Positions 1-64,000 of a DNA stretch of 64,000 nucleotides are shown in pieces. The position numbers and the translations under genes were made by a program. Positions within the stretch are counted from its first letter, which is position 1; the number at the start of each line of letters is the position of its first letter. This DNA is from Desulfobacterales bacterium (GTDB taxonomy: Bacteria; Desulfobacterota; Desulfobacteria; Desulfobacterales; SURF-7): positions 4,750 to 68,749 of the forward strand of contig JABHLN010000001.1 of NCBI GenBank assembly GCA_018693105.1. The letters are read 5' to 3'. The notes below the pieces were generated by a model. That model had not been told where the DNA came from and searched no databases. It saw only the letters and a program-made list of their open reading frames with translations.

Positions 1-252
1 CTTTTTTTGTTTTTGAACCTTTTTTTTTACTTCCTTCTTCTCAGGTTTTGGTTTAACAGGCTCAGGTTTTTTTATTACCTTTTTTACTTCTTCAGGTTTT
101 TTTTCAGGCTTTCGGTATGAAATTGATACGGTTACAGAACTTAGTTTTTCCCTTGAAATAACAGGTACTGTTGTAAACCATACCGGATTTATTTCAAAAA
201 ATGCCCAATGAATTAAAATGGCCAGTATTATTGCAGGCAGAATCCGCTTCAT
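1..252 (-). CDS. TonB-like energy transducer, N-terminal fragment (continues past window start)
   Basis: Own translation of the minus strand from the ATG at 252-250: MKRILPAIILAILIHWAFFEIN (hydrophobic anchor), then a Pro/Lys/Glu-rich spacer KPEKKPEEVKKVIKKPEPVKPKPEKKE. It starts directly after the exbD stop. It is absent from the ORF track because there is no stop inside the window. Confidence 0.6.
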   Translation of the reverse strand, partial: MKRILPAIILAILIHWAFFEINPVWFTTVPVISREKLSSVTVSISYRKPEKKPEEVKKVIKKPEPVKPKPEKKEVKKKVQKQKK

Positions 253-657
253 TTATTTTTCTGCCTCTGCCTGAAGGGAGATTTTGCCGATTCCGGCATT
301 ATTAATCGTATCGAGAACCTGAAAAAGATCCTGATACGGTAGGTTCCTGTCAGCGAAAAGAAGAACGCCTGGCTCAGGGTAACCTTTGATTTTAGCTTTC
401 AGCAGACTGCTAAGATTTTCAATGGAAACATATTCTTCATCTACATAAACCGTTTTATCTTCCTTTACAGAAACTGACAGAACAAGCTTCTTGTCAATTT
501 CGGCTGAAGAAGATGTCGGCAGGTCAATGGTCAGACCATGATGTACAGCCATAGAAAGCATTGCATATATAAAAAAGACAAGGAGCAGAAATACAATGTC
601 AATAAGAGGAAGCATTTCTATCCTTGCTTTTCTTTCTGCCTTAAAATTTATCTTCAT
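253..657 (-). CDS. exbD: ExbD/TolR-family biopolymer transport protein
   Basis: 134 aa. N-terminal basic segment plus a single TM (MLPLIDIVFLLLVFFI) typical of ExbD/TolR. 4-nt overlap with the upstream exbB-like gene, and followed by the TonB-like ORF. Confidence 0.8.
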   Translation of the reverse strand: MKINFKAERKARIEMLPLIDIVFLLLVFFIYAMLSMAVHHGLTIDLPTSSSAEIDKKLVLSVSVKEDKTVYVDEEYVSIENLSSLLKAKIKGYPEPGVLLFADRNLPYQDLFQVLDTINNAGIGKISLQAEAEK

Positions 658-1286
658 TCCACAACCCCATTCTTACCGTTCTCACCTGTAACCATTTTTT
701 CATTAACAATCTCAAGGCTGGTGGCATATTTTTCTATCACAAGTGCTGCCTGTTCCACTCTTGAATTGAAGTAATTGTAAGGAAAAACAGTAAGTATTGC
801 GATTCCAAGACCTGATGCAGTTGTAATAAGAGCCTGGGCAATACCGCCTGTAACAGCCTCAGGATGCTGAATACCTGATGCACCCAGAATTTCAAATGAA
901 GAAATAATACCTAAAACAGTTCCGAATATTCCCATGAGGGGCGCAACAGTAATCATAGTATCAAGCACTCCCATAAACCTTCTCATCCGCCTTATTTCAT
1001 CAGACGCAGCAGATTCCATGGCTTTAATCATAGAGTATTCACGGTGGAGAATACCGTTTACCAGAATCCTGATAATATAATTCCTTGACCCTGATGCCTT
1101 TTCCCTTATGGAATCCCATTTACCCTGTCTGGACAGTTCAAGGATTTCATCAATAAGCCCCTGGTTGTACCGCCAACGAACTCCTACCCAGAAAAATGTG
1201 CGTTCTAAAATCACTGCAAGAGTAATAATCGAACATAACAAAAGCGGATACATTACCGGTCCGCCATTTTTAAATATTTCTATCAT
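654..1286 (-). CDS. exbB: MotA/TolQ/ExbB-family proton channel
   Basis: 210 aa with three TM segments and a C-terminal conserved region (GIAQALITTASGLGIAI) typical of ExbB/TolQ. Operon partner of exbD. Confidence 0.8.
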   Translation of the reverse strand: MIEIFKNGGPVMYPLLLCSIITLAVILERTFFWVGVRWRYNQGLIDEILELSRQGKWDSIREKASGSRNYIIRILVNGILHREYSMIKAMESAASDEIRRMRRFMGVLDTMITVAPLMGIFGTVLGIISSFEILGASGIQHPEAVTGGIAQALITTASGLGIAILTVFPYNYFNSRVEQAALVIEKYATSLEIVNEKMVTGENGKNGVVE

Positions 1287-1413
1287 TTTTTCCTTCCAGC
1301 CCGGGATTTACCCGGTATATTATGTGAACCAATACTATGAAAAATCCTCTGCATAAAGTTTCTTTTTTTATTCCAAATTATACTATCACTTCATTACATG
1401 TCCATATCAGTCC

Positions 1414-1453
1414 CAAAATAAAAAACCCGAACCGATATAAAATCGATCCGGGG
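1414..1453 (-). terminator. Intrinsic terminator forming the expression platform of the cobalamin riboswitch
   Basis: Minus strand reads CCCCGGAUCGAUUUUAUAUCGGUUCGGG followed by UUUUUUAUUUU. This gives a stem of about 9 bp (with G-U pairs) and a U-run, about 60 nt 3' of the B12 box and about 130 nt 5' of exbB. Confidence 0.6.
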
Positions 1454-1499
1454 ATTTCCCTTTTTTATCCTCTGATCTTGTTAACTTTGCCATCGAAGT

Positions 1500-1700
1500 T
1501 TAATCACATGTTCGGCAGGTCTTCTGACTTCCCCGCTCTTATAACTGCCTTCCCATTTCAAAAGTATCAGAATACAAAACAGTGGCTATTAGCGTTATAA
1601 AAGTTCCTTTTCCATATGAAAAAGGCCGGGGTTACAGCGGCGGGCCCGTCCCTGAATTTCACAGGGTTCCCTATTAAGCGAATTCTTTAAACACCGTAAC
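1500..1700 (-). promoter_or_regulatory. Cobalamin (B12) riboswitch
   Basis: The reverse complement contains the conserved core AATAGGGAACCCTGTGAAATTCAGGGACGGGCCCGCCGCTGTAA, then AGCCACTG, GGGAAGGC and the B12 box AGTCAGAAGACCTGCC (1514-1529 on the plus strand). Confidence 0.9.
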
Positions 1701-1755
1701 ATGTCTTGGTTATAAATTAATGAAATGTACCGTATCTGTCAAGACAAGATATATT

Positions 1756-1907
1756 GATGGCTTCGTAAAAAATCCAATATCTGCGTTACACTGCATCCCT
1801 CGTCATTGCGGCGTACGTTAAGCACGCCTCATTCCTCGGGGTTTGCGGCGCCTTGATCTTAAACTTTTTACTTTGCCATCTCGAGTTGACTTTTTACGAC
1901 TTAATCA
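1756..1907 (+). mobile_element. MITE-like element, variant family C (same termini as family A, different GC-rich core)
   Basis: 5' end is GATGGCTTCGTAAAAAATCC. The 3' end GACTTTTTACGACTTAATCA is its inverted counterpart. An internal module CTTAAACTTTTTACTTTGCCATC parallels family A. No clear target-site duplication. Confidence 0.6.
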
Positions 1908-1940
1908 TTATTAACAGTCAGAATATCATTTATGGAAGAA

Positions 1941-2291
1941 TTAATTCTGTCTCGTTCTGACAATCACCGAATCAAGATCGGAACTTTCAGAAAGTCTTTC
2001 CCAGTCACCGTCAATAATATAACCGATATGCTCAACCGGCCATGCAGGAGTCTGACCGAAAAAAATACAGAAATAGTTTCCCTGTCGAGTATAGGCAAGT
2101 CCACCAGGAGGTATCATAGGTACAGGGCTTTCCTCACCAAGGTCGACTCCTATAGTTCCGTATAATTCTTCTCCCCAGCCGGTAAGTTTTATTTCATACG
2201 GAAGATGTTCAACAAAACGAAATGCAATTTCTGTTTCAAGAAGCTCCGCCCTGCAGACAAATTTTCCAAAATCAAGTTCAATTGTTTTCAT
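1941..2291 (-). CDS. Small cyclophilin-like-fold protein (function unknown)
   Basis: 116 aa, MKTIELDFGKFVCRAELLETEIAFRFVEHLPYE..., which resembles the cyclophilin-like TM1367/DUF-type family. Recognition from memory only. Confidence 0.4.
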   Translation of the reverse strand: MKTIELDFGKFVCRAELLETEIAFRFVEHLPYEIKLTGWGEELYGTIGVDLGEESPVPMIPPGGLAYTRQGNYFCIFFGQTPAWPVEHIGYIIDGDWERLSESSDLDSVIVRTRQN

Positions 2292-2399
2292 TACTATCCG
2301 TCCAATATTATATTACGTCAGATATTATTTTCCGTCAGATGTTTTTCATTCTCTTTTATTCAATATATATCTATTGGTTATAAAGAACGAGAAAAATAG

Positions 2400-3200
2400 T
2401 TACTTATCCAAAAACTTACCCGGAACAGGAGTAATCCTCTTAAATTTCCCCAGAGGACTTTCATCAATAAGAAGCTTACAGCCGTATACATTTTCAAGGA
2501 TCTCAAAAGAAAGAACATCTTCCGGCAAACCCATACCTACAATCTCCCCGTCTTTTAATAAAAGCAGCTCATCACTGTACATGGCAGCAAGATTTATTTC
2601 GTGGGAAACCATGACAACAGTAACACCTTTATCCTCTTTCAGTTTCTCCATGAGATCCATCACCTTTATCTGGTGTGCGATGTCAAGTGATGCGGTAGGC
2701 TCATCAAGAAGTATTACACTGGGTTGCTGGCATATCGCCCTTGCGATAAAAACCCGCTGCCTTTCTCCGCCGCTGAGCTGGTCCAGCTTTCTGTCAGAAA
2801 GGTGTTCAACACCTGTAAAAGAGATAGCTTCCCTTGCAATTTCAAGGTCCTTTTCTTCTTCAAGGCCAAGAATTCCCAGGTATGGCGATCGACCCATAAG
2901 GACAAGCTCCATAACAGTAAAAGGGAAATCGATTGTAACCATCTGGGGCACTAAGGCTATAGTTCTTGCAAGAGCCCGTCTGGAATATTCTGTAATAGGT
3001 TTACCAAGAATGTCCAGTTTTTCATTCCGGGCTTTCTCAATTCCAGATATGGACTTCAAAAGGGTTGTCTTTCCTGAACCATTCGGGCCTATAATTATAA
3101 AAAACCTGCCCTTTGGAATTGAAAATGAAATCTCTTTTAATACGGAGTAGCTTCCGTAATAATGGCTCAAATTTTTTATATCTACTGCATTTTGCATCAT
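2400..3200 (-). CDS. ABC transporter ATP-binding protein, FecE/BtuD (iron-siderophore/cobalamin) type
   Basis: Walker A GPNGSGKTT, signature LSGGERQR, Walker B ILLDEPT. 4-nt overlap with the upstream FecCD permease gene. Confidence 0.85.
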   Translation of the reverse strand: MMQNAVDIKNLSHYYGSYSVLKEISFSIPKGRFFIIIGPNGSGKTTLLKSISGIEKARNEKLDILGKPITEYSRRALARTIALVPQMVTIDFPFTVMELVLMGRSPYLGILGLEEEKDLEIAREAISFTGVEHLSDRKLDQLSGGERQRVFIARAICQQPSVILLDEPTASLDIAHQIKVMDLMEKLKEDKGVTVVMVSHEINLAAMYSDELLLLKDGEIVGMGLPEDVLSFEILENVYGCKLLIDESPLGKFKRITPVPGKFLDK

Positions 3201-4204
3201 CCGGCCCTTTTCAGTAGATATATAAAAAGCGGTGCACCGATCATGGCGGTGATAACTCCCACAGGCATCTCTCCCTGCTGGGGAAGAGACCTTGAGAGCA
3301 AATCACATAAAACCATATATGTTCCTCCTCCAAGAATACATGCGGGAACAAGGATCCTGTGATCAGGACCGAGTAAAAGCCTGAAAAGATGAGGTACTAC
3401 AAGCCCAACAAAACCCAGAAGACCGCAATTACTTACTGTTGCACTCACCATAAAGGATGTTAGAACAAGAAGTGTTATCGTTACGAACCTTATATTAACA
3501 CCCATGGTGTGAGCCATTTCTTCTCCAAGTAAAAGAATATTCATGGAGTTAGAAAAAAGGAAAATAATAAAGAATGCCGGTAAAAGCATAGCTGCCAGTA
3601 CACCAGTCTGGCCTATATCAATCATGGAAAGATCGCCCATTAGCCAGAACATTATATTGTGTATCCTTGAATCCTGTGTCATGGAAATAAGAAACATTAT
3701 TATAGCTGAACAGAATGAGTTAACCATTACACCTGAAAGCAGCAGCGATTCTTTCTTTAAAATCATTTGACCTGATGACATGACAAGTATCAGAACGAGA
3801 GTTGCTATACTTCCTATAAATGCCATGGAGGAAACACCTGGAAATCTTGAAAACCCCAATAATATTCCAATTATAGCGCCTATTGCTGAACCACCTGAAA
3901 TGCCAAGAATATATGGCTCTGCAAGAGGATTCCGAAGCAAAGCCTGAAATACAAGACCACCAAGAGAAAGTGTTGCCCCTACAAGAGCTGCCGAAAGAAC
4001 ACGCGGAAAACGTATACGCCAGATTATAGTATCAAGCATTGATCCGTTTCCTTTTTCTCCAATAAGGGCCTGCCAGACATTTTTAATTCCACCGCCGGTA
4101 GACCCTATAGAAAGTCCAAGGAAAACAGCGACAGCAAGTAAAATGAGCAGCAGAAAGGAAACAGCAGTAAGACGTTTTAATAAAAAAGGTTTGTTATTAT
4201 TCAT
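3197..4204 (-). CDS. FecCD/BtuC-family ABC permease
   Basis: Polytopic membrane protein with typical FecCD motifs (RNPLAEPYILGISGGSA, GVITAMIGAPLFIYLL). I prefer the start at 4204 (MNNNKPFLLKRL...) because the 35 codons upstream (to 4309) look non-coding. Start is uncertain. Confidence 0.8.
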   Translation of the reverse strand: MNNNKPFLLKRLTAVSFLLLILLAVAVFLGLSIGSTGGGIKNVWQALIGEKGNGSMLDTIIWRIRFPRVLSAALVGATLSLGGLVFQALLRNPLAEPYILGISGGSAIGAIIGILLGFSRFPGVSSMAFIGSIATLVLILVMSSGQMILKKESLLLSGVMVNSFCSAIIMFLISMTQDSRIHNIMFWLMGDLSMIDIGQTGVLAAMLLPAFFIIFLFSNSMNILLLGEEMAHTMGVNIRFVTITLLVLTSFMVSATVSNCGLLGFVGLVVPHLFRLLLGPDHRILVPACILGGGTYMVLCDLLSRSLPQQGEMPVGVITAMIGAPLFIYLLKRAG

Positions 4205-4320
4205 ATTTATTATTGCTTTATTTAAATAAAAATCCCGGCCCGAATAAAAATCGACCCGGTAATATCTTCTCAACACCATCAGATAATGAAAAATCACCTT
4301 TAAAGTCAAGATATTTTAGG

Positions 4321-4352
4321 CCGGACCGGATTAGTTTCATTAGTTTGATTTG
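4321..4352. repeat. Short ATTAGTTT/GATTTGTT satellite array
   Basis: ATTAGTTTCATTAGTTTGATTTGTTA. The same motif family occurs at 18436-18572, 48747-48791 and 53110-53138. Confidence 0.5.
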
Positions 4353-4434
4353 TTATACTTTAATAATAACTTGACTTTGCATCAAACCTCAGTAAAACAG
4401 ATATATTGATATTTATTACAAATTCATCAACCTT

Positions 4435-4588
4435 GATGGCGTCGTAAAAAGTCTCCATCTACTGCGTTATAGCGGTTGATCAGAAGTTCAGCATACTACA
4501 TGTATGCCTTCACTCCTGACCAACCACTATGCCTTGTATATGAAGATTTTTACTTAGCCATCAGTTATACTTTTGTACGAGTTCATCA
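4435..4588 (+). mobile_element. MITE-like element, family A, full copy
   Basis: GATGGCGTCGTAAAAAGTCTCCATCTAC ... central imperfect palindrome around CATACTACATGTATGC ... ACTTTTGTACGAGTTCATCA. Flanked by the direct duplication ACCTT (4430-4434 and 4589-4593). Confidence 0.8.
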
Positions 4589-4613
4589 ACCTTATATTAC
4601 CTAATATAATAAA

Positions 4614-5846
4614 ATGCCGGTATATGAATATACAGCCCTTGACATGAGCGGGAAAAAGGTATCTGGTATTATAGATACTGAAAGTGCAATGACAGCAAGG
4701 CAGAAGCTTAGATCATCCAATATATTCCCTGTCTCAATAAAAGAGGTGTATGCAGACACAGTCAGTAAAGAGCCGGGCTCTCTTTCAATTTCCGTTTCGA
4801 ATCCGTTTGCCAGAGTAAAGCCATCTGACATATCAATGATGACAAGACAACTAGCTACTTTAATAAGTGCCGGTTTTCCTCTTGTATCAGCAATATACTC
4901 TTTAATATCACAGACCAAATCCAGGCAGTTGAAAAGAACATTATCTCAGATCAAAGACTTAATAGAGGAAGGCAGTAGCTTTGCTGATGCCCTGTCGGGA
5001 TACCCCGGCATTTTCCCATCGATTTATACAAATATGGTTCGTGCAGGAGAATCATCCGGAACACTTGAAATAGTCCTTGAAAGACTTGCCGATATTACAG
5101 AAAAGCAGAGAACTCTTATGCTTAAGGTAAGATCAATAATGTACTACCCTGTTGTCATGTTCACCATTGCGACATTTGTTCTTTACTTTATGCTTGTTTT
5201 CCTTGTGCCCCGACTCACAACAATATTTTCGGATCTGGAACAGGTCCTACCCCTGCCAACACGATTACTTATTTCTTCCAGCAATTTCTTTTCAACATAC
5301 TGGTGGCTGTTACTTATTGTGATCCTGGTCAGTGGTGGCACTTTCTACGGGATCAGAAAGACCTCAAAAGGTCTATATTTTATTGACAAATGGACCCTAA
5401 AGCTACCTTTCTTCGGGTCGCTTTTCGAAAAACTTTCAATTTCTCGTTTTGCAAGGACACTTGGGTCTCTCCTTGAAAACGGAGTATCGATGCTTACCGC
5501 TCTGGATATTGTAAAAAATGTAGTGGGAAATTCACTAATCGCAGAAACTATTGAAAAGTCTGCTATAGAAGTCGAAAAAGGGCACGGCCTCAGCGAAGCC
5601 CTTGGAGCTTATAAAGTATTTCCTGATCTGACTGTACAGATGATACAGGTTGGGGAACATAGCGGCGATCTTGAGTCGATGCTTAACAAAATAGCCGACA
5701 TATACGAGAATGAAGTGGAACTGACAGCTGTTGGTATTACATCACTTCTTGAACCGGCAATTGTAGTTATCATGGCCGTTGTAATAGGTTTTATTGTCCT
5801 TTCTATAGCCCTTCCCATAATGGAAATGAATCAACTGGTTCGTTAG
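4614..5846 (+). CDS. gspF: Type II secretion system inner-membrane platform protein GspF
   Basis: 410 aa. N-terminus MPVYEYTALDMSGKKVSG is typical of GspF/PilC, and the protein has two T2SSF repeats with TM segments. Confidence 0.85.
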   Translation: MPVYEYTALDMSGKKVSGIIDTESAMTARQKLRSSNIFPVSIKEVYADTVSKEPGSLSISVSNPFARVKPSDISMMTRQLATLISAGFPLVSAIYSLISQTKSRQLKRTLSQIKDLIEEGSSFADALSGYPGIFPSIYTNMVRAGESSGTLEIVLERLADITEKQRTLMLKVRSIMYYPVVMFTIATFVLYFMLVFLVPRLTTIFSDLEQVLPLPTRLLISSSNFFSTYWWLLLIVILVSGGTFYGIRKTSKGLYFIDKWTLKLPFFGSLFEKLSISRFARTLGSLLENGVSMLTALDIVKNVVGNSLIAETIEKSAIEVEKGHGLSEALGAYKVFPDLTVQMIQVGEHSGDLESMLNKIADIYENEVELTAVGITSLLEPAIVVIMAVVIGFIVLSIALPIMEMNQLVR

Positions 5847-5987
5847 AACCTATCTCAAAAATACATCTATCGCCCGATGGCTGTGTTATCTGCCGATTCA
5901 AAATGCTCACATACTACGTGTATGCTGCGCTTTCTCATCGGTAGATGCCTTGCCCTCGAACCTAATCTGCATTTTTGAGATAGGTTC
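5846..5987. mobile_element. MITE-like element, family B (perfect 17-bp terminal inverted repeats)
   Basis: GAACCTATCTCAAAAAT at 5846-5862 and ATTTTTGAGATAGGTTC at 5971-5987. The core CATACTACGTGTATGC is related to the family A core. The element begins at the last base of the gspF stop codon. Confidence 0.7.
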
Positions 5988-6012
5988 TATTGTTTTTTTG
6001 ATTATCAGAACT

Positions 6013-6166
6013 TGATAAACTCGTAAAAAAGTATATTCAATGGCTAAGTAAAAATCTTCATTTACAAGGCATAGCAGTTTATCAGGAGTGAAGGCATACA
6101 TGTAGTATGTCGAACTTCTGATCAATCGCTATAACGCTGTAAATGGAGACTTTTTACGACGCCATT
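6013..6166 (-). mobile_element. MITE-like element, family A, full copy
   Basis: Reverse orientation. Flanked by the 6-bp duplication AGAACT (6007-6012 and 6167-6172). The stop codon of the TPR gene (6165-6167) spans the element/duplication junction. Confidence 0.8.
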
Positions 6167-7178
6167 AGAACTTGAAGTTTAGTGAGACTATCAGGCCTAA
6201 ATCATTATTATAGTTTCCAAGACTGATACTTGTACTTTGCTTCAGCCTTTGAATAAATTTTCTGTTCTCATCTCTGTTATACTTATGGGCACTGGTTTTA
6301 GCACCGTAAATATTACCTGAGTAAAATCCCAGTTCAACAAAAGTTATAATGCTTCCAAGGGCATCATTTCCATTATCAAAAGATTCATATGCAGCATAAA
6401 TAAGAGCGCCGTTTAAGAGAAATGCTACGAGTGCATCCCTGTATCGGCCACAATAAGCAAAGCCTGCCCCGGGAATTACTGACAAAGCCGCCGCAAGGTC
6501 AGGGCTTTTCACAGGCATGGCTTCATTTTTATTTTTCCTTACTCTTTCAAGTTCAGCAGAAATTTTTCCAATTCTGTATTTCCCCCGATTTTTTCCACTT
6601 ATCTTTTCAAAATATTCAGAAGCTTTCCCCCACGAATCTGCAGGCCCCTCTTTTTCGAGCCATGATTTATCAAGATATATCCATCCGGTCTTGTAGTATG
6701 CGCCGTCTTTTACATCAATTGCATCATTTAACAGTGCAAGGTTTCGAAGAGTGTTGATAGCAGGGCCGAACCTGTTCATCTTCATGTAGCATTCGCTTAT
6801 CTTAAAAGCAGATTCGATAGCGAGATCAGTTGTCAAATATTTCTCTTGAACAACGCTGAAAGCATTCACAGCTTCCTTATACTGCCTGTTATAATAATAA
6901 GCCATTGCTGTTTTGTATAATACTAATTCGGCTTTTTTATTATCAGGAAAGAAATAAAGGAATCTTTTATATTCATCTATTGCTCTTGAGTATTCCCCGT
7001 CTGAAAAATATTGTTCTGCAAATTCATATTGTTTTTCTGAATCTATCCGGATTGTTTCCGCATGCAACTGTACGACAGATACAAAAAACATTAATAAAAG
7101 CATCAATTGGGAAAAGCGATTTAATACTATTTCTGAGTTAAAAAATTTAGATCTCATTATCATACCGGTTATTTCCAC
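6165..7178 (-). CDS. TPR-repeat protein with signal peptide and C-terminal membrane segments
   Basis: 337 aa. The N-terminal hydrophobic leader ends VVQLHA. TPR-like repeats are present (AEQYFSDGEYSRAIDEYKRFLYFFP, YKTAMAYYYNRQYKEAVNAF). The C-terminal part has hydrophobic helices (LAAALSVIPGAGFAY, ALVAFLLNGALIYAAY). The start may be 7163 or 7157. Confidence 0.65.
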   Translation of the reverse strand: MEITGMIMRSKFFNSEIVLNRFSQLMLLLMFFVSVVQLHAETIRIDSEKQYEFAEQYFSDGEYSRAIDEYKRFLYFFPDNKKAELVLYKTAMAYYYNRQYKEAVNAFSVVQEKYLTTDLAIESAFKISECYMKMNRFGPAINTLRNLALLNDAIDVKDGAYYKTGWIYLDKSWLEKEGPADSWGKASEYFEKISGKNRGKYRIGKISAELERVRKNKNEAMPVKSPDLAAALSVIPGAGFAYCGRYRDALVAFLLNGALIYAAYESFDNGNDALGSIITFVELGFYSGNIYGAKTSAHKYNRDENRKFIQRLKQSTSISLGNYNNDLGLIVSLNFKF

Positions 7179-7606
7179 CAGAAATCATTATTATCTACAG
7201 GATCATAGCAGCTAATTTCATCATTCCTGAAAAATTTCGGGCTATTTTTATACTCATCACCACCGCATCGCATCAAACGATCACATGTCATAATCCACCC
7301 AATAACAGCACCATGCTCTTTTAATGTTTCAGCCGAATACGCAGAGCAGGTGGGAGACATTGAACAACGATCACTATCAACACTTGATAAGTATTTTCTG
7401 AAAAAACTGACCATACTTAATAAGGGCGTTCCACCTTCTTTTTGATTACCATCAAAATGCTCTGCATTTTTATATTTGTTAACGTGCTTCGTTTCAACAT
7501 ATTCCGCATGAAAGTCATATTCTTCGGAAAAACCGTAGCACGGGAACAAAAACAAAAAGCATGATAAAGTCCAGGCATGAAATTTTTGTATTTTAAAAAG
7601 TTTCAT
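7169..7606 (-). CDS. YidD-domain (membrane protein insertion efficiency factor-like) protein with N-terminal signal sequence
   Basis: 145 aa. The segment FFRKYLSSVDSDRCSMSPTCSAYSAETLKEHGAVIGWIMTCDRLMRCG...CYDPV matches the YidD/DUF37 signature (C-x-x-x-PTCS-x-Y ... R-C). Confidence 0.65.
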   Translation of the reverse strand: MKLFKIQKFHAWTLSCFLFLFPCYGFSEEYDFHAEYVETKHVNKYKNAEHFDGNQKEGGTPLLSMVSFFRKYLSSVDSDRCSMSPTCSAYSAETLKEHGAVIGWIMTCDRLMRCGGDEYKNSPKFFRNDEISCYDPVDNNDFWWK

Positions 7607-7618
7607 ATAAAGCCCTTG

Positions 7619-9364
7619 CTACTCCTGGGTTACCCTAAGTACCTCAGCTATGCTTGTGACTCCATCAAGAACTTTTTGTATTCCGTCATGACGGAGACTA
7701 ACCATGTTATTTTTTAATGCAATGCTTTTTATCTGGTTTGAATCATGCGTCTTTAATATCATCTTTTTCAGATTTTCATCCGGAATCATTATTTCAAAAA
7801 TACTTTTCCGCCCCCTGTAACCTGTGTTAAAACAATCAGGACATCCTTTCGCACGATATATAACCTTGTCTTTAAAAACTTCAGCACCAACTCCAATGCT
7901 TTCCATGGCCTCATCATCAGGTTCATAGGGCATACGACATTCAGTGCAAAGAACTCTTATAAGCCTCTGGGCAACAACTGCTGCAATTGAAGAGGAAAGA
8001 AGAAAAGGTTCAACCCCGATATCAACTAAACGAGTAATAGCACTGGCAGAGTCATTTGTATGAACTGTAGAAAAAACAAGATGTCCTGTAAGTGCAGCCT
8101 GAACTGCTATCCCTGCAGTTTCTTTATCCCTTATTTCACCTACCAGTATAACATCAGGGTCCTGCCTTACTGTAGATCTCAAACCACTGGCAAAGGTAAG
8201 CCCTATTTTGGGGTTAACCTGAACCTGACCAATGCCTTTAAGCTGGTATTCAATCGGGTCTTCAATTGTTATAATATTAATTTCCGGTGTATTGATTGAA
8301 GAAAGGGCTGCATAAAGAGTGGTCGTTTTACCGCTTCCTGTGGGGCCGGTAACAAGAATAATGCCATTTGGAGATTTTATAAGTCTTTTTATTGTTTCCA
8401 GGTTTTCAGAATTGAGTCCCAGCTCGGAAAGACTGAGAAGAGAAGTGGATTTATTAAGAAGCCTTAAAACAACACGCTCTCCAAATGAAGTAGGGATTGT
8501 CGAAACCCTTATATCAATATCCTGGTCGCCCCTTTTTACTTCTATTCGTCCATCCTGGGGAAGGCGTTTTTCTGCAATATTCAGTCTTGCCATTACTTTT
8601 ATCCTGGAGATCAATGCCGGCTGAACATGCTTTGGAGGAGATAGAAGATCGTAAAGTATACCATCAACCCGATAACGGACCTTGAAACTATTCTGGTAGG
8701 GTTCTATATGAATATCACTGGCACGGGCTTTTATAGACTGAGAAATTATATGATTAACGAGTTTTATTAAAGGAGCATCACTGGTATCATCCAGAAGATC
8801 GGCCGTCTGTTCAATTTCACTTATTATGGAGCTTCCATTATCTTCCATATCCTGCACAAGCTGTTCTGCAGACCCGCTTCTGTGATCATATGCGGTATTA
8901 ATAGCTGAAAGTATAGACTCTTTGGAAGATAAAACAACTTTATATTTCCTGATGCCAAGTATCCTGACCAGATCATCTAAAGCATGAAAACAGGCAGGGT
9001 TATTTATCGCAAAAACAATATCGGATATCTGTTTCTGGTTCTCACCATCATCCTGTTTTTCAGAAGGTTCATGATCCGGATCAATATTTGCCATAGGAAT
9101 CATGAAGTATTTTTTAAGGAACTGAATAGGCATATTTTCAGTCAGCTCCGTTCGGGCATTCTCCAATGAAAGAACCGGTTGGAATGGTATATTGTATTTT
9201 ATGCTTAATGATTCGAGAAGCTGGGATTCAGTGATGACACCGTTCTCAACAAGTATATCACCTGTGCTCCCCCCCTGCTTGCTTTGAAGTAGCTTAGCAT
9301 CCCTGTAATCTTCTTCGGAAACACCAAGACACTCATTAAGTATATCAAAAAGGTTTTTTTCCAT
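7619..9364 (-). CDS. gspE: Type II secretion ATPase GspE
   Basis: 581 aa. Has an N-terminal T2SSE_N-like domain, Walker A GPTGSGKTT, Asp/His boxes and a tetracysteine motif (CTEC...CPDC). Confidence 0.9.
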   Translation of the reverse strand: MEKNLFDILNECLGVSEEDYRDAKLLQSKQGGSTGDILVENGVITESQLLESLSIKYNIPFQPVLSLENARTELTENMPIQFLKKYFMIPMANIDPDHEPSEKQDDGENQKQISDIVFAINNPACFHALDDLVRILGIRKYKVVLSSKESILSAINTAYDHRSGSAEQLVQDMEDNGSSIISEIEQTADLLDDTSDAPLIKLVNHIISQSIKARASDIHIEPYQNSFKVRYRVDGILYDLLSPPKHVQPALISRIKVMARLNIAEKRLPQDGRIEVKRGDQDIDIRVSTIPTSFGERVVLRLLNKSTSLLSLSELGLNSENLETIKRLIKSPNGIILVTGPTGSGKTTTLYAALSSINTPEINIITIEDPIEYQLKGIGQVQVNPKIGLTFASGLRSTVRQDPDVILVGEIRDKETAGIAVQAALTGHLVFSTVHTNDSASAITRLVDIGVEPFLLSSSIAAVVAQRLIRVLCTECRMPYEPDDEAMESIGVGAEVFKDKVIYRAKGCPDCFNTGYRGRKSIFEIMIPDENLKKMILKTHDSNQIKSIALKNNMVSLRHDGIQKVLDGVTSIAEVLRVTQE

Positions 9365-9492
9365 TTATATAATTTTGACTGATTTATTGTGCAGCTATTA
9401 ATAACATAATAAGATATAAGAAACTTCAAACACACTTTAATTTGTCCAATAATTTAACCGGATTTAAAAAGGACTGCAATCCCGGTTCTTAA

Positions 9493-11472
9493 TTATTTTT
9501 CATTTCCTTCATACATCTTGATATTTCCTTCCTTTATCCTGTCAATCTTATCCTTCTTCTCGGTATATATCTGCTTGATATCTTCTTTATCGGATATAAC
9601 ACGAGGCGTCAGGAATACATAAAGATTTGTTCTTTCCCTTGATTTACCGACGGATTTAAAAAGCAGGCCGACACCCGGAAGGTCTCCAAAGCAGGGGACT
9701 TTGTATTGTGTATCGGAAATCATATCATCGATAAGCCCTCCTATAACAACGGTATTATTATCCTGAACAATAACCGTAGTATCCACTGTACGTTTTAATG
9801 TGGTAGGCTGTGTTGGAAGGCTTGTCGTCATCGCACTTAAATCCAGCCGTTCCACAACCTGGATTATCTTAAGGCGGACCAGTTTGTCCTTGTTTATCTG
9901 GGGAGTAATCTTCAATGACAGCCCCACATCCTTGTATTCAAAATTCTGGTAATCACTTGTTGAGGTTGATTCCGTTTTTGTCATGTATGGTATGTTTCTT
10001 CCCACTGTAATGGTCGCTTCTTCATTATCGGTAGTTAAAATCTGCGGAGTTGAAAGTATATGAACATCCTTGTCTTTCTGATATGCCTGTATTACGGCAC
10101 CAAGGCTTGGGAAACTTACATCACCGATTTTAAGTACCTCTCCAAAAATTCCAAGTGAAAACCCAAGGGGTAATATACTAGCATTTGCACTGTTTACTCC
10201 TGAAATACCGGCGAGGTTACCGGTTCCTGCGTTAAAGCCGCCACCGGCTGCACCGTCTGTTCCATTATGACTTACCTTTGAGCCTGAGACCCATTCAGCA
10301 CCAAGATTTAAACCCTTGTCTACATTCACCTCCATGATAAGGCATTCGATATAAACCATTGACCTTGGAATATCCAGCTTCTTTATTATTTCTTCAAGAA
10401 CAAGATAATCTTCCTTTTCAGCCATGATAATAAGACTGTTTGTGGACTTATCTGCGGTAATTTTAACCGATCCCGATACAATTGGGGCCTTTTTTCCTTT
10501 TTCAGATGCTCCCGGTTTTGAAGAAAGAGATTGAAGTACTTTTGCAAGATCTTCGGCGGTAGCATTTTCCAGGTAGTAAACATGAATCTTTTCCTTTCCC
10601 CTGGGCACCGCTTTGTCCAGTATTCTAATAAGCCGTTTTACTCTTTCGGTATCGGATTGATTTGCAAGAACAATTATAGTATTTGTCCTTTCATCAGAAA
10701 CAAACCTGGCCGTATCAATCCTTGACTTGGCCTTGCTTTTACCGGATGACTTAAAAATCGACTCGAGGGTTCTCAAAAACTTTTTCGAATCTGCAAATTC
10801 TAGGGGAATTATCGAAATTTCGTTACCAATGCCGGTAACATCAATATTTTTTATAATTTTTATTAGTCGTTTAATATTTGAATACATATCTGTTACGATA
10901 AGAGTATTTGTCGGCGAATAAGCAAGCATAACACTGTTTTTTGAAATTAATGGCGAAAGAAGACGCTTTATTTCGTCAGGGTTGGCATAGTTCAGTCTAA
11001 TTATCTGTGTAACGACTTTATCTTCTGCAGATGACGCTTCACGTTTCAATAAAGTTTCAACATTCATCGTCTTCGCGCTGGGCGAGGAAACAATTTTAAT
11101 AACCTCACCAGCCTTAACAGTAGCAAACCCGTGAACATCAAGAACAGACTCAAAAACCTTGTAAGCCTCCTTCACAGAAATCTTTGAAGGAGATATTATT
11201 GTCACCTTCCCCTTTACACGATGATCCACAATAAAATTTTTACCTGTAAGCTCACTTATAAACTTAATAAAGACCTTTATATCCACATCGTTGAAATCAA
11301 TAGAAACGAATTGCTCTGCTCTTGAATTGTTCTTTACCTGGTTTGTACTTTCCAATAATGACTTTTCATTACCCGGGCTTTGAACAGGTTTAGCATCCAC
11401 AATGTCGAACCGTGGAAAAAGAAAGATTAATATCAATATAGAAATAATAACTTGTAGTTTTATTATCCTCAT
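9493..11472 (-). CDS. gspD: Type II secretion secretin GspD
   Basis: 659 aa with a signal peptide, repeated N-domains and a C-terminal secretin domain (VVIGGLIDD...VPCFGDLPGVGLLFK). Confidence 0.9.
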   Translation of the reverse strand: MRIIKLQVIISILILIFLFPRFDIVDAKPVQSPGNEKSLLESTNQVKNNSRAEQFVSIDFNDVDIKVFIKFISELTGKNFIVDHRVKGKVTIISPSKISVKEAYKVFESVLDVHGFATVKAGEVIKIVSSPSAKTMNVETLLKREASSAEDKVVTQIIRLNYANPDEIKRLLSPLISKNSVMLAYSPTNTLIVTDMYSNIKRLIKIIKNIDVTGIGNEISIIPLEFADSKKFLRTLESIFKSSGKSKAKSRIDTARFVSDERTNTIIVLANQSDTERVKRLIRILDKAVPRGKEKIHVYYLENATAEDLAKVLQSLSSKPGASEKGKKAPIVSGSVKITADKSTNSLIIMAEKEDYLVLEEIIKKLDIPRSMVYIECLIMEVNVDKGLNLGAEWVSGSKVSHNGTDGAAGGGFNAGTGNLAGISGVNSANASILPLGFSLGIFGEVLKIGDVSFPSLGAVIQAYQKDKDVHILSTPQILTTDNEEATITVGRNIPYMTKTESTSTSDYQNFEYKDVGLSLKITPQINKDKLVRLKIIQVVERLDLSAMTTSLPTQPTTLKRTVDTTVIVQDNNTVVIGGLIDDMISDTQYKVPCFGDLPGVGLLFKSVGKSRERTNLYVFLTPRVISDKEDIKQIYTEKKDKIDRIKEGNIKMYEGNEK

Positions 11473-11512
11473 TTTTTTATCCTGTGATTTTTTTTATCCT
11501 GTGATTCTATGA

Positions 11513-12385
11513 TTATTTTATATTATATTCCATGTTTTTAACCCGGCCTCTTCGCTTTATCTGTATTTCCACTTTAGAAGCCGTCTGTAAATTCTGATAA
11601 AACTTTAAAGCATCTTCAACAGATTCAATATCCTGACCGTCAACACCTATGATGATATCCCCGGTGCTTAATCCCATTTCGCTATAAAAAGACTTAGGCC
11701 TGACCCGTCCGAGTATAAGACCGTCAGGCTTGCCGTTTTTAAAATGCGGCTGTATCGAAACCTGCTTCATCAATTCATTGATATTTCCAAGTGCATTGTC
11801 AATCTTCGAACGATTTATACTGATACGCTGAGTTCTTGTTGTAGCGGAAGAAAAACCTTTTCCTAAATATGATCTTTTTTCACTTTTTCCACTTGTTACT
11901 CTTTTATTCCTGCCAATGTTCTTGTCACTCATCTGGAGTACTTCATCCCTGCCGTCGACACTCAGGACGACCTTTTCTCGCAGAATTATCTTAACTCTGG
12001 CATTCTGTATAGTATCACCAATTCTGTAGAGAGCCTGCTTCCTGGTCTTAGTCTCCTCAATAACAGCATATGACCCACCATTTTCCCCTGAAACAGTACC
12101 CCATAGTTTAAGGTTCAACTTGGTCTGTTTTAGTGCTTTAAGGTCAATTATATCAGCCTTTCCTCTTTCAGTACTTATATTAAAGATATTTCGTTCAATT
12201 ATTTTCCCGTATTCTGAAAATGGCTTATTAACAGCAATTATGGAAGCCGAAGCCTCATTACCAGATATCTTGTCGAGCAAAACGTTGTCACCTTTTGATG
12301 ATATTGTCAGATATAAACCGTTTACAGCAAAAAAAACGGCAACGGTTATCAATATCAGGTTTACTATGGCAAAAGAAATTTTCAT
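11513..12385 (-). CDS. gspC: Type II secretion protein GspC (TM + HR + C-terminal PDZ)
   Basis: 290 aa with an N-terminal TM and a C-terminal PDZ-like segment (GLILGRVRPKSFYSEMGLSTGDIIIGVDGQDI). Lies immediately upstream of gspD. Confidence 0.7.
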   Translation of the reverse strand: MKISFAIVNLILITVAVFFAVNGLYLTISSKGDNVLLDKISGNEASASIIAVNKPFSEYGKIIERNIFNISTERGKADIIDLKALKQTKLNLKLWGTVSGENGGSYAVIEETKTRKQALYRIGDTIQNARVKIILREKVVLSVDGRDEVLQMSDKNIGRNKRVTSGKSEKRSYLGKGFSSATTRTQRISINRSKIDNALGNINELMKQVSIQPHFKNGKPDGLILGRVRPKSFYSEMGLSTGDIIIGVDGQDIESVEDALKFYQNLQTASKVEIQIKRRGRVKNMEYNIK

Positions 12386-12427
12386 AGAGTATTATTAATT
12401 AAATCATAAAAAAAGTATGTGAGCAGC

Positions 12428-12460
12428 TTAGTGAAAAGTCTCCATTTACTGCGTTATATT
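12428..12460 (+). repeat. Fragment of family A element (5' module)
   Basis: TTAGTGAAAAGTCTCCATTTACTGCGTTATA matches the first module of family A. Lies between gspC and the gspN stop. Confidence 0.5.
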
Positions 12461-12470
12461 GTTTGTTAGT

Positions 12471-13349
12471 CTAATTCAAGGAAAAACCAGGTTTATCAAA
12501 AGTTCCGTATATCCTGAAAGGTATTGATTTTTCACCGGATTTACCTTTAAGGAAAATCCCCAAAGGTACCCCCATTCCAACGTTGGAAAGAAAAGAGCCC
12601 TCTGGCCCTATTGTCCCGTTTATATCCAATATACTCATGCTGGCAGGGTCATTTACTATAACAGAGCCGGTAATAGTCCCGTTTACCTGTGGTCCATTGA
12701 GATCACATTTTTCGATTTCCAGCCTCCGGTTACTGAATGATAATTCTCCCTTAATGTAATCAAAAATCAATCCATCTTCCAACTTAAAAAAATCAGGAGC
12801 AAATTCCACTCTGCATCCGGTTAAATTAAAGAAAGAGTTCAATGTATCCCCGGATTTACTTTCATTTTTGTATAAAACTTTTCCGTCAACACTTCCTGTA
12901 ATATGAAAACCTGAAAAATTTTGAACTGCAGGTATTTCATCTATCAGGATATCTTTAAAGTCAGCATCGATATTTACCACTCCTCCTGAAGTATCTCCTG
13001 AAACAAAACCATTACCTTTCACAACACCGCCAAAAGCCTTGGATTTAAAATAGAATTTTTTCTTTTTCTTAGCCATAGAAAAAAGCCCCGGAACAATCTT
13101 TATCTCTTCAGATTTAAATAAAAGATCATTCTTATCATAAAGGCTGACATCAATCAGTTTTAGTCCGGGAGGAAAAGAAGGTTTAATATTATTAATTATA
13201 ATACTTAAATCAGGGTTTGCCTTATTCAGGTTTACCTTTATATAACTTGCCACCTTTTCTGAAGGGAAGAGGTAATAAGCAAAGACAAGTGTAATAAAAA
13301 ATATAAATAAAGGGTATCCAATCAATTTTAAGTTTTTATTCATAATCAT
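12471..13349 (-). CDS. gspN: Putative type II secretion protein GspN
   Basis: 292 aa with a single N-terminal TM. Positioned between gspM and gspC as in G-to-N gene orders. The assignment is mostly positional. Confidence 0.5.
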   Translation of the reverse strand: MIMNKNLKLIGYPLFIFFITLVFAYYLFPSEKVASYIKVNLNKANPDLSIIINNIKPSFPPGLKLIDVSLYDKNDLLFKSEEIKIVPGLFSMAKKKKKFYFKSKAFGGVVKGNGFVSGDTSGGVVNIDADFKDILIDEIPAVQNFSGFHITGSVDGKVLYKNESKSGDTLNSFFNLTGCRVEFAPDFFKLEDGLIFDYIKGELSFSNRRLEIEKCDLNGPQVNGTITGSVIVNDPASMSILDINGTIGPEGSFLSNVGMGVPLGIFLKGKSGEKSIPFRIYGTFDKPGFSLN

Positions 13350-13384
13350 AACATTAATAATCAGCTAGTTCCGAGTTCAATTAT

Positions 13385-13536
13385 TTATGAACGTGTATAA
13401 AGTAAAACCGATGGCTAAGTAGAAATCTTCATATACAAGGCATAGCTGTTAATCAGGAGTGAAAGCATACATGAGTATGTTGAATTTCTGATTAACAGCT
13501 ATAAAACAATAGGTGGAGAGTTTCTACGACGCCATT
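13385..13536 (-). mobile_element. MITE-like element, family A, full (diverged) copy
   Basis: Reverse orientation. Flanked by the 6-bp duplication AATTAT (13379-13384 and 13537-13542). The gspM stop codon lies inside the right-hand duplication. Confidence 0.75.
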
Positions 13537-13538
13537 AA

Positions 13539-14069
13539 TTATAGTATCATTACGGTTTCTACCTGTAAAACCGCATCAACAGTTCTTTTTAATTCCCCTT
13601 TCCTATATATGGAAAGCCTTTTTATATACACCATCTTCTTTGAGGTTTCTATTTTGTACAGACATGAAACCAGTTGTTCCATATTTATCCCCTCAAGCTT
13701 CATCTCAACAGATGATATCTTGTACTGACCGTCTTTGTTCCCTGAGGTAGAAGGCTTCATATATGTAATCCGGTCTTTAACCCCGGCTTCGCCGGCAAGT
13801 TTATCAAGAAAGGAAAAAAGCCTGAACCCGCTACCTCTTGAAGCAAAATCAAGCCTGGATATATCTGCTTTTTTTTGTATTACCTGATACTCGGATTTCA
13901 TGGCAAGCATCTGCTCAATATCTTTTGTCTTTATTTTTATTGTCCTTCGAAGCATCTTCTTTTTGTCAAGATAAGGTGAAACTATAAAGCTGCTAAAAAC
14001 AAATAAAAATATCACAGCTATTGCCGTGTATAAAGAATATCTCTCTCGTTTACTCAGGTTCAGGGCCAT
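13539..14069 (-). CDS. gspM: Type II secretion protein GspM (PilO-like)
   Basis: 176 aa bitopic protein with an N-terminal TM (YTAIAVIFLFVFSSFIV). Lies directly downstream of gspL. Confidence 0.55.
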   Translation of the reverse strand: MALNLSKRERYSLYTAIAVIFLFVFSSFIVSPYLDKKKMLRRTIKIKTKDIEQMLAMKSEYQVIQKKADISRLDFASRGSGFRLFSFLDKLAGEAGVKDRITYMKPSTSGNKDGQYKISSVEMKLEGINMEQLVSCLYKIETSKKMVYIKRLSIYRKGELKRTVDAVLQVETVMIL

Positions 14070-14176
14070 TTTTATTACCCGCCATAAATTAACCGGAAAA
14101 AGTTTTTTGGTTAATTAATTATTTTATACTTTTTGCCTACACTACCAACTATCCCTACAAATCTATTAACTATAAA

Positions 14177-15637
14177 CTACAATAGTATATTAAACTGAAA
14201 CCTTACACGATTTCCCGATCTATCAGTATTGGCAGAACTTATAACAACACTTCTAAATAACACTATTTTTTCTAGTCGGCCTTTAATATCATCAACAGAA
14301 TTAAACGTGTCTGTATTTCCGGTTACAAGAACGGAATCAGTACCAATCACCAGCCGTGTAAATTCCACATCAATGTTTTTTTCTATAACCCTGCTGATTT
14401 CATCAAGTATGTCAATTGAACGTATATTTCCCCCCGTATCCTCGGGTATCATCTGCATTTTCCGGGTTTCACCGATTTTCACCTTCATCTGCTGAACAGG
14501 GTCGACAATCCTTTTGACATCCGGAAATGTTGATGTAAAAATCTCCCTTATCTGTATCTCCATAGTCTTTATACTTTTATTCATAAGGTAATAATCAAGA
14601 AATGAATTAAATGACATGAATAAAAGGACAGCTATCAATAATATACCTGTTACAATAAAGTTATTTCTATATTTCAACCATAGACTGCCTGCTGCAAATG
14701 AACCCCTTCTGAAATTCAGACAATCAATTCCTTCAATTTCAATTGCTGCAAGAGCAAGAGCATTATCAAAGCATCCGGATTTCATTATATCGCCGGAATA
14801 ATTATCTACATAGATATCAGTATTCTGAATAAGGTTTAAATTGTTCACAGGCATACCCAGATAGTCTGCCATGGCTTCCCCGCGACCGTCAGCAATAGAA
14901 CCGCTACCGGTTATTAAAACCTTTTCCGGCAGGCTTTCTTCTCCAATAATATCTTCTGCTGCAGATAATGTATGACCAATCATTTTGCATAGCGAATAAA
15001 TACCGGTTGATTCTACATGAGCATGTAAAAAAGAACGTGCAAGGCATATTCCACGAGGATTTATTACAAAAAGAGATGAAAAATCAGTGCCTATATCAAC
15101 AAGAAGGCAGTTCATGGCCATGTCTGATAACCCGTACATGTATAGAGCGGTGGGATAACCGCCGGCAGTAATAATTTCCGTGGAGAGATTATGTTTATTA
15201 AAACAATCAAGAAAAGAACCCAACATATCCTTTTCAACTGCGACTGCTATGAGATCAGTATGACCTGAATTTTTATGTAGATTTGAAGGTTTTAATATCT
15301 GGGAATCAAATATCAGGTTTTCCACAGGCATCGAAAGGTTAGATTCCATCTCATATGGAAGAAGTTGTCTTATTTTTTTAGGTCCTAGTGGCGGAACACT
15401 AAGATTTCTGAATGATATTCTTTCGGGGGGAAGTGAAGCAATACAATCAGAGCCGGTAATATCAACATTCTCTCCCATTTTGTTTAGCAGGGCATCAATA
15501 CTATCCTTGACATTGTTATTATCCTCAACAGGGACAAAATCGAAATATTCTACCCACTTTCCCTTCAGGGTACTTTTAACCAGAACTGCCGATACAGAAT
15601 CGTGCTTAATATCAAGTCCAAGTGTTTTTCTGCTCAT
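14177..15637 (-). CDS. gspL: Type II secretion protein GspL (actin-like cytoplasmic domain + TM + periplasmic domain)
   Basis: 486 aa. N-terminus LGLDIKHDSVSAVLVK is PilM/GspL-like, with a mid-protein TM (IVTGILLIAVLLFMSF). Confidence 0.65.
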   Translation of the reverse strand: MSRKTLGLDIKHDSVSAVLVKSTLKGKWVEYFDFVPVEDNNNVKDSIDALLNKMGENVDITGSDCIASLPPERISFRNLSVPPLGPKKIRQLLPYEMESNLSMPVENLIFDSQILKPSNLHKNSGHTDLIAVAVEKDMLGSFLDCFNKHNLSTEIITAGGYPTALYMYGLSDMAMNCLLVDIGTDFSSLFVINPRGICLARSFLHAHVESTGIYSLCKMIGHTLSAAEDIIGEESLPEKVLITGSGSIADGRGEAMADYLGMPVNNLNLIQNTDIYVDNYSGDIMKSGCFDNALALAAIEIEGIDCLNFRRGSFAAGSLWLKYRNNFIVTGILLIAVLLFMSFNSFLDYYLMNKSIKTMEIQIREIFTSTFPDVKRIVDPVQQMKVKIGETRKMQMIPEDTGGNIRSIDILDEISRVIEKNIDVEFTRLVIGTDSVLVTGNTDTFNSVDDIKGRLEKIVLFRSVVISSANTDRSGNRVRFQFNILL

Positions 15638-15702
15638 AATATTCCGGAAATTAATAAGTTAAATAAAACGTGAAAAAATTCTCAAAGGTCTTATAATATA
15701 AA

Positions 15703-16797
15703 TTATTCCTGTTTCCAACTTAATACCCTGCACTTCCATTTCCCGCCATTTTTGTCAACCTTATTTTGTACACGCTGAACAATTGCAACGGTCTTCATTT
15801 TCATGTTATTCAACACGGCAGATGACTCAATTCGGAAAAAATCACTTTCCGTCGTTATCAGTTTCGAATCTATCTCAGTATCACTACATCCCGGAGCATC
15901 CCTATACCACGAAATATTATCAAGGTTGTGAACAAATTTAGAATCGGAAGTTTCCTGCCGGTAGTTTACAATATCCACAGCGAGATCTTCCTGGCCGGTT
16001 GGAAGAAGTGCTGCTATCACTGGAAGTCCCGCTGTATTTATATTAATTTTCCCTTTAAAGGCAAAACCTCTTCCATCCACCTTTTTCACATACTTCGTCA
16101 TGCCGTATACTGTAAGGAATTTTGAAATGCCGAAACTGCCGCCGGCAAGATAAAAAAGTTCGCTTGTTATACCCTTTATGCGCAATAGTTCGTCAATATG
16201 TGCTACCGGACCGTTTCTGCACAAATATGGGGAATCAAGACTTTCATAATAGCTCGACTCAGCCCCGTTAAGCCCTGTAATGGCATCGTCATCATTTGAA
16301 TCCAGCCAGTCCTTTACACTGTTTATAATATCAATTGTTGCATTCAGTTCAGCGGCCTCATCTATGGAAACAATTGGTCGTAAGAGTTTGTCCCAAAGTT
16401 TTTTTTGTGAAACATTGAATTTCTTACCTTCAGGAAAGTCCACCAAAGCATTAACCTGTATTTTTGATAATTCATCAGTTATTTTTAATGTGATGTTCCC
16501 ATTCTCAAAACCATAATCTTCCAGAATTTCTTTGATTTTTTCAGTGTTTGCCCAGTCTTCCTGCAGCGAATCAGATTTTGTTTCTTTTTTATCATTAATA
16601 AGTACACCCATACCGATAGCAATACCGGATGATGCCATCTGCATCAGTGTAATTCGATCCCTTGATGCTGTAGAAGAAATAACCGCAGAACGAACCCTCC
16701 TGTTAAGTTCAAAAACTATAACTATCAGGAGAGATATAAGTGACAAGGTCACAAGCAGGGCAACTCCACGCTCATTTTTTATTTTTTTTACAAGCAT
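15703..16797 (-). CDS. gspK: Type II secretion minor pseudopilin GspK
   Basis: 364 aa. N-terminus RGVALLVTLSLISLLIVIV lacks Glu5, as is typical of GspK, and the protein has a large globular domain. Confidence 0.7.
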   Translation of the reverse strand: MLVKKIKNERGVALLVTLSLISLLIVIVFELNRRVRSAVISSTASRDRITLMQMASSGIAIGMGVLINDKKETKSDSLQEDWANTEKIKEILEDYGFENGNITLKITDELSKIQVNALVDFPEGKKFNVSQKKLWDKLLRPIVSIDEAAELNATIDIINSVKDWLDSNDDDAITGLNGAESSYYESLDSPYLCRNGPVAHIDELLRIKGITSELFYLAGGSFGISKFLTVYGMTKYVKKVDGRGFAFKGKININTAGLPVIAALLPTGQEDLAVDIVNYRQETSDSKFVHNLDNISWYRDAPGCSDTEIDSKLITTESDFFRIESSAVLNNMKMKTVAIVQRVQNKVDKNGGKWKCRVLSWKQE

Positions 16798-16840
16798 AAG
16801 ATCTTTTTTAAATGATGTCCTTTAATGACTGTTGCATAAT

Positions 16841-16870
16841 TCATCAGTTATACTTTTTACGAGTTCATCA
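16841..16870 (+). repeat. Fragment of family A element (3' module)
   Basis: TCATCAGTTATACTTTTTACGAGTTCATCA. The gspJ stop codon (16868-16870) lies in its last bases. Confidence 0.55.
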
Positions 16871-17545
16871 AGTTTTCTTCCTGAAAACCTTAAGTGCAAC
16901 CTTTGTCTCAAAATGAAAAGAACCGTAATCATCACCGATTTCAAGTTTTATTCCTATTGCTTGAGGAGTAGAGTATCCATGCTCATCTGAATCGGAATCC
17001 CAGGCATCATATACTTCTCCTTCATCATCAAAATATCTGAATACCAATGATTTAACATTTTCGCACAGGACAGGGTCACTATCCTTAGGTTCAAACAATT
17101 TGGACAGCTGAAGGTTGTCTGATCTCTTCAACACGTAATCTCCATCGTCAGGTTCATGAATGTAATAGATTATTTCAGCTATACCTTTGTCGCTTTTATT
17201 TTCAAAAGAAATATGTTCATGGGAAGTAAACCGTAATTTTGAAAAACCTGCATCCCCATCAAATCGGGTTTCACCTTCAATACGGAATGGGTCAGAATCG
17301 CTGTTAAACGCCGGTATGACATATGCAGGAGGCATAGAAACATATATTGACTGCAGATCGTTTACTATTATTTTCATGCAGTCCTTTGCAGTCTCATATG
17401 ATGAAATACCCCTGTCTACTGCTTCGGTTGTAGTAGAGACCGCATTAAAAGAACTGAACAGGGCCGTCATAATGATGCCGAAAACAAAAATTGCGACCAG
17501 TATTTCCAGTAAAGTAAAGCCGTATGAAATCTTCCTGTTATCCAT
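16868..17545 (-). CDS. gspJ: Type II secretion minor pseudopilin GspJ
   Basis: Prepilin motif YG/FTLLEILVAIFVFG. I prefer the start at 17545 (MDNRKISYG...), which gives a short leader. The ORF track extends to 17605. Confidence 0.7.
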   Translation of the reverse strand: MDNRKISYGFTLLEILVAIFVFGIIMTALFSSFNAVSTTTEAVDRGISSYETAKDCMKIIVNDLQSIYVSMPPAYVIPAFNSDSDPFRIEGETRFDGDAGFSKLRFTSHEHISFENKSDKGIAEIIYYIHEPDDGDYVLKRSDNLQLSKLFEPKDSDPVLCENVKSLVFRYFDDEGEVYDAWDSDSDEHGYSTPQAIGIKLEIGDDYGSFHFETKVALKVFRKKT

Positions 17546-17552
17546 ATTTTTT

Positions 17553-17942
17553 TTAATATATAAGTTTGTAACTCCTGAGATTGTATGATTCTCTTTCATC
17601 ATCACAGGTTATTTTAACATCAATTTTTTTTAAATCCTGTGCGATATTTCCGAGGAGTTCGGACTCTACTTCTTCTATCAATACTTCCCATAAATACCCT
17701 GGAAAATCATCACCAAAATCACCTGAAGATTCAGGCATATCAGCTTGAGGCTTTGTTTCAATATCAGCCATTAACTTTTGGGCAAGTAGAGGAGCGACTA
17801 TATAAAACCTTGAAGCTTTACTGGCCACTATTGTCTGAGCCTGCATTCTAAAGACAGCAACAAATACGATTGCGATTATTGAAATAGAGGCGAGCACTTC
17901 AAGAAGTGAAAACCCTTCATCTTTCAAATTCAACATACTCAT
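17553..17942 (-). CDS. gspI: Type II secretion minor pseudopilin GspI
   Basis: 129 aa with prepilin motif EG/FSLLEVLASISIIAIV. Confidence 0.7.
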   Translation of the reverse strand: MSMLNLKDEGFSLLEVLASISIIAIVFVAVFRMQAQTIVASKASRFYIVAPLLAQKLMADIETKPQADMPESSGDFGDDFPGYLWEVLIEEVESELLGNIAQDLKKIDVKITCDDERESYNLRSYKLIY

Positions 17943-18423
17943 TTTTAAACCTGACTTGAGACAAAAAGGGTTCTATAAAAAAGGTATACTGATTATCTTT
18001 ATCATCAATATGAATAAGCGCCTTGTCAGAATACCCTTTCGCATAGAAGCATATTTTAGTATTTCCGTATTCTATTTTCCCCTGTCCGGGGAATTCAACA
18101 TCCCTGATTCCAATACCTTCGGGTAATTTGTAGCTGTTTTGTACAGCTTTATTTACCTCGGCTTCTGTCATTTTTTCATGTGTAATCCATAGGCTGTTTG
18201 TGTCTACTCCTATATGCAGAGCGTACTGTCTCTGCTCAATAAATGCTTTTTCTTTCAAGGACCTTGACTTCAAGATCACCCAGCGTGAAACCCTGTTTGT
18301 ATTATCAGTAAAAACCGTCCCCTGAAACCTGGGTATTGAAAAGAAAAGCATTATTGAGACAAGCATGATCACAACAATGAGTTCAATAAGAGTGAATCCA
18401 TTGCTCTTAGTTGAGATAGACAT
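17917..18423 (-). CDS. gspH: Type II secretion minor pseudopilin GspH
   Basis: 168 aa with prepilin motif NG/FTLIELIVVIMLVS. Confidence 0.7.
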   Translation of the reverse strand: MSISTKSNGFTLIELIVVIMLVSIMLFFSIPRFQGTVFTDNTNRVSRWVILKSRSLKEKAFIEQRQYALHIGVDTNSLWITHEKMTEAEVNKAVQNSYKLPEGIGIRDVEFPGQGKIEYGNTKICFYAKGYSDKALIHIDDKDNQYTFFIEPFLSQVRFKNEYVEFER

Positions 18424-18435
18424 ATGATGGATATA

Positions 18436-18572
18436 TTAGTTTTATTGGTTTAATTAGTTATATTGGTTTTATTGGTTTAGTTAGTATTATACGTTGAAAC
18501 GGCTATTGGTTTTGTTTTTAAGCAGTTAGACCACTATAACTAATAGAACCAATCAAACCAATAAACCGGTGT
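18436..18572. repeat. ATTGGTTT satellite arranged as an imperfect inverted repeat between gspG and gspH
   Basis: The left arm around 18439-18468 (GTTTTATTGGTTTAATTAGTTATATTGGTT) matches the reverse complement of the right arm around 18540-18569 at 25 of 30 positions (counted by hand). The spacer is about 70 nt. Confidence 0.6.
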
Positions 18573-18579
18573 TGTGCCC

Positions 18580-19032
18580 CTATTCCACATCCCAGTTACT
18601 GATATCCTTGTCAGCATCTTCGCCTCCTGAAAGGCCGTCAGCACCATATGAAGCAATATCAAAATCCCCATGACTGCCGGGAGAAAGATAAATATATTCA
18701 TTACCCCAGGGATCCATTGGAAGCCCTTTCTTCAAATAGCCTCCCTTCCTCCATTTTTTCGGTACCGGAGCTGTTGCCGGAGCTTCAATAAGTGCCTGAA
18801 GCCCCTGCTCGGTGCTGGGATATACACCATTATCAAGCCGATATAATTCCAAGGTGGTTTCAAGACTTCCGATATCTGTTTTCGCCCTTGTAATCTTTGC
18901 ATCATCCGTTCTTCCGATTAATTTTGGCGCAACAGAAAGAGCCAGTATTCCGAGTATTACAATGACAACCATTATTTCAATTAGTGTAAATCCACTGTCC
19001 CAAACTTTTCCTGAACAAATATTTCTTCCCAT
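18580..19032 (-). CDS. gspG: Type II secretion major pseudopilin GspG
   Basis: 150 aa with prepilin motif SG/FTLIEIMVVIVILGILA and the conserved GspG body (DPWGNEYIYLSPG...GADG). Confidence 0.9.
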   Translation of the reverse strand: MGRNICSGKVWDSGFTLIEIMVVIVILGILALSVAPKLIGRTDDAKITRAKTDIGSLETTLELYRLDNGVYPSTEQGLQALIEAPATAPVPKKWRKGGYLKKGLPMDPWGNEYIYLSPGSHGDFDIASYGADGLSGGEDADKDISNWDVE

Positions 19033-19510
19033 TATTGCTCCATGCTCGGATATATATCTTTGTTTAATTTTGATGTTTTTGTAAAAAAAATAACTGATGG
19101 CTAAATGTTTCCATTATGGAGGAATTTGCAATACCGTCAGTTTAACATGGTCGGTTAACTATTACTTATAATATAAGAATTGTATGATCAAGCGTAAAAA
19201 AATAAATGAGAAAAATCAGCATTTTAACAATATACGCAAAAACCTGTCGATTTTGGCTATATTTTCCCCTTTTCGCATAAATACAAATTATTATAATTTG
19301 TTATGAAATAAAACCATATAGTTTTAAATCGCATCAATCATCAACATGAAAATAATGGAGCGGCAGGTATCATGATCGGCGAGCCTCAACCCTGATATTG
19401 AAACATCCGGGGGGGGGTAATGTAAGATCAGTTGGTATATTGGAGTTCAGGGGGGCTTTGTTAAAGATATTTTTTATCAAAACGCCCCTGAATGGGTGCT
19501 CAATAGACAC

Positions 19511-19939
19511 CTATTTCGTTCCGACAATCGTCACCTCAATATTTCTGGACCGGGGACGGTTGTCATGGTTTATTGCAACAACCTGCTGCCACGTGCCAAG
19601 CTTTAGTGATCCGTTTCTTACAGGAATGCATATCGAGGGTCCGAGCATTGCTGCCTGTACATGGCTGTGACCGTTTCCGTCATTCCAGGCTTTTTCATGT
19701 TCATAATCCAGCCCTGGCTCTGCAAGCATTGTTATAGCTCTTTTTAAATCCTCAATAACACCTGGTTCATATTCAATAGTAGTCAATGATCCTGTAGATC
19801 CGACTATCGTCGCAGCAAGATTTCCTTTGGTAATTGGGGATTTTTCAACCAGACAATCAAGTTCGGCCGTAATATCACAAATATCCGGTCCTATATCCAA
19901 ATCAATTGTAATTGCCTCAGTATATAATAAAACAGACAT
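19511..19939 (-). CDS. yjbQ: YjbQ/UPF0047 family (secondary thiamine-phosphate synthase) protein
   Basis: 142 aa with characteristic motifs GNGHSHVQAAMLGPS and GTWQQV. Confidence 0.8.
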   Translation of the reverse strand: MSVLLYTEAITIDLDIGPDICDITAELDCLVEKSPITKGNLAATIVGSTGSLTTIEYEPGVIEDLKRAITMLAEPGLDYEHEKAWNDGNGHSHVQAAMLGPSICIPVRNGSLKLGTWQQVVAINHDNRPRSRNIEVTIVGTK

Positions 19940-19987
19940 GAGATCCTTCTTAAATACCTTCGCATAAAATTCGTTTTTACAGATCCC

Positions 19988-21967
19988 TTAACGCAACCCT
20001 ACATCCCAGTTCCATTTTCCGGGTCGTTGTTTTAATTGAACACCTTTAGGCAAATGTTCTTCCATATGGACAAAAAGTGAGTAACCGGCTTTCATCAATA
20101 CTTCTCTTTGTTTTTTTATATCCAGTATCCAATTGGGATATACCCAGTAGTCGGAAAAGTATTTTTTTACCCATCCCTTTTCTCCACGAGGGCTCGTGAA
20201 TGCTTTTGAAGTTTTTATGTCTTCGGAAACAGTTCTGGATATGCAAAATGGCCAGTTACCGGAAATAACTATACCTAAAGGCAAAGGAGAATGCTTCGGT
20301 AGTTTATAATAGTCCTCACTTCCTAATTCGGGGCTTACAATAACACCGGAAAACCCTGCATCTGACATTGCTTTAATTGAAAGAGGATTTGCTATATTAC
20401 AGAAAGGCCCTGCCCAGAGATTAAAACCTTTAGTCTTAGGGAAAAATGCCGTTTGCCAGGGGGCATTAAGTACAAAATTTCGCCCTCCTCTTTTTATAAA
20501 ACTACCTATAGACTCCCTGAGTTTTTGTTCATCATCAGGCCACACTACCGGAGGTAGCCACCACCAGTTTCCTCTTATAGTGTTTTTCTTTGGCAAATGT
20601 TCCGAATCCGAAGCTGACATCCAGAGTCCAGGGATCTGTCCTGCCTTTCCCCTGCCTGCTTTCCGTCTAACCACCATTTCAACAGGTTTAGCAGGTTTTC
20701 TGCCTTTTTTTGGAAGCCTCACGGTAAAATCCGAAGGCTTAACTAAAATCGGGTCTCTCCTTGCAAGCTCTTTTTCAAGTCCTCTTATAAGGTCAGACAA
20801 CCCCTTTTCTCTTCTGTCTATAAGAAAAACAGGGGTTCCGTTTAAAGGAATATTTTTTGATGGGACCTTCAGATATAAACGGCCCTTTTTGGGTACAGAT
20901 TTTGTCACCTTAGAGATTGAATGTCCTAAGCTATCTTCATAACCAATCCTTAGAAGATCACCGGCCAGAAGATTTTCCCTTGGAATAATAAATGTTTTCT
21001 GCTTTCCCCCTTTTATAGTTCCCACAAGCATACCTGAACCTGTATGAGTTTTAACACTTACAGGCGGCTGTGGTCTCTGGGGTAAAAAATTATAATGTGT
21101 GCCGTGCCGCCCAAGGGCCTGTTCAAGATAAGAAAGAGCCCTTCTTTTCATCTCAGGTTCATTACCGTGGTCTCTCAATAACTTATACGCCGAAACCGTA
21201 TAATAAACGTAATGCGGCCCTTTTTTCCGTCCCTCGATTTTCCAGGTGGATATTTCAGGTATTGTTAAAAGAACCTTTGCCAGAACATCCACACTCAGAT
21301 CCTGACATGAAAAAAACCTTTCACTCTGATTCTTCTGTGAATAAACTCTTCGGCATGGTTGGACACAACGCCCCCTTAGTCCGCTCTTTCCCCCAAGATA
21401 ACTGCTCCAGTAACACCTTCCTGAAACACCGTAGCAAAGAGCGCCGTGCAAAAAAATCTCCAGGCTGGCATCTTCAGGGCATGCAGCAGACATGGCCTTA
21501 ATTTCATCAATATTAAGCTCTCTTGGTATAACCACCTTCTTTACACCATGGTCCTTAACTGCTTTCTTTACCCCTTCGGGAAAACTGACATTGGCCAGGG
21601 TGGACAAATGGATCTCACCGGCAAAACCGGTTTGTCTTGCAAGGGCAGCAAATGCCAGATCCTGTATAATAATTGCATCAGGTTTCACTTGACTATTAAG
21701 CTGGTCAAGAAGTTTTCCGCACATTTCAAGTTCACCGGGTTTTACAAGAGAATTCAAGGTTATATAAACCTTTGTCCCTTTCCCATGGGCAAGCCCCACA
21801 AGAGACGCAAGTTCTTCCATGGTAAAATTATCAGCTTCCATGCGGGCTGAAAAGCTCTTTAACCCGCAGTAAACAGCATCTGCCCCTGCAGCCAGAGCGG
21901 CAAGAAAAGAAACCTTGCTCCCTGCAGGAGCCAAAATGAGTGGATGTGGTTTTGTATTATTCTGCAT
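19988..21967 (-). CDS. Long U32-family protein (peptidase U32 / Fe-S hydroxylase family)
   Basis: 659 aa. The N-terminal U32 domain carries the cysteine pattern C-x6-C-x15-C-x3-C (CYGVSGRC...RGRCVQPC), followed by a long C-terminal extension. Confidence 0.75.
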   Translation of the reverse strand: MQNNTKPHPLILAPAGSKVSFLAALAAGADAVYCGLKSFSARMEADNFTMEELASLVGLAHGKGTKVYITLNSLVKPGELEMCGKLLDQLNSQVKPDAIIIQDLAFAALARQTGFAGEIHLSTLANVSFPEGVKKAVKDHGVKKVVIPRELNIDEIKAMSAACPEDASLEIFLHGALCYGVSGRCYWSSYLGGKSGLRGRCVQPCRRVYSQKNQSERFFSCQDLSVDVLAKVLLTIPEISTWKIEGRKKGPHYVYYTVSAYKLLRDHGNEPEMKRRALSYLEQALGRHGTHYNFLPQRPQPPVSVKTHTGSGMLVGTIKGGKQKTFIIPRENLLAGDLLRIGYEDSLGHSISKVTKSVPKKGRLYLKVPSKNIPLNGTPVFLIDRREKGLSDLIRGLEKELARRDPILVKPSDFTVRLPKKGRKPAKPVEMVVRRKAGRGKAGQIPGLWMSASDSEHLPKKNTIRGNWWWLPPVVWPDDEQKLRESIGSFIKRGGRNFVLNAPWQTAFFPKTKGFNLWAGPFCNIANPLSIKAMSDAGFSGVIVSPELGSEDYYKLPKHSPLPLGIVISGNWPFCISRTVSEDIKTSKAFTSPRGEKGWVKKYFSDYWVYPNWILDIKKQREVLMKAGYSLFVHMEEHLPKGVQLKQRPGKWNWDVGLR

Positions 21968-22165
21968 TATTTTTCACAACCCGATAATTCTTTCAAAAGA
22001 TAACTCATTAAAATTTAATATATGAATCATGTAAATATTTATCAAAAACATATACTTCTTTCAAGATTCAAGAATAAAATAAACCATTTATTATATTCTT
22101 GCCCGTGATATGTTCTGATGGTATATATCTTATTCATAAATAAAAGCAATGGAAGGATAAATAAT

Positions 22166-22921
22166 ATGAAAATAGCTGTAAGCGGAAAAGGCGGAGTCGG
22201 AAAAACAACATTCTCAGCCCTTATGATAAAAACATTTAACTCACTTGGAAAACATGTTCTTGCAATAGATGCAGATCCTGATGCAAACCTTGCCGGAGCT
22301 TTAGGCATATCCGATTCCGATAAAATCGTTCCTATTGCAGAAATGAAAGAACTTGTATACGAAAGAACAGGAGCAAAGCCCGGTACTGTAGGTGGCTTTT
22401 TCAGTCTCAATCCTAAAGTTGACGACCTTCCTGAGGCATTATCCGCCAAAGTTGACAATATAAAACTTATGCGTCTTGGAGGAGTCAAAAAAGGTGGATC
22501 AGGGTGCCTGTGTCCTGAAAGTACATTACTCAAGGCACTTGTTATGCATGTTGTGCTGGCAAGAAATGAGGTTGTTGTACTGGATATGGAGGCGGGAATT
22601 GAACACCTTGGAAGAGCCACCGCAATGGGTGTTGACAAACTAATTGTGGTTGTTGAACCTGGCCGCCGCAGTATAGAGACCGCCAAGAACATCATGAAGC
22701 TGGCATCAGAAATCAAACTTGACAAGATAGCTGTTGTTGGAAACAAAATTCGCACCCAAAAGGATGAGGATTTTCTGAAGCAAAATCTACCGGGTTTTGA
22801 AATACTCGGTTTTATGCCATATGATGAAGAGCTGATAGAGGCTGATCTGGACGGGATTTCCCCCTATGATGTTGATTCTAAAGCCAAAGCTAAAGTAGCT
22901 GAAATGATTGCCGGATTATAA
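22166..22921 (+). CDS. CooC/AcsF-type nickel-insertion ATPase (MinD/ParA superfamily)
   Basis: Deviant Walker A KIAVSGKGGVGKTT and a C-x-C metal motif (GSGCLCPE). I prefer the start at 22166, which has GGAAGGA 8 nt upstream. The ORF track begins at 22118. Confidence 0.75.
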   Translation: MKIAVSGKGGVGKTTFSALMIKTFNSLGKHVLAIDADPDANLAGALGISDSDKIVPIAEMKELVYERTGAKPGTVGGFFSLNPKVDDLPEALSAKVDNIKLMRLGGVKKGGSGCLCPESTLLKALVMHVVLARNEVVVLDMEAGIEHLGRATAMGVDKLIVVVEPGRRSIETAKNIMKLASEIKLDKIAVVGNKIRTQKDEDFLKQNLPGFEILGFMPYDEELIEADLDGISPYDVDSKAKAKVAEMIAGL

Positions 22922-22927
22922 ACAATA

Positions 22928-25045
22928 ATGCAGAAAAAGTATTACAAAAAAAGATCCGCAAGGCATCCTAAAAGAAAGATAATACAGGGTAAAATTAGAC
23001 CAGGTTCAGACCCACTATTAAAAAAGATTTTTCAGTCTATAGGCGTTCCTGAAGAAAAACCGTTCAAACCGGACCCTTTTCAGCTTGAAGCCATCGACGC
23101 TATTGAACGTTCAGACTGTCTTGTTACAGCTCCTACCGGTGCCGGAAAAACATGGATAGCAGAAAAGGCTGTATCACGAATTCTTAGCAAAGAGGGCAAA
23201 GCATGGTATGCAACTCCTTTAAAAGCGCTTACCAACGGTATATATTCACATTTCTGCGAAGTTTTCGGTGCAGGTTATGTGGGTATCCTTACAGGTGACA
23301 GGAAAGAAAATACCGAAGCCCCTGTTATTATAGGAACAACTGAAATTCTGCGAAATCATCTTTATGACGCAATGGAAAAAGGTGAGGATCTTGATGCAGA
23401 CCTCGTGATACTTGACGAAGCCCATTTTCTGGGAGATGAGTCAAGAGGCGTCGTGTGGGAAGAGATAATGATATACCTTCCGGCAAGGATACCGCTTCTT
23501 ATGCTTTCGGCAACCATAGGAAACGCAAACCAGATTGCCGGCTGGCTTGAATCAATACGATCAAAAAAATGCCTTATTGTAAATGAAGAAGATAGACCTG
23601 TTCCACTGCATCACCTTTTTTTCCATCCTAGCGGCACGCTTTTACCCCTTGTCAAAAATAGGGAGCAGAATAAGAAAGCCGTCCTGGATAAGAAAGTATT
23701 ATCATATATTCAGAGTGATAATCCGCCGCTACTATCACCACCTCAAAAACTCCCCCCTATGGGAGACATTATCCGTGTCCTGAGAAAGTTCAAACTTCTG
23801 CCTGCAATCTTTTTTTTAAAATCCCGTATGGATTGTAATAATGCCCTTGAACTATGTACAGGTGAAGGGCTTGCCAATGATCCTGAAAGAAAAGCAAAAC
23901 TGAGTAAAAGAATCGAGGAACTCCACAGCCAAAGCTCCCATCTTTCGGGCCACAAGCAGCTTTGGCATCTTGAACATCTTGCTGTAGGTTCACATCACAG
24001 CGGGCAGCTGCCATCATGGAAGATTGTTGTGGAAACCCTAATGTCCGAGGGTCTTCTTGATGCAGTCTTTGCCACTTCTACTGTTGCCGCAGGGGTGAAC
24101 TTTCCGGCAAGGACGGTTGTAATATTAAACTCGGATCGTTACAACGGGACTGAATTCCTTTCATTAAATCCCACTGAGTTCCACCAGATGACAGGGCGGT
24201 GTGGAAGGAGAGGAAAGGATAAAGTAGGCTTTTCAGTCGTACTCCCTGGCAGGTTCATGGACTTAAGGCTTGTCTCAAAACTTATTGAAGCTCCTCCTTC
24301 ACATATTCACAGCCAGATCAGGATTAATTTTTCCATGGTCCTGAACCTTCTTCTTTCTCATACACCGGGGCAGATAGCTGAAATGCTGGAAAAATCTTTC
24401 GCTACATATCTTATTTCAAAGAAAAGTAATAAAAAGAAAACCTTAAATTTCTTTGATGAAAGCAATAGTTACCTGTGGAGAGATTTCCTCCAGCATCTAA
24501 ATTTTCTTAAAGACAATAACTATGCATCTGAAGACGATATTTTGACCGACGACGGAGTCTGGGCGTCAAAGTTGAGAATCGACCAGCCGCTGATAGTAGC
24601 CGAAGGGTTCAGGCTTGGTCTTTTCCCTGAATCCGACCCCGCTCTTCTTGCCGGAATAATAGCTTCTTTCGTAAATGAAAAGGACTCTAAAGACGAAAAA
24701 CTGAACTATGAGCATATTCCCAAAGAACTTGTTTCGGTTTTTCTTAATATCAAAAAAAGACTTCGGCCGTTTACAAAGAGTATGAGTTCAAAAGGTTTTG
24801 GATTTAAATCATTATACCTAAGACCTGCAGTTACCATACATGCATGGGCATCAGGTATGCCCTGGGAAAAAGTACTTTCAATGTCCGAAATAGCCGAAGG
24901 TGATCTCGCCAGGCTGATCCTGAGGACATCGGACAACCTCATGCATATCCGGAACCTATCGGATGTATTTCCTGAAGCTGCTCGCAACGCAGGATATGCA
25001 ATCGAACTGATAAAAAGAGAACCTGTAATTACCCTGTTCGAATAG
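22928..25045 (+). CDS. Ski2/HelY-like DEAH-box superfamily 2 helicase
   Basis: 705 aa. Motif I TAPTGAGKT, motif II LDEAHFL, SAT, and motif VI QMTGRCGRRG, plus a C-terminal DSHCT-like region. Confidence 0.8.
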   Translation: MQKKYYKKRSARHPKRKIIQGKIRPGSDPLLKKIFQSIGVPEEKPFKPDPFQLEAIDAIERSDCLVTAPTGAGKTWIAEKAVSRILSKEGKAWYATPLKALTNGIYSHFCEVFGAGYVGILTGDRKENTEAPVIIGTTEILRNHLYDAMEKGEDLDADLVILDEAHFLGDESRGVVWEEIMIYLPARIPLLMLSATIGNANQIAGWLESIRSKKCLIVNEEDRPVPLHHLFFHPSGTLLPLVKNREQNKKAVLDKKVLSYIQSDNPPLLSPPQKLPPMGDIIRVLRKFKLLPAIFFLKSRMDCNNALELCTGEGLANDPERKAKLSKRIEELHSQSSHLSGHKQLWHLEHLAVGSHHSGQLPSWKIVVETLMSEGLLDAVFATSTVAAGVNFPARTVVILNSDRYNGTEFLSLNPTEFHQMTGRCGRRGKDKVGFSVVLPGRFMDLRLVSKLIEAPPSHIHSQIRINFSMVLNLLLSHTPGQIAEMLEKSFATYLISKKSNKKKTLNFFDESNSYLWRDFLQHLNFLKDNNYASEDDILTDDGVWASKLRIDQPLIVAEGFRLGLFPESDPALLAGIIASFVNEKDSKDEKLNYEHIPKELVSVFLNIKKRLRPFTKSMSSKGFGFKSLYLRPAVTIHAWASGMPWEKVLSMSEIAEGDLARLILRTSDNLMHIRNLSDVFPEAARNAGYAIELIKREPVITLFE

Positions 25046-25046
25046 T

Positions 25047-25126
25047 GATGGTGTTGTAAAAAGTCTCCATCTATTGTGTTATAAAGTTTGCCCAGACGTT
25101 CTATTTGCTACATGTATGCCTTCACG
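25047..25126 (+). repeat. Truncated family A element (5' half only)
   Basis: GATGGTGTTGTAAAAAGTCTCCATCTATTGTGTTATA ... CTACATGTATGCCTTCAC, after which similarity stops. It begins 1 nt after the helicase stop and contains the stop codon (25122-25124) of the convergent gene. Confidence 0.65.
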
Positions 25127-26093
25127 CTCTGCAATTAATACTTTCAATTGCCTCTCCGGCTGCTTCTTTAACCATCACACTGTATTCACCTGATATAATC
25201 TTTTCCAGTTCAGATATATTACTATAGTTGCCGGATTCTCCTATCAGGTAAAGAATATCTCCTTTCACCTGATCATCCATTTCAGGAAACTTTTCCAATA
25301 AAGGATTAATGGTTCCGGCAGCAAGGGTCTTGTCTTTCTCTATTACCTCTTCCATTACAACCATAGCGCCAAGTCTGACAGGCCACTTTTCATGCATAAG
25401 AAGTTCATAAAACGATTGAAAGATAGATCTGCTTTTTAGCATCATTTCAGCAACAAGCGAAGCATTCCCGTCTTTAATAATCCCTTCCAGTGAGGAGGCT
25501 CCAAGTTGTGAAGGATCACGATCATTCATTGCATCTACAAGTTCATGAACCGGAACCGATCCTGTCCATCGGAAATCATCATCAAGAAGTAGTGTGGGTG
25601 CTGACATGATCCTGAATGTTTCCGTCTCTTTCGGAAAAAGAGTTCCATCTATTATGGAAATATGCATGTACCCGCATTCAATTACCAGGGGTATAATCTG
25701 TTGTACTACAACAGGACAGTGCGGACAGTATTGGGCAATAAATAACTTGCAACGGGCTGGTACATCAACACTTCTTAATTTTTCCAAAACCGAATCAGGT
25801 AATTTCACAACCCCTGATGCAACCTGTTTCAGGGCATCAAGGAAAATATCAATTTCAGTACCCACCGGAATCGCATGGAATCTTATTCTCTCATGAATTT
25901 GAATTGCAGAAGGTTGATCATCGTCACTTTTCTTTATTGTAACATCAATCTTCGGTACAAGGCTTGCCAGTTTCTCACCAAAAGCTTTAAACTCAACCTT
26001 TAAACCATCATCGCCCATGTAAATATTGATTTTTAAATTCTTTTCCAGGGATTTTCCAAACTGAATAAACTTCTTTTCTTCCTTTTGTTGCAT
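25122..26093 (-). CDS. Thioredoxin-fold (CPHC) protein with C-terminal HEAT-like repeats
   Basis: 323 aa. Has a C-x-x-C motif (YCPHCP) in a glutaredoxin/thioredoxin-like context and a helical repeat C-terminus. Last gene of the mqn-containing same-strand block. Confidence 0.5.
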   Translation of the reverse strand: MQQKEEKKFIQFGKSLEKNLKINIYMGDDGLKVEFKAFGEKLASLVPKIDVTIKKSDDDQPSAIQIHERIRFHAIPVGTEIDIFLDALKQVASGVVKLPDSVLEKLRSVDVPARCKLFIAQYCPHCPVVVQQIIPLVIECGYMHISIIDGTLFPKETETFRIMSAPTLLLDDDFRWTGSVPVHELVDAMNDRDPSQLGASSLEGIIKDGNASLVAEMMLKSRSIFQSFYELLMHEKWPVRLGAMVVMEEVIEKDKTLAAGTINPLLEKFPEMDDQVKGDILYLIGESGNYSNISELEKIISGEYSVMVKEAAGEAIESINCRA

Positions 26094-26131
26094 ATTATTT
26101 CTTTATCTCAAATATTGGCTCAAAGACCAAA

Positions 26132-27250
26132 TCACCAGACTTTTTTCTCACGATACAATTTATTCATCTCCATAAGATTTTCTGCCGGGACTTCATCCCT
26201 GACCTTCTTCATGGTAATGGCATCTTCAGGGCAATGTGTTGAGCATAGTCCGCACCCCACACACCGGGAGTTCTGGATAATCATCCTGGTATCCGATCCG
26301 TCTGCTTCGAAGCCCGGAAGTTTTGTTATGGCATCAAGCTGACAGATTTTTTCACATTTCTTACAAAGATTGCACTTTTCATCATCCATCTCCGGCTCGA
26401 AATTTGACCTTACAAATGAGCGGGGATTATGAAGCTCTACAAGCCCTTTCATAGCCTTACAGCAGCAGGTACAGCAATTACAGATTACTGCCGCACCATC
26501 CTGCACATTTGCCGTAAGATGCATGAGCCCGTCTTCCTCACACTCTTTCAGTCTCTGTAAAGCCTCCTCCTTTGTCCATTTTCGTGCGCCACGGTACTTT
26601 ATAAGGTAGTCTGCCCATGCGCCAAAAACAAAATCAGCATCAACAAGATGATTGCATTTTCTTGATACCACCCTGCATGTGCATGGAATAACCGTTATAA
26701 CATCTGCATTATTAATGATATTGTGGACCTCTTCATACGGGAGAATACTTGAAGATGATTCAACGGTTTGGTTAACAGGGATAACCCTGAACTGTGAATA
26801 GTCTGAAGAAGCCATTTCATTCCAGAACCCTTCAGCGGCATATTTCCCAAACAGCCTGGCTAGCTTTCTGCTTTCATCGTTATCAATACCATCTGCAAAA
26901 GTAGACTCCATAGCGCCGGGAAGCAGGGTCCAGAGAGCGTAATATTTTTTCCCGTCCTTTCTGCTGGTCGTGACCAGAACCCGCCCTTCCCTTGCCATAC
27001 ATTCAACATTTTTTTCAACTTCAGCTGTATCACGCCCCATTTGTTCAGCAAGATCCTTCACAGTAATTCTTCCGGAACTTGAGATAGGAAGCGCCATGGC
27101 ATATTCAACCTGTTCAGGAGTATACATCATTGACAGCATCTCCATAAGCTCTTTTGTTTTGCGAAGTTTTGTCATGGATACTTCATTAATATGCTGTCTG
27201 AGTTCTTCGTATATGTCACTTCCTGCTGATTTAACATCTTTACTTTTCAT
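26132..27250 (-). CDS. Cys-rich Fe-S protein (4Fe-4S dicluster domain at C-terminus, winged-helix-like N-terminus)
   Basis: 372 aa. Cysteine clusters CNCCTCCC, CNLCKKCEKIC and CVGCGLCSTHCP. Confidence 0.6.
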   Translation of the reverse strand: MKSKDVKSAGSDIYEELRQHINEVSMTKLRKTKELMEMLSMMYTPEQVEYAMALPISSSGRITVKDLAEQMGRDTAEVEKNVECMAREGRVLVTTSRKDGKKYYALWTLLPGAMESTFADGIDNDESRKLARLFGKYAAEGFWNEMASSDYSQFRVIPVNQTVESSSSILPYEEVHNIINNADVITVIPCTCRVVSRKCNHLVDADFVFGAWADYLIKYRGARKWTKEEALQRLKECEEDGLMHLTANVQDGAAVICNCCTCCCKAMKGLVELHNPRSFVRSNFEPEMDDEKCNLCKKCEKICQLDAITKLPGFEADGSDTRMIIQNSRCVGCGLCSTHCPEDAITMKKVRDEVPAENLMEMNKLYREKKVW

Positions 27251-27330
27251 CCCCCCCCCTTATACCCGGACATACCGGTAAAGTTATAACAAGTTCTCTG
27301 TTTTTTTTTATTTTAACCACTAGCTGATGG

Positions 27331-27951
27331 CTAAGTAATAACAGGCAGAACTTCCTCTGCAAAGAACTCAAAAAAAGGCCCGCGATACTTTTTTATATAA
27401 TGCATAATATCATTTGATTCGTTATAATCAGGAGTATCTGATACAAATTTAAAAACTATACATTCAATCCTGAACTTTCTACACGCCTGAACAACAGATG
27501 CTGCCTCCATATCGCATAGCCCTGCATGTTGAGAAACCTCTTTTCGTTTTTCATGAGATATAACGGCCCTGTCCTGTGTTGCAACTTTTGCAGTCCTGAA
27601 ACCATCCAGCACCATGGGTTTATGCACAAATGCCCTGCCGGATTTAAACTCAGGTCTGTCGTATTCAACTATTTCGTTTATGTGGTAGATATCTCCCACA
27701 GAGGAAGTTAAATCAGTAGCACCCGCAGCCCCAAGATTACATACGAGTTCGGGCTTATATTTATCACAGCAGTACATTGCACCCATGGCAGCATTTGCCT
27801 TGCCGATACCGGAAATAACAATAACAATATTATCATTCATAAAAACCAGAAAAGGGTCTCTTTCTGTTCGTATTAGTGACATACCCTCAACAAAAGGCTT
27901 TGCCTCGCCCATGGTTGCCATTACAATCCCGATCACAGGATTTTTTTCCAT
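27331..27951 (-). CDS. mqnB: Futalosine hydrolase (PNP/UDP-1 nucleosidase fold)
   Basis: 206 aa of the nucleosidase family (IVISGIGKANAAMGA, DMEAASV). Embedded in the mqn cluster. Confidence 0.7.
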   Translation of the reverse strand: MEKNPVIGIVMATMGEAKPFVEGMSLIRTERDPFLVFMNDNIVIVISGIGKANAAMGAMYCCDKYKPELVCNLGAAGATDLTSSVGDIYHINEIVEYDRPEFKSGRAFVHKPMVLDGFRTAKVATQDRAVISHEKRKEVSQHAGLCDMEAASVVQACRKFRIECIVFKFVSDTPDYNESNDIMHYIKKYRGPFFEFFAEEVLPVIT

Positions 27952-28751
27952 TGTGCCATCTCCTCAAGTGTCCTGACAGCCTTTGCGCCCTTATCTCCAA
28001 GTGATATTGTAAAATCATTCACATAAAGGTCAATATGCCCGTCAATTACATCGTCGTCAAGCTCCTGTGCATGCAGTTTAACATATTCCCGTGAGGCGCT
28101 CCTGTTTTCAAATGCATACTCCACAGATCGCCTGATAAGAGACTCAATTTCCTTCTTATAATCAATCACCGGATGATCTTTTAGTAACGCTATGCAGCCC
28201 AGGGGAATCGGCGAACCTGTCTCTTCCTCCCACCATTCACCAAGATCAACGATCTTCCTGCAATCATATTGGTGATAAATAAACCGTCCTTCATGTATAA
28301 TCACCCCGGCATCATATTTCCCTGATCGAACACCATCAAGGATATTGTCAAACTGTATAAACTCTACATTACTCATTTCAGGTTTCCATAGTTTAAGTAA
28401 AAGCCATGCCGTCGTGTGTTCACCGGGCACGGCAATTCTTGCACCATGTTTAGGTATGCCGGAAGACCTTCCCACAAGAAGCGGCCCGCATCCGTATCCA
28501 AGGGCCGCGCCCGAATCAAGGATCTCATACCTGTCTCTCAGCTTTAGCCATGCATGAAAAGAAAGCTTTGTGATATGAAAGGCTCTGGAAAAAGCACGTA
28601 TGTTTAATTCCTCCACATCATGAAGGTGCGGAGTAAAACCGAATTCGCCTGTATTTATACATCCATGCAGCATAGCATGGAATATAAAAGTATCATTCGG
28701 GCATGTGGAAAATCCGATATCAAGTGATTCCATTACTTCATTCTCCTGCAA
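27933..28751 (-). CDS. mqnD: 1,4-dihydroxy-6-naphthoate synthase
   Basis: 272 aa. N-terminus LDIGFSTCPNDTFIFHAMLHG is typical of MqnD (VitK2_biosynth family). Confidence 0.75.
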   Translation of the reverse strand: MQENEVMESLDIGFSTCPNDTFIFHAMLHGCINTGEFGFTPHLHDVEELNIRAFSRAFHITKLSFHAWLKLRDRYEILDSGAALGYGCGPLLVGRSSGIPKHGARIAVPGEHTTAWLLLKLWKPEMSNVEFIQFDNILDGVRSGKYDAGVIIHEGRFIYHQYDCRKIVDLGEWWEEETGSPIPLGCIALLKDHPVIDYKKEIESLIRRSVEYAFENRSASREYVKLHAQELDDDVIDGHIDLYVNDFTISLGDKGAKAVRTLEEMAQWKKIL

Positions 28752-29455
28752 ATAATTATCGAAGCAACACCAAATGTCTGCAGATGGTGAGTAGTAGAAA
28801 CAAACCCGTATTTTTCAAGCATAACCTCTAAGTCAAGAGGATCAATAAATGTAGCTATGGTACCGGAAAGATATTTGTAAGCTATCCTTTCTCCGGAAAT
28901 CATACCACCTATAAAAGGTAGTATCTTCCCAAGGTACATGGAGTAAAGGCTGCTAATAATTTTATTGGCCGGCCTAACAAGCTCCAGTATTACGAATTGT
29001 CCGCCGGGAATAATTACTCTGTGTACCTCCCTGATAAAATTATCAAGATCAGGAATATTTCTGATGCCGAAAGCAATGGTTGCAGTATGGAACGTGTTAT
29101 CGGAAAAGGGTATCCTGCTTGCATCAGCAGCAACGGAATCTCCGCAAAGGGCATTTTTCTCAATACCCCGCCTCAGCATGTTCATAGAAAAATCCAGAGA
29201 AAACAACCTTGCCTCATTTTTATCAAGAAGCCTTGAAAGGTCACCGGTACCGCAGCACAGATCAATAACAGGTTTTCCCTTCACCGGGTCAATAAGACGA
29301 AATATGTTTTTTCTCCACAGGGTATCAATTCCTGCAGAGAGCACATGATTTAAAAGGTCATAAGTAGGCACAATGGAGTCAAAGAGATTCTGAATAAACC
29401 TTTTCTTTTCTTCAGGAGCTTTATTGTTTATCTCATATGAAACAGGGTCTTTCAC
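28733..29455 (-). CDS. ubiE: Demethylmenaquinone methyltransferase (UbiE/MenG family)
   Basis: FDSIVPTYDLLNHVLSAGIDTLWRK and the SAM motif VIDLCCGTGD. Confidence 0.8.
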   Translation of the reverse strand: MKDPVSYEINNKAPEEKKRFIQNLFDSIVPTYDLLNHVLSAGIDTLWRKNIFRLIDPVKGKPVIDLCCGTGDLSRLLDKNEARLFSLDFSMNMLRRGIEKNALCGDSVAADASRIPFSDNTFHTATIAFGIRNIPDLDNFIREVHRVIIPGGQFVILELVRPANKIISSLYSMYLGKILPFIGGMISGERIAYKYLSGTIATFIDPLDLEVMLEKYGFVSTTHHLQTFGVASIIICRRMK

Positions 29456-30516
29456 GAGTATTTCCTTATTATATTGTATCCGGAATCTCTCTTTACAGGA
29501 ATCTTTCCGGCATTCCTTATTATTTCTACCAGTTCATCCATATTGGTCATGGTCTCAATGCCGGTTGCCTTTACTACAACCTCCTCCATAAGTACGCCCC
29601 CCATATCATTTGCGCCGGAAGTAAGAGCTATCTGGGCCAGCTTCATACCTTCGGTAAGCCATCCAGCCTGAATATATATAATGTTATCAAGAAATATCCG
29701 CCCGATGGCAACGATTTTAAGATACTCAATACCTGTTGCAGGAGTAATATATTCCAACCCGGTACGAGCAGGTGAAAATGACCAGGGAATAAAAGCACGT
29801 ATTATTCCTGTCTGATCCTGAACATTACGAATAACCCTGAGGTGTTCAATCTGTTCCGCACTTGTCTCTCCCATTCCGTAGGTCATAGTAGCAGAAGATT
29901 TCATACCATAGATGCAAAGCGTATTCATGACTTCACACCACTGGGTAACAGTAATTTTTTTCGGGCTTACCTTCTTTCTAATCCTTTCCACAAGAAGATC
30001 CGAAGCCCCTGGTACTGAATCAAGACCAGCCTCTTTCAAAGACTTAACTATTTCATCAAGGGTTATGTTGTTCTTGCGGGATATATGAGCCAGCTCTGCA
30101 GGGGAAAATGAATGGAGAAAAATCTTCGGAAATTTTTTCTTAATAGTTCTTACCATTTCAAGATATGTATCAAAAGTATAATCCGGATGAAGCCCTCCCT
30201 GTAGCATAACCTGGGATCCTCCGGCATCTACAAGCTCCTGAACCTTTTCACATATTTCATGGATTGAAAGACTATATGCTTCAATATGATCTGCTCTTGC
30301 ATGAAAGGCACAGAAAGAGCATGAAGCTTCGCAGATATTTGTAAAATTTATTATCCTGTCGATTATAAACCCAACCTCCTCCTGTGGAAACACAAGACCA
30401 CGTCTCATGTCTCCTGCTTTTGCAAGATCAATAAAATCCCAGGAATAAAGTTCAAGGGCTTCTTCGGCAGTTATTCTCCCGCCGTCATATATTTTCCGTT
30501 TAAGTCTGTTTTCCAT
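29452..30516 (-). CDS. mqnC: Radical SAM menaquinone enzyme, probably cyclic dehypoxanthine futalosine synthase
   Basis: 354 aa with FIIDRIINFTNICEASCSFCAF (C-x3-C-x2-C). The MqnC versus MqnE assignment rests on the motif context and is tentative. Confidence 0.6.
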   Translation of the reverse strand: MENRLKRKIYDGGRITAEEALELYSWDFIDLAKAGDMRRGLVFPQEEVGFIIDRIINFTNICEASCSFCAFHARADHIEAYSLSIHEICEKVQELVDAGGSQVMLQGGLHPDYTFDTYLEMVRTIKKKFPKIFLHSFSPAELAHISRKNNITLDEIVKSLKEAGLDSVPGASDLLVERIRKKVSPKKITVTQWCEVMNTLCIYGMKSSATMTYGMGETSAEQIEHLRVIRNVQDQTGIIRAFIPWSFSPARTGLEYITPATGIEYLKIVAIGRIFLDNIIYIQAGWLTEGMKLAQIALTSGANDMGGVLMEEVVVKATGIETMTNMDELVEIIRNAGKIPVKRDSGYNIIRKYS

Positions 30517-30526
30517 ACATTCTTTT

Positions 30527-31348
30527 TTAAAAATACTTTAATCTTTCCACTTTTCTTATCAATTCCAGATCACCGGCCGTTTTAAAATAAAAGTTCAGGG
30601 CCTCTTTCAAATCATCGGTAAATTCGAACTGCAACAGGTTGTAATATTCATCAATATCATACTCTACGTCAGGATATTTTCTGACAGCTTCTGCGATAAG
30701 ATCAGATTTCTCGTTTTTAAGACATTCAAGGGCATTATGATAAGATTCTATGACCGAACCTATCTTTTCCCTATATTTATCCACAACGTTTTCTCTAACG
30801 GCAAAAACGGCAAACACAACTGGAAAGCCGGTCTTCTCAAGCCATAGTTTACCAAGATCATACACTTTTATACCGGGCCCGGCTTTATACACCATTGCCT
30901 CATTGCCGATTAAAAGAGAGGCATCAAGACCATCCAATGATGGCATTGGACCTGAGGTTACATACTCCGGGACAGAATTGTAATAATTGGTCATAAGAGT
31001 CTTTAAAAGTACAACGGATGTATGGGATGCACTAGTAATTCCTATCTTTCTTTTGTCCAGATCTTCTATTCCAACCTTGCTCGCAAGAATAACAGATCCA
31101 ACATAACCGACTGAACTCAGGCAGAAATCAGGAAGCACGAGTACTTCATCATAAACATCAGCACAGGTAGCTGAGGATATTGGACTCATATCAAGTTTAT
31201 TTGTAATCAGCATCTCATTTAACATGCTTGGATAACCTGCATGAATACTAACACCATCTACCGGTTTTTTCTCAAACATGTGGTAGTAGAAAGGATAACA
31301 GTTAAGATAATCTATGTAGCCCAGTTTCATTATTATATTCTCTTTCAA
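30527..31348 (-). CDS. mqnA: Chorismate dehydratase
   Basis: 273 aa of the VitK2_biosynth/PBP-like family (KLGYIDYLNCYPFYY). ATGA overlap with the upstream radical SAM gene. Confidence 0.7.
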   Translation of the reverse strand: MKENIIMKLGYIDYLNCYPFYYHMFEKKPVDGVSIHAGYPSMLNEMLITNKLDMSPISSATCADVYDEVLVLPDFCLSSVGYVGSVILASKVGIEDLDKRKIGITSASHTSVVLLKTLMTNYYNSVPEYVTSGPMPSLDGLDASLLIGNEAMVYKAGPGIKVYDLGKLWLEKTGFPVVFAVFAVRENVVDKYREKIGSVIESYHNALECLKNEKSDLIAEAVRKYPDVEYDIDEYYNLLQFEFTDDLKEALNFYFKTAGDLELIRKVERLKYF

Positions 31349-32436
31349 TTATTCCTGTAATCTGCGGCAGTCCTTACAGCCTTAAATCCAGCAGTCTCTA
31401 TAAGCCGTCTCAGGAAAGATTCTGTTCCATAATCAGGTGTTTTGGCACCTGCGGCATGGACAACTTTTTCATTGTGATAGGTTGCACCAATATCGTCAAC
31501 GCCGAAGTTCTGAAGAGTCTGGGCCATCTTGTCGCCAATATACATCCAAAGGGCTTTTATGTGAGGAACATTTTGCAGAACAATTCTGCTGGTGGAATAT
31601 ATGCGTATATCGTCATATCCTGTTGAGAGGCCTTTTGATTTCACCTGTGTATTTCCTTCATGAAACTGAAGCGGAACAAGTGTTTTAAAACCTCCGGTCT
31701 CGTCTTGAAGAGCACGGATTTTCAATAGATGGTCTGCAATATCACCTGCAGTCTCCAGGTGATTATACAAAATAGTTGCATTGGTCTTAAGTCCTGCTTT
31801 ATGAGCAGTTAGCATCACATCGAGCCATTTTTCACCTGATATTTTTTTAGGAGCAATTTTCTCCCGGATTTCCGGGCTAAATATTTCAGCGCCGCCTCCC
31901 GGCACTGCATCAACCCCCGCATCAATAAGCCTTTTAAACACCTCTTCAAGTGATAAGTTATTTACTTTTGCAAAATATTCATATTCAACTGCAGTAAAGG
32001 CCACTATATGGATATCCGGTTTTACTCTCTTTATTATCCTGAGCATTTTTTCAAAATAACCAAGCTTCAGCTCAGGATGGAGCCCTCCGACAATATGAAC
32101 CTCGTCTATACCTTCACCAACAGCTCTATTCATCCTTTCTTCAATTTCACCATGACTGAGAAGAAAAGCATTTTCATCATGCATATCACAGGAAAAAGCA
32201 CACAACGGGCATCGGAGTTCACATATATTGGTATAATTAAGGTTCATGTTTACACCATAATATGTAATGTCACCGTGCCACTTTTTCCTGAGATAATCCG
32301 CTATAATACCAAGATCAAGAATATCGTTTGTACTAAGCATATATAAGGCGTCTTCCATGCTCACAGGTATATCTCCGCAAACCTTGCCGGCAATCTCCTG
32401 AAGTTTTTTATTATTTATTCTATCTGTTAAGTTCAT
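31345..32436 (-). CDS. mqnE: Radical SAM menaquinone enzyme, probably aminofutalosine synthase
   Basis: 363 aa with NLNYTNICELRCPLCAF. Adjacent to and overlapping mqnA. The MqnE versus MqnC call is tentative. Confidence 0.6.
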   Translation of the reverse strand: MNLTDRINNKKLQEIAGKVCGDIPVSMEDALYMLSTNDILDLGIIADYLRKKWHGDITYYGVNMNLNYTNICELRCPLCAFSCDMHDENAFLLSHGEIEERMNRAVGEGIDEVHIVGGLHPELKLGYFEKMLRIIKRVKPDIHIVAFTAVEYEYFAKVNNLSLEEVFKRLIDAGVDAVPGGGAEIFSPEIREKIAPKKISGEKWLDVMLTAHKAGLKTNATILYNHLETAGDIADHLLKIRALQDETGGFKTLVPLQFHEGNTQVKSKGLSTGYDDIRIYSTSRIVLQNVPHIKALWMYIGDKMAQTLQNFGVDDIGATYHNEKVVHAAGAKTPDYGTESFLRRLIETAGFKAVRTAADYRNN

Positions 32437-32457
32437 AATAAATATTTTTCACCCATT

Positions 32458-33054
32458 TTATTCACTCGATCCCCAGCTGTTTAAGAGGCTTTGTTTTCTA
32501 CCCAGAAGATTCAGCAACTTTCCAACAATAAAATCCACAACATCATCAATAGTTTCAGGATGTGTATAGAAACCCGGAACAGGAGGAACCATTTCAGCAC
32601 CTGCAACCATGGCCTTTCGCATATTCTCAACATGGATAAGATTCAAAGGGGTTTCTCTTGGAACGATAATACACCTTCTCTTTTCTTTAAAAGCTACGTC
32701 ACATGTACGAACAATAAGATTATCAGCATAACCGCTTGCAATAGCTGAAAGAGTCTTCATTGAACACGGTACTACGACAACTGCCTCAAATTCTGATGAA
32801 CCGCTGGCAGACGGTGAAAAAAAATCACTATTTTCATACTCCTTTAATAGTCCGATTTTTCTTGTTACACCCCTCTTTTCTAACAGGTCTTTCAGGGAAG
32901 TATAAGCGCTATTGTTTAAAACTTCGTGCTCTATAATCTTTCTGCCGGTCTTTGATACAATTGCAGCCACTTCTTCTTCAAGATTCAGAAGTTCCTCAAT
33001 AAGTCTTATGCCCATTATCGGCCCGCTGGCCCCTGAAATAGCGACAATTATCAT
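32458..33054 (-). CDS. ubiX: Flavin prenyltransferase UbiX family
   Basis: 198 aa. Motifs IIVAISGASGPIMGIRLIEEL and VVVPCSMKTLSAIASG. Confidence 0.85.
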   Translation of the reverse strand: MIIVAISGASGPIMGIRLIEELLNLEEEVAAIVSKTGRKIIEHEVLNNSAYTSLKDLLEKRGVTRKIGLLKEYENSDFFSPSASGSSEFEAVVVVPCSMKTLSAIASGYADNLIVRTCDVAFKEKRRCIIVPRETPLNLIHVENMRKAMVAGAEMVPPVPGFYTHPETIDDVVDFIVGKLLNLLGRKQSLLNSWGSSE

Positions 33055-33102
33055 TTTATTTCCCCCCCCGATAAGGAATGATTTATATTTATTTTCACGG
33101 TT

Positions 33103-33945
33103 TCAAAAAAAATAAACATCCAGAAAGGTTCCGAAAAAAAGTATGGGAGATACAAACATATTGACCTTGAAGAAACTTTTTATAGCCAAAGACATATCCT
33201 CATTTCGTGCAAGTTTCTGCTGGTATAAGAATATCTTTCCTATACAAACAAGACTCAACCAGTAAAAAATTCTCCTGTCGGTCAATATCCCTGCTGCAAT
33301 CAATGAACTCATCGACAGCACATAACATGAAGCCGAAATTCTCAATGCCTTTATTTTTCCAAAACGTGAAGGTATTGAATGGAGGTTCTCATCCCTGTCA
33401 AATTCAGTGTCCTGCAAAGCATATACGATATCAAGACCTGCAATCCAGAACATTATAACCAGCCCGAGAATAAATGGAATAATAGTAAATCTACCTGAAA
33501 CAGCAAGGTATCCGCCTATAGGTGCCGCCGCTTCTACAAAACCAAGATAAAAATGAGATGATGATGAAAAACGTTTGAAATATGAATAAGTAAAAAGTAG
33601 AACAACCGCCACAAAAGAAAGGTAGAAGCATAGCATGTTAAGCTTATAAGACGAGATAATAAGAATGATGGAAAATATTACTGCAGTCAGCCAGACTGTT
33701 GCAGGTTTTACTTCACCTTTCGGTATCAACCGGTCGCTGGTGCGTGGATTTTTTGCGTCAATTTCTGCATCTATGACCCTGTTGAATGACATACCTGCAG
33801 TTCTTGCAGCTGAAAGGGCAATAGTCACCCATACCCATGATATGATAGTTCCACCACCGGCAAAAAGAACACCAAGATAAGCAAAAGGCAATGCAAAAAG
33901 AGTCTGTTCAAGCATTATGAGCCTGGAAAACTTCTTAAAATCCAT
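33103..33945 (-). CDS. UbiA-family aromatic prenyltransferase (probable 1,4-dihydroxy-6-naphthoate prenyltransferase)
   Basis: Polytopic membrane protein with the NRVIDAEIDAKNPRT motif (N-x3-D-x3-D). I prefer the start at 33945 (MDFKKF...). The ORF track extends to 33969. Confidence 0.75.
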   Translation of the reverse strand: MDFKKFSRLIMLEQTLFALPFAYLGVLFAGGGTIISWVWVTIALSAARTAGMSFNRVIDAEIDAKNPRTSDRLIPKGEVKPATVWLTAVIFSIILIISSYKLNMLCFYLSFVAVVLLFTYSYFKRFSSSSHFYLGFVEAAAPIGGYLAVSGRFTIIPFILGLVIMFWIAGLDIVYALQDTEFDRDENLHSIPSRFGKIKALRISASCYVLSMSSLIAAGILTDRRIFYWLSLVCIGKIFLYQQKLARNEDMSLAIKSFFKVNMFVSPILFFGTFLDVYFF

Positions 33946-35380
33946 ATTCTTTCCATCTTTTTTCCACAAGCGCTCTGATTTCTTCAGACATTTTTATCTC
34001 TTCGGGCCATTCACGCCCCATACCTTCTTCACGGGTTTTTCTGGTAGCATCTATCCCCATCTTTCCTCCGAAATTTGCATAAGAAGCAGAATGGTCAAGT
34101 GCGTCAAGAGGTCCCTGGGAAAATATAAGGTCCCTCCTAGGATCAACATTGTTTAGAAGCTTCCATACTACAGTGCTTGAATCTCTTAAATCGATATCAT
34201 CATCAAAAACCGCTATAAATTTGGTCGAAGACATCTGTCCTAGACCCCATAGTGCGTTTATTACTTTGTTGGCATGCCCGGAGAATTTTTTATCTATGGA
34301 TACAAGTGCACAATTGTGAAAAACACCTTCCATTGGAAGTTCCATGTCTATAATTTCAGGAAGGATGGTCTTTATAACAGGCATAAACAGCCGTTCCGTG
34401 GCCTTTGCCATGTAACAGTCTTCCATAGGAGGTTTGCCGACAATAGTAGCAGGATACACGGCATCTTTTCTGCAGGTAATACATGTTACATGAAATACCG
34501 GGTAATCATCTGCAGGAGAATAAAATCCGGTATGATCACCAAAAGGGCCTTCCACTTTAATTTCTTCGGGGTCAACATATCCTTCGATGATAAAATCAGA
34601 TTCGGCAGGAACCATTATATCAACGGTTTTTGCCTTAACAATTTCAACAGGTTTTGAATTGATAAAGCCTGCAAAAATATATTCATCAATATCCGGTGGA
34701 AGAGGTGCCGTAGCTGCATAGGTAACGGCAGGAGAACCCCCTAAAGCAACAACGACATCCATACGCTTACCAAGATTCTTATATTTATCAAAATGCCTTG
34801 TTCCGTCCTTATTATACTGCCAGTGCATGCCGGTAGTATTATTGTCATATTTATGCATCCTGTACATACCTGCATTCTGGATCCCCGAATCAGGATCTTT
34901 AGTTATTACAATAGGCAGTGTAACAAATGGTCCGCCATCATGGGGCCAGCATGTAAGTATAGGGAGCTTGTCAAGCATTGGACCGGAATCATCAAAAATG
35001 ACTTCCTGGCAGGGAGCATGCCTGACTTTTTTGGGAAGAATATCTGCCACCTGTTTTAGTGTAAAAAGCATTTTGATTTTTTCGGTTAATGTTTTAGGAG
35101 GCTGAATATTTATATTTGCCTCAAGTTTTTCTGAAATTTCTTCTAAGGAATTGCAGTTAAGCGCATATTCCATACGCCTGTAACTCCCGAACGCATTTAT
35201 AAGAAGCGGAAATGAATATCCTCTAACATTTTCAAACAAAAGCGCAGGGCCATTAGTTTTACTCATTCTATCCGCAATCTCGGTTATTTCCAGAACCGGA
35301 TCAACCTCAACAGAAACCCTTCGAAGCTCCCCTGCCTCTTCCAGAAACTTTATAAATTGTTGTAAATTATTGTAAATCAT
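33935..35380 (-). CDS. ubiD: UbiD-family decarboxylase (menaquinone-associated)
   Basis: The N-terminus MIYNNLQQFIKFLEEAGELRRV is typical of UbiD, so I prefer the start at 35380. The ORF track extends to 35449. Confidence 0.8.
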   Translation of the reverse strand: MIYNNLQQFIKFLEEAGELRRVSVEVDPVLEITEIADRMSKTNGPALLFENVRGYSFPLLINAFGSYRRMEYALNCNSLEEISEKLEANINIQPPKTLTEKIKMLFTLKQVADILPKKVRHAPCQEVIFDDSGPMLDKLPILTCWPHDGGPFVTLPIVITKDPDSGIQNAGMYRMHKYDNNTTGMHWQYNKDGTRHFDKYKNLGKRMDVVVALGGSPAVTYAATAPLPPDIDEYIFAGFINSKPVEIVKAKTVDIMVPAESDFIIEGYVDPEEIKVEGPFGDHTGFYSPADDYPVFHVTCITCRKDAVYPATIVGKPPMEDCYMAKATERLFMPVIKTILPEIIDMELPMEGVFHNCALVSIDKKFSGHANKVINALWGLGQMSSTKFIAVFDDDIDLRDSSTVVWKLLNNVDPRRDLIFSQGPLDALDHSASYANFGGKMGIDATRKTREEGMGREWPEEIKMSEEIRALVEKRWKEYGF

Positions 35381-35547
35381 AATCAAATTAACCTTTTTTG
35401 TTAAATAAATGATTATAAAAAAACCGGACTTCAGTGTCAAGGATGGCATTTTTATCTGTAATAAAATCCTGAATTAATAGCCTCATATTCATATCAATGA
35501 TCATATCCATTGTTTTTTTATCTAAATTTATGCAATATATAATTTGT

Positions 35548-35700
35548 GATGGCGTCGTAAAAAGTCTCCATCTACTGCGTTATAGCATTTGGCCAGATGC
35601 TTGACATACTGCATGTATGCCTTCACACCTGGCCAAAAACTATGCCTTGGATATGAAGATTTTTACTTAGCCATCAGTTATATATTTTACGAGTTCATCA
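35548..35700 (+). mobile_element. MITE-like element, family A, full copy
   Basis: Flanked by the 6-bp duplication ATTTGT (35542-35547 and 35701-35706). Lies 81 bp upstream of the aor start. Confidence 0.8.
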
Positions 35701-35781
35701 ATTTGTGGTGGATATGCAGATTTATACTTAACCTTTTCCGATTAATCAAAAACGAAGAAACAGAAACGAATAAAGGGAAAA

Positions 35782-37557
35782 ATGCACGGCTTTTTTGGAA
35801 GAATTCTGAAAGTAGATCTCGAGCGGGAAAAATATTCAATTGAATCGATAAGTGATGACATATTCGAAAAATATTCCGGGGGCAAGGGACTTGCATCATG
35901 GCTTCTATACACTCACAATCCTGTAGGCATTGATCCGTTTGATCCGGATAACTGCCTGATATTTGCAACCGGACCTGTCACCGGAAGTTCTGTCTGGGGA
36001 TCAAGCAGGTACGGGGTCTTTACAAAATCACCACAGACAGGACTATATTCCGAATCATATTCAGGCGGAAGGGTACCTGAAGCTATTAATGCTTCAGGGT
36101 TTGACGCAATCTTAATCCATGGTAAAAGCAGTGAGCCGAGTCTCCTGTCAATTCATCCTGACGGTGCAGATTTCCATAAGGCCGGAAATATATGGGGATT
36201 GGATACGTACAGGGCTGAAGACGCAGTTAATAAAAAATTTAAAGGTCTTTATGGTAGTCATAAAACTGACAATTATAAAAAATCGGGTACTATTGTAATC
36301 GGTCCTGCAGGTGAAAAGCTTGTAAAGTTTGCAGTTATTGAAAATGATTACTGGCGTTCAGCAGGAAGAACCGGAACCGGTACAGTAATGGGTTCAAAGC
36401 GGCTTAAAGCAATTTTCTTTACAGGTGATAAAAAGCGCCTGCTGTTCAATAAAAACAAGGTTCTTGCATTTTCAAAAGAACTTGCAAAAGAAGGCCGGGA
36501 CGACCCGGGTGTTCTGGCCTACAAAAGCATGGGTACTCCCATGATGGTCAAAATTTTAAATAATGCCAATGCTTTTCCTACTCGTTACTGGGCTGAAGGA
36601 AGGTGCAGCCACTGGCAAAAAATCAGCGCTGAAGCCTTGCATGATAGATGCAGCGTAAAACCTAATGCATGTGCAAAATGCTTCATAGCATGCGGACGTA
36701 TGACAACAATAAAAAATGGCCGTCATGCCGGTTTGAAAATTGAAGGCCCTGAGTACGAGACCATATACTCATTTGGTGGCTTGTGCCTTGTCGACAGTAT
36801 AGAAGAAATTGCATATCTGAACGACATATGCGACAAAATGGGTATGGATACAATAACAGCCGGCAACCTGTGCGCATTCACAATAGAAGCTTCAAAAAAA
36901 GGAAAAATAGACTATAAAATCGAATATGGGGATGTCGATGCCATTGCAGATCTGCTTTATAAAATAGCAAACAAAGAGGATATAGGTAAAATCCTGTCTG
37001 AAGGAATAATTTATGCAGCAAAAAAATGGGATATGGAGGATATTGCTGTTCATACTAAAGGTCTCGAACCCGCCGGATATGACCCGCGGGTTTTAAAGGG
37101 AATGGGGCTGGCCTATGCCACATCAGACAGGGGAGCTTGTCATTTAAGATCAACATTTTACAAACCTGAACTTAGCGGAGTAATCGATCCTGACCAGACA
37201 AAGGGCAAGGCTGAACTGTTTATAGATTTTGAAGACCGCCTGACAATATTTGATACACTTATCCTGTGCCGCTTTTACCGGGATCTTTATCCCTGGGAAA
37301 AGCTTGAAGAAATATTCCAGCAAGTAACAGGTATAAGTACAGACAAGAATAGCCTGAAAATAATTTCATCATCAATTTCAGATATTATCCGAAGGTTTAA
37401 TATCAGGGAGGGGATGAAACCCGAAGATGACAAGCTTCCGGAAAAGCTCCATACAAAGCTTGAAAAAACAGGGCATACAATTACAAAAAAAGAGATTAAA
37501 ACTATGGTCGGAGATTATTACCAGCTTCGCGGATGGGATAAAAACGGTATACCATGA
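35782..37557 (+). CDS. aor: Aldehyde:ferredoxin oxidoreductase (tungstopterin AOR family)
   Basis: 591 aa. N-terminus MHGFFGRILKVDLEREK is typical of AOR, and both the N-terminal and the C-terminal AOR domains are recognisable. Confidence 0.85.
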   Translation: MHGFFGRILKVDLEREKYSIESISDDIFEKYSGGKGLASWLLYTHNPVGIDPFDPDNCLIFATGPVTGSSVWGSSRYGVFTKSPQTGLYSESYSGGRVPEAINASGFDAILIHGKSSEPSLLSIHPDGADFHKAGNIWGLDTYRAEDAVNKKFKGLYGSHKTDNYKKSGTIVIGPAGEKLVKFAVIENDYWRSAGRTGTGTVMGSKRLKAIFFTGDKKRLLFNKNKVLAFSKELAKEGRDDPGVLAYKSMGTPMMVKILNNANAFPTRYWAEGRCSHWQKISAEALHDRCSVKPNACAKCFIACGRMTTIKNGRHAGLKIEGPEYETIYSFGGLCLVDSIEEIAYLNDICDKMGMDTITAGNLCAFTIEASKKGKIDYKIEYGDVDAIADLLYKIANKEDIGKILSEGIIYAAKKWDMEDIAVHTKGLEPAGYDPRVLKGMGLAYATSDRGACHLRSTFYKPELSGVIDPDQTKGKAELFIDFEDRLTIFDTLILCRFYRDLYPWEKLEEIFQQVTGISTDKNSLKIISSSISDIIRRFNIREGMKPEDDKLPEKLHTKLEKTGHTITKKEIKTMVGDYYQLRGWDKNGIP

Positions 37558-37587
37558 TGCATCAGCTTTTTAAAACGCCGTCAAGAT

Positions 37588-37740
37588 TGATGAACTCGTA
37601 AAAAGTATAACCGATGGCTAAGTAAAAATCTTCATATACAAGGCATAGTGGTTGATCAGGAGTGAAGGCATACATGTAGTATGTCGAACTTCTGATCAAC
37701 CGCTATAACGCCGTAGATGGAGACTTTTTACGACGCCATC
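37588..37740 (-). mobile_element. MITE-like element, family A, full copy (best-preserved)
   Basis: TGATGAACTCGTAAAAAGTATAACCGATGGCTAAGTAAAAATCTTCATATAC ... GTAGATGGAGACTTTTTACGACGCCATC. Flanked by AAGAT (37583-37587 and 37741-37745). Confidence 0.85.
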
Positions 37741-37767
37741 AAGATTAAAGGAAAGGATAAAACAGGA

Positions 37768-38895
37768 TTGAACAATATAATTGAAAAAAGACTGATAAAA
37801 CTAAGAGAATCGGTATTCCATGATAAAGAAGATAAATCGGAATATGGAATAGACACATTAATGGTTCTTATTGAGGAAAATCGCCGTTATTTAAGCGGAT
37901 TCACCGGAGAAGATACCCAGTTTGACGAATCAGCGGGCGCACTTTTTATAAACAAGGACAGGTTTATCCTTGCAACCGATTCCAGGTTTACAGAACAGGC
38001 TGAAAAAGAAGCCCCCATGTTTGAGATTGTATGTTACAAAGAAGGTCTGGCAAAGGAGTTGCCGGAAATCTTGCAGAAAATGGGAACAAAGAAGCTTGGG
38101 TTTGAAACCATACGCATGACATATTATCAATATAAAAAAATTTCGGAACAGTTTGATTTAAAAAATCTTGATATAGAACTTATTGAAACTGAAAACCTTG
38201 TAGAAAATTTCAGGGTCTGCAAAGACATTACCGAAATGCAAAAAATCAGAAATGCAATTTCAGTTGCAGAATCTGTTTTCACCGATGTAACCGGTAGACT
38301 TGAGCCTGGCATGACGGAAAGTAAAATAGCCTGGGATATTGAAAAAGGAATGAGGGAGGCCGGAGCGGAATCCTGCTCATTTGCAACAATAGTTGCATCA
38401 GGACCTAACAGCGCCATGCCTCATGCAATACCGGGAAACAGGAAAATCAAAAACGGCGAGCCGGTACTTATCGACTGGGGTGCTAAAATTGACGATTATT
38501 GTTCAGACACAACAAGGACAATAGTACTCGGTGAACCGGAAGATAGATTTAAAAAAGTATATATGGCAGTTTATGATGCCCAGCGTATGGCAATAGACGC
38601 AGTTAAACCGGGTGTAAGTTCAAAAAAAATTGATTCTATAGCAAGAAACCATATAAATAAAAAAGGATTTGAAGGAAAGTTCGGCCACGGCCTCGGGCAC
38701 GGTATAGGTCTTGCCGTACACGAACCACCGAGAGTCGGTCCATTGAAAGACACAATTATTGAGGAAGGAATGGTTTTCACTATTGAACCCGGAATTTACA
38801 TTCCGGGATGGGGTGGCATACGACTTGAAAACATGGTGGAGGTTCAAAAAGAAGGAGCTGAAGTACTTAACAATCTTGGTTTTTATAAATTCTGA
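37768..38895 (+). CDS. M24-family Xaa-Pro aminopeptidase/dipeptidase
   Basis: Creatinase-like N-domain plus M24 metal ligands (DWGAKIDDYCSDTTR, HGLGHGIG, EPG, ENMV). The ORF-track start at 37717 lies inside the repeat element. I propose the in-frame TTG at 37768, about 10 nt after AAAGGAAAGGA. Start is uncertain. Confidence 0.8.
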   Translation: MNNIIEKRLIKLRESVFHDKEDKSEYGIDTLMVLIEENRRYLSGFTGEDTQFDESAGALFINKDRFILATDSRFTEQAEKEAPMFEIVCYKEGLAKELPEILQKMGTKKLGFETIRMTYYQYKKISEQFDLKNLDIELIETENLVENFRVCKDITEMQKIRNAISVAESVFTDVTGRLEPGMTESKIAWDIEKGMREAGAESCSFATIVASGPNSAMPHAIPGNRKIKNGEPVLIDWGAKIDDYCSDTTRTIVLGEPEDRFKKVYMAVYDAQRMAIDAVKPGVSSKKIDSIARNHINKKGFEGKFGHGLGHGIGLAVHEPPRVGPLKDTIIEEGMVFTIEPGIYIPGWGGIRLENMVEVQKEGAEVLNNLGFYKF

Positions 38896-38954
38896 TGGCG
38901 TTGTATATGAAGATTTTTACTTAGCCATAGGTAATACTTTTTACGAGTTTATCA
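38894..38954 (+). repeat. Internally deleted family A element (termini retained, core lost)
   Basis: GATGGCGTTGTA is joined directly to TATGAAGATTTTTACTTAGCCATAGGTAATACTTTTTACGAGTTTATCA. It overlaps the TGA stop of the aminopeptidase gene. Confidence 0.65.
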
Positions 38955-39025
38955 AGTATGATAAACTTGCACAAAGCTGATTAATGACGCTTTGCATCCC
39001 AAAAAAAGAGATTCAGGCGCAGTGA

Positions 39026-39961
39026 ATGGTTTTAAAAACTATGAATTCAATGGATATTCAAACAGATAATCACCCGGATAATCATATTGACAGGTATATG
39101 AATTATCTGCTGGTTGAAAAAGGTTTGTCTGAAAAAACTATAGAATCATACAATAGCGATATAACAAGGTATATCGATTTTCTTGAAGATAACAAAATTA
39201 ATAAGCTTTCCGAAGCAGATACGACTGTGATTTTAAAGCATCTTATAGACCTCAGAAAATCAGGTCTCGGGGCAAGATCAAGGGCAAGACATCTTGTTAC
39301 ATTAAGAGGTTTTTACAAGTTTCTTGTCAATGAAAAAATTATCAGTCATGATCCGACAATTATTGTAGACCTACCAAAAAGCGGCCTTAAACTTCCTGAA
39401 GTTCTATCTGTAAGTGAAATTAACAGTTTTCTGAACACCCCCGATACAAATAAACCTTCAGGAATTCGGGACACTGCTATGCTCGAGCTTCTCTATGCTG
39501 CAGGACTGAGAGTTTCAGAACTTATTAATATTAAGCTTCAGAGTGTTAATACCGAAGCAGGATTTGTAAGGGTATACGGGAAAGGATCAAAGGAAAGAAT
39601 TATCCCCATTGGTCAGTATGCTAAAGAAAAAATTGATGAATATGTAGCTTCATCAAGGCAGATTCTCTTAAAAAATCATAAAAGCCAGTATCTTTTTGTG
39701 GCAAGAGCAGGTAAACCCATGACACGCCAGGGCTTCTGGAAGCTTGTAAAAAGATACGCCCTTATTTCAGGCACAAAAAAAAAGATTACACCTCATACTC
39801 TTCGACACTCCTTTGCAACCCACCTCCTTGAAGGAGGGGCAGACCTCAGAGCAGTCCAGATAATGCTTGGTCATGTTGATATTTCCACAACGCAGATATA
39901 TACTCATATAGCCCACGAGCATCTCCGGAAAATTCATGAACAATATCATCCAAGGGGATAA
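39026..39961 (+). CDS. xerD: Tyrosine site-specific recombinase XerD
   Basis: 311 aa. Catalytic region HTLRHSFATHLLEGGADLRAVQIMLGHVDISTTQIYTH and the XerD-like C-terminus HEQYHPRG. Confidence 0.75.
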   Translation: MVLKTMNSMDIQTDNHPDNHIDRYMNYLLVEKGLSEKTIESYNSDITRYIDFLEDNKINKLSEADTTVILKHLIDLRKSGLGARSRARHLVTLRGFYKFLVNEKIISHDPTIIVDLPKSGLKLPEVLSVSEINSFLNTPDTNKPSGIRDTAMLELLYAAGLRVSELINIKLQSVNTEAGFVRVYGKGSKERIIPIGQYAKEKIDEYVASSRQILLKNHKSQYLFVARAGKPMTRQGFWKLVKRYALISGTKKKITPHTLRHSFATHLLEGGADLRAVQIMLGHVDISTTQIYTHIAHEHLRKIHEQYHPRG

Positions 39962-40069
39962 GGCGGCGGGCTGAGAGTGGTGAGTTATTTGTTGTTGGCT
40001 ATGAACAGTTATCAGCTCTGGCCTTCTGAAGTTCCGACCTTCTAACTTCACCACTTCTTATCATATGAT

Positions 40070-40109
40070 CTTCTAACCTTCTGATCTTCTAATCTTCTGC
40101 TCTTGCGAC
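40070..40109. repeat. Five tandem octamers CTTCTRNY
   Basis: CTTCTAAC CTTCTGAT CTTCTAAT CTTCTGCT CTTGCGAC. Related CCTTCTGA/CCTTCTAA copies occur at 40022-40046. Confidence 0.6.
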
Positions 40110-40291
40110 ATCGGTCCCATATTTTTTAATTACACTCCAAAAAAACTTGCTTAAATCCTTGTATATGTTTTATATAATGAGTTTAAAAAAAATATGTAAA
40201 CTGAATTATACTCTTCATAATAATTTAGCATTAACTATTTAAAAATATAAATAATATTAATTGAAAACCAATCAGCTGATTAGATAATATT

Positions 40292-41953
40292 ATGAGTTCA
40301 TCATATAAGGAAAAAAAAATAACGGGCTGGTGGACATCAAACGGAACACAGCCTGAAACCGGAAGCAACTCTATAAAAGAAGCTATTTCAAGGGTTACTC
40401 ACCCGGTTTATATGGTTGATATGGACGGACATATGGGAGTCGGACATGATGGTATTGTTGTTATGGGTAAAGACGCCCCCGATATGTCTGAAGGTTACCC
40501 CCTTACAGCCTGGTCTCCGCCTCTTCATCCTGAAAACCTTGGTGATCCTGTTTTCAAAAAAAGGCACAATATTCGTTATCCTTACATTGCCGGTGCAATG
40601 GCGAACGGAATTACATCTACAGATATAGTTGAGGAGATGGGTTGTGCAGGAATGGCCGGTTTTTTTGGTGCAGGAGGCCTTACACTTGATAAAATCGAGG
40701 CAGCAATCGACAGACTTGAAGAGCGTCTCAAAGATATTACCTATGGTTTCAACCTCATACATAGCCCCAATGATCCTGATCATGAGAATGCAGTTGTTCA
40801 ACTTTATTTGCGGAGGGGAGTCAGACTGGTAAGCGCCGCGGCATATATGAACCTTACTCTTCCAATCGTATATTACCGCGTAAAGGGAATTCACCGTGAT
40901 ACCGACGGAAATATCATTTGCCCGAATAAGATAATTGCAAAGGTATCAAGGGTTGAGGTTGCAAGAAAATTCTTTTCTCCACCACCGGAAAAATTTCTCG
41001 GGCAGCTTTATGAAAGAAAATTGATTACCGAAGAAGAGGCCGAACTTGCACGGCATATTCCCATGGCAGACGACCTTACAGCTGAGGCAGATTCAGGTGG
41101 CCACACCGATAACCGCCCTGCCCTTGCACTATTGCCAAATATTATCGCCCTGCGTGATGAAATGGTAAGACAGTTTGATTACAAAGACCCTGTTTGTGTG
41201 GGTCTTGGAGGTGGTATTGCCACGCCGGAATCAACAGCGGCTGCTTTTGCAATGGGCGCTGCATATGTTTTGACAGGTTCTGTTAACCAATCCTGTGTGG
41301 AATCAGGAACATCGGAATCTGTAAGACAGATGCTTGCAGATGCCGGACAGGCTGATGTGTCCATGGCACCTGCTGCAGACATGTTTGAAATGGGAGTAAA
41401 AGTTCAGGTTCTTAAACGGGGAACTCTTTTCCCGGTGAGGGCTGCAAAACTTTACGAAATTTATTCAAGGTATAATAGTCTTGAAGAAATCCCGGAGAAT
41501 GAAACAAAAAATATTGAAAAAAACTTTTTTAAGTGCGGCTTACAAGAGGAATGGCACCGAACGAAAAGTTTTTTCCAGCAACGTGATCCAAGACAGATAA
41601 AACTTGCAGAATCAAAGCCGAAGCACAAAATGGCCCTTATCTTCAGGTCGTATCTAGGCCGTTCTTCATTCTGGGCTATATCAGGTGATTCGGATAGAAA
41701 AATCGATTTTCAGATCTGGTGCGGGCCGGCCATAGGCGCCTTTAACGAATGGGTAAGAGGAACATTTCTTGAAAAGCCTGAAAACAGAAAAGTCGTCACT
41801 GTAGCGATGAATCTTCTTTATGGTGCATCCATAGTAACACGTATAAACTGGCTTCGAAATCAGGGTATTGTTCTTCCAACTGATGCAGGAAGTTTTTCAC
41901 CAATGGAACTATCAGAAATTCAAAAGAATCTCGAAAATAAGGTAGCTAATTGA
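40292..41953 (+). CDS. pfaD: PfaD-family trans-acting enoyl reductase (FMN, nitronate monooxygenase-like)
   Basis: 553 aa. The family-typical N-terminus is followed by a TIM-barrel ER region (YPYIAGAMANGITS, EADSGGHTD). 4-nt TTGA overlap with the downstream megasynthase gene. Confidence 0.8.
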   Translation: MSSSYKEKKITGWWTSNGTQPETGSNSIKEAISRVTHPVYMVDMDGHMGVGHDGIVVMGKDAPDMSEGYPLTAWSPPLHPENLGDPVFKKRHNIRYPYIAGAMANGITSTDIVEEMGCAGMAGFFGAGGLTLDKIEAAIDRLEERLKDITYGFNLIHSPNDPDHENAVVQLYLRRGVRLVSAAAYMNLTLPIVYYRVKGIHRDTDGNIICPNKIIAKVSRVEVARKFFSPPPEKFLGQLYERKLITEEEAELARHIPMADDLTAEADSGGHTDNRPALALLPNIIALRDEMVRQFDYKDPVCVGLGGGIATPESTAAAFAMGAAYVLTGSVNQSCVESGTSESVRQMLADAGQADVSMAPAADMFEMGVKVQVLKRGTLFPVRAAKLYEIYSRYNSLEEIPENETKNIEKNFFKCGLQEEWHRTKSFFQQRDPRQIKLAESKPKHKMALIFRSYLGRSSFWAISGDSDRKIDFQIWCGPAIGAFNEWVRGTFLEKPENRKVVTVAMNLLYGASIVTRINWLRNQGIVLPTDAGSFSPMELSEIQKNLENKVAN

Positions 41954-44900
41954 AACATGACAAGAAAAAAATAAAACCGGATATTCCGGTTGCGATAATT
42001 GGTATCGGCTGTCTTTTTCCAAAGGCAGCAGGAGTTAAAGAATACTGGCGGCTGCTCTACCACGGAGAAGATGCAATAACTGAGGTTCCGGAAACACACT
42101 GGTCCATAAAAGACTATTTCCATAGTGATCCGAAAACACCTGATCATACCTATTGCAAACGTGGTGGTTTTCTTTCACCGGTATCTTATGATCCATCCGA
42201 ATTCGGAATTCCTCCTAATCTGATGGAAGCCACTGACACATCACAGCTTCTCGGACTTATTGTCGCAAAAATGGCTCTTGAGGACGCAGGTTATAAAAAA
42301 GAAGGGGCTTTTGACCGTGAGAAAACAAGTGTGATTCTCGGAGTAACGGGCACACAGGAGCTTGTCATTCCTCTTGGAGCAAGGCTTGGTCATCCAATAT
42401 GGCGAAGAGCGCTTGAAGATTCAGGGGCAACTCCTGAAATGACAGAGGAGGTTATCAGCAGAATTTCCGAAGCCTATGTCCCATGGCAGGAAAACTCTTT
42501 TCCGGGCCTTCTCGGAAATGTTATCCCCGGAAGAATCAGTAATCGTTTTAATCTGGGTGGCACAAACACGGGGGTAGATGCAGCATGCGCAAGCTCCTTA
42601 AGTGCGATCAACCTTGCTGTACTTGAACTGATATCCGGCCGGAACGACATGGTAATAACCGGCGGTGTGGATACTCTTAACGACATATTTATGCACATGT
42701 GCTTCTCCAAGACATCTGTCCTTTCACATACGGGAGACGCAAAACCATTTTCACAAGATGCTGACGGAACAGTACTTGGAGAAGGCATTGGAATGGTTGT
42801 TTTAAAACGCCTTGAAGATGCTGTAAAAGACGATGACAGAATTTATGCAGTAATAAAATCAATAGGTACTTCAAGCGATGGTAAGTCGGGAAGTATTTAT
42901 GCGCCAAATTCAACTGGACAGAAAAAAGCCCTGCAGATGGCATATAGAAACGCTGATGTATCTCCAGCAACTATAGAACTTCTTGAGGCCCATGGTACAG
43001 GAACAAGGGTGGGAGATGCGGTTGAATTTCAGGCATTAAAAGAGGTTTATTCTGATGCAGGAAGCCGTCCCGGAAACTGCGCCCTTGGTTCAGTTAAGTC
43101 AAACATAGGTCACTGCAAAGCTTCAGCCGGAGTTGCCGGTCTTATTAAAGCCGCGCTTTCACTGCATCACAAGGTGCTTCCACCCACATTGAAGGTGGGA
43201 AATCCTGATCCAAAACTATCAATCGAAAAATCTCCTTTTTATCTTATAAAAAAATCACGGCCATGGTTTTCCTTATACGACCATCCACGCAGAAGCGGTA
43301 TCAGTGCCTTCGGGTTCGGAGGAAGTAATTTCCATACAATCCTGGAAGAATATGAGCCAAGCAAAAACAAAATCTCATGGAACGCAACTATTGAAATAGT
43401 TGCATTGTCAGCATCAACAAAAAACAAACTTAAGGAAAGATTAGCTTCCTTTTCAGAACAGATAGAAAAGATATCAGCAAAAGAAAATTTCTCATTCAGT
43501 GAAATTTCATTTCCGGCATCAAAAACCAGGGGAAGCTTCTCCAGCAATGACAAGTATCGTCTCCTGATGGTTTTGGAACGTTCAGATAAAAAATCTTCGC
43601 ATAGTGACTCTGACGACAATAAAAATTACGACTTTATAAATGTTTTCAAAAAATCTCTGCATGCATTAGAGTCGGACAACCCTGACGATTTGAAAAACAT
43701 TGAGAACGTTTTCTATGGTGAATCTGAAAAGCCTGGACAGGTCGCTTTTATCTTCCCGGGACAGGGCAGTCAGTATGTAGATATGGGAAAAGACCTTATC
43801 TGCACATTTCCTGAAGCACAAAGCGCCCTTGAAGATGCAAATCGCAATTTCTTATCAGAAAACAAAGGTACACTCGGTAATTTCATTTACCCTCATAATA
43901 CAAATGATAATACTCCCGGTAATACAAAAGGCAAAAAAAGACTTGAAGACGCGTTGAGGAGTACAGATATTGCACAACCTTCAATAGGAGCAATAAGTCT
44001 TTCAATGCTCAATGTTCTCCAAAGCTTCGGGATAAGACCTGATGCCGTATGCGGACACAGCTTCGGTGAACTCACAGCACTCTGCTGTGCAGGCCGAATA
44101 AATGTTGAAACATTTTATTCCCTGTCAACTTCAAGGGGAAGATTCATGGCTGCAACCGGAGGAGCTCAGGGCTCCATGCTTGCTGTAAAAGCACCGCTTG
44201 ATGAAATTGATAATATTATCGAGGAAAATAATATTGATGTCATCCTTGCAAATAGAAACAGTTATGAGCAGGGCATTCTTTCAGGTTCAAAAGATGCAGT
44301 TTCCGAAGCTGAAAAAATATGCAGGCAGAAAGGATTTAGAACCACCCCGCTTCCTGTTGCAGCAGCATTTCACAGCCGACTGGTTGAGGATGCCGCAAAG
44401 CCCTTTAAAAAATTCCTTAAAAGTATTGATATTATTTCATCGGATATTCCTGTACTTTCCAATACAACAGGGAAACCATATCCTGATGATCAGGATGAGA
44501 CAAAAAAGATTCTCGGAAACCAGTTTCTTAAACCGGTTGATTTTGTAAGTGAAATTGAAAACCTTTATGAAACCGGAGTGCACACTTTTGTCGAAATAGG
44601 TCCGAAAACTGTTCTAACAGGCCTTGTAAAATCAATATTAAAAGGGCGGGATTTTACCGCTGTAGCAATGGATGGTTCAGCAGGGCGGCGTTTTGGTATA
44701 TCTGATCTTGCAAAGGTTCTCTGCAATCTTGCATCTCTTGGTTATGGAGTAGAAATTGACAGATGGGAGGAAACACCACCGGAACCTGAAAAACAGAATA
44801 TGAGCATACCTATTTCAGGCGCAAACTACTGGCTGCCTCCTAAACCAAAGCCAAAGAAGGGACCTCAACCGGTTATTGAATCAAAACCGGAAACTGAAAA

Positions 44901-47900
44901 GACATATACACAGAAAATCCTAAAAAGTAATTATTCAAACAAACCAGTTATTGATAAAACCAGACTAATGAGTGATGAAACGAAAATAAAAGATGACTAT
45001 ATTTCAAACGCGTTAAATGTTGTTCAGGAAAGTATTAGATCCATGCAGGCGCTTCAGAAACAAACCGCAGAAGCCCATTCAAAATTTCTGGAGACCCAAA
45101 CAGAGGCCGCAAAGACTTTACAGGTTATGATGGGACAAACCCAACGCATGGCTGAAGCAACTATCGGTATAGGATCATCCGAAGTTACACAGAAAGACTC
45201 CAGGGAAACAACATTTGAAACACAGTATGATAATAGACCCGATGAAAATATTAATAACAGGGACCTTGATCCACAGCCGTATGTTGCTAATAAGCCGGCA
45301 TTACCTGACCGTTCAATTATTCCTGAAAGTAACGGGATAGATGCACATGATTCAGGACAGTCAACATCTATATCAGCTGACATTGAAAAGAACATGCTGG
45401 ACATAGTTGCACATCTGACAGGATATCCTGTGGAAATGCTCGGCATGGAAATGGATATTGAAGCAGACCTTGGGATTGATTCAATCAAACGTGTTGAAAT
45501 ACTTTCAACTCTTGAAGAAAAAATGCCGGATCTTCCTGCTGTTTCACCTGAAGCTATGGGCGAGCTTAAAACTCTGGGACAGATTGTGGATTATCTGTCA
45601 CAGGGAGCAGTAAACGATAAGAGCAGTGAAGGTAAGACAATTCGCTCCGATGGCCCGGGCAACACTGAGATAGAAACCAACCTGCTTGATATAGTAAGCA
45701 ACCTCACAGGCTACCCGGTAGAAATGCTCGATACAAACATGGATATTGAAGCCGATCTTGGGATCGATTCAATCAAACGTGTTGAAATACTTTCGACGCT
45801 GGAAGAGAAAATGCCGAATCTTCCTGCTGTTTCACCTGAAGCCATGGGTGAGCTTAAAACTCTAGGACAGATAATCGAATACTTATTAGCGGGGGCTGAG
45901 AAGGACACACTCACAACCGAAGAACATGCACATAAAAATATAACAGCTTCCGGTTCAAGTTCAGCCAAAATAGAAAAAGAGCTATTGGATATTGTTGCAC
46001 AGCTCACCGGCTACCCTGTTGAAATGTTAGGCTCGGATATGGATATCGAAGCTGACCTCGGTATCGATTCAATTAAACGTGTTGAAATACTTTCAACACT
46101 CGAGGAAAAAATGCCTGACCTTCCTGCTGTTTCACCTGAAGCCATGGGTGAACTCAAAACACTTGGGCAAATTGTGGATTATCTATCAGGTGGAGGTGAA
46201 GAAAAAACTAAACCTGCACCTCATGACCTTGATTCTTCTAAAATAGTTGAGACTGTTTCGCCGAATGTTGAAGAAAAGGACCGGGAACCAAAAACAACTC
46301 TGGAACGTCAAACAATATCGATTGTTGAAACACCTTTTTCTCAACGAGTAAAAATAAATATTCCTGAAAGTAAAACAATATATATAACAAAAGAAAGTTC
46401 CGGCCTTTCAGAAGCAATAGCTGCCGAGCTTGACTCGAGAAATATCAGTTCGGATATTATTACTTCAAAACAGATTAAAAAAATCCTTAAGGGTGATAAG
46501 GTTCTTAAAAACGTTGGGGGTCTTATCATAATTGCAGGCCAGGATAATGATGATGATATCTGGAATAAAAAAATACAGGCATTCTTAAAAAATTCTTTTG
46601 TTCTTGCAAAACATTGTGCGCCTGGTCTTATCAAATCCTCGGAATCGGAAAACGGCGGCGCTGTTTTTGCTACTATAACCCGCCTTGACGGGTGTTTCGG
46701 CTTCAAAGGTAAAGGCGTAAAAAATCCGCTGCAGGGAGGGCTTGCAGGTCTTTCCAAAACGGCCTCAATTGAATGGGAAAATGTGGCATGTCGTGCGGTT
46801 GATATTGATCCGTCATGGCGGGATAACAAAGAGATAGCAGATGCAATAGTCTCAGAACTTTTGAATGATACCACTACTATTGAGATCGGCCTTACTCCTG
46901 AGAGACGATATACACTTAAGCTCAAAAAGTCGGGAGCACCTGACGGAAAAACCGTTTTAATAGAAAACGATGTTGTTGTTATCACCGGAGGAGCTAGAGG
47001 CGTAACAGCAGCCTGTGCACAGGCCCTTGCAGAACAAATCAAACCTGTCATCGTGCTCCTTGGAAGGTCTCCGGAACCTAAACCAGAGCCTGAATGGTTA
47101 AAAGGCCTTACTATTGAGTCACATATTAAAAAAGGAATTCTTGAAAACGAATTTAAAGACAAGAAAACAACGCCAAAAAAAATAGAGAAATCATATCAAA
47201 GGCATTATGCAAACCGTGAAATTTCTAAAACTCTTGAAGAACTAAAAGAAAAAGGGGTAGAAGCATTTTACTATTCTGCAGATGTTCGTGATCAGGAAGT
47301 AATGAACAAAACATTTGATAAAATAAGGGAAAAACACGGGCCTGTAAAAGCATTAATTCATGGTGCAGGAATTCTTGAGGATAAATTCATAACGGACAAA
47401 TCTCTGAAGCAATTTGAAAGGGTTTATGACACTAAAACAAAAGGATTGCGGGTTCTTCTTGAAGCAACAAAGGATGACAGTCTTAAATATATTGTTTTGT
47501 TTTCATCAGTAAGCGCAAGGCAGGGTAATAAAGGTCAGGTAGACTATGCTATGGCAAACGAAGTATTAAATAAGGTTGCACATTATAAGTCTGTTTTATT
47601 GCCTGAATGTAAAATAATTTCGATCAACTGGGGGCCATGGGATGGTGGTATGGTATCTCCATTATTAAAAAATGAATTCAGGCGAAACAATATTGAGCTG
47701 ATCCCTGTTGATACAGGTGCAAGATACATGGTTAATGAAATGAAAAACAGCAGGGAAAACCCTGTGGAAATTATCATCGGTGCAACAATGCATCCTGATA
47801 ATAAAGACGAAAACATTGAACCTGTCATAAAAAAGATAAAACGATCATTACCTGAAAGCAAAAAAATGGCACTTTCATTTAATAGGGATGTTAATATTGA

Positions 47901-48714
47901 CACCTTCCCTATTCTTGAGTCCCATATATTGAACGGTGAACCAGTAGTACCTTTTGCGCTTATGGCAGAATGGTTCGGACATGGTGCCCTACATGGTAAT
48001 CCGGGTTTACGCCTACATGGAATAGATGATATGCGCCTGCTTAAAGGCATCCGGCTAAACGGCCAAAGCAGGCACATTCAGATTCTAGCCGGGAAAACCA
48101 GAAAAAACGGTTTATTTTTTGAGGTGGATGTGGAACTGAGAAACGGTGATGGTGCTGCCATGATTCATTCCAAAGCAAAAGCGATACTCACAGAAAAACT
48201 TTCTTCACCCCCTGAATTTAGTCACGCTAATAACATGTCATTAAAAGATTATCCAAGAAGCATGGATGAAGCATATGAAAAAATTCTTTTCCACGGTTCG
48301 CAGCTAAAGGGCATCAAAGAAGTTATAGGTTATTCCTCCAAAGGCATGACAGCCAGATTATCTTCGGCGCCAGATCCTGAAAAATGGATAACTGATCCTT
48401 TAAGAAGCGGTTGGATAGGTGACCCGCTTGTTCTTGACTCTGCTTATCAATTGGCAATCCTTTACTGCTTTGAGGAAACAGGTGTGGTCTCTCTACCTAG
48501 TTACAGTGCAAGCTACAGGCAATACAGTCAGTCATTTCCTCCAGACGGTGTTACAGCAGTGCTTGAAGTGACGGAGCTGACCGATCATAAAATGACAGGG
48601 GATTTCACATTCCTTGATTCAGACAATACGGTTGTAGCAACCATATCTGGTTATGAAGCGGTAATGGACATATCCCTGAACAATGCGTTCAAGCCTGAAG
48701 GGATAAAGGTATAG
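41950..48714 (+). CDS. pfaA: PfaA-like iterative type I synthase: KS-AT-ACPx3-KR-DH
   Basis: 2254 aa. KS: DAACASS, EAHGTGT, NIGH. AT: GQGSQ, GHSFGE, AAFHS. Three ACPs with LGIDSIKRVEILS. KR: TGGARGVT and a YAMAN region. PKS-type DH: H-x3-G-x4-P (HILNGEPVVP). TTG start. Confidence 0.9.
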   Translation: MKHDKKKIKPDIPVAIIGIGCLFPKAAGVKEYWRLLYHGEDAITEVPETHWSIKDYFHSDPKTPDHTYCKRGGFLSPVSYDPSEFGIPPNLMEATDTSQLLGLIVAKMALEDAGYKKEGAFDREKTSVILGVTGTQELVIPLGARLGHPIWRRALEDSGATPEMTEEVISRISEAYVPWQENSFPGLLGNVIPGRISNRFNLGGTNTGVDAACASSLSAINLAVLELISGRNDMVITGGVDTLNDIFMHMCFSKTSVLSHTGDAKPFSQDADGTVLGEGIGMVVLKRLEDAVKDDDRIYAVIKSIGTSSDGKSGSIYAPNSTGQKKALQMAYRNADVSPATIELLEAHGTGTRVGDAVEFQALKEVYSDAGSRPGNCALGSVKSNIGHCKASAGVAGLIKAALSLHHKVLPPTLKVGNPDPKLSIEKSPFYLIKKSRPWFSLYDHPRRSGISAFGFGGSNFHTILEEYEPSKNKISWNATIEIVALSASTKNKLKERLASFSEQIEKISAKENFSFSEISFPASKTRGSFSSNDKYRLLMVLERSDKKSSHSDSDDNKNYDFINVFKKSLHALESDNPDDLKNIENVFYGESEKPGQVAFIFPGQGSQYVDMGKDLICTFPEAQSALEDANRNFLSENKGTLGNFIYPHNTNDNTPGNTKGKKRLEDALRSTDIAQPSIGAISLSMLNVLQSFGIRPDAVCGHSFGELTALCCAGRINVETFYSLSTSRGRFMAATGGAQGSMLAVKAPLDEIDNIIEENNIDVILANRNSYEQGILSGSKDAVSEAEKICRQKGFRTTPLPVAAAFHSRLVEDAAKPFKKFLKSIDIISSDIPVLSNTTGKPYPDDQDETKKILGNQFLKPVDFVSEIENLYETGVHTFVEIGPKTVLTGLVKSILKGRDFTAVAMDGSAGRRFGISDLAKVLCNLASLGYGVEIDRWEETPPEPEKQNMSIPISGANYWLPPKPKPKKGPQPVIESKPETEKTYTQKILKSNYSNKPVIDKTRLMSDETKIKDDYISNALNVVQESIRSMQALQKQTAEAHSKFLETQTEAAKTLQVMMGQTQRMAEATIGIGSSEVTQKDSRETTFETQYDNRPDENINNRDLDPQPYVANKPALPDRSIIPESNGIDAHDSGQSTSISADIEKNMLDIVAHLTGYPVEMLGMEMDIEADLGIDSIKRVEILSTLEEKMPDLPAVSPEAMGELKTLGQIVDYLSQGAVNDKSSEGKTIRSDGPGNTEIETNLLDIVSNLTGYPVEMLDTNMDIEADLGIDSIKRVEILSTLEEKMPNLPAVSPEAMGELKTLGQIIEYLLAGAEKDTLTTEEHAHKNITASGSSSAKIEKELLDIVAQLTGYPVEMLGSDMDIEADLGIDSIKRVEILSTLEEKMPDLPAVSPEAMGELKTLGQIVDYLSGGGEEKTKPAPHDLDSSKIVETVSPNVEEKDREPKTTLERQTISIVETPFSQRVKINIPESKTIYITKESSGLSEAIAAELDSRNISSDIITSKQIKKILKGDKVLKNVGGLIIIAGQDNDDDIWNKKIQAFLKNSFVLAKHCAPGLIKSSESENGGAVFATITRLDGCFGFKGKGVKNPLQGGLAGLSKTASIEWENVACRAVDIDPSWRDNKEIADAIVSELLNDTTTIEIGLTPERRYTLKLKKSGAPDGKTVLIENDVVVITGGARGVTAACAQALAEQIKPVIVLLGRSPEPKPEPEWLKGLTIESHIKKGILENEFKDKKTTPKKIEKSYQRHYANREISKTLEELKEKGVEAFYYSADVRDQEVMNKTFDKIREKHGPVKALIHGAGILEDKFITDKSLKQFERVYDTKTKGLRVLLEATKDDSLKYIVLFSSVSARQGNKGQVDYAMANEVLNKVAHYKSVLLPECKIISINWGPWDGGMVSPLLKNEFRRNNIELIPVDTGARYMVNEMKNSRENPVEIIIGATMHPDNKDENIEPVIKKIKRSLPESKKMALSFNRDVNIDTFPILESHILNGEPVVPFALMAEWFGHGALHGNPGLRLHGIDDMRLLKGIRLNGQSRHIQILAGKTRKNGLFFEVDVELRNGDGAAMIHSKAKAILTEKLSSPPEFSHANNMSLKDYPRSMDEAYEKILFHGSQLKGIKEVIGYSSKGMTARLSSAPDPEKWITDPLRSGWIGDPLVLDSAYQLAILYCFEETGVVSLPSYSASYRQYSQSFPPDGVTAVLEVTELTDHKMTGDFTFLDSDNTVVATISGYEAVMDISLNNAFKPEGIKV
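45380..46195 (+). repeat. Three tandem ACP-coding repeats (period about 290-300 bp) inside pfaA
   Basis: Units at about 45380-45606, 45667-45895 and 45969-46195. Protein units are nearly identical. DNA differs mainly at synonymous sites, with identical stretches such as CTTCCTGCTGTTTCACCTGAAGC. Confidence 0.9.
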
Positions 48715-48746
48715 TTAACAACCATGCCTTCGGCAGGGCTGCTAAC

Positions 48747-48791
48747 GGTTTAATTAGTTTAATTGGTTTAATTGGTTTGATTGATTTGATT
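48747..48791. repeat. ATTGGTTT-type satellite array
   Basis: GGTTTAATTAGTTTAATTGGTTTAATTGGTTTGATTGATTTGATT, between the convergent 3' ends of pfaA and the ADP-ribosylglycohydrolase gene. Confidence 0.6.
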
Positions 48792-48795
48792 CCTG

Positions 48796-49569
48796 TCAGA
48801 ATAGTACCCGGAATTTTGTATTAAATTCATCAATAATTTCAAGGAACTCATCTGGAAGTCTTTTCCTTGCATTTGTTATAATCTCTTCTGGAATCTTATT
48901 GTAAAATGCCTGGGCAATACCTCCGGCAATACAGGCCATAGTATCACTATCACCACCGAGAGATATACCCTTTCTGATTGCATCCTCAACATTTTCCGAT
49001 TCAAGAAAAGCAACTATTGATTCCGGTACAGAGCCCTGACATGAAACGTCAAAGCTGTATTCAGGCCTTATTTCATCAAGTTTCCGATCAAGGTTATAGA
49101 CAAATCTTTGAGATATTTCTTTCTTGATTGACTCTTTACTTTCACCATTTACTGCAAGGAAAATTGAAAGAGCTGCAGCCTGAGCACCTTTAATTCCTTC
49201 AGGGTGGTTATGAGTTACAGAAGCACATTTTTCAGCTTCACTAAGTACATCTTTTATTGAATTAAACGCATATCCCACAGGGCTTACTCTCATGGCAGAC
49301 CCGTTACCCCAACTATTATATGGTCCTTCAGAGGAATATATCCATTGGTAAAACGACATACCGTAACCTGCTTCCGGATATTTCCTTCCAAATTTCCTGT
49401 AGGATGTGACATAATCAACACCGTTAAGAATAGAAAAAGCAGTCGCAACAGTTAATACGGTGTCATCTGTAAAGGTAGAATGATTTGAGAAAAGCGGGAA
49501 GTTTATAGTCTTTATAGGCCGCCCTTCATAAACAGAACCTATTATGTCCCCTGCTATCGATCCAATCAT
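48796..49569 (-). CDS. ADP-ribosylglycohydrolase family protein
   Basis: 257 aa. The N-terminus GSIAGDIIGSVYE...FTDDTVLT and the C-terminal GGDSDTMACIAGGIA motif are typical of the ARH family. Confidence 0.75.
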   Translation of the reverse strand: MIGSIAGDIIGSVYEGRPIKTINFPLFSNHSTFTDDTVLTVATAFSILNGVDYVTSYRKFGRKYPEAGYGMSFYQWIYSSEGPYNSWGNGSAMRVSPVGYAFNSIKDVLSEAEKCASVTHNHPEGIKGAQAAALSIFLAVNGESKESIKKEISQRFVYNLDRKLDEIRPEYSFDVSCQGSVPESIVAFLESENVEDAIRKGISLGGDSDTMACIAGGIAQAFYNKIPEEIITNARKRLPDEFLEIIDEFNTKFRVLF

Positions 49570-49584
49570 TATTGTCTCATTTAA

Positions 49585-50031
49585 TCAAACTATACGTTCC
49601 CACAGCAGAACCCCGACCATATCATTCTTCCCGAGTTTCATGGGATGAGTTTTAAGTGTTAAATTTCTTTCATTGATTTCAAAAAATCTTTCCTGCTCGC
49701 TGCCTATCCAGTTTGGAAGGAGACTTCCTTCAACATAATGAGTAACTATACCTTTTACATTATCAACCTTGTACTTACCGTAATATGCTGTATAGCCCTC
49801 AAAGGCCTCCCTGATTTCCTGAGGTGTCCCTTTTAAATGCTCATCCGAGTTAAACACCGACCGATCTGAACGCATCAGGTGCGCTGACATATAACCGCAA
49901 CGGTCATACGTGAGAAGCCCTTTTGCGTTCTCTCCCAGCGGATAAGCCACTTCACCATCTTCTGTGGTTCTGAACTCTGAAGAAACAAGCGTCCAGGTTC
50001 CAATGAACAATTCATGTGTACTAATATTCAT
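49585..50031 (-). CDS. Lipocalin-like domain protein
   Basis: 148 aa. FIGTWTLVSSEF...GLLTYDRCGYMSAHLM is typical of bacterial lipocalin-like (PF13924-type) proteins. Recognition from memory. Confidence 0.55.
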   Translation of the reverse strand: MNISTHELFIGTWTLVSSEFRTTEDGEVAYPLGENAKGLLTYDRCGYMSAHLMRSDRSVFNSDEHLKGTPQEIREAFEGYTAYYGKYKVDNVKGIVTHYVEGSLLPNWIGSEQERFFEINERNLTLKTHPMKLGKNDMVGVLLWERIV

Positions 50032-50105
50032 AGAATTCTCTATTTAGGGTACTTATCTTCAATGCTCAACAAATTGACAGTATGGGTAAATACCCGTTAA
50101 GATTC

Positions 50106-50621
50106 CTATATCTTGCCCAGAATTTCACGTGCAAAAGTCTTTGCATTTACTTCATCTTCAGTATTTGGGTGTTCTTTCATGCCATTGATTAAAGTTTCCC
50201 ATTCATCATCAGGAACATTTTGTGCCTGTTTTATCATATCGTGTAATTCAGGTGTAAGAAATCCCTGGCAGTTATAACATCCTAAAAAGTTGTAGCCTTT
50301 ACTTTTGCTTCCATCTTCAAGGTTTTTCAATCCAGTTTCAAAATTCTTCTTGTCATATATATCTCCTGCATGGGTCACAAATCCGGCAACAGCACCACCT
50401 GATGATTCAGGTAGTTCACTTACAAACTTATTAACCTGTTCAGCAAGCCCCCCGGCATGAATAGGTGAACCAACAAAAAGCAGATCAGCCCCCGTACAAT
50501 CAGCTGGAGTTATATCATCAATTTTTTTCAACTCACAATCATGAGAAATCTCATCATGTATTGCCTTTGCAATCTTTTCGGTATTTCCGGTCTGACTGAA
50601 ATATGTAATTAAAATTTTCAT
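50106..50621 (-). CDS. Flavodoxin
   Basis: 171 aa with the FMN-binding N-terminus MKILITYFSQTGNTEKIA. Confidence 0.8.
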   Translation of the reverse strand: MKILITYFSQTGNTEKIAKAIHDEISHDCELKKIDDITPADCTGADLLFVGSPIHAGGLAEQVNKFVSELPESSGGAVAGFVTHAGDIYDKKNFETGLKNLEDGSKSKGYNFLGCYNCQGFLTPELHDMIKQAQNVPDDEWETLINGMKEHPNTEDEVNAKTFAREILGKI

Positions 50622-50672
50622 AATATTACCTCCCTATTTAAAAATGATGCACTCGTAAAAAGTTAAATTAAT

Positions 50673-51527
50673 TTATTCAGGCCATTCACGTATCAATCCT
50701 TCCTGTGCGACCGAAGCAACAAGAGTTCCGTCACGCGTGAAGATATTACCGCGGGCATAACCTAATGCTCCGGATGCATTAGGGCCGTCTTTTGAATAAA
50801 GAAGCCATTCATCCATTCGAAATTTTCTATGAAACCACATGGCATGATCAAGACTTGCTATCTGTATATTTTTTGAAACAAAAGTAATACCGTGCGGCAA
50901 CATTGCTGTACGCAAAAGACCGAAATCCGAAGCAAACGCCAGCACAGCCCGATGAATTATTGTATCATCAGACAATTTACCTGTTGCACGAAACCATACA
51001 TTATCTTCCGGTTGTCTTATCTCAGGATTAAAAGGATCGATAGGATTAACAGGCCTGATATCAATCGGCCATTTACGAAAAAATGTATGACGGAAGTTTT
51101 CAGGAATTTTATCTACGACCTGTTTTCTGAGATCAAGTTCGCTCAGCAGATTTTCCGGTCCTTTAACATCAGGCATTTCAATCTGATGATCAAATCCTTT
51201 TTCTTCTTTATGAAAAGATGCGGATAGATGAAAAATTGCCCTTCCGTGTTGTATCGCAACCACCCGCCTTGTATTAAAGCTGTTACCGTCACGAATTCGG
51301 TCGACATCATAAATAATCGGTACCGCCATATCACCGGGTCTGAGGAAATATGCATGTAAAGAATGAACATTACGGTCGTCTTCGACCGTTCGCCAGGCAG
51401 CCATCAAAGCCTGTCCCAATACCTGACCTCCGAAAACGCTTTGAACACCGACATTCTCACTGTCACCTCTAAAAATATTTTCTTCAATTTTTTCGAGATC
51501 CAGTAGTTCTTCTAAAACGTTTCCCAT
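50673..51527 (-). CDS. tesB: Acyl-CoA thioesterase II (TesB-like, double hotdog)
   Basis: MGNVLEELLDLEKIEENIFRG is a typical TesB N-terminus, and GGAGG precedes the ATG at 51527. The 26 extra codons in the ORF track (to 51605) are encoded by a family B repeat fragment. Confidence 0.8.
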   Translation of the reverse strand: MGNVLEELLDLEKIEENIFRGDSENVGVQSVFGGQVLGQALMAAWRTVEDDRNVHSLHAYFLRPGDMAVPIIYDVDRIRDGNSFNTRRVVAIQHGRAIFHLSASFHKEEKGFDHQIEMPDVKGPENLLSELDLRKQVVDKIPENFRHTFFRKWPIDIRPVNPIDPFNPEIRQPEDNVWFRATGKLSDDTIIHRAVLAFASDFGLLRTAMLPHGITFVSKNIQIASLDHAMWFHRKFRMDEWLLYSKDGPNASGALGYARGNIFTRDGTLVASVAQEGLIREWPE

Positions 51528-51570
51528 GGTACCTCCGTTATTAAATGATTCAGAAATCTGGTCTTTATCA

Positions 51571-51625
51571 TTTGAGGATGCCTCGCTATCAAACCTAATC
51601 TGCATTTTCGAGATCGGTTATATTT
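51571..51625. repeat. Fragment of family B element (3' end)
   Basis: GAGGATGCCTCGCTATCAAACCTAATCTGCATTTTCGAGATCGGTTAT parallels 5941-5990. Confidence 0.55.
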
Positions 51626-51710
51626 TCATTGTTTTGACGATAAAATCATTCAGGAGCAGTGGAGTTTCTTTCCACATGCCTGAAGCAGGAGAAGAAAATA
51701 AATTACAAGT

Positions 51711-51733
51711 CAGCCCCGCCAGGCGGGGCTAAC
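51711..51733 (-). terminator. GC-rich hairpin, possible terminator of the thiolase gene
   Basis: AGCCCCGCC/GGCGGGGCT palindrome. On the minus strand it is followed by a moderately T-rich tract (GACTTGTAATTTATTTT), which is not a clean U-run. Confidence 0.35.
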
Positions 51734-51751
51734 ATAAACGAAAATACCGAC

Positions 51752-51812
51752 TGGTAGTTTATCAGGAGTGAGGACATATATGAAGTATATCAAACTTCCG
51801 ATAAACCACTCT
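51752..51812. repeat. Family A-like core hairpin only
   Basis: GGTAGTTTATCAGGAGTGAGGACATATATGAAGTATATCAAACTTCCGATAAACCACT parallels the family A core (for example 6079-6130). Confidence 0.5.
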
Positions 51813-51857
51813 AATCCGGTCATACCGCTAACACAGAATTAAGCATGCTATAAAACC

Positions 51858-53093
51858 TTAAACTGCTTCGACAACTGTGGCTATACCAATTCCGCCGCCA
51901 CCGCACATCATCTGGATACCAGCCCGTCCTTTTGTGCGTTTTAGATGATGAGCCATTTCACCAAGGTACACGATACCTGAAGCCCCTATGGGATGTCCTA
52001 ATGCAATAGCACCTCCTGTAGGATTTACACGAGGGTCATCATAATCATAACCAAATTCATCAGCAAACGCCAGGCATGGTGATGCAAAAGCTTCATTAGG
52101 CTCTATGATATCCATATCATCCATTGTTTTCCCTGCTCGCTTAAGAGCTTTTTTCACTGCAGGTATCGGGGCAAGGAGCATGGGTACAGGATCACCTCCT
52201 GCTGAAGCACAACCGGTTATTTTACAAAGGGGTTCAAGACCCAGTTTTTCAGCTTTTTCCGCAGTCATTAAAAGAACTGCAGCAGCCCCGTCAACAATCT
52301 GAGATGAATTGCCCGCCGTTACCATGCCGCCTTCTTTAAATGGAGGTTTAAGTCCTCCAATATCCTGCATAAAACCTTCAGGATCTTCAACGGCTTTGGA
52401 TCTTAAAACTTCATCCTTTACTACCACTCTTTTCTCCCCTTCCCATGTATATTCAAAAGGTATAATATGATCCGAAAAGAGTCCGTTCCTTTCTGCCAGA
52501 ACGGCTTTTTGCATACTCAACATACCGAATCGATCAAGCTGTTCCCGTGTATGCCCGTCTGCTTCTGAAATCATTTCCGCGCAGAGCCCCTGGGGCACAT
52601 TCATCTGAATTTCTTCAATTCTTGAAGTCATTCGCACAGGATAATCGGCCTGCATAGCTACATACACATCAGAGCCCATACCATAATGGGACATAAGCTC
52701 AACCCCTGAACAAAGTATTATATCGCCGTCCCCAACTTTGAGAGCCCGTGTTGCAAAATTAACAGCCTTGAGTCCTGCATTGCAGTACTGGTTTACAGTA
52801 CAGGCGGAAACTTCATTTGGAATTCCTGCCAAAAGAGAGGCAAATCTTCCAATATTTGACCCCTGTTCCCCAATCTGGCTAAGGCAGCCAACAATAACAT
52901 CCTCAATTTCCCGCTCATCAAAGTTTGGTGCTTTCTCCTTAACCCTGTCAAGAAGCCCGCGCATCGTTGAAGCCAGAAGTTCCTGGGCAGAAGCCTGACA
53001 AAGCTGGCCGTTCTTTTTCATACCTTTTACACCTGATTTGCCAATTGGGCTTCTGACTGCATCTACGAGTACAACTTCTTTAATTTTTGCCAT
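51858..53093 (-). CDS. Thiolase-family acetyl-CoA C-acyltransferase
   Basis: 411 aa with an active-site Cys region (NQYCNAGLKA) and C-terminal GHPIGASG and CGGGGIG motifs. Confidence 0.85.
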   Translation of the reverse strand: MAKIKEVVLVDAVRSPIGKSGVKGMKKNGQLCQASAQELLASTMRGLLDRVKEKAPNFDEREIEDVIVGCLSQIGEQGSNIGRFASLLAGIPNEVSACTVNQYCNAGLKAVNFATRALKVGDGDIILCSGVELMSHYGMGSDVYVAMQADYPVRMTSRIEEIQMNVPQGLCAEMISEADGHTREQLDRFGMLSMQKAVLAERNGLFSDHIIPFEYTWEGEKRVVVKDEVLRSKAVEDPEGFMQDIGGLKPPFKEGGMVTAGNSSQIVDGAAAVLLMTAEKAEKLGLEPLCKITGCASAGGDPVPMLLAPIPAVKKALKRAGKTMDDMDIIEPNEAFASPCLAFADEFGYDYDDPRVNPTGGAIALGHPIGASGIVYLGEMAHHLKRTKGRAGIQMMCGGGGIGIATVVEAV

Positions 53094-53109
53094 TTTTTGT
53101 CTCCTTTTT

Positions 53110-53138
53110 AACTAATTGAACAAATGAAACTAATTAAT
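53110..53138. repeat. ATTAGTTT-type satellite (reverse orientation) just 5' of the thiolase RBS
   Basis: The reverse complement reads ATTAATTAGTTTCATTTGTTCAATTAGTT, which matches the 4321-4352 array. Confidence 0.45.
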
Positions 53139-53184
53139 AAAATTACCGATCAAAATTTTGCTTTGTTATACTAAGGTTTTATTG

Positions 53185-53835
53185 TCAATTTTTGATGCTT
53201 CTTCCCATATAATATAGTCCGTTTGACTTGTGTCCGTTCATTGTTTTATATTCTGTACTTTTCAATAAAATTTTCTTAAAAACAGAATTCAATTTTATTA
53301 TCCACTCCTTTGTATGATGCCTCAGCACAGCTCCTTCAGGCAACTCAAATACACCGTACTTTTTATATTTCCCCTCGTATTTTTTATAACGCTCGATATT
53401 CCTCACATCATCATTTATTATAAAATCATTCAAGTAAAATATACCCCCCGGTTTCAGAACTCGATTGATTTCTTTTACAAGCCTTTTTTGATTATCATCT
53501 TCCGCAATACATGTCAGTACTGCAATAATTATGACGGCATCAAAGGAATCATCATAAAATGGAAGTTCAGAGCTATTATTTACTCTAAGGTCCAGAAACG
53601 GATGTTTATCTTTGCCACTTTCTACCATCTTTTCAGAAAAGTCAACTCCGATGAGTTTTTTGTAACCGCTAAAGTATAATTCATTTAATGTACGCCCGTA
53701 ACCGCAACCAACATCAAGAATATAACTGTTCTTTGAAACATATTCAGCAAAAAGACTCATCTGAAAAGGTGTGGTGAATTTTTTATCTCCAGCCACACTG
53801 TCCCAGAAGTCTTTTTGATTTAACTTATCATTCAT
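53185..53835 (-). CDS. Class I SAM-dependent methyltransferase
   Basis: 216 aa with motif I ILDVGCGYGR and a post-I acidic residue. Methyltransf_11/25-like. Confidence 0.75.
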   Translation of the reverse strand: MNDKLNQKDFWDSVAGDKKFTTPFQMSLFAEYVSKNSYILDVGCGYGRTLNELYFSGYKKLIGVDFSEKMVESGKDKHPFLDLRVNNSSELPFYDDSFDAVIIIAVLTCIAEDDNQKRLVKEINRVLKPGGIFYLNDFIINDDVRNIERYKKYEGKYKKYGVFELPEGAVLRHHTKEWIIKLNSVFKKILLKSTEYKTMNGHKSNGLYYMGRSIKN

Positions 53836-54064
53836 AGTTTTTCATATTCTCAGAAGGATAGTAATAAGGAGATTGATTAGGGGTCTGTTTTACTTTAACG
53901 AAGCGAAACAGATGTATTTGGGTCCAATTTCAGCGAGATTATCAAAAAGCCAATAAAATCTTGTTTTATTTAAAAAACGACTGAGTCGTAAGTCCATGAA
54001 TACAGGACTAAAGTTTCAGATGACCTACCTTTAGGCAATAATTCCAATGCAGAACCACAGGAAA

Positions 54065-55186
54065 TTAAATAATCTCATCCATGAGTGATTCCATAAATGC
54101 CTCAACCTTTATCTGAAGACGTGGGATATTTCCCACCTCTTCGGCTTCTATGCTCATCATCTTGATTCCTTTTTCCTTAGCCTTTATTTCAACTGCAGGA
54201 TATGAAAACATGTATGGGTCACAATATTTTTCAACTAACCATATCATTCCATCTGCATCGGATTCTTCAGCCATGCCGGTTAAACTGTCAACTATCTTTG
54301 CCATAGGGAACTTACCCGGGAAAGGGATTTTTTCAAGGTAATGAGTTGCAAGTGATCCCAGAGGATCGGGACCTGACTCAACTGTGTCCCAGCAGTATCT
54401 CATGCCATAACTGAAATTATCCATCACCACATGTCCGCCGCACTTTTCAATCACTTCAATTACAGTATCAGCCTCTTCAATGGCGTTACTTACAACACAT
54501 ATATATACATCGCCCTGATCATTATCAATATCCGGATTTTCATGGTAATTTGAAATTATATTCTCAAGCATCCGGTTGTGCTCATCTTTCGGAAGAACCA
54601 GGCCCGCCTTTATTATATCAATTATATCACTTCCTGATATTGATGAATCAGAAAAACTTCTTAACTCATAAAGCTTTTTCATCAGGTTACGATTTTCGTT
54701 ATACACTTCTATTGAATGAATAAGACGGTCATCGGTTATTTCATTTCCGGACATCTCCTCAAGGAAACTTTTAAAAATTTTGAGTTCTGATATAAAAAAA
54801 TCCCTTGATGTTTTTTTTGAGGTTGCAGGAACCTGCAGGAAGTGTGATTGGGGCATGCCTGAATTAAGTTTCCAGACTCCGTAAAACCCTCTGGATGCCT
54901 CACATGCATGAGCCAACACAGAGCCGTCGAGATAGTCAAGTTTTCCGGTCATGGCCTGTTCGAGACAATCTTTAAGATGAGTACATATAAAATCGGGAAG
55001 ACAGGTTTTTGTCTCTGTCAGGGGCAGATTAGTAGTAAACAACTGGACTGGAAGTATTCCTGCAGCATATATCATTTCTTCAGGAGTCAATGCGCTAAAG
55101 TAACCTAAAACCTTATTCCCACTCTTTTTCCACTCGGCAGCAACATTATCCCTGTTGTTAAAAACTTTTTTAAATTCAGAAAACAT
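54065..55186 (-). CDS. HGD-D family subunit (2-hydroxyacyl-CoA dehydratase / benzoyl-CoA reductase B/C-like)
   Basis: 373 aa. The N-terminal region KKSGNKVLGYFSALTPEEMIYAAGILPV is typical of the family. 3-nt gap from its paralogous partner. Confidence 0.75.
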   Translation of the reverse strand: MFSEFKKVFNNRDNVAAEWKKSGNKVLGYFSALTPEEMIYAAGILPVQLFTTNLPLTETKTCLPDFICTHLKDCLEQAMTGKLDYLDGSVLAHACEASRGFYGVWKLNSGMPQSHFLQVPATSKKTSRDFFISELKIFKSFLEEMSGNEITDDRLIHSIEVYNENRNLMKKLYELRSFSDSSISGSDIIDIIKAGLVLPKDEHNRMLENIISNYHENPDIDNDQGDVYICVVSNAIEEADTVIEVIEKCGGHVVMDNFSYGMRYCWDTVESGPDPLGSLATHYLEKIPFPGKFPMAKIVDSLTGMAEESDADGMIWLVEKYCDPYMFSYPAVEIKAKEKGIKMMSIEAEEVGNIPRLQIKVEAFMESLMDEII

Positions 55187-55189
55187 TAT

Positions 55190-56401
55190 CTATCTCCCTC
55201 CGGCACTTTGACTTTTCAACACTTCATGAAACATATCAACCATAGACCTGAACTTATTTGGGTCATGGCTCCCAGGATCAGCCATACTGCCTTCAACTAT
55301 CATATTGGGAATTCCGATTTTTTCCTTCAAGCTCTTTGCAACATCAAGCTGACCTGTTGAATAACCTCTGCAACCCTTATTTTCAAAAACCACAATTCCG
55401 TCTACCCTGTATTCTTTTACAGCCTCTTCAACGATTTCGATTTTTCTGTCAAGCCGCCTGTTTGTCCATCCTGTAAGATATTTTTTTGCAAGTCCTCTAA
55501 ATGGATCGCTTTTATCAAGACCTTTTGCAAAATATTCTTTTAGAAGTGTCTCGTAGACGAATACCATCCCTTTGCTTTCAAAATAATCAAAAAGATCCAT
55601 ATCATGATATATTGGCAGGTTATCCCATATCAGGCGATATTCTTCATGTTCTGCAACTCCAATGTTGTTCTCTTTCTTTTCAAGTGTCTCCTCATAAAAA
55701 GCTTTGTAAAAATCCAAAGTCTCCTGCTCTCCGGTAACATTTACAAGGCCAAACATGTCGGCGAACAATTGTCGGAACCCTACAGGACTCGGAGAGTTTT
55801 TCCTCAGCTCAATTACCTTGTGAAAATATTCGCAGGCATCCGAAGAAAGTTCAACGACTTTTTCAAACCTATCCTCATCAAAATCTTTTCCCGTTTCTTT
55901 CTCAAGAAACGATATAAGTTCCTTAGTCTGTGAAATATAAAAATCAATATGGCGCTCTTCATAATCAGCACATAAAACAGGCCCGTCAATTATAAAAAGC
56001 GGTACTTTATAATGCTGATGCATAAGTTCCCACCATGGGACATGAGCCCCGCATGTATATGCACTTGATATAAGGAGATCAGGTGCAATCATACCTCCTT
56101 GCGGGCCTTTATCAGAATACATGGAACCAAGAGCACATGTGGAAAATGCACACAGGTCCCTTGACACACCTGCCTTTTCTGCTTCAAATACCAATTCGTC
56201 TCCCATATCAGTGTTGCATGCACGGGTAGCATACCCTTCGGGGTAAAAAGGGAAAATGTCCATGGCAACAAGAACCTCAAATGGAAGAAACCCTGTAACA
56301 TGTGCAGTTAGTTTCTTTTTTGAAGCAGCATCTGAATAATTCTGATAATATTTTGCAAGAAGTTTTTCTTTGGCCTTTATATAGTTTTCATGTGCTGTCA
56401 T
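55190..56401 (-). CDS. HGD-D family subunit (2-hydroxyacyl-CoA dehydratase / benzoyl-CoA reductase B/C-like)
   Basis: 403 aa with family-typical segments (VTGFLPFEVLVAMDIFPFYPE, DLCAFSTCALG). Confidence 0.75.
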   Translation of the reverse strand: MTAHENYIKAKEKLLAKYYQNYSDAASKKKLTAHVTGFLPFEVLVAMDIFPFYPEGYATRACNTDMGDELVFEAEKAGVSRDLCAFSTCALGSMYSDKGPQGGMIAPDLLISSAYTCGAHVPWWELMHQHYKVPLFIIDGPVLCADYEERHIDFYISQTKELISFLEKETGKDFDEDRFEKVVELSSDACEYFHKVIELRKNSPSPVGFRQLFADMFGLVNVTGEQETLDFYKAFYEETLEKKENNIGVAEHEEYRLIWDNLPIYHDMDLFDYFESKGMVFVYETLLKEYFAKGLDKSDPFRGLAKKYLTGWTNRRLDRKIEIVEEAVKEYRVDGIVVFENKGCRGYSTGQLDVAKSLKEKIGIPNMIVEGSMADPGSHDPNKFRSMVDMFHEVLKSQSAGGR

Positions 56402-56421
56402 AAACTATTACCTTTCATTTT

Positions 56422-56712
56422 TTACCATGAGTGCGAAATGGCTTTTACATTACAGATTTCTATACATGGAAGAGACACCTGGTCGCCTGAAGACTTACAT
56501 GAATCGCATTCATACTTCAGCTTATTCTTTTTATCATCTGCAACAACAGCAACAGGAATATCCCTTAACGGATCATTAGGGTCCTCATCTTCAATTACAA
56601 ACACCTGTACAGGACATGCCTCTACACAATCCCCGCAGCCGTCACATTGATCAGTATCAATGGTTATAAAATAATCTCCCGTAGCATCTTTGTATCCATA
56701 ATTTGCAAGCAT
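56422..56712 (-). CDS. 2x[4Fe-4S]-type ferredoxin
   Basis: 96 aa with CDGCGDCVEACP (C-x2-C-x2-C-x3-CP) and a second cluster CDSC-x10-C-x3-C. Confidence 0.75.
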   Translation of the reverse strand: MLANYGYKDATGDYFITIDTDQCDGCGDCVEACPVQVFVIEDEDPNDPLRDIPVAVVADDKKNKLKYECDSCKSSGDQVSLPCIEICNVKAISHSW

Positions 56713-56757
56713 AAATTATCCTTATTCTTTATTAAGGGAATTACCTTTCATGCCCCT

Positions 56758-57654
56758 TTAGCGCCTTCTTCTCTTTTTTCTTTTTTTATTTTTACAAAGG
56801 GAATGACCAAAAATTGCCGCACCAATAGCCCCTGCTATCTGAGTATCCCATTGGGTAGTAATTCGTTCAATCCCTGCAAGTTTCATTACCCTATCCATTA
56901 CACCGCTATTTTTTGACATACCACCGGTAACTGCGAACTCTTTTTCCATACCGATTCTCTTTACGAGAGAATAAATCCGTTCTGCCATAGCCCTGCAATA
57001 TGCTGCAAGCACCTGTTCGGTACTCCATCCTTTTCTTAAAAGTCCGGTGGCTTCAGTTTTTGCATAAATCACACAAACGCTTGAAACGGGTGCAGGTTCA
57101 TCACCTTCAAATGCAAACGATCGATCCCCAACCTCATCGATCGGCACACCAAGAAGATCAGCCAGTATCTCCATGCCACGACCAGTACCTGCTGCACATT
57201 TATCATTCATCATGAAAGTAATGACCTTACCGTTTTCATCACAATGTATGGCCTTTATATCCTGACCGCCCACATCAAGAACAGTGCGCACTTTATCGCC
57301 ATAGATATAGTTGGCACCTCGTGCATGACATGCAATTTCCGTGAGTGTGCGATCGGCAAAAGGCACATTAATCCTCCCGTATCCTGTACCAACAGTATAA
57401 TTTACCCTTTCTCTGTCAATACCCGCAGCTTCTATAGCATAATTCAAAGCGTTTACCGCACTGGTGGGGCTGTCAGAACCGGTTCTCATACTTCCATAGG
57501 CATAAACCTCTCCGTCAGCAGCAATAACAGCCTGGGAGCTTACCGATCCCACATCAATTCCAACTGTAAATAATTCTACATCACCCGGATTAATATCAGG
57601 GTTTCTCCAGTTGGACTCCGTCCATCTCCAGTATTCCTGTTTGTTTTTTTCCAT
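56758..57654 (-). CDS. BcrAD/BadFG-family ATPase subunit (activase / reductase alpha-delta type)
   Basis: 298 aa with an acetate/sugar-kinase fold start (VGIDVGSVSSQAV) and cluster-binding context (NDKCAAGTGRGME, SSVCVIYAKTE). Unusual polybasic C-terminus KNKKRKKRRRR. Confidence 0.75.
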   Translation of the reverse strand: MEKNKQEYWRWTESNWRNPDINPGDVELFTVGIDVGSVSSQAVIAADGEVYAYGSMRTGSDSPTSAVNALNYAIEAAGIDRERVNYTVGTGYGRINVPFADRTLTEIACHARGANYIYGDKVRTVLDVGGQDIKAIHCDENGKVITFMMNDKCAAGTGRGMEILADLLGVPIDEVGDRSFAFEGDEPAPVSSVCVIYAKTEATGLLRKGWSTEQVLAAYCRAMAERIYSLVKRIGMEKEFAVTGGMSKNSGVMDRVMKLAGIERITTQWDTQIAGAIGAAIFGHSLCKNKKRKKRRRR

Positions 57655-57704
57655 TTTGCAAATCGGTTATTTGTGCATAGTTCCAGGTTCGTTAAAAAAA
57701 ATAG

Positions 57705-58490
57705 TTAGTGTCCATCCAGTCCCGCCACTAAAGCAGCCCCTACAGCAGCACCGTATTCAGGCATTTCCGGAATTAAGATTTTATCAAGATGAAGTTCACG
57801 TTTAAGGGAATCCAGAAAACCGGGGTTATAACTCACACCTCCAATCATTGATACATCCTCTTCTATTCCAATTCGTCTAATCATTGAGGCTATACGGTTT
57901 GCCATTGAATCGTGAATCGCCTTGCAGATATCATTTTTTTCAGTTTTTGCATGAATCAATCCAACAACTTCTGATTCAGCAAAAACAACACATTGGGAAT
58001 TCATTGGAATTGATTTATTAGATTTTAATGATAATTTCCCCATATCTTCAAGACTGATCTCAAGAGCCCTCGCCATAGCTTCGATAAACGAACCTGCACC
58101 TGCAGCGCATTTCCCGTTAACAGCAAAGTCAACAGGATTTCCGTTCTTGTCAACCTTGGCCACCCTTCCTTCTTCAGCGCCTACATCAATTACCGTTCTG
58201 GCATTCGGGAAGAAAAAAGCAGCAGCCTTTGACATAGCCTTTATATCATTGACATGGATATCGGCGTTTATAATAGAATCTTTACCTGATCCCGTCCCTC
58301 CAATCCTGTCAATTTGATCTTCTATTATTTGAAAATCCCTTAGAGCCTTTTCAAGGGATTCCTGAACTGCCTTTACCTGATCAAATCCGGTCAGCACTAA
58401 CCCTCTGCCTGCTATAACTCCGTCTTTTATCAAGACAGCCCGGGTGCTTTTAGCACCACAGTCTATTCCCGCTGTAATCATTTCCCCCAA
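57705..58490 (-). CDS. BcrAD/BadFG-family ATPase subunit (activase / reductase alpha-delta type)
   Basis: 261 aa. Motifs AGIDCGAKSTRAVL, NGKCAAGAGSFIE, NSQCVVFAESEVV. Confidence 0.75.
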   Translation of the reverse strand: MGEMITAGIDCGAKSTRAVLIKDGVIAGRGLVLTGFDQVKAVQESLEKALRDFQIIEDQIDRIGGTGSGKDSIINADIHVNDIKAMSKAAAFFFPNARTVIDVGAEEGRVAKVDKNGNPVDFAVNGKCAAGAGSFIEAMARALEISLEDMGKLSLKSNKSIPMNSQCVVFAESEVVGLIHAKTEKNDICKAIHDSMANRIASMIRRIGIEEDVSMIGGVSYNPGFLDSLKRELHLDKILIPEMPEYGAAVGAALVAGLDGH

Positions 58491-58859
58491 CCTCAGTATT
58501 TAATTGATTTTTTTTCAGTATCTACTATGAGGTAATAGGTGTCAAGATAACACATGACAAAAATTTACGAAAAACAGACATGGGTTGTATGTATCTATCT
58601 GAAAATTAGTGTGATGCAATAGACGGAGACTTTTTAATACATCTTCAAAAGCTCTGAAGCTTGTATTAAAAATTTAATCATGATATTTTCGATTCCGGCA
58701 AATATCAATATATACCATGATGCGTCAATACCGCTACCTTATGGTTCTATGAAAATCAAGTACCCAGGAGACGCTCAAATTCAAGTTAGATTTACTTGAT
58801 CTGGTTGAACGCAAGGAAAAAATAAAAAGTCCACTCTTTTAAAATTATAAAGGTTACTC

Positions 58860-60584
58860 ATGAAAATGCGCACCCGCATATTTTTCATTTTGTTAATACT
58901 TTTTATAATTGCGGTTTATATTCCTGCTCTTAACTCACCTTTTATCAGGGATGATTTTCCGGCAATAGTAGTTAATTTACCTTTAAAATTTTCAAACAAT
59001 TTAAATAAAATTGCCTTTTCACCTTCGTTCCATCCATCTCGGCCTTTGTTTAACCTGCAAAATTGGGGTTTATTAAAAATTTTTGGGTGTGCCCCCTTTC
59101 CGTTTCATGTTTTCTGCCTGTTATTGCATATTCTTAACGGGTCAATGGTTTATATTCTTTTTACAAAAATTTTTAGTCCCGAAAAGGAAAAGAATAAAGG
59201 AAAGCCCCCGGCTCTTCTAATTGCATCTATCTTTATGATGCACCCTTTACAGACTGAAACGGTCAACAATATTGTAAACAGTTCGGGTATGTTAATGACT
59301 TTTTTTTATATCCTTTCACTTCTTTATTTTGCAAAATACAAATTAATATCAAATAAATCATATAACCATGATATAAAAATTAAATTCCGTTTTAACTCTT
59401 TCTTCATCTTATCCCTTTTTTTTGGAATACTTTCCCAGTTTTGCAAAGAATCAGCAATAACATTGATCTTCAGTCTCTGGGGTCTAAACTATATTCTAGA
59501 AAAAAAGGTTCACAGAAGCACTCTATCTTTCTTTTCCATACAGCATATAAGATCTCTTTATCCTTTTTTTATTACCCTGGTTATTGTGCCTTCTATGCTT
59601 AAGATACTTCCTTATAAGCATCAGGGTATTGGTTTTTCAGTAATAGATCCATGGCTCCACTTTGTAACCCAGTGGGAAATACTGGCGATGTATTTATTAA
59701 AATTTTTTGTTCCTATTGGACAGAATTTTGATTATGACATCCCACTTGCAAAAAGCACATTCGAGTTCCTTCCCATTGCTGGTTTATCCTTACTTCTTTT
59801 TATCACAATATTTGCATGGATGCAGAGGAAAAGGATTCCGTGGCTTCCCGCAGGCTGGTTTTTTTTCCTCGCGGCAATATCTCCAAACATTTCTGTTCCC
59901 AACATTGATTTTGCAGCTGAACGTTATGTCTACCTGCCTCTTATAGGATTTTCAACGGCAACCGTCGCCACCCTTTACCACTATATGCCAAGAAAATATA
60001 TTTATCTAATTGTCTGTTTTTTTATCTACTTAACAATATTTACAGGGTTCAGAAACCAAGTATGGTCCAATGACATGATTTTATACGTAGACACAATAAT
60101 AAAGTCACCAACAAATATGAGGCCTGTTGTGGGATATGCCGAAAGTCTGTTTTACAACGGAAAATTCAAAGAAATGCTTTCAATATATGAAAATGTTATC
60201 AAAAAAATCCCGATAAAGCCCCGAGGATATTTTTATGTCAAGGTATTAAATGAAGTCGCAATATCCTATATGCTGCAGAATGATTATGAAAAAGCGCTTT
60301 TAGTTCTTGAAGATTCTATCAGGAGCAGCAATGGAAATACCAAAACCATCTTTTTATTAAAAGGCATTGCATTGCTTGGTCTTGGAGAACAGGAAGAGGC
60401 TATGGCCTTGTTAAAAAACCGTTTCAATATAGATCCCGGACAACCCGGTATTTTTTTTCTGCTCGCCAGTCATGAAAAAAACAACAACAATATTGGCAAA
60501 GCCTTAAACTACCTTGATATAGCCTGCGAATCCTACTTCCCTCCGGCATGTAAGGAATATGAAAAGCTAAAGAATGGGGAGTAA
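58860..60584 (+). CDS. Polytopic GT-C-like membrane protein with C-terminal TPR repeats (TMTC/PMT-like)
   Basis: 574 aa with at least 9 hydrophobic segments, an acidic motif in the first loop (PFIRDDFPAIVVN) and C-terminal TPR-like helices. Confidence 0.55.
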   Translation: MKMRTRIFFILLILFIIAVYIPALNSPFIRDDFPAIVVNLPLKFSNNLNKIAFSPSFHPSRPLFNLQNWGLLKIFGCAPFPFHVFCLLLHILNGSMVYILFTKIFSPEKEKNKGKPPALLIASIFMMHPLQTETVNNIVNSSGMLMTFFYILSLLYFAKYKLISNKSYNHDIKIKFRFNSFFILSLFFGILSQFCKESAITLIFSLWGLNYILEKKVHRSTLSFFSIQHIRSLYPFFITLVIVPSMLKILPYKHQGIGFSVIDPWLHFVTQWEILAMYLLKFFVPIGQNFDYDIPLAKSTFEFLPIAGLSLLLFITIFAWMQRKRIPWLPAGWFFFLAAISPNISVPNIDFAAERYVYLPLIGFSTATVATLYHYMPRKYIYLIVCFFIYLTIFTGFRNQVWSNDMILYVDTIIKSPTNMRPVVGYAESLFYNGKFKEMLSIYENVIKKIPIKPRGYFYVKVLNEVAISYMLQNDYEKALLVLEDSIRSSNGNTKTIFLLKGIALLGLGEQEEAMALLKNRFNIDPGQPGIFFLLASHEKNNNNIGKALNYLDIACESYFPPACKEYEKLKNGE

Positions 60585-60829
60585 ATCCCAAGCTACACTC
60601 TTTTATGCAATTTAAAGCACCAATCAAGGCGTTTTCCTGCATAACTGAAGTAGAAGTGAAAGGTATACATAGAATGGATATAAAAAACTCCCCAATTCCT
60701 GAAATGGGAATCAACTGTAAATAGCTTCCAATTATAGTCTCTATAGGAATTTTATCCTTGACCATTATAATGCAATGTCTATATATCTTATTTTCATGGA
60801 AATGACATTATAGTTGGAGAATCCTTTGC

Positions 60830-61702
60830 TTGACCAGCCTTTTTGTCCTAATAGCACCAGCAGTTGTGACTTTAAGTGTGAGATACAGCAAAGATATTTT
60901 TTTTCACATTATCAGATTTTTATTATCAATGAGCTCTGCCGAAATTAAAAATACATATCATACTCCGGCTAAGGAAATTTCCTGGATTTCCAGACATTTC
61001 CCAAATCTTATATTTTATAAAAATATGGTTTCTATTATTGTAAAGGCTGCGGGCCTTGCAAAAAAAGGCAGATATTCTGGTGAGGACTGGATAGTAAGTA
61101 GTCAGAACATGATGAAAGCCCTTGAGAATGTCGGAGTTAAATTCCATATTGAAAACTTGGAGGTCTTGAATAAACTGAAATCCCCATGCGTTATAGCGGG
61201 CAATCACATGAGTGTTTTAGAAACACTTGTTCTTCCGGGGATTATTCATCCGCATCAAAAGTTTACTTTTGTTGTAAAAAAAGGTCTGATGGATTATCCG
61301 GTATTCAAACATATCATGATAAGCCGGAATCCAATATTTGTTGACAGAGTAAACCCCAGGACAGACCTTCAGAATATCCTTTCAGGTGGACAGGAGCGTT
61401 TGAGCAAAGACCTTTCCATAATGATTTTCCCTCAAACAACCCGCATATTTGACATAGACCCCAAAACCTTCAATTCCATAGGGGTTAAACTCGCCAGACG
61501 CGCAGAAGTACCATTAATTCCTTTAGCTCTGAAGACAGATGCATGGGGAATAGGAAAATGGCTTAAAGATTTTGGTAAAATAAACCCTTCTGTAAAAGTT
61601 CATTTTTCTTTCGGGGAACCTATGACTATTACCGGTAACGGAAAACATGAGCATGAAAAATGCCTACAATTTATAAGTGATAAGTTGGAAAGCTTTGATT
61701 AA
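60830..61702 (+). CDS. 1-acyl-sn-glycerol-3-phosphate acyltransferase family (PlsC-like)
   Basis: Motif I variant NHMSVLE and motif III FPQTTR. TTG start at 60830 with GGAGA about 10 nt upstream. An ATG at 60929 is an alternative start. Confidence 0.7.
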   Translation: MTSLFVLIAPAVVTLSVRYSKDIFFHIIRFLLSMSSAEIKNTYHTPAKEISWISRHFPNLIFYKNMVSIIVKAAGLAKKGRYSGEDWIVSSQNMMKALENVGVKFHIENLEVLNKLKSPCVIAGNHMSVLETLVLPGIIHPHQKFTFVVKKGLMDYPVFKHIMISRNPIFVDRVNPRTDLQNILSGGQERLSKDLSIMIFPQTTRIFDIDPKTFNSIGVKLARRAEVPLIPLALKTDAWGIGKWLKDFGKINPSVKVHFSFGEPMTITGNGKHEHEKCLQFISDKLESFD

Positions 61703-61905
61703 TGATCCGGTAAAGGCCATAAATGAGATGGAATATTAAAAAACCTCATTTTTTAAACATATGAACAAATTAAATTTTTCGATGATTTATACACATAGGC
61801 TGAATTAAAAATCAGACAAAAGATGTCGCTTTTCAAAGACCTCAATCTGAATGAAACAGCCCTTTACTTATGGCATTAACTATTATCCATTAGGAGTAAT
61901 TCAAC

Positions 61906-62727
61906 ATGAATCCTTATAAAGACAAAATTGCTATTGTAACAGGTGGAGCATCGGGCATCGGAAAAGCTATCTCCAAAGAACTGGGCAGTCGTGGGGCTTT
62001 TGTACTTGTGACCGATATAAATGAAGTCGGAGCACACCACGTTGCAATAGACATTTGCAGCGTGGGTGGAAAAGCAACTTCAGCCGTCCTTGACGTTACC
62101 GATATTGAAGGGGTTGATAAATTCATTAATGAAACTGCCAAAGAATACGGACGTCTTGATTACATTTTCAACAACGCAGGTTATAATATAAGCGGTGAAG
62201 CAAGAGATATGACTTTCGATCACTGGAAAAAGATAATTGACCTTAACCTCTGGAGCGTTATTGCAGGTTCCACATCCGCATATAAAATTATGGTCCGTCA
62301 GGGATTTGGACATATTGTTAATACTGCTTCCATAGTAGGCCTGCTGCATCTACCGACTGAGTGTGCCTACGCAACCACAAAGAGTGGAATCATAGGTCTT
62401 TCTAGAGTTATGAGAGCTGAAGGTGCTGCTTTTAATGTAAAAGTAAGTATGCTATGCCCTGGAATAATTGATACAGGTATTTTTGAAGCTGCAACCATCC
62501 TTCAAATGGACAGAAATGAGAATATTGACCAAATGCCGCGATTTAAATTAAGTGCAGAAAAAGCAGCGCGTATTACACTTAACGGTGTGGCACGCAACAA
62601 AGAATTTATTATATTTCCATTTTCTTCAAAATTTGGATGGTGGCTCTACAGAATTAGTCCTGCTATATATAAGCCAATAAACTGGTTCATGTTAAGAGGG
62701 TTCAGAGATTTGCGTCTGAATTCATAA
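61906..62727 (+). CDS. Short-chain dehydrogenase/reductase (SDR)
   Basis: 273 aa with TGGASGIGKA, NNAG and catalytic YATTK. Confidence 0.85.
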   Translation: MNPYKDKIAIVTGGASGIGKAISKELGSRGAFVLVTDINEVGAHHVAIDICSVGGKATSAVLDVTDIEGVDKFINETAKEYGRLDYIFNNAGYNISGEARDMTFDHWKKIIDLNLWSVIAGSTSAYKIMVRQGFGHIVNTASIVGLLHLPTECAYATTKSGIIGLSRVMRAEGAAFNVKVSMLCPGIIDTGIFEAATILQMDRNENIDQMPRFKLSAEKAARITLNGVARNKEFIIFPFSSKFGWWLYRISPAIYKPINWFMLRGFRDLRLNS

Positions 62728-62802
62728 TAGAGGCAAACAATAATACCCTTTTAGATTTAATATTATTTTAAATACCCAATATAAATTAAGGAGACTATTC
62801 CT

Positions 62803-64000
62803 ATGAACGGATCAGAGATACTTGTAAAAACAGCGGCAAAAGCAGGTGTTAAATATTGTTTCTCAAATCCAGGTACAACTGAAATAGCAGTCGTATCGGC
62901 CCTGGATTCTGTTCCGGGAATAAAAGGGGTTCTTGGACTTTTTGAAGGTGCCTGCACAGGTGCAGCGGACGGATACGGTAGAATGACAGGAAAACCTGCA
63001 ATGACCCTTCTGCATCTCGGCCCTGGAATGGGCTATGGGCTTCCAAATTTACATAATGCCAGGAAAGCCCATACTCCTGTTTTAAATGTAATAGGAGAGC
63101 ATGCTTCATGGCATCGTTCAGCTGATTCGCCGATTACAATGGACATTGACGGATTGTCAAATACGGTCTCCGGGTGGCAGCGAACAATTAACTCTGCGGA
63201 ATCCATATCCCGGGACACAGCCGACGCAATAGCAGCATCTTTAAACGGCAATGTTGCCAGCCTGATTTTTCCGACAGATTTTCAGTTTGCTGAATATTCA
63301 GATGATTTGATTGCAGAACCTCAAATTGCATACAGCCCGGTTGATGCAGAATCTATTGAAAAAGCTGTTGTTCAATTAACATCCAAAGAGGAATGTGCAC
63401 TTTTTCTCGGTGGACAGGCCTTGCTTGAGCGGGGGATTATGGCAGCGGCCAGAATTAAGTCAAAAACAGATTGTGATCTTATTTCAGAATGTTTTCCTTC
63501 ACGAATTGAACGCGGCAGAGGTTTACCCCTTATAGACCGCATAGCGTATTTCCCGGAAATGGCAATAGAAATGATGGCAAAATATAAAACTGTCATATTT
63601 ATAGGAGCCGATGAACCGGTTTCTTTTTTCGGATATGAAGGAGGACCGAGCAGAATACTTAATGAAGACCAACGTAAGCTTCATATAGGTACAGGAGATC
63701 AGGACGTATATGAGGTTCTTGAGGCCCTTGCCGATGCCGTTGGGGCACCGGGAAATGTCAATGACAACTCATACGACGGATATGTAAAACCGGCACTTCC
63801 CCAGGGGGAACTGAACGTTGAGAATGCCGGTATTATTATTTCCGCTTTGCAGCCTGAAAATGCAATCATTATTGACGAAGCCATAACATCTTCAGTCGGC
63901 TTTTACTTACAACCCCCGAATCCATCACCCCATACCATTCTATCATTAACAGGAGGATCTCTTGGTGTGGGTATACCCTGTGCTATAGGCGCGGCTCTTG
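62803..64000 (+). CDS. Thiamine-diphosphate-dependent enzyme (acetolactate synthase large-subunit-like), truncated by window end
   Basis: Own translation from the ATG at 62803 (AAGGAG 10 nt upstream): MNGSEILVKTAAKAGVKYCFSNPGTTEI...GAADGYGRMTGKPA. It runs in frame to TGGSLGVGIPCAIGAAL, the start of the TPP-binding motif. It is absent from the ORF track because there is no stop in the window. Confidence 0.8.
   Translation, partial: MNGSEILVKTAAKAGVKYCFSNPGTTEIAVVSALDSVPGIKGVLGLFEGACTGAADGYGRMTGKPAMTLLHLGPGMGYGLPNLHNARKAHTPVLNVIGEHASWHRSADSPITMDIDGLSNTVSGWQRTINSAESISRDTADAIAASLNGNVASLIFPTDFQFAEYSDDLIAEPQIAYSPVDAESIEKAVVQLTSKEECALFLGGQALLERGIMAAARIKSKTDCDLISECFPSRIERGRGLPLIDRIAYFPEMAIEMMAKYKTVIFIGADEPVSFFGYEGGPSRILNEDQRKLHIGTGDQDVYEVLEALADAVGAPGNVNDNSYDGYVKPALPQGELNVENAGIIISALQPENAIIIDEAITSSVGFYLQPPNPSPHTILSLTGGSLGVGIPCAIGAAL

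Follow-up and report, generated by a model that had tools for sequence, protein, structure and literature searches.

A 154-bp MITE family with 4-5-bp target duplications and an orientation bias at gene ends in uncultured Desulfobacterales

Correia elements, the MITEs of Neisseria, are about 100-150 bp long, abundant, and intergenic; they have terminal inverted repeats and form long hairpins when co-transcribed. They duplicate a TA, and their inverted repeats are 26 bp long with no tandem subterminal modules; we know of no identified cognate transposase for them. Other small palindromic intergenic repeats, of about 107-155 bp, include bcr1 of the Bacillus cereus group, ERIC/IRU, and RUP, and some of these (e.g., bcr1) are accompanied by short AT-rich duplications. 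Among insertion sequences, the IS21 family generates duplications of 4-8 bp. In IS3 and IS481 elements, each end typically carries a single inverted repeat without tandem subterminal repeats, and insertions of these elements beside sequences resembling their own ends are known. Their termini are TG...CA (often TGA...TCA), and their duplications are 3-5 bp long (ISfinder family tables). Each end of IS5376 is about 55 bp long, is built from a pair of 23-bp direct repeats, and finishes with CA (PMC10122671); the target duplication of IS5376 is 5 bp (PMC11208146). In vitro, IstA requires both repeats at each end (PMC10122671), and IS21 is reported to be without strong target specificity (PMC11208146).

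The element described here was found in a 64-kb stretch of DNA from a Desulfobacterales bacterium (referred to as the window, i.e., the whole stretch that was analysed). It is similar to Correia elements in size, abundance, intergenic location, and hairpin formation. However, its ends are unrelated to theirs in sequence, it carries tandem modules, and its duplication is 4-5 bp. It also differs from bcr1, ERIC/IRU, and RUP, to which its sequence, hosts, and ends are unrelated, and none of these gave a match in the Rfam or plasmid searches. The element is one of a MITE superfamily that occurs across uncultured Desulfobacterales and other Desulfobacterota and is documented in genomes of very different base composition. 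The preferred reading, to which a probability of about 0.85 is assigned, is a non-autonomous MITE moved by a DDE transposase acting in trans. A literature search with sequence strings returned no earlier description of the element, and a search for MITE with Desulfo* returned general surveys only.

The element reads 5'-TGATGG...TCATCA-3', spans 154 bp with TG...CA termini, and is composed of the following parts, numbered in its own orientation:

Element 1-29: L1 module, TGATGGCGTCGTAAAAAGTCTCCATCTAC
Element 30-103: core, an imperfect palindrome with a conserved apex (CATAC...GTATG)
Element 104-129: R2 module, internal, reverse complement GATGGCTAAGTAAAAATCTTCATAT
Element 130-154: R1 module, terminal, reverse complement TGATGAACTCGTAAAAAGTATAACC

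The left end consists of one copy of a module of roughly 25 bp, L1 (TGATGGCGTCGTAAAAAGTCTCCATC), and R1 and R2 are tandem direct repeats with a spacing of 24 bp. An earlier note on this DNA had described three modules of the form GATG-N3-TCGTAAAAAGT; L1 and R1 match this form exactly, but R2 is degenerate (GATGGCTAAGTAAAAATC). The terminal inverted repeats that it had also proposed are borne out, with TGATGGCGTCGTAAAAAGT and the reverse complement of TGATGAACTCGTAAAAAGT identical at 16 of 19 positions, and the inverted ends carry TGATGNNNTCGTAAAAAGT. Stop codons interrupt all six frames of the consensus, which therefore has no coding capacity.

The conservation of each module was measured in a set of copies anchored on another module, avoiding circularity. 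R2 is nearly invariant in the set anchored on L1, while in the R2-anchored set the conservation is 96% for L1, 85% for R1, and 84-88% for the core. The cleaved R1 end is thus less conserved than the internal R2, an odd outcome if transposition alone constrains the sequence. Subfamilies with quite different, even G+C-rich, cores share the ends and the L1-core-R2-R1 layout.

Deletion derivatives of about 50-70 bp also exist, some of them with flanking duplications. Internal deletions of ~70 bp recur (L217 82-137, L146 1070-1126, and L198 5864-5915; L numbers denote collected loci) and fuse GTCGTA of L1 (GATGGC in L198) straight to T(A/C)TGAAG in R2; the derivatives in L217 and L146 keep the flanking duplications ATATT and ACTATT, respectively. 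Every module harbors a mini-ORF of three codons that overlaps the terminal TGA (UGAUG): ATGGCGTCGTAA, ATGAACTCGTAA, and ATGGCTAAGTAA. Examples lie at window positions 37741-37730 (-) and 37589-37600 (+). The mini-ORF probably arises incidentally from the binding motif, because a TGACGG subfamily (L015, L026) is without it.

Six full copies and at least five fragments are present in the 64 kb of the window, making up roughly 2-3% of its sequence:

37588..37741 (-): focal full copy, 154 bp, 5' end at 37741; nhmmer E 5e-54
37741-37713, 37712-37639, 37638-37613, and 37612-37588 (-): L1, core, R2, and R1 of the focal copy, in element orientation
37584..37587 (no strand): target-site duplication AGAT of the focal copy, R1 side
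37742..37745 (no strand): target-site duplication AGAT of the focal copy, L1 side
4434..4588 (+): full copy with divergent genes on both sides; alignment and profile
6013..6167 (-): full copy; alignment and profile
13385..13537 (-): full copy; alignment and profile
35547..35700 (+): full copy between divergent UbiD-like and aldehyde ferredoxin oxidoreductase (AOR) genes; alignment and profile
1755..1907 (+): sixth full-length copy, of a diverged subfamily; profile E 7e-7
25046..25127 (+): left-half fragment, profile positions 1-81; E 3e-16
38898..38954 (+): right-end fragment with R2 and R1, profile positions 97-153; E 5e-12
51752..51820 (-): core fragment, profile positions 27-95; E 4e-10
12427..12465 (+): short L1-side fragment, profile positions 6-44; E 2e-4
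16842..16870 (+): solo R1 terminal module, profile positions 125-153; E 1.5e-3

The five full and five truncated copies first claimed for the window are all present. The full copies of this family (family A) can be aligned in full; the columns of the window alignment have a mean identity of 85%, and the pairwise identity is 77-96% (mean 86%). An nhmmer profile built from them recovers each of the five with E values of 5e-54 to 3e-45 and the truncated copies with E values of 3e-16 to 1.5e-3. Of the shorter traces also proposed, those at 58576-58637 (E 0.05) and 19079-19105 (E 0.4) are marginal, that at 27323 is undetected by the profile, and that near 50644 is a module match only, at 50647, with up to 3 mismatches. 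The element is one base longer than first described, as it includes the T before GATGG, and the focal copy occupies 37588-37741. The diverged copy at 1755..1907 keeps the L1-core-R2-R1 plan, and its kin are copies in the GC-rich genomes L029 and L030.

Each of the five family-A copies is flanked by a short duplication. That of the focal copy is bordered by TCA (37581-37583) and TAA (37746-37748), as in the target consensus discussed below. The 4434..4588 copy is flanked by ACCT (4430-4433, 4589-4592), with a degenerate R1-like end 4 bp further left, at 4411-4429. The remaining three have 5-bp duplications: AGTTC (6168-6172, 6008-6012) and ATAAT (13538-13542, 13380-13384), both in element orientation, for the copies at 6013..6167 and 13385..13537, and ATTTG (35542-35546, 35701-35705) for the copy at 35547. 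The stop codon of gene 6165..7178(-) is the terminal TAA of the 6013..6167 copy, a variant of TGA (6167-6165, minus strand), and the duplication of the 13385..13537 copy contains the stop codon of gene 13539..14069(-). The fragment 25046..25127 begins 0-2 nt past the TAG that ends gene 22928..25045.

When all called genes of the window were annotated with Pfam, the outcome was housekeeping functions only and no transposase, as first reported. The gene content includes type II secretion, futalosine menaquinone synthesis, AOR, and HGD-D dehydratases, as well as a polyketide-synthase-like protein of 2254 aa (41950-48714, +) with KS-AT-PP-KR domains and internal repeats ~84% identical around 45377-46160. 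A cobalamin riboswitch (Rfam RF00174, 84 bits) at 1498-1713 (-) lies upstream of ExbB/ExbD/TonB genes on the minus strand, and 42 bp separate it from the diverged copy at 1755-1907. The fragment 38898..38954 has as neighbors an M24 peptidase gene and the sole recombinase gene of the window, which encodes a XerC/D-like tyrosine recombinase and lies directly downstream of it (39026-39961, +). This gene is probably a housekeeping Xer unrelated to the element, because the duplications argue against a tyrosine-recombinase mechanism. Public models of the M24 peptidase (window 37717-37767; L063-L067) differ by 17 codons (392 aa versus 375 aa), and the longer one has its start within the L1 module. 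The 392-aa model is likely an annotation artefact arising from the repeat.

The T preceding GATGG is found in 127 of the 130 listed copies, so the left boundary is ambiguous when judged from sequence alone. It is settled by a nested insertion. The copy L243:187-331 interrupts a member of a second, unrelated repeat family (family B), of which eight uninterrupted members read ..TTG ATAT TAAAAGC.., while L243 reads ..TTG ATAT[TGATGAAC...CGCCATCA]ATAT TAAAAGC... Comparison with these eight empty references therefore places the ends at TG...CA and shows that 4 bp were duplicated. Family B is about 200 bp long, contains ...GACAAGCACAACATTTCTATAATTCGTTGATATTAAAAGCATAATTTTC..., and occurs in related MAGs and metagenomes, with the following members:

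L002 228-441: family B member
L147 3531-3733: family B member
L169 7321-7523: family B member
L131 65-266: family B member
L243, flanks of the nested copy: family B member

The same boundaries account best for the insertion sites as a whole. With the TGATG...CATCA model, an exact duplication is found at 76 of the 130 listed sites, 61 of them with 4 bp and 15 with 5 bp (80% and 20% of the exact duplications), while a random-pairing control that retains the flank composition predicts ~4.3 sites with an exact repeat of at least 4 bp. The models GATG...CATCA and GATG...CATC explain fewer sites (71 with 5-6 bp and 64 with 6-7 bp, respectively) and are contradicted by the empty site in L243. Moreover, the left T is present at six sites where a base other than T follows the right-hand duplication, and the terminal A is present at seven sites where a base other than A precedes the left duplication. 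Because they persist at these sites, both terminal bases belong to the element. The flanking repeats of 5-7 bp listed in the earlier note are literally in the sequence, but the true duplication is 4-5 bp; the extra matching base is due to the target preference and the element's own terminal base. Its central claim, that the element transposes, is upheld by the duplications at sites beyond the window and the empty site in L243. A perfect duplication is retained at only 58% of the listed sites across all genomes.

The target is a 10-bp palindrome, 5'-TnA|AnnT|TRA-3', of the type TCAANNTTGA, and resembles two abutted element ends (..TCA, TGA..). At the 61 sites with a 4-bp duplication, the logo is T(70%)-n-A(92%) | A(66%)-n-n-T(84%) | T(92%)-R(87%)-A(56%), and the triplets beside the duplication are TCA, TAA, or TTA on the left and TAA, TGA, or TAG on the right. 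Elements also lie 4-5 bp from the ends of other elements, tail-to-tail in L057, head-to-tail in L030, and at 4411-4429 in the window. These insertions beside existing ends are consistent with a target that mimics the element ends. Since the element begins with TGA and the target ends with TRA, insertion at a stop codon regenerates an in-frame stop.

The element thus inserts through a staggered cut at the palindromic target, with a duplication of 4 bp and sometimes 5 bp. The L1, R1, and R2 modules are the predicted binding sites of a transposase supplied in trans by a putative autonomous element elsewhere. Three features suggest that this enzyme is a DDE (RNase H-fold) transposase: the TG...CA termini, the short duplication of 4-5 bp, and the pair of direct repeats in tandem at one end. 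In the architecture of the ends, the closest match is the IS21 type (IstA with the IstB ATPase), and the enzyme may be of this type specifically, although this narrower assignment is doubtful; IS3- or IS481-like enzymes are candidate alternatives on similar grounds.

An autonomous partner was sought in the window, in MAG loci totalling about 430 kb, in metagenome loci totalling about 570 kb, and among IMG/VR matches. Inverted module pairs 0.6-6 kb apart were sought at all loci, and the intervening ORFs were assessed by inspection or with Pfam/NCBIfam. No autonomous element with the same ends was found in the window and about 1.2 Mb of flanking loci. The ORFs between modules encode TypA, VWA, CheA, EF-P, OmpA, a histidine kinase, an amidase, a RadA-like protein, ABC transporter proteins, and two unannotated proteins, none of which are transposases. 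The right-end-only fragments are all truncations or internal deletions, and the proteins that recur near copies are enoyl-CoA hydratases and sigma-54 activators. A tblastn search of the collected DNA with an IstB sequence, which is a weak test, gave no match. ISDol1 generates 6-7-bp duplications, and the corrected length of 4-5 bp makes this lead less attractive.

The element was said to fold into a long hairpin, and it does so on both strands, with folding z-scores of -7.6 and -10.8 and none of 200 shuffles folding as well. In the helix at alignment columns 53-63/99-109, both sides change in seven of nine pairs with pairing kept; one pair, for example, is G-C in 19 copies and U-A in 17. The covariation score of this central stem exceeds those of all 500 shuffles and all slid controls. 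In 35 of 37 copies, the strand running from R1 to L1 has the more stable fold, by ~11 kcal/mol; the copies are related and hence do not represent 35 independent events.

The copies are distributed unevenly with respect to gene ends. At 22 sites, in 22 different genes, an ORF of 100 codons or more terminates 0-9 nt from the L1 end, whereas only one such ORF terminates this close to the R1 end (binomial p about 6e-6). At 10-60 nt, the corresponding numbers are 17 and 16. In nine genes, including 6165..7178(-) of the window, the first three bases of the element are themselves the stop codon. The 30-nt flank has a G+C content of 38.0% on the L1 side versus 32.7% on the R1 side (p=3e-5). The overall orientation is balanced: at gene 3' ends, 17 copies are forward and 17 reverse, and at 5' ends the ratio is 17:15. 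The palindromic target alone predicts no orientation preference, and the L1-side bias is thus unexplained by it.

The element could instead serve chiefly as a functional RNA or in cis regulation, for example as a hairpin in 3' UTRs, a terminator, or a stabilizer of mRNA, with its spread being secondary to that function. The compensatory changes in seven of nine central-helix pairs, the covariation score above 500 shuffles, the better folding of one strand by ~11 kcal/mol in 35 of 37 copies, and the preference of stops for the L1 end (22 genes versus 1), nine of which use the element's TGA, would all suit such a role. However, the copies are related, such that common descent, and not selection, may account for the asymmetry and for part of the covariation, and the duplications and the empty site show that the copies arrived by transposition. 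The Rfam comparison that had been proposed returns no family, either at gathering thresholds or at E<=10. A simple promoter and terminator scan of the element gives no promoter and 0 terminator-like sites, that is, no stem followed by a U-tract, although the scan cannot represent very long imperfect stems and a U5 run lies ~8 nt past the stem. Copies also occur within divergent promoter regions, and the balanced orientation at 3' ends (17:17) and 5' ends (17:15) likewise speaks against this reading. Accordingly, the suggested role in termination or mRNA stability has no direct support, with no canonical terminator and no Rfam match, and a primarily RNA-based identity is improbable. An RNA-level effect on the subset of copies adjacent to stop codons is possible because of their orientation bias.

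Two further explanations concern how the copies multiplied. A REP/RAYT repeat or an IS200/IS605 palindrome-associated element, moved as single-stranded DNA by a Y1 HUH transposase, would share the long hairpin, the intergenic location, and the high copy number, and the asymmetry in folding between the strands would suit a single-strand mechanism. Such elements insert without duplication, however, in contrast to the exact 4-5 bp at 76 of 130 listed sites and the empty site; the element ends are true inverted repeats, TG...CA, and no HUH gene occurs in the window, making this origin very improbable. Still less credence can be given to a non-mobile repeat that multiplied by recombination or duplication, or to an integron attC-like site, with flanking repeats that match by chance in AT-rich DNA. 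The AT-rich palindromic target does raise the number of chance matches, and a rearrangement breakpoint coincides with the copy in L066. Nevertheless, composition-keeping random pairing yields ~4 exact repeats against the 76 observed, the flanks of the 130 listed sites, from many genomes, are unrelated to one another, eight empty references exist for the nested insertion, and attC R'/R'' core sites are absent. This reading is refuted by the empty site and the random-pairing control.

Within the preferred reading of a mobilized MITE, the bias at stop codons may indicate that the transposition machinery, or the element, discerns the gene-facing side of the target, with the host stop replaced by the element's own terminal TGA in ~9% of copies; this is offered as a tentative and rather unlikely proposal. 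The cause could be an orientation-sensing target-capture step. Alternatively, it could be selection on the co-transcribed hairpin, such that only the weaker-folding strand would be tolerated in 3' UTRs. If true, the element would represent a MITE whose interaction with gene ends is intrinsic and depends on orientation, moved horizontally among Desulfobacterota of 38-65% GC. A stop-regenerating palindromic target combined with a one-sided bias poses a testable question on how transposons choose, and survive at, gene ends.

The wider distribution was assessed with a genome scan (one genome per species, a 23-mer of the left module), which gave at least 61 loci, and a metagenome scan anchored on the internal right module, which gave at least 116 further loci. 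The combined set from MAGs and metagenomes comprises at least 173 full copies and at least 130 unique insertion sites. Among the genome matches listed, almost all are from MAGs labelled Desulfobacterales, Desulfobacteraceae, or 'Deltaproteobacteria', and a few are labelled Anaeroferrophillacea, Syntrophaceae, or Anaerolinea, the last possibly by mis-binning. The element-bearing loci among these matches have a G+C content of 38-65%. Among the copy-rich MAGs are JAGGTJ01 (AUK045), JAZFSW01 (BS2bin.18), CALNYM01, and CAXXLK01. In IMG/VR, two variant MITE sites (L062; L115/L116) were recovered along with chance matches, and the plasmid collection searched gave no match to the element. The claim that copies are confined to intergenic DNA holds for nearly all of them; in only 7 of 102 reconstructed empty sites is a frame open across the junction.

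Other MAGs, with 51-54% G+C, harbor copies whose identity to a window copy reaches 93%. For a flanking housekeeping protein, the nearest relative other than itself found in the database shares only 64% identity at the protein level. From this difference, the family has either spread horizontally or is under strong constraint. Horizontal spread is likewise implied by the range of 38-65% GC among the genomes in which copies with up to 93% identity occur. In a recent census, 97-98% of MITE clusters were confined to a single genus (PMC11602168), beside which the breadth of this element across genomes is somewhat unusual. In the window's own species, the same copies are carried by 9-16 contigs, from several samples and three NCBI MAGs, that are 99.8-100% identical to the window. 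Assemblies of this species include GCA_018676775.1, GCA_018653345.1, and GCA_018648885.1, and proteins with exact matches in NCBI are labelled as from 'Desulfobacterales bacterium' and 'Desulfobacteraceae bacterium' MAGs. No presence/absence polymorphism among strains was seen in these contigs, and the copies in this species appear to be old and fixed rather than currently active.

The repeat also bears on the assembly and annotation of these genomes. In L066 (NCBI MAG contig JABHEB010000193.1, positions 1-1101), colinearity with the window begins exactly where the 35547 copy has its left end. Upstream of this breakpoint lies a different gene (RNase_H_2 domain), and the copy there is without a matching duplication; either copies have recombined, or the assembly is chimeric at the repeat. 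Many MAG contigs end inside the element, which breaks assemblies, and rearrangements or chimeric contigs such as L066 are possible. Several database gene models begin or finish within copies, and recognition of the element prevents such false gene calls. Thus, knowledge of the element can improve both the assembly and the annotation of Desulfobacterales MAGs.

Among insertion sequences, IS3 and IS481 share with the element the TG...CA termini, the short duplication, and end-adjacent insertions. In contrast to them, the element has tandem subterminal repeats, and no IS of this kind with the element's ends was found among the loci searched. To our knowledge, no stop-codon-side orientation bias of the kind seen here has been described for Correia elements. 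The likeness to IS21 lies in the architecture of the ends. IS5376/IS21 and the element both have TG...CA termini, the repeat spacing of 24 bp counted in the printed TIRs of IS5376 (PMC10122671 Supplementary Table 1) is that of R1 and R2, and the duplications are short in both, at 5 bp for IS5376 (PMC11208146) and 4-5 bp for the element. However, the module sequences share no similarity with the repeats of IS5376, and the left end of the element has one clear module, with at most a degenerate second repeat (10/19 by eye). The target of the element is strongly specific and palindromic, whereas the specificity of IS21 is reported to be weak, and no partner encoding istA/istB occurs among the loci searched. 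Taken with these comparisons, the element is an ordinary MITE, of which the orientation bias at gene ends is the unexpected feature.

Follow-up and report, generated by a model that had tools for sequence, protein, structure and literature searches.

Does the pairing of a PfaA-type synthase with a trans-acting enoyl reductase represent a complete enzyme, or is it the locally visible part of a pathway whose other genes lie elsewhere on the chromosome? The question is raised by a Desulfobacterales MAG, in which a 64-kb stretch of DNA, analysed here in full and referred to as the window, carries intact pfaD and pfaA genes. The original prediction regarded this pair as a self-sufficient minimal synthase with a product unlikely to be a classical PUFA. 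The comparisons described below do not support that view: we estimate at about 0.6 the probability that the window encodes the pfaD-pfaA module of a split system for polyunsaturated lipids or olefins, of the Pfa/Ole kind and similar to Types K and I. Rather than a novel minimal enzyme, the pair probably represents half of a pathway that is already known in split form.

The pfaD-pfaA gene pair

Both predicted genes are present in the window, and the sequence bears out their overlap.

40292-41953, + strand: pfaD, 553 aa, ATG start; trans-acting FMN-type enoyl reductase of the PfaD family
41950-48714, + strand: pfaA, 2254 aa, TTG start; iterative type I synthase subunit, KS-MAT-ACP3-KR-DH (PKS type)
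41950-41953, + strand: TTGA overlap, with TG common to the pfaA TTG start and the pfaD TGA stop

The nucleotides at 41947-41953 read aaTTGAaa, and in the window genome pfaD and pfaA are probably co-translated, with translational coupling through TTGA likely. The KS domain begins at residue 13, and as no in-frame ATG or GTG precedes it downstream of the TTG, the TTG was accepted as the pfaA start by elimination. In the NCBI PGAP annotation PfaD is a protein of 513 aa starting at Met41 (nt 40412); the 553-aa ORF is favoured because the alignments with relatives begin at residue 1. The assignment of PfaD to the family of trans-acting enoyl reductases follows from a score of 632.8 bits against TIGR02814 (pfaD_fam, cut-off 449), and its Pfam matches were NMO and FabD_helical_ins. 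PfaA reached 1585.6 bits against TIGR02813 (omega_3_PfaA, cut-off 1010). Several relatives (L011, L015, L021, L025) likewise have the two genes overlapping or less than 15 bp apart, and in about 25 other relatives a gene on the opposite strand separates pfaD from pfaA.

Domains and catalytic motifs of PfaA

The predicted order KS-AT-ACP3-KR-DH, with a DH of the PKS type, was confirmed by Pfam and TIGR profiles and by the motifs of the active sites.

41986-43197, + strand: KS, residues 13-416; PF00109 and PF02801
43747-44643, + strand: malonyl-type acyltransferase (MAT), residues 600-898; PF00698 (1e-36), TIGR00128 fabD (190 bits)
45391-46188, + strand: three tandem ACPs, residues about 1148-1413; PF00550, three matched stretches
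46975-47643, + strand: KR, residues 1676-1898; PF08659 (4.6e-36)
47848-48660, + strand: PKS-type dehydratase, residues 1967-2237; PF14765 and weak PF21089

In the dehydratase the match to PS-DH (PF14765) at residues 2106-2237 lies above the cut-off (32.3 bits), and that to PKS_DH_N (PF21089) at residues 1967-2059 is weak. The KS contains DAAC213ASS, H348GTGT and NIGH388 (Cys213, His348 and His388), the AT contains GHS704FGE (Ser704) and AAFHS, and the ACPs carry three LGIDS or LGIDSI motifs with Ser1178, Ser1274 and Ser1374. Y1866AMAN (Tyr1866) was found in the KR, and H1992ILNGEPVVP (HxxxGxxxxP) and D2163SAYQ (DxxxQ) in the DH, giving His1992 and Asp2163. Judged from the translation, every catalytic motif of PfaA is present and none has been lost. 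The original reasoning that PfaA and PfaD together make up one complete reducing cycle and hold no cis-double-bond machinery is sound.

Genes in the rest of the window

The window covers 40 kb of sequence before the pair and 15 kb after it. Pfam annotation of all its called genes revealed no pfaB, pfaC, PPTase or ole genes, and tblastn of the window with PfaC, OleA-like and OleB-like queries found nothing. The absence of pfaB, pfaC and pfaE, claimed earlier for 12 kb on either side, holds for all 64 kb. The window also contains no second KS and neither of the markers that flank pfaC in relatives (a Cys-rich ORF of ~200 aa and a small ORF between pfaD and pfaA). No pfaBC fusion follows directly 3' of pfaD-pfaA, as it does in Types K and I, and no oleABCD genes accompany the pfa genes in the window. 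The gene that begins 82 bp after pfaA encodes an ADP-ribosylglycohydrolase and is convergent, in agreement with the predicted orientation of the downstream genes.

A TesB-like and a PlsC-like gene had been pointed out as neighbours that might be linked to the pair. The former, at 50673-51605, is a TesB (TIGR00189, 310 bits vs a cut-off of 293); the latter, at 60830-61702, gave a sub-threshold acyltransferase match (69 bits vs 103). The proposed link is unsupported for both, as neither was found near pfaDA in the loci of relatives, and they occur only in loci of the window species.

Upstream of pfaD lie two genes that are not part of the synthase.

37717-38895, + strand: M24 Xaa-Pro peptidase, upstream backbone
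39026-39961, + strand: XerD (TIGR02225, 377.5 bits, above the cut-off)

The order M24-Xer-pfaD is repeated in Desulfobacterales loci and is common to about 25 relatives, which indicates that the M24 peptidase and XerD mark a stable chromosomal position with a conserved upstream backbone.

pfaC and ole genes in relatives

In an NJ tree of PfaA (1852 columns), from which Desulfococcus oleovorans (the Type K reference) and Planctomyces limnophilus are absent, the window PfaA lies inside a Desulfobacterales clade. There it pairs with P0014 (95% bootstrap), its nearest relative at only 55% identity, and the two are sister (100% bootstrap) to a group containing P0090, whose locus (L087) has the order pfaD-pfaA-pfaC. 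The same sister group includes P0080, probably encoded on the same contig as a PfaC, since the longest contigs of the two are equally long (16,613 bp), and PfaAs with a nearby pfaC are scattered across the clade. The window PfaA thus groups with PfaAs from pfaBC-bearing clusters, the Type K sequence itself not being in the tree, and in its domain set and catalytic motifs it is identical in kind to the PfaAs that have a pfaC partner.

The pfaC of these relatives encodes KS-CLF-AT followed by two FabA-type DH domains, and its distance from pfaA varies. It adjoins pfaA in L087, where PfaA belongs to the window's clade, and lies 2.8 kb downstream in L089, followed by OleA-like and a/b-hydrolase genes. 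The distance from a same-clade pfaA is 4.1 kb in L095, 4.2 kb in L156 (a complete 7.2-Mb MAG) and 6.4 kb in L099, and unrelated genes fill these gaps of 2.8-6.4 kb. No pfaA was found within 8.9-10 kb of pfaC in L098, L108, L118-L120 and D. ishimotonii, and up to 10 kb from the pfaA of D. limicola there is neither a pfaD nor a pfaC. In the locus of P0014 (L086), no pfaC occurs within 7 kb downstream of pfaA, and a CDP-alcohol phosphatidyltransferase gene lies directly 3' of it. In most Desulfobacterales relatives the distance between pfaA and pfaC ranges from 2.8 kb to over 10 kb; outside the order, PfaC loci with pfaA upstream usually have a gap of 30-180 bp (717 bp in one case). A clade without pfaC was also considered and rejected, the apparent absence being an artefact of loci that end 2-4 kb past pfaA.

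In the search with the PfaC of L087, the top 120 matches were each at least 54% identical to it; loci found in this way are biased towards PfaC-bearing genomes. The organism names attached to some of these matches belong to Desulfobacterales or to related delta/Thermodesulfobacteriota. One of them, Desulfococcaceae HSG8, possesses a PfaA of the window's clade as well. Accessions of window-species NCBI MAGs (MBT33..., MBT70..., MBT76..., MBT43...) appeared in none of the 30 PfaC clusters checked. This speaks only weakly against a pfaC in the species, as accessions are given for a minority of cluster members and the search covers the top 120 matches. No PPTase was seen in the loci of the relatives. 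Of the 62 PfaC loci that extend far enough downstream, 51 have an OleA-like gene immediately after pfaC; pfaC in relatives is normally followed by oleABCD, and Pfam identified the complete set in L099.

As far as gene positions indicate, pfa genes are commonly dispersed in this lineage. Dispersal being the norm, the local absence of pfaC says little. A pfaC co-conserved with the pair, which would speak against a self-sufficient enzyme, is present in relatives and was not found in the 64 kb of the window.

Comparison with known systems

The window pair is closest to Types K and I of Shulse and Allen. Type K (Desulfococcus oleovorans Hxd3) and Type I (Geobacter, Pelobacter, Gemmata) consist of pfaD [ER], pfaA [KS-MAT-ACPn-KR] and pfaBC [KS-CLF-AT-DH2] (Shulse and Allen 2011, PMC3098273). 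The window shares with them the order of pfaD and then pfaA and the domain set of PfaA, here with three ACPs, and the source of Type K, as of the window, is a sulfate reducer of the deltaproteobacterial kind. The three-gene set is matched exactly by the relative L087, and the association with ole genes, proposed for the Type I clusters of anaerobes (PMC3098273), is seen in the window's relatives. In contrast to both types, the window has a pfaBC neither adjoining the pair nor within 15 kb.

A functional link between a Pfa synthase and OleA has been established experimentally in Shewanella, where pfaA-E and oleABCD give rise to the C31:9 polyunsaturated hydrocarbon (PMC6463001). In that system, too, the Pfa synthase feeds OleA and the pfa and ole genes can occupy separate loci, and its oleABCD has the composition found after pfaC in the window's relatives. 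Shewanella differs in having separate pfaB and pfaE genes and the order pfaABCD, whereas the window is without ole genes.

In relatives within the Desulfobacterales lineage the pfaC-ole module has drifted away from pfaA, and it is found adjoining it, 2.8-6.4 kb away or more than 10 kb away. Under the preferred reading, the window genome would have this module elsewhere, together with a PPTase. PfaA contributes KS, malonyl-AT, three ACPs, KR and the PKS-type DH, and PfaD the enoyl reductase in trans. The complete machine would then build polyunsaturated acyl chains on the ACPs of PfaA: saturating cycles would be carried out by the KS, KR and DH of PfaA with PfaD, and PfaC would take over the cycles that introduce cis double bonds and the late elongation. 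OleABCD would finally join two chains by head-to-head condensation into a long polyunsaturated hydrocarbon, as in Shewanella and as suggested for the Type I clusters. The literature searched contained no demonstrated product for any member of the Desulfobacterales PfaA clade.

Alternative explanations

The pair could instead work alone if the lineages of the window and P0014 lost pfaC-ole, acting as an iterative type I fatty-acid synthase for saturated long acyl chains. A thioesterase or acyltransferase working in trans would release these chains, or a further enzyme would take them over, as happens with Azotobacter ArsA/ArsD. We regard this as possible but unlikely. It would accord with the whole reducing cycle (KS, KR, DH, ER) and its intact catalytic residues, with the tight TTGA coupling, with the lack of pfaC/ole from -40 to +15 kb in the window and up to +7 kb in L086, and with the phosphatidyltransferase gene that follows pfaA in L086. 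There is also a precedent in Type J from the finished genome of Planctomyces limnophilus DSM 3776, which has only pfaD [ER] and pfaA [KS-MAT-ACP3-KR] and to which no product was assigned in 2011 (PMC3098273). Its local architecture is identical to that of the window (ER is encoded by the first of the two genes, the ACPs number three, and neither a pfaC nor a PPTase is listed), but it belongs to another phylum and is known from a finished genome, compared with 64 kb here. Moreover, Shulse and Allen took Type J to be a cluster that is apparently incomplete, and a PPTase is listed for neither Type J nor Type K (PMC3098273). Pfa-like Types P and F, which have no KS-CLF or FabA DH, produce saturated or hydroxylated chains (PMC3098273). 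Functional precedents for an independent pair are thus the type I FAS of Azotobacter vinelandii, ArsA/ArsD (Type P), and the synthase of heterocyst glycolipids (Type F), both of them iterative and Pfa-like and able to make long chains although they have no DH domains of the FabA type. However, they belong to distant KS clades, have other domain orders (in ArsA, ER is fused to KS-MAT-ACP-KR) and are encoded near dedicated downstream enzymes; the window shows none of these features. Against independent function also stand the dispersal of pfa modules described above, the likeness of the window PfaA to PfaAs partnered by pfaC, the presence of pfaC in the sister group and the lack of any co-conserved release or off-loading function. 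In its strongest form, a true loss of pfaC and oleABCD in the window species and P0014, after which pfaD-pfaA was long kept as a self-sufficient coupled iterative type I FAS for saturated, possibly very long chains, this explanation is slightly more doubtful still.

Whether or not pfaC is present, PfaD and the domains of PfaA, chiefly MAT and the ACPs, might supply or replace housekeeping activities of FAS II, and the pair would be retained for this purpose. The pair does sit in a housekeeping backbone (M24 peptidase, XerD) whose conservation across about 25 Desulfobacterales species suggests long vertical inheritance, and a role in core FAS has been raised for Type S, another Desulfobacterales pfa type (PMC3098273). 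Nevertheless, we find such a role improbable: it leaves the retention of a whole 2254-aa multidomain protein with tandem ACPs unexplained, and the documented cross-talk came from complete pfaABCD systems. A functionless remnant, heading towards a pseudogene after the loss of pfaC-ole, is very improbable. The pfaD of L156 was called as only 182 aa beside an intact pfaA, which shows that components can decay, unless it is an assembly or gene-calling error. In the window, by contrast, both ORFs are full length with all catalytic motifs intact, and the same proteins recur at an identity of at least 90% in at least four NCBI MAGs and in ENA, JGI and Logan assemblies. P0014 keeps all the scanned motifs but one, the second KS histidine, for which a strict pattern had been used, and this retention at 55% identity implies long purifying selection.

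Implications

The bare two-gene architecture was already catalogued in 2011 as Type J (PMC3098273), still with no characterised product, and the window pair adds a member to the known pfa-like "secondary lipid" family. The pfa system of Desulfobacterales is divided between a pfaD-pfaA module anchored beside xerD and a second module, pfaC-oleABCD, whose distance from it varies. Because these modules are split, cluster mining within 10-20 kb will routinely mis-score synthases as "partial" or "minimal". If the window species truly has no pfaC, it offers a natural experiment on PfaA and PfaD acting alone; independent function, if true, would for the first time tie the Type J architecture to a function, and would do so in a sulfate-reducing anaerobe. 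On the preferred reading, the gene content suggests that marine sulfate reducers, which are abundant, are likely to produce polyunsaturated hydrocarbons of the Pfa/Ole type. Two cultured strains, Desulfococcus multivorans and Desulfonema limicola, possess a PfaA of the window's clade.

The pfaD-pfaA pair in the window

Both open reading frames named in the original prediction were found at the predicted positions, and the identity and integrity of their products were confirmed. PfaD scored 632.8 bits against TIGR02814 (cut-off 449) and PfaA 1585.6 bits against TIGR02813 (cut-off 1010), and all the catalytic motifs scanned for in PfaA were present. The genes and the Pfam domains of PfaA, with their catalytic residues, are as follows.

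40292-41953, forward strand: pfaD, 553 aa, ATG start
41950-48714, forward strand: pfaA, 2254 aa, TTG start
PfaA residues 13-416: KS (Cys213, His348, His388)
PfaA residues 600-898: AT (Ser704, with AAFHS)
PfaA, three PP-binding domains: ACP serines Ser1178, Ser1274 and Ser1374
PfaA residues 1676-1898: KR (Tyr1866)
PfaA residues 1967-2237: PKS-type DH (His1992, Asp2163)

The bases near 41950 read aaTTGAaa, so that the TTG start of pfaA overlaps the TGA stop of pfaD by two bases, as had been predicted, and no in-frame ATG or GTG occurs between this TTG and the start of the KS domain at residue 13. The overlap is present in the window and in some relatives; however, about 25 relatives instead carry an opposite-strand ORF between pfaD and pfaA, so the proposed translational coupling does not apply throughout the system. 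The closest relatives of the two proteins come from Desulfobacterales MAGs, with identities of 55-67% for PfaD and about 50-60% for PfaA. The start of pfaD differs by annotation, being placed at 40292 in the ORF (553 aa) and at 40412 (Met41) in the NCBI annotation of the same species (513 aa); the longer form is favoured because alignments with the relatives extend from residue 1. Scans for promoters and terminators near the pair returned counts no different from chance. Both ends of the pair are bordered by short tandem repeats: the 8-nt unit CTTCTGAT in about six copies at 40054-40104, within a 330-bp AT-rich region upstream of pfaD, and five copies of GGTTTAATT at 48747-48791, in the stretch that separates the pfaA stop codon from the convergent gene.

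The neighbourhood of the pair

1-19 kb: type II secretion cluster
26-35 kb (compact block 26132-35449, reverse strand): futalosine-pathway menaquinone genes with UbiA/UbiX/UbiD
Immediately 5' of pfaD: aldehyde:ferredoxin oxidoreductase, M24 peptidase, XerD
3' of pfaA, opposite strand: ADP-ribosylglycohydrolase, lipocalin-like protein, flavodoxin, TesB, thiolase, methyltransferase, 2-hydroxyacyl-CoA-dehydratase-like set
Beyond that set: TPR protein, PlsC-like acyltransferase, SDR

Apart from the pair, the window, which has a GC content of about 40%, contains housekeeping or catabolic genes. The menaquinone block comprises two VitK2_biosynth (MqnA/D-like) genes, two radical-SAM CofH_C (MqnC/E-like) genes, a UbiE-type methyltransferase, a nucleosidase, UbiA, UbiX and UbiD. 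The set at 54065-58490 (reverse strand), which adjoins the thiolase and TesB genes, consists of two HGD-D subunits, a small ferredoxin and two BcrAD/BadFG ATPase genes, and corresponds to a radical enzyme of the 2-hydroxyacyl-CoA dehydratase or benzoyl-CoA-reductase-like kind.

Neither pfaB nor pfaC, and no PPTase or ole gene, was annotated in the 64-kb window, and tblastn of the window with PfaC, OleA-like and OleB-like queries matched only the KS and AT of PfaA itself. The local observation was thus borne out in full, including the lack of pfaB, pfaC and pfaE. In the window, pfaC-ole genes are absent from the 40 kb upstream and the 15 kb downstream of the pair, as are the small ORFs that border pfa modules in relatives. 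The junction between pfaA and the convergent ADP-ribosylglycohydrolase gene (48796-49569, reverse strand) was also seen in a distant relative (L018:18067-18942, reverse strand), the two glycohydrolases being 69% identical. This indicates that the absence of a directly downstream pfaC predates this species.

Several neighbours were considered as candidate partners or signs of mobility and set aside. TesB and the PlsC-like acyltransferase were considered for product release and acyl transfer; the tesB gene is real (TIGR00189, above cut-off), but the PlsC match falls below its family cut-off, and neither gene lies near pfaDA in any other locus. The thiolase and methyltransferase did not form a pair conserved between the window and its nearest relative (locus L086), since the thiolases are 33% identical and the methyltransferase has no match. 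The upstream "phage integrase" is XerD, scoring above the equivalog cut-off, and the idea of a mobile island was dropped because about 25 species share its synteny with the M24 peptidase and pfaD.

Placement of pfaC and ole genes in relatives

Domains were mapped by BLAST in 80 genome loci surrounding PfaD homologues, and in a tree of KS sequences those from Desulfobacterales formed one clade. The M24-XerD-pfaD backbone was conserved across this clade with motifs intact, and none of the 17 scorable Desulfobacterales loci, which end 1.3-3.7 kb past pfaA, showed a second KS. In the sister clades (Planctomycetota, Acidobacteria, Geomonas, Betaproteobacteria) pfaC lies directly 3' of pfaA. The resulting picture of a Desulfobacterales clade without pfaC, holding an old, selected, stand-alone pair, was rejected as an artefact: the loci stop where they do because the flank was set at 10 kb around pfaD, and pfaC in this group typically begins 2.8 to more than 10 kb downstream. 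In six of these loci there is a helicase gene or a Cys-rich ORF of about 200 aa, both of which are found ahead of pfaC in other loci.

A protein search with the window PfaA, combined with context look-ups, identified a pfaD-pfaA-pfaC locus (L087) encoding the close relative P0090. In the final PfaA tree (52 proteins, 1852 columns, neighbour joining, 60 bootstraps) the window PfaA paired with P0014, the protein of L086 (95%), and the two were sister (100%) to a group made up of P0090, P0080 and long FabA-fused forms. In this sister group P0090 has pfaC adjacent, and P0080 and a PfaC are probably encoded on one contig. Three further PfaAs with a nearby pfaC (P0084, P0353, P0053) were dispersed across the clade, and the domains and motifs of the PfaC-partnered proteins are the same as those of the window PfaA. 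The best 120 matches to the 2404-aa L087 PfaC were all at least 54% identical; some of them were named, and those names carried Desulfobacterales or related delta/Thermodesulfobacteriota labels. They include Desulfonema magnum, D. ishimotonii and Desulfococcaceae HSG8, the last of which also has a clade PfaA. For five PfaA/PfaC pairs the longest contig recorded for each protein is of equal length, which suggests that the two are encoded together on it.

The distance between the genes varies. In L089 the order is pfaD, a small opposite-strand ORF, pfaA, a helicase (reverse strand), an ORF of about 200 aa (reverse strand) and pfaC, which begins 2.8 kb past pfaA and is followed by OleA-like and a/b-hydrolase genes; in L156, a complete 7.2-Mb Desulfobacterales MAG, pfaC lies 4.2 kb past pfaA. 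No pfaC-ole genes were found within 7 kb downstream in L086. When 30 PfaC clusters were compared with the accessions of the NCBI MAGs of the window species there were no matches, most entries showing no accession. Among cultured strains, Desulfococcus multivorans DSM 2059 carries a PfaA of this clade. Single pfa genes also stand alone in cultured Desulfonema genomes: the clade pfaA of D. limicola (complete genome; L084, CP061799, 10001-16762) is accompanied by neither pfaD nor pfaC within 10 kb, and the pfaC of D. ishimotonii (L090:10001-17569) has no pfaA, pfaD or other pfa gene within 10 kb. PfaAs of D. magnum and D. ishimotonii were not among the best 120 relatives of the D. limicola protein.

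A metagenome scan with PfaC yielded 65 loci, in which pfaA-pfaC spacing cleanly separated the non-Desulfobacterales from the Desulfobacterales type. In non-Desulfobacterales (Type I-like) loci showing an upstream pfaA the gap was usually 30-180 bp (717 bp in one), whereas in Desulfobacterales-type loci pfaA lay 4.1 kb (L095) or 6.4 kb (L099) upstream, and none was present in the 8.9-10 kb upstream of pfaC in L098, L108 and L118-L120. Of the 62 loci that extended far enough downstream, 51 had an OleA-like gene directly after pfaC. In L099 pfaC is succeeded by oleABCD, four genes for a FabH-like thiolase, an a/b-hydrolase, an AMP-binding enzyme and a 3-beta-HSD/epimerase-type reductase. The pfaC-ole association was shown in relatives only.

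A probable split Pfa/Ole system

Shulse and Allen classed pfa-like clusters as Types A-T (2011, PMC3098273). Type J (Planctomyces limnophilus), which has no known product, consists only of pfaD [ER] and pfaA [KS-MAT-ACP3-KR] and was termed apparently partial (PMC3098273); the bare two-gene architecture is thus not new. Type K (Desulfococcus oleovorans) and Type I (Geobacter, Gemmata and others) contain pfaD, pfaA and a pfaBC fusion [KS-CLF-AT-DH2], and Type I has been proposed to feed olefin synthesis by ole genes (PMC3098273). In Shewanella, OleA accepts a polyunsaturated acyl chain, made by Pfa, from the ACPs of PfaA, and the product of OleABCD is a C31:9 hydrocarbon (PMC6463001). A literature search found neither this Desulfobacterales pair nor its product described.

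The window system is most likely a Type K/I-like Pfa/Ole system that is locally Type J-like. The simplest account would be a Desulfobacterales ancestor with a Type K-like pfaD-pfaA-pfaC(-ole) set, which may have split within the order into two modules: pfaD-pfaA, anchored beside xerD, and pfaC-oleABCD, whose distance from the former varies. The window would contain the first of these. By analogy with the Shewanella system, the whole would probably make polyunsaturated chains and a polyolefin; we infer that pfaC-ole is present in the window genome and that such a product would be formed in this organism.

The original prediction had instead drawn from its correct local facts a minimal two-gene synthase whose product was unlikely to be a classical PUFA, an inference that is probably wrong. 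A stand-alone two-gene synthase in the window lineage is a minority possibility, which we consider unlikely. It draws on the Type J precedent in a finished genome, on the existence of Pfa-like synthases making saturated chains (Types P and F), and on the lack of pfaC-ole from -40 to +15 kb in the window and within +7 kb in L086. A decaying remnant is also unlikely, because the ORFs are intact across several assemblies and nearly all scanned motifs are kept although the nearest relative has diverged by about 45% in sequence. PfaA of the window species is represented in NCBI MAGs by MBT3312407.1, MBT7084586.1, MBT7697656.1 and MBT4365080.1, and the assemblies of interest for this species include ERZ23491529, ERZ4201001, SRR3719505 and IMG 3300072015.

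Uncharacterised and variant genes in related loci

The ORF between pfaD and pfaA (about 190-200 aa, opposite strand) is conserved in about 25 Desulfobacterales loci and absent from the window. Another recurrent ORF, Cys-rich and about 200-213 aa long, sits in the pfaA-pfaC interval and in most cases is divergent from pfaC.

L007:11623-12228, L013:11677-12267, L089:105-695, L156:9214-9783 and about 20 further loci, reverse strand: ORF between pfaD and pfaA
L089:8858-9466, L005:8178-8816, L011:19891-20529, reverse strand: Cys-rich ORF
L029, L050, L074, L095, L099, L101, L118-L120: Cys-rich ORF

The former has no Pfam or NCBIfam family match; its N-terminal motif, NRELSxxLxINLAKWKRWSREFLPPDPLGG, looks like a DNA-binding helix-turn-helix, and the ORF may encode a divergently transcribed regulator of pfaA. 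The Cys-rich ORF, also without a family match, is a useful marker of a nearby pfaC. PPTase candidates immediately 3' of pfaA in relatives were rejected: they proved to be a gene of the fumarylacetoacetate-hydrolase family and one for a VanX-like dipeptidase, the latter judged from sequence alone.

The long PfaAs form a monophyletic subgroup (100%) of 2807-2850 aa, with seven proteins among the best 120 matches to the window PfaA.

L085:10001-18424 (Desulfatiferula olefinivorans) and L088:10001-18520: long PfaA
P0007, P0015, P0024, P0034, P0037, P0044, P0050: long PfaA proteins

They carry five ACPs and a fused C-terminal FabA-like DH, which shares 59-61% identity with the second DH of PfaC, and no KS-CLF gene is located within 10 kb of them. 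None of the architectures described in the literature compared was a KS-AT-ACP5-KR-DH-DH(FabA) fusion of this kind. In L156 (CP070771.1) the gene upstream of pfaA (8642-9190) encodes 182 aa comprising just the PfaD helical insertion domain, and could be a pfaD pseudogene or reflect a frameshift or assembly error. In L086 a 498-aa CDP-alcohol phosphatidyltransferase gene that is not in the window (16708-18204) follows pfaA by 48 bp on the same strand, which may hint at a link to phospholipids.

Follow-up and report, generated by a model that had tools for sequence, protein, structure and literature searches.

A five-gene operon of a Desulfobacterales bacterium joins a Bzd-type activating cassette to an HGD-D heterodimer of a rare clade

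Results

Five open reading frames lie co-directionally on the minus strand of the window (the whole 64,000-nucleotide stretch that was analysed), running from 58481/58490 to 54065. The first (57705..58490) encodes a BzdP-like ATPase of the BcrAD/BadFG type (subunit 1; PF01869, E 4e-45; TIGR00241, acyl-CoA dehydratase activase, 219 bits). It is followed by a BzdQ-type ATPase of 298 aa (subunit 2, 56758..57654; BcrAD_BadFG, E 3e-51; TIGR03192), a 96-aa 2x[4Fe-4S] ferredoxin matching Fer4 families (56422..56712), an alpha/O-like HGD-D subunit of 403 aa that would be the catalytic one (55190..56401; PF06050, E 6e-65) and a beta/N-like HGD-D subunit of 373 aa (54065..55186; PF06050, E 5e-71). Successive genes are separated by 50, 45, 20 and 3 nt. 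The E-values rule out chance domain matches, and coordinates, strand and PF01869, PF06050 and Fer4 domains all bear out the five-gene module of the original prediction. Gene order is P-Q-Fd-O-N, in contrast to N-O-P-Q-M in the Bzd system of Aromatoleum sp. CIB (BzdNOPQ + BzdM; PDB 8S02, PMC11971306).

ATPase subunit 1 would comprise 261 aa from TTG 58490 or 258 aa from ATG 58481 (MITAGIDCG...). The ATG is most likely the true start, because GAGG precedes it at a distance of 9 nt and homologues begin MITAGID. Upstream, in the divergent intergenic region (58491..58859), TTGACA-17-GATACT (minus strand, 58545-58517) resembles, solely by its match to the sigma-70 consensus, a promoter that could serve the operon. 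Past the last gene, a weak terminator-like hairpin with a 5-bp stem and a following T-run (53977..53989, minus strand) sits within the 229-nt gap separating the 373-aa gene from a methyltransferase gene, and a far stronger terminator is found 3′ of a thiolase gene (51733-51709). These two signals suggest that the five genes form a transcription unit of their own.

The neighbours previously listed for the block (a SAM methyltransferase, a thiolase, a thioesterase II, here TesB, a flavodoxin and convergent PfaD/PfaA-like genes) are all present. It is very improbable, however, that the module serves these lipid/polyketide neighbours, among them also a PlsC-type acyltransferase, by modifying a fatty-acyl or polyene intermediate. 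Such a role has physical proximity in its favour, and acyl-CoAs are the substrates of thiolase and thioesterase. Against it, the methyltransferase, thiolase, TesB, flavodoxin and Pfa genes were found beside no family relative with a usable neighbourhood, and HGD-D and BcrAD genes were missing at 43 loci of methyltransferase relatives. Moreover, the gap and hairpin precede the methyltransferase, the strong terminator follows the thiolase, and the Pfa genes lie on the opposite strand, 5 kb off; Pfa intermediates are bound to ACP and not to CoA. The functional link that had been implied with these genes is not supported.

With 396.3 bits, the 298-aa ATPase exceeds the 380.2-bit cutoff of TIGR03192, the equivalog model for BzdQ. 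As the two ATPases share 30% identity they are old paralogues, and the second is no recent duplicate. Both keep the cysteines for a bridging [4Fe-4S] cluster (C128/C167 in subunit 1, C153/C194 in subunit 2), and the ferredoxin has its eight cysteines at 23/26/29/33/69/72/83/87 in the motifs CxxCxxCxxxCP and CxxCx10CxxxC. Relative to a trio encoded beside genuine BzdN/BzdO in Desulfobacterota, identity is 69% for ATPase subunit 1, 73% for subunit 2 and 71% for the ferredoxin; the BzdN/BzdO next to that trio share 48-50% identity with the crystallised Aromatoleum BzdNO. Across the Desulfobacterota Bzd sets, identity is 64-69% between subunit 1 and the 257-aa ATPase, 72-73% between subunit 2 and the Q subunit, and 67-71% between the ferredoxin and the 96-aa ferredoxin that follows BzdQ at loci L028 and L031. 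Judged by these identities, the P-Q-Fd trio is the cassette that Desulfobacterota encode together with true BzdN/BzdO, and the predicted class I benzoyl-CoA reductase architecture holds to that extent. The ferredoxin does lie in the operon, as proposed, but it is part of a widespread P-Q-Fd cassette and is no specific partner of the 403/373 pair.

Homologues of the 298-aa ATPase number about 8000. The best 120 of these all share at least 70% identity, and the organism-named entries among those 120 are Desulfobacterota/Deltaproteobacteria MAGs. Among Desulfatiglandales MAGs, moreover, over three quarters encode BzdQ (PMC10570749). BzdQ-type ATPases are common among strict anaerobes, and the claim that a class I-type enzyme would be atypical for an obligate anaerobe therefore fails.

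The catalytic pair has a different pedigree. Identity of the 403- and 373-aa subunits to the Bzd, Bcr/Mbd, Had and DCCP families is about 22-29% (24-29% to BzdN/O, 22-25% to MbdONQP and Thauera BcrCBAD, 27% to HadBC), and the pair belongs to none of these. When 1.84 billion representatives were searched exhaustively, a single 50%-identity cluster covered the pair, which places it, by sequence, in a rare and isolated clade with no characterised member. Because the catalytic half belongs to such a clade, the substrate is probably something other than benzoyl-CoA. The 403-aa subunit scores 171 bits with HadB, 132 with BzdO and 129 with BcrB, all far under the cutoffs, and the 373-aa subunit scores 183 with BzdN, 169 with HadC and 168 with BcrC, again under the cutoffs. 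The shortfall is at least 2.5-fold for the BzdN, BzdO, BcrB and BcrC models and about 4-fold for HadB (171/750) and HadC (169/700); the BcrA/B/C/D equivalog models are missed as well. Neither HGD-D subunit falls inside a characterised dehydratase clade in the profile and alignment comparison, in keeping with the original prediction. The description of the module as Bcr/Bzd-like consequently holds for the activating cassette but not for the catalytic pair, which lies far under the BzdN/BzdO cutoffs and has lost half of the double-cubane ligands.

These ligands are those of the 373-aa subunit, which retains three of the six BzdN [8Fe-9S] cysteines (C68/C95/C322 for BzdN C73/C100/C327). BzdN C36/C263/C293 are replaced by Ser31, Ser259 and Pro290 in the pairwise alignment; in the family alignment Phe289 occupies the C293 column, with a cysteine in neither. 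The same three-Cys pattern occurs in MbdN and HadC, and the subunit is predicted to be an electron relay with a single [4Fe-4S]-type cluster. The 403-aa subunit, the predicted site of the substrate-facing [4Fe-4S] cluster, aligns C84/C117/C344, E55 and H120 with BzdO C95/C128/C380, E65 and H131, all five being invariant across the 11-member family alignment. The BzdO Glu/His pair holds an Fe-bound water that is the source of the donated hydrogen atom (PMC11971306). At the position of H120, HadB has Val, MbdO Phe and DCCP Lys, and 30%-identity clades with a hydroxyacid-like context have I, V or T; of the 150 nearest representative clusters, whose function is unassigned, about 20% have His here. 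This His is suggestive of a reductase, not proof of one. Both BzdO and MbdO (of 3-methylbenzoyl-CoA reductase) are about 40 residues longer than the 403-aa subunit.

Discussion

We favour, at roughly even chances, an ATP-dependent, ferredoxin-fed acyl-CoA reductase of the BCR/HAD family whose substrate is most likely a non-benzoyl CoA thioester, for example a substituted aryl-, alicyclic or conjugated enoyl-CoA; the original prediction had left the substrate open, and we agree. Reduced ferredoxin would deliver an electron to the [4Fe-4S] cluster shared by the two ATPases. With ATP binding and hydrolysis lowering the potential, this electron would be driven on to the one cluster that the 373-aa subunit has, and from there to the [4Fe-4S] cluster that three cysteines ligate in the 403-aa subunit. 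Glu55 and His120 would flank the open iron of this last cluster, as their counterparts do in BzdO, and the acyl-CoA would be reduced there through H-atom/electron transfer. Domain content, operon spacing, the BzdQ match, the identity of the trio, the bridging cysteines of the ATPases and the invariant BzdO-type Cys3/Glu/His set all count for such a reductase. So do the acyl-CoA genes around relatives (AMP-ligase, enoyl-CoA hydratase, acyl-CoA dehydrogenase, BKACE, OYE, ETF/FixCX), together with the thiolase and TesB downstream in the window. Dehydratase operons such as the C. difficile had operon come with ETF and flavoenzymes too, which counts on the other side. In line with the original prediction, the ATPases and the catalytic pair are co-located in relatives: of eight family loci whose flanks could be used, five (L001, L004, L005, L023, L034) have both ATPase genes no more than 10 kb from the catalytic pair, as has the nearest outgroup locus, L033. 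The heterotetramer logic with two different ATPases is shared with MbdONQP/BcrCBAD (PDB 9G87, 9GAI).

Several features tell against a reductase and point to a 2-hydroxyacyl-CoA-type radical dehydratase, or else to a different ketyl-radical enzyme with redox-neutral chemistry, in which a BzdPQ-type heterodimeric activator and the ferredoxin would supply an electron that is catalytic or recycled. HadB is the best NCBIfam match of the 403-aa subunit, although a separate profile comparison puts HadB and BzdO equal (159.4 vs 158.7). The AF2 model of this HadB-sized subunit (pLDDT 90.9) has HadB as its top Foldseek hit (TM 0.91, against 0.88 for BzdO and MbdO). Further likenesses to HadBC/HadI of Clostridioides difficile (PDB 3O3M, 4EHT), the (R)-2-hydroxyisocaproyl-CoA dehydratase, are the subunit sizes, a Glu past the Y-P motif and the three-Cys beta subunit, C-x5-C spacing included, although MbdN, a true reductase subunit, has the same three cysteines. 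Family member L006 has one activator-like ATPase downstream of it. At Actinomycetota loci, this P-Q-Fd trio occurs with a distantly related HGD-D pair, a PanE-like reductase, a CoA ligase and a hydratase, the last read from ORF sizes and first residues alone, and this context looks dehydratase-like. The had operons run activator, alpha, beta, which is the order here. However, the HadB and HadC cutoffs are far from reached, and neither a 2-hydroxyacid dehydrogenase nor a CoA-transferase occurs in the window or the family loci. His120 is absent from HadB and the 30%-identity clades, and two paralogous ATPases with an in-operon ferredoxin, where HadI is a single homodimeric activator, are the layout of stoichiometric reductases. 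A dehydratase is thus plausible but doubtful.

As a further alternative, the operon could encode a genuine dearomatising aryl-CoA reductase, acting on benzoyl-CoA, methyl-, hydroxy- or halobenzoyl-CoA or tetrahydronaphthoyl-CoA, with its pathway elsewhere in the genome; this is unlikely. Identity to BzdN/O and MbdN/O is 24-29%, and the BzdN, BzdO, BcrB and BcrC models are missed as given above. The 64-kb window contains no dienoyl-CoA hydratase, hydroxyacyl-CoA dehydrogenase or ring hydrolase (dch/had/oah), ligase, BamB or other Bam gene, in agreement with the earlier remark that no aromatic-degradation genes lie nearby. It also lacks the 840-aa NAD(P)H Fe-S flavoprotein of the Bzd system. The neighbourhoods of the family are mutually different, with no recognisable benzoyl-CoA lower-pathway set among them. 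In favour are the Bzd-type cassette, the BzdO-like Cys3/Glu/His set and aromatic or hydrophobic residues at BzdO ring-contact positions (F38 for W46, F86 for Y97, Y347 for L383). In N47 and NaphS2, tetrahydronaphthoyl-CoA reductase is likewise a class I-type enzyme of obligately anaerobic Desulfobacterota. The likeness of its genes to the present operon is one of description, and that description, as bzdNOPQ homologues, sets them apart from a catalytic pair that is not Bzd-like; the window, moreover, has neither an OYE gene nor a naphthalene-pathway gene. OYE-type Fe-S flavoenzymes and ferredoxin do adjoin the relatives L001, L002, L005 and L034, and the N47 and NaphS2 genes likewise lie near OYE-type flavoenzymes and ferredoxin (PMC12016498).

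Structure of the operon

The five co-directional genes of the original prediction were all present as described on the minus strand, and HMM searches with PF06050 and PF01869 gave two HGD-D and two BcrAD/BadFG matches among them. The first gene encodes an ATPase (58490-57705; BcrAD_BadFG, PF01869, E 4e-45), and is followed by a second ATPase of 298 aa (57654-56758; PF01869, E 3e-51), a 96-aa ferredoxin (56712-56422) with eight cysteines in the patterns CxxCxxCxxxCP and CxxCx10CxxxC, and two HGD-D subunits with full-length matches to PF06050, one of 403 aa (56401-55190; E 6e-65) and one of 373 aa (55186-54065; E 5e-71). Intergenic gaps are, in order, 50, 45, 20 and 3 nt, and a ribosome-binding site is recognisable for four of the five genes, the exception being the second ATPase. 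The first ATPase more likely starts at the ATG at 58481 (MITAGIDCG, 258 aa) than at 58490, because a GAGG lies 9 nt 5′ of it and homologues open alike. The last gene is followed by a 229-nt gap holding a weak terminator-like hairpin (53989-53977), and a strong terminator is found 3′ of the thiolase gene in the window. From these features, the five genes look like a transcription unit of their own. An Rfam search found no riboswitch or RNA element near the operon. At 4.4 kb the operon is compact, making heterologous expression practical.

A Bzd-type activating cassette with changing partners

The electron-activating half, comprising the two ATPases and the ferredoxin (hereafter the trio), is of ordinary Bzd type. 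The 298-aa ATPase scored above the cutoff of the BzdQ equivalog TIGR03192 (396.3 bits, cutoff 380.2). It has approximately 8000 homologues, and the best 120 listed all share at least 70% identity; among these, the organism-named ones were from Desulfobacterota/Deltaproteobacteria MAGs with the annotation 'bzd-type subunit Q'. An identical BzdQ-type protein and an identical partial protein are on record from Desulfobacteraceae/Desulfobacterales MAGs. Each ATPase carries two cysteines for a bridging [4Fe-4S] cluster in K-C-A-A-G motifs (C128/C167 and C153/C194). With 30% identity between the two, the second ATPase is not a recent duplicate of the first; a recent duplication was part of what the original prediction had named as evidence against itself.

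On other Desulfobacterota contigs, the trio takes the form of a 257-aa ATPase, a Q subunit of approximately 296 aa and a 96-aa ferredoxin, and next in order comes an NAD(P)H-type Fe-S flavoprotein of 840-850 aa. At three loci from other genomes (L030, L031 and L032) the trio is preceded by an HGD-D pair of 383 and 436-441 aa, sharing 48-50% identity with the crystallised BzdN/BzdO of Aromatoleum. The window trio and that of L031 are 69, 73 and 71% identical. Complete Bzd-type sets (N383-O436-P257-Q295-Fd96-oxidoreductase) were found in L031 (3426-10908) and L030 (2694-11323), lying amid sugar-phosphate genes (glucokinase, G6PD, ribose-5-P isomerase) or 2-oxoacid:ferredoxin oxidoreductase genes, with no benzoyl-CoA lower-pathway genes in their 7-kb flanks. 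At L027 (7108-11639) and L028 (7157-11883), the trio and the 840-850-aa flavoprotein occur as orphan activating cassettes; a complete HGD-D catalytic pair is absent within 8 kb either side, L027 containing only a 106-aa HGD-D fragment.

The original prediction regarded a class I-type module as atypical in a strict anaerobe. This is contradicted by the spread of BzdQ, which metagenomic work reports for over three quarters of Desulfatiglandales MAGs (PMC10570749); taken with the occurrence of the trio in Desulfobacterota, a class-I-type activating module is therefore not unusual in such an organism. Moreover, six Actinomycetota/Thermoleophilia loci (L008, L009, L011, L014, L016 and L021) contain the P-Q-ferredoxin trio (47-62% identity) and a distant HGD-D pair (24-30% identity) approximately 8 kb downstream of it. 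From ORF sizes and first residues alone, the intervening genes resemble a LytTR regulator, an enoyl-CoA hydratase, a PanE-like reductase and an AMP-forming ligase. Across phyla, then, the cassette is used with differing catalytic partners.

In a tree of the Q subunit, the Desulfobacterota copies form one tight group (68-75% identity), whether Bzd-linked, orphan or linked to relatives of the window's catalytic pair (hereafter the family). Recombination of the window trio from a Bzd locus was considered and set aside, since the tree does not separate these classes of linkage; therefore we make no claim as to the direction of exchange. BzdQ-type genes are widely used metagenome markers for anaerobic aromatic degradation. 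Since they are found beside unrelated catalytic partners, or with no partner close by, a match to BzdQ by itself over-calls benzoyl-CoA reduction, and the orphan cassettes of L027 and L028 make BzdQ a poor stand-alone marker of that reaction.

The catalytic pair belongs to a rare clade

The 403- and 373-aa subunits share approximately 13-35% local identity and are therefore distinct alpha-like and beta-like subunits. Scores for the 403-aa subunit were 171.5 bits against HadB (cutoff 750), 131.6 bits against BzdO (cutoff 448.6), 129 bits against BcrB (cutoff 487) and 86.5 bits against the double-cubane cluster protein (DCCP, NF040772; cutoff 350). The 373-aa subunit scored 182.9 bits against BzdN (cutoff 453.8), 168.6 bits against HadC (cutoff 700), 168 bits against BcrC (cutoff 421) and 161.4 bits against DCCP (cutoff 350), the Bzd models being the equivalogs TIGR03190/TIGR03191. 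In contrast to Bcr/Mbd-type reductases, the module fell below all BcrA/B/C/D cutoffs, with every Bcr equivalog (TIGR02259-02263) missed, including BcrA (135 bits, cutoff 578) and BcrD (117 bits, cutoff 313).

Among solved structures, the 403-aa protein shares 27% identity with HadB, 26% with BzdO and 24% with MbdO, whilst the window subunits share 24-25% with Desulfobacterota BzdO and 29% with BzdN. Searching the PDB with the family profile was rejected as a means of telling reductase from dehydratase, as HadB (159.4 bits) and BzdO (158.7 bits) tied. Fold comparison fared likewise: the AlphaFold model of the 403-aa subunit (pLDDT 90.9) gave TM scores of 0.91 to HadB and 0.88 to both BzdO and MbdO, and the fold is therefore not discriminating.

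Relatives of the 403-aa subunit are few. Among 5.8 billion proteins searched by word index, only about 14 were at 55-68% identity, followed by proteins at 36% or below. HMMER, run exhaustively over 1.84 billion cluster representatives, gave one above 50% identity (P0011, 54%), with the next at 38%. When 185,579 species, each represented by one genome, were scanned with two family peptide patterns, three family loci were returned, all from Desulfobacterota-type MAGs; no NaphS2/N47 locus bearing the two patterns was among them, and nor was D. cetonica. When the 150 best representatives and a set of references, all of them solved-structure proteins, were placed in a neighbour-joining tree, the family fell in a 17-leaf clade with HadB, BzdO and MbdO outside. 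Placement of the HGD-D subunits within a characterised dehydratase clade, which would have weighed against the original prediction, was not found, given the missed HadB/HadC cutoffs and the position of HadB in this tree. The tests applied place the catalytic pair outside the Bzd, Bcr/Mbd, Had and DCCP subfamilies alike. On these comparisons it is a rare catalytic clade, with no characterised members in the tree, coupled to a widespread Bzd activating cassette.

Active-site residues

The module shares with the BCR/HAD radical enzyme family its paired HGD-D subunits, two-Cys BcrAD/BadFG ATPases and a predicted three-Cys open-iron site. In BzdO, Cys95/128/380 ligate the [4Fe-4S] cluster, and Glu65 and His131 hold the iron-bound water that is the hydrogen-atom donor (PMC11971306). 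Residues C84, C117 and C344 of the 403-aa subunit align with BzdO C95/C128/C380 and with the HadB ligands, and are invariant in two family alignments (A1 and A2). E55 and H120 align with Glu65 and His131 and are invariant in an 11-member family alignment. The position of H120 is occupied by Val in HadB, Phe in MbdO and Lys in DCCP, and by Ile/Val/Thr in clades at 30% identity (Campylobacterota, Hippea, Nitrospinota and Actinomycetota); a His is also found there in approximately 20% of the nearest 150 representative clusters. As a mark of BzdO-like chemistry, H120 is a suggestive, not a diagnostic, residue.

The [8Fe-9S] cluster of BzdN is ligated by Cys36/73/100/263/293/327 (PMC11971306). The 373-aa subunit retains only C68, C95 and C322, the equivalents of C73, C100 and C327. 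Ser31 and Ser259 are found at the C36 and C263 positions, and the C293 position is occupied by Pro290 in the pairwise alignment or Phe289 in the family alignment. Whilst the module shares with Bzd-type reductases the BzdQ equivalog and the Glu65/His131 equivalents, its catalytic pair differs in missing the BzdN/BzdO cutoffs and in having three of the six [8Fe-9S] cysteines. It also differs from the DCCP homodimer, which has an [8Fe-9S] cluster per subunit, in consisting of two different subunits, neither of which has the six ligands.

A closer look at the alignment of the 373-aa family (A3) revealed that no member has the C36 equivalent, whilst several (representatives P0153-P0160) have the equivalents of C263 and/or C293. 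The window's branch has neither, and loss of the distal cysteines is thus graded within the family. Such stepwise loss fits the proposal in PMC11971306 that BCR and HAD enzymes arose from DCCP-like ancestors. Most members also have a Cys specific to the family, which sits two residues past a conserved Arg within an R-Y-C-W motif. The three-Cys pattern is shared with MbdN, a true reductase, and HadC, a dehydratase; as a predicted ligand set, it excludes Bzd-type membership and leaves the chemistry undecided.

Gene neighbourhoods in the family

Co-conservation of the five genes, the lack of which would have told against the original prediction, held in part. At five family loci (L001, L004, L005, L023 and L034) the catalytic pair has both ATPase genes within 10 kb, with the ferredoxin likewise present in L005 and L034, and the nearest outgroup (L033, 38%) has the family order ATPase-ATPase-alpha-beta. 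No ATPase was seen in the available flanks of L002 and L003, and L006 contains one activator-like ATPase with 37-39% identity to both window ATPases.

Neighbouring genes at L001, L002, L005 and L034 encode ETF/FixCX, OYE-type Fe-S flavoenzymes, a biotin carboxylase set, SnoaL-like proteins and BKACE. The latter is found directly upstream of the alpha subunit in L001 (9010-9858; a Kce-like beta-keto acid cleavage enzyme, 310 bits), L002 (9077-9925) and L034 (7792-8709). From synteny, it is probably also present in L005 (approximately 9010-9858), where ORF picking took an ORF overlapping it on the opposite strand. Close by in L002 and L005 are biotin-carboxylase and oxaloacetate-decarboxylase-like carboxyltransferase genes. 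The BKACE and carboxylase neighbours hint at a route from ketone via beta-keto acid to acyl-CoA and into the enzyme. Neighbours of L003 are an AMP-forming ligase and beta-oxidation genes, and that of L024 is an enoyl-CoA hydratase, whilst the genes neighbouring L004 and L023 are unrelated. Acyl-CoA metabolism and low-potential electron supply is the theme common to the family loci.

A CrtI/amine-oxidase flavoprotein adjoining the module in L004 and L023 was rejected as a conserved partner, as the two copies are non-orthologous (27% over 90 residues) and no such gene is found in the window. The methyltransferase, thiolase, TesB, flavodoxin, lipocalin and Pfa genes of the window are next to no family locus. 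A functional link to the methyltransferase and thiolase was also discarded: of 43 loci recovered when metagenomes were scanned with the methyltransferase (best 41% identity), none had HGD-D or BcrAD genes.

Possible function of the enzyme

Whilst the observation behind the original prediction was confirmed, its interpretation was supported only in part. The enzyme most likely works in the manner of a class I benzoyl-CoA reductase. The ferredoxin would reduce the ATPase heterodimer, and ATP hydrolysis would then drive an electron through the 373-aa subunit, a predicted single-cluster relay, to a predicted BzdO-like aqua-[4Fe-4S] site at which the acyl-CoA would be reduced.

Dehydratase chemistry instead of net reduction is a serious rival. 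The 403-aa subunit is HadB-like in size and fold and the cluster site of the beta subunit is HadC-like, but neither subunit reaches the HadB/HadC equivalog level. A single activator is found in L006, whereas dehydratases are recognised by one gene for a homodimeric activator and the window has two 30%-identical ATPase genes, which are found together in relatives. The Actinomycetota trio with its distant pair lies beside an apparent PanE-type reductase, CoA ligase and hydratase (judged by ORF sizes and first residues only); however, 2-hydroxyacid dehydrogenase and CoA-transferase companions were found neither in the window nor at the family loci.

Returning to reduction, we tentatively suggest, as a possibility with the odds somewhat against it, that the trio is an exchangeable cassette for several unrelated HGD-D dimers, serving here a new ATP-dependent reductase of a non-aromatic or unusual acyl-CoA (alicyclic, conjugated enoyl or ketone-derived thioester), whose relay subunit would be an evolutionary intermediate without the outer double-cubane half. 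Few enzymes push electrons past the usual biological redox window; class I benzoyl-CoA reductases and the related dehydratases belong to this small group, and to our knowledge only a few of their substrates are known. By sequence the clade is clearly no benzoyl-CoA reductase, and it is a concrete candidate source of new low-potential chemistry driven by ATP.

Surroundings of the operon

Benzoyl-CoA pathway genes are recognisable nowhere in the 64 kb, which bears out the earlier view that the module lacks an aromatic-degradation context. Candidates for a naphthalene or other aromatic context in the window, namely two 659-aa ORFs and a UbiD, were dismissed as a secretin, a U32 peptidase and futalosine-pathway menaquinone genes. 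The menaquinone cluster (25122-35449, minus strand) comprises two VitK2_biosynth genes, two CofH/MqnC-type radical SAM genes, UbiE, a nucleoside phosphorylase-like gene and UbiX/UbiA/UbiD homologues, the UbiD having a role in quinone synthesis and not aromatic carboxylation.

On its downstream side, the operon is bordered by genes for a SAM methyltransferase, the thiolase, TesB, a flavodoxin, a lipocalin-like protein and an ADP-ribosylglycohydrolase; on its upstream side are divergent genes for a TPR protein, a PlsC-type acyltransferase and an SDR. A XerC-type recombinase (39026-39961) precedes the Pfa genes on the plus strand (40292-48714), which encode PfaD (553 aa) and then a single 2254-aa KS-AT-3xACP-KR-DH synthase. 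With no PfaB- or PfaC-type genes in the window, this set resembles a reduced 'secondary lipid' synthase set. A joint role of the enzyme with the Pfa synthase is very unlikely, and a literature search for a link to Pfa found nothing.

Elsewhere in the window are a type II secretion cluster, an aldehyde:ferredoxin oxidoreductase and an M24 peptidase. Lastly, a Cobalamin riboswitch (RF00174, 84 bits; 1498-1713, minus strand) lies upstream of a MotA/ExbB-family gene (654-1286) and a small downstream ORF, and adjoins a FecCD/ABC transporter pair (2400-4309), an arrangement resembling a B12 uptake locus.
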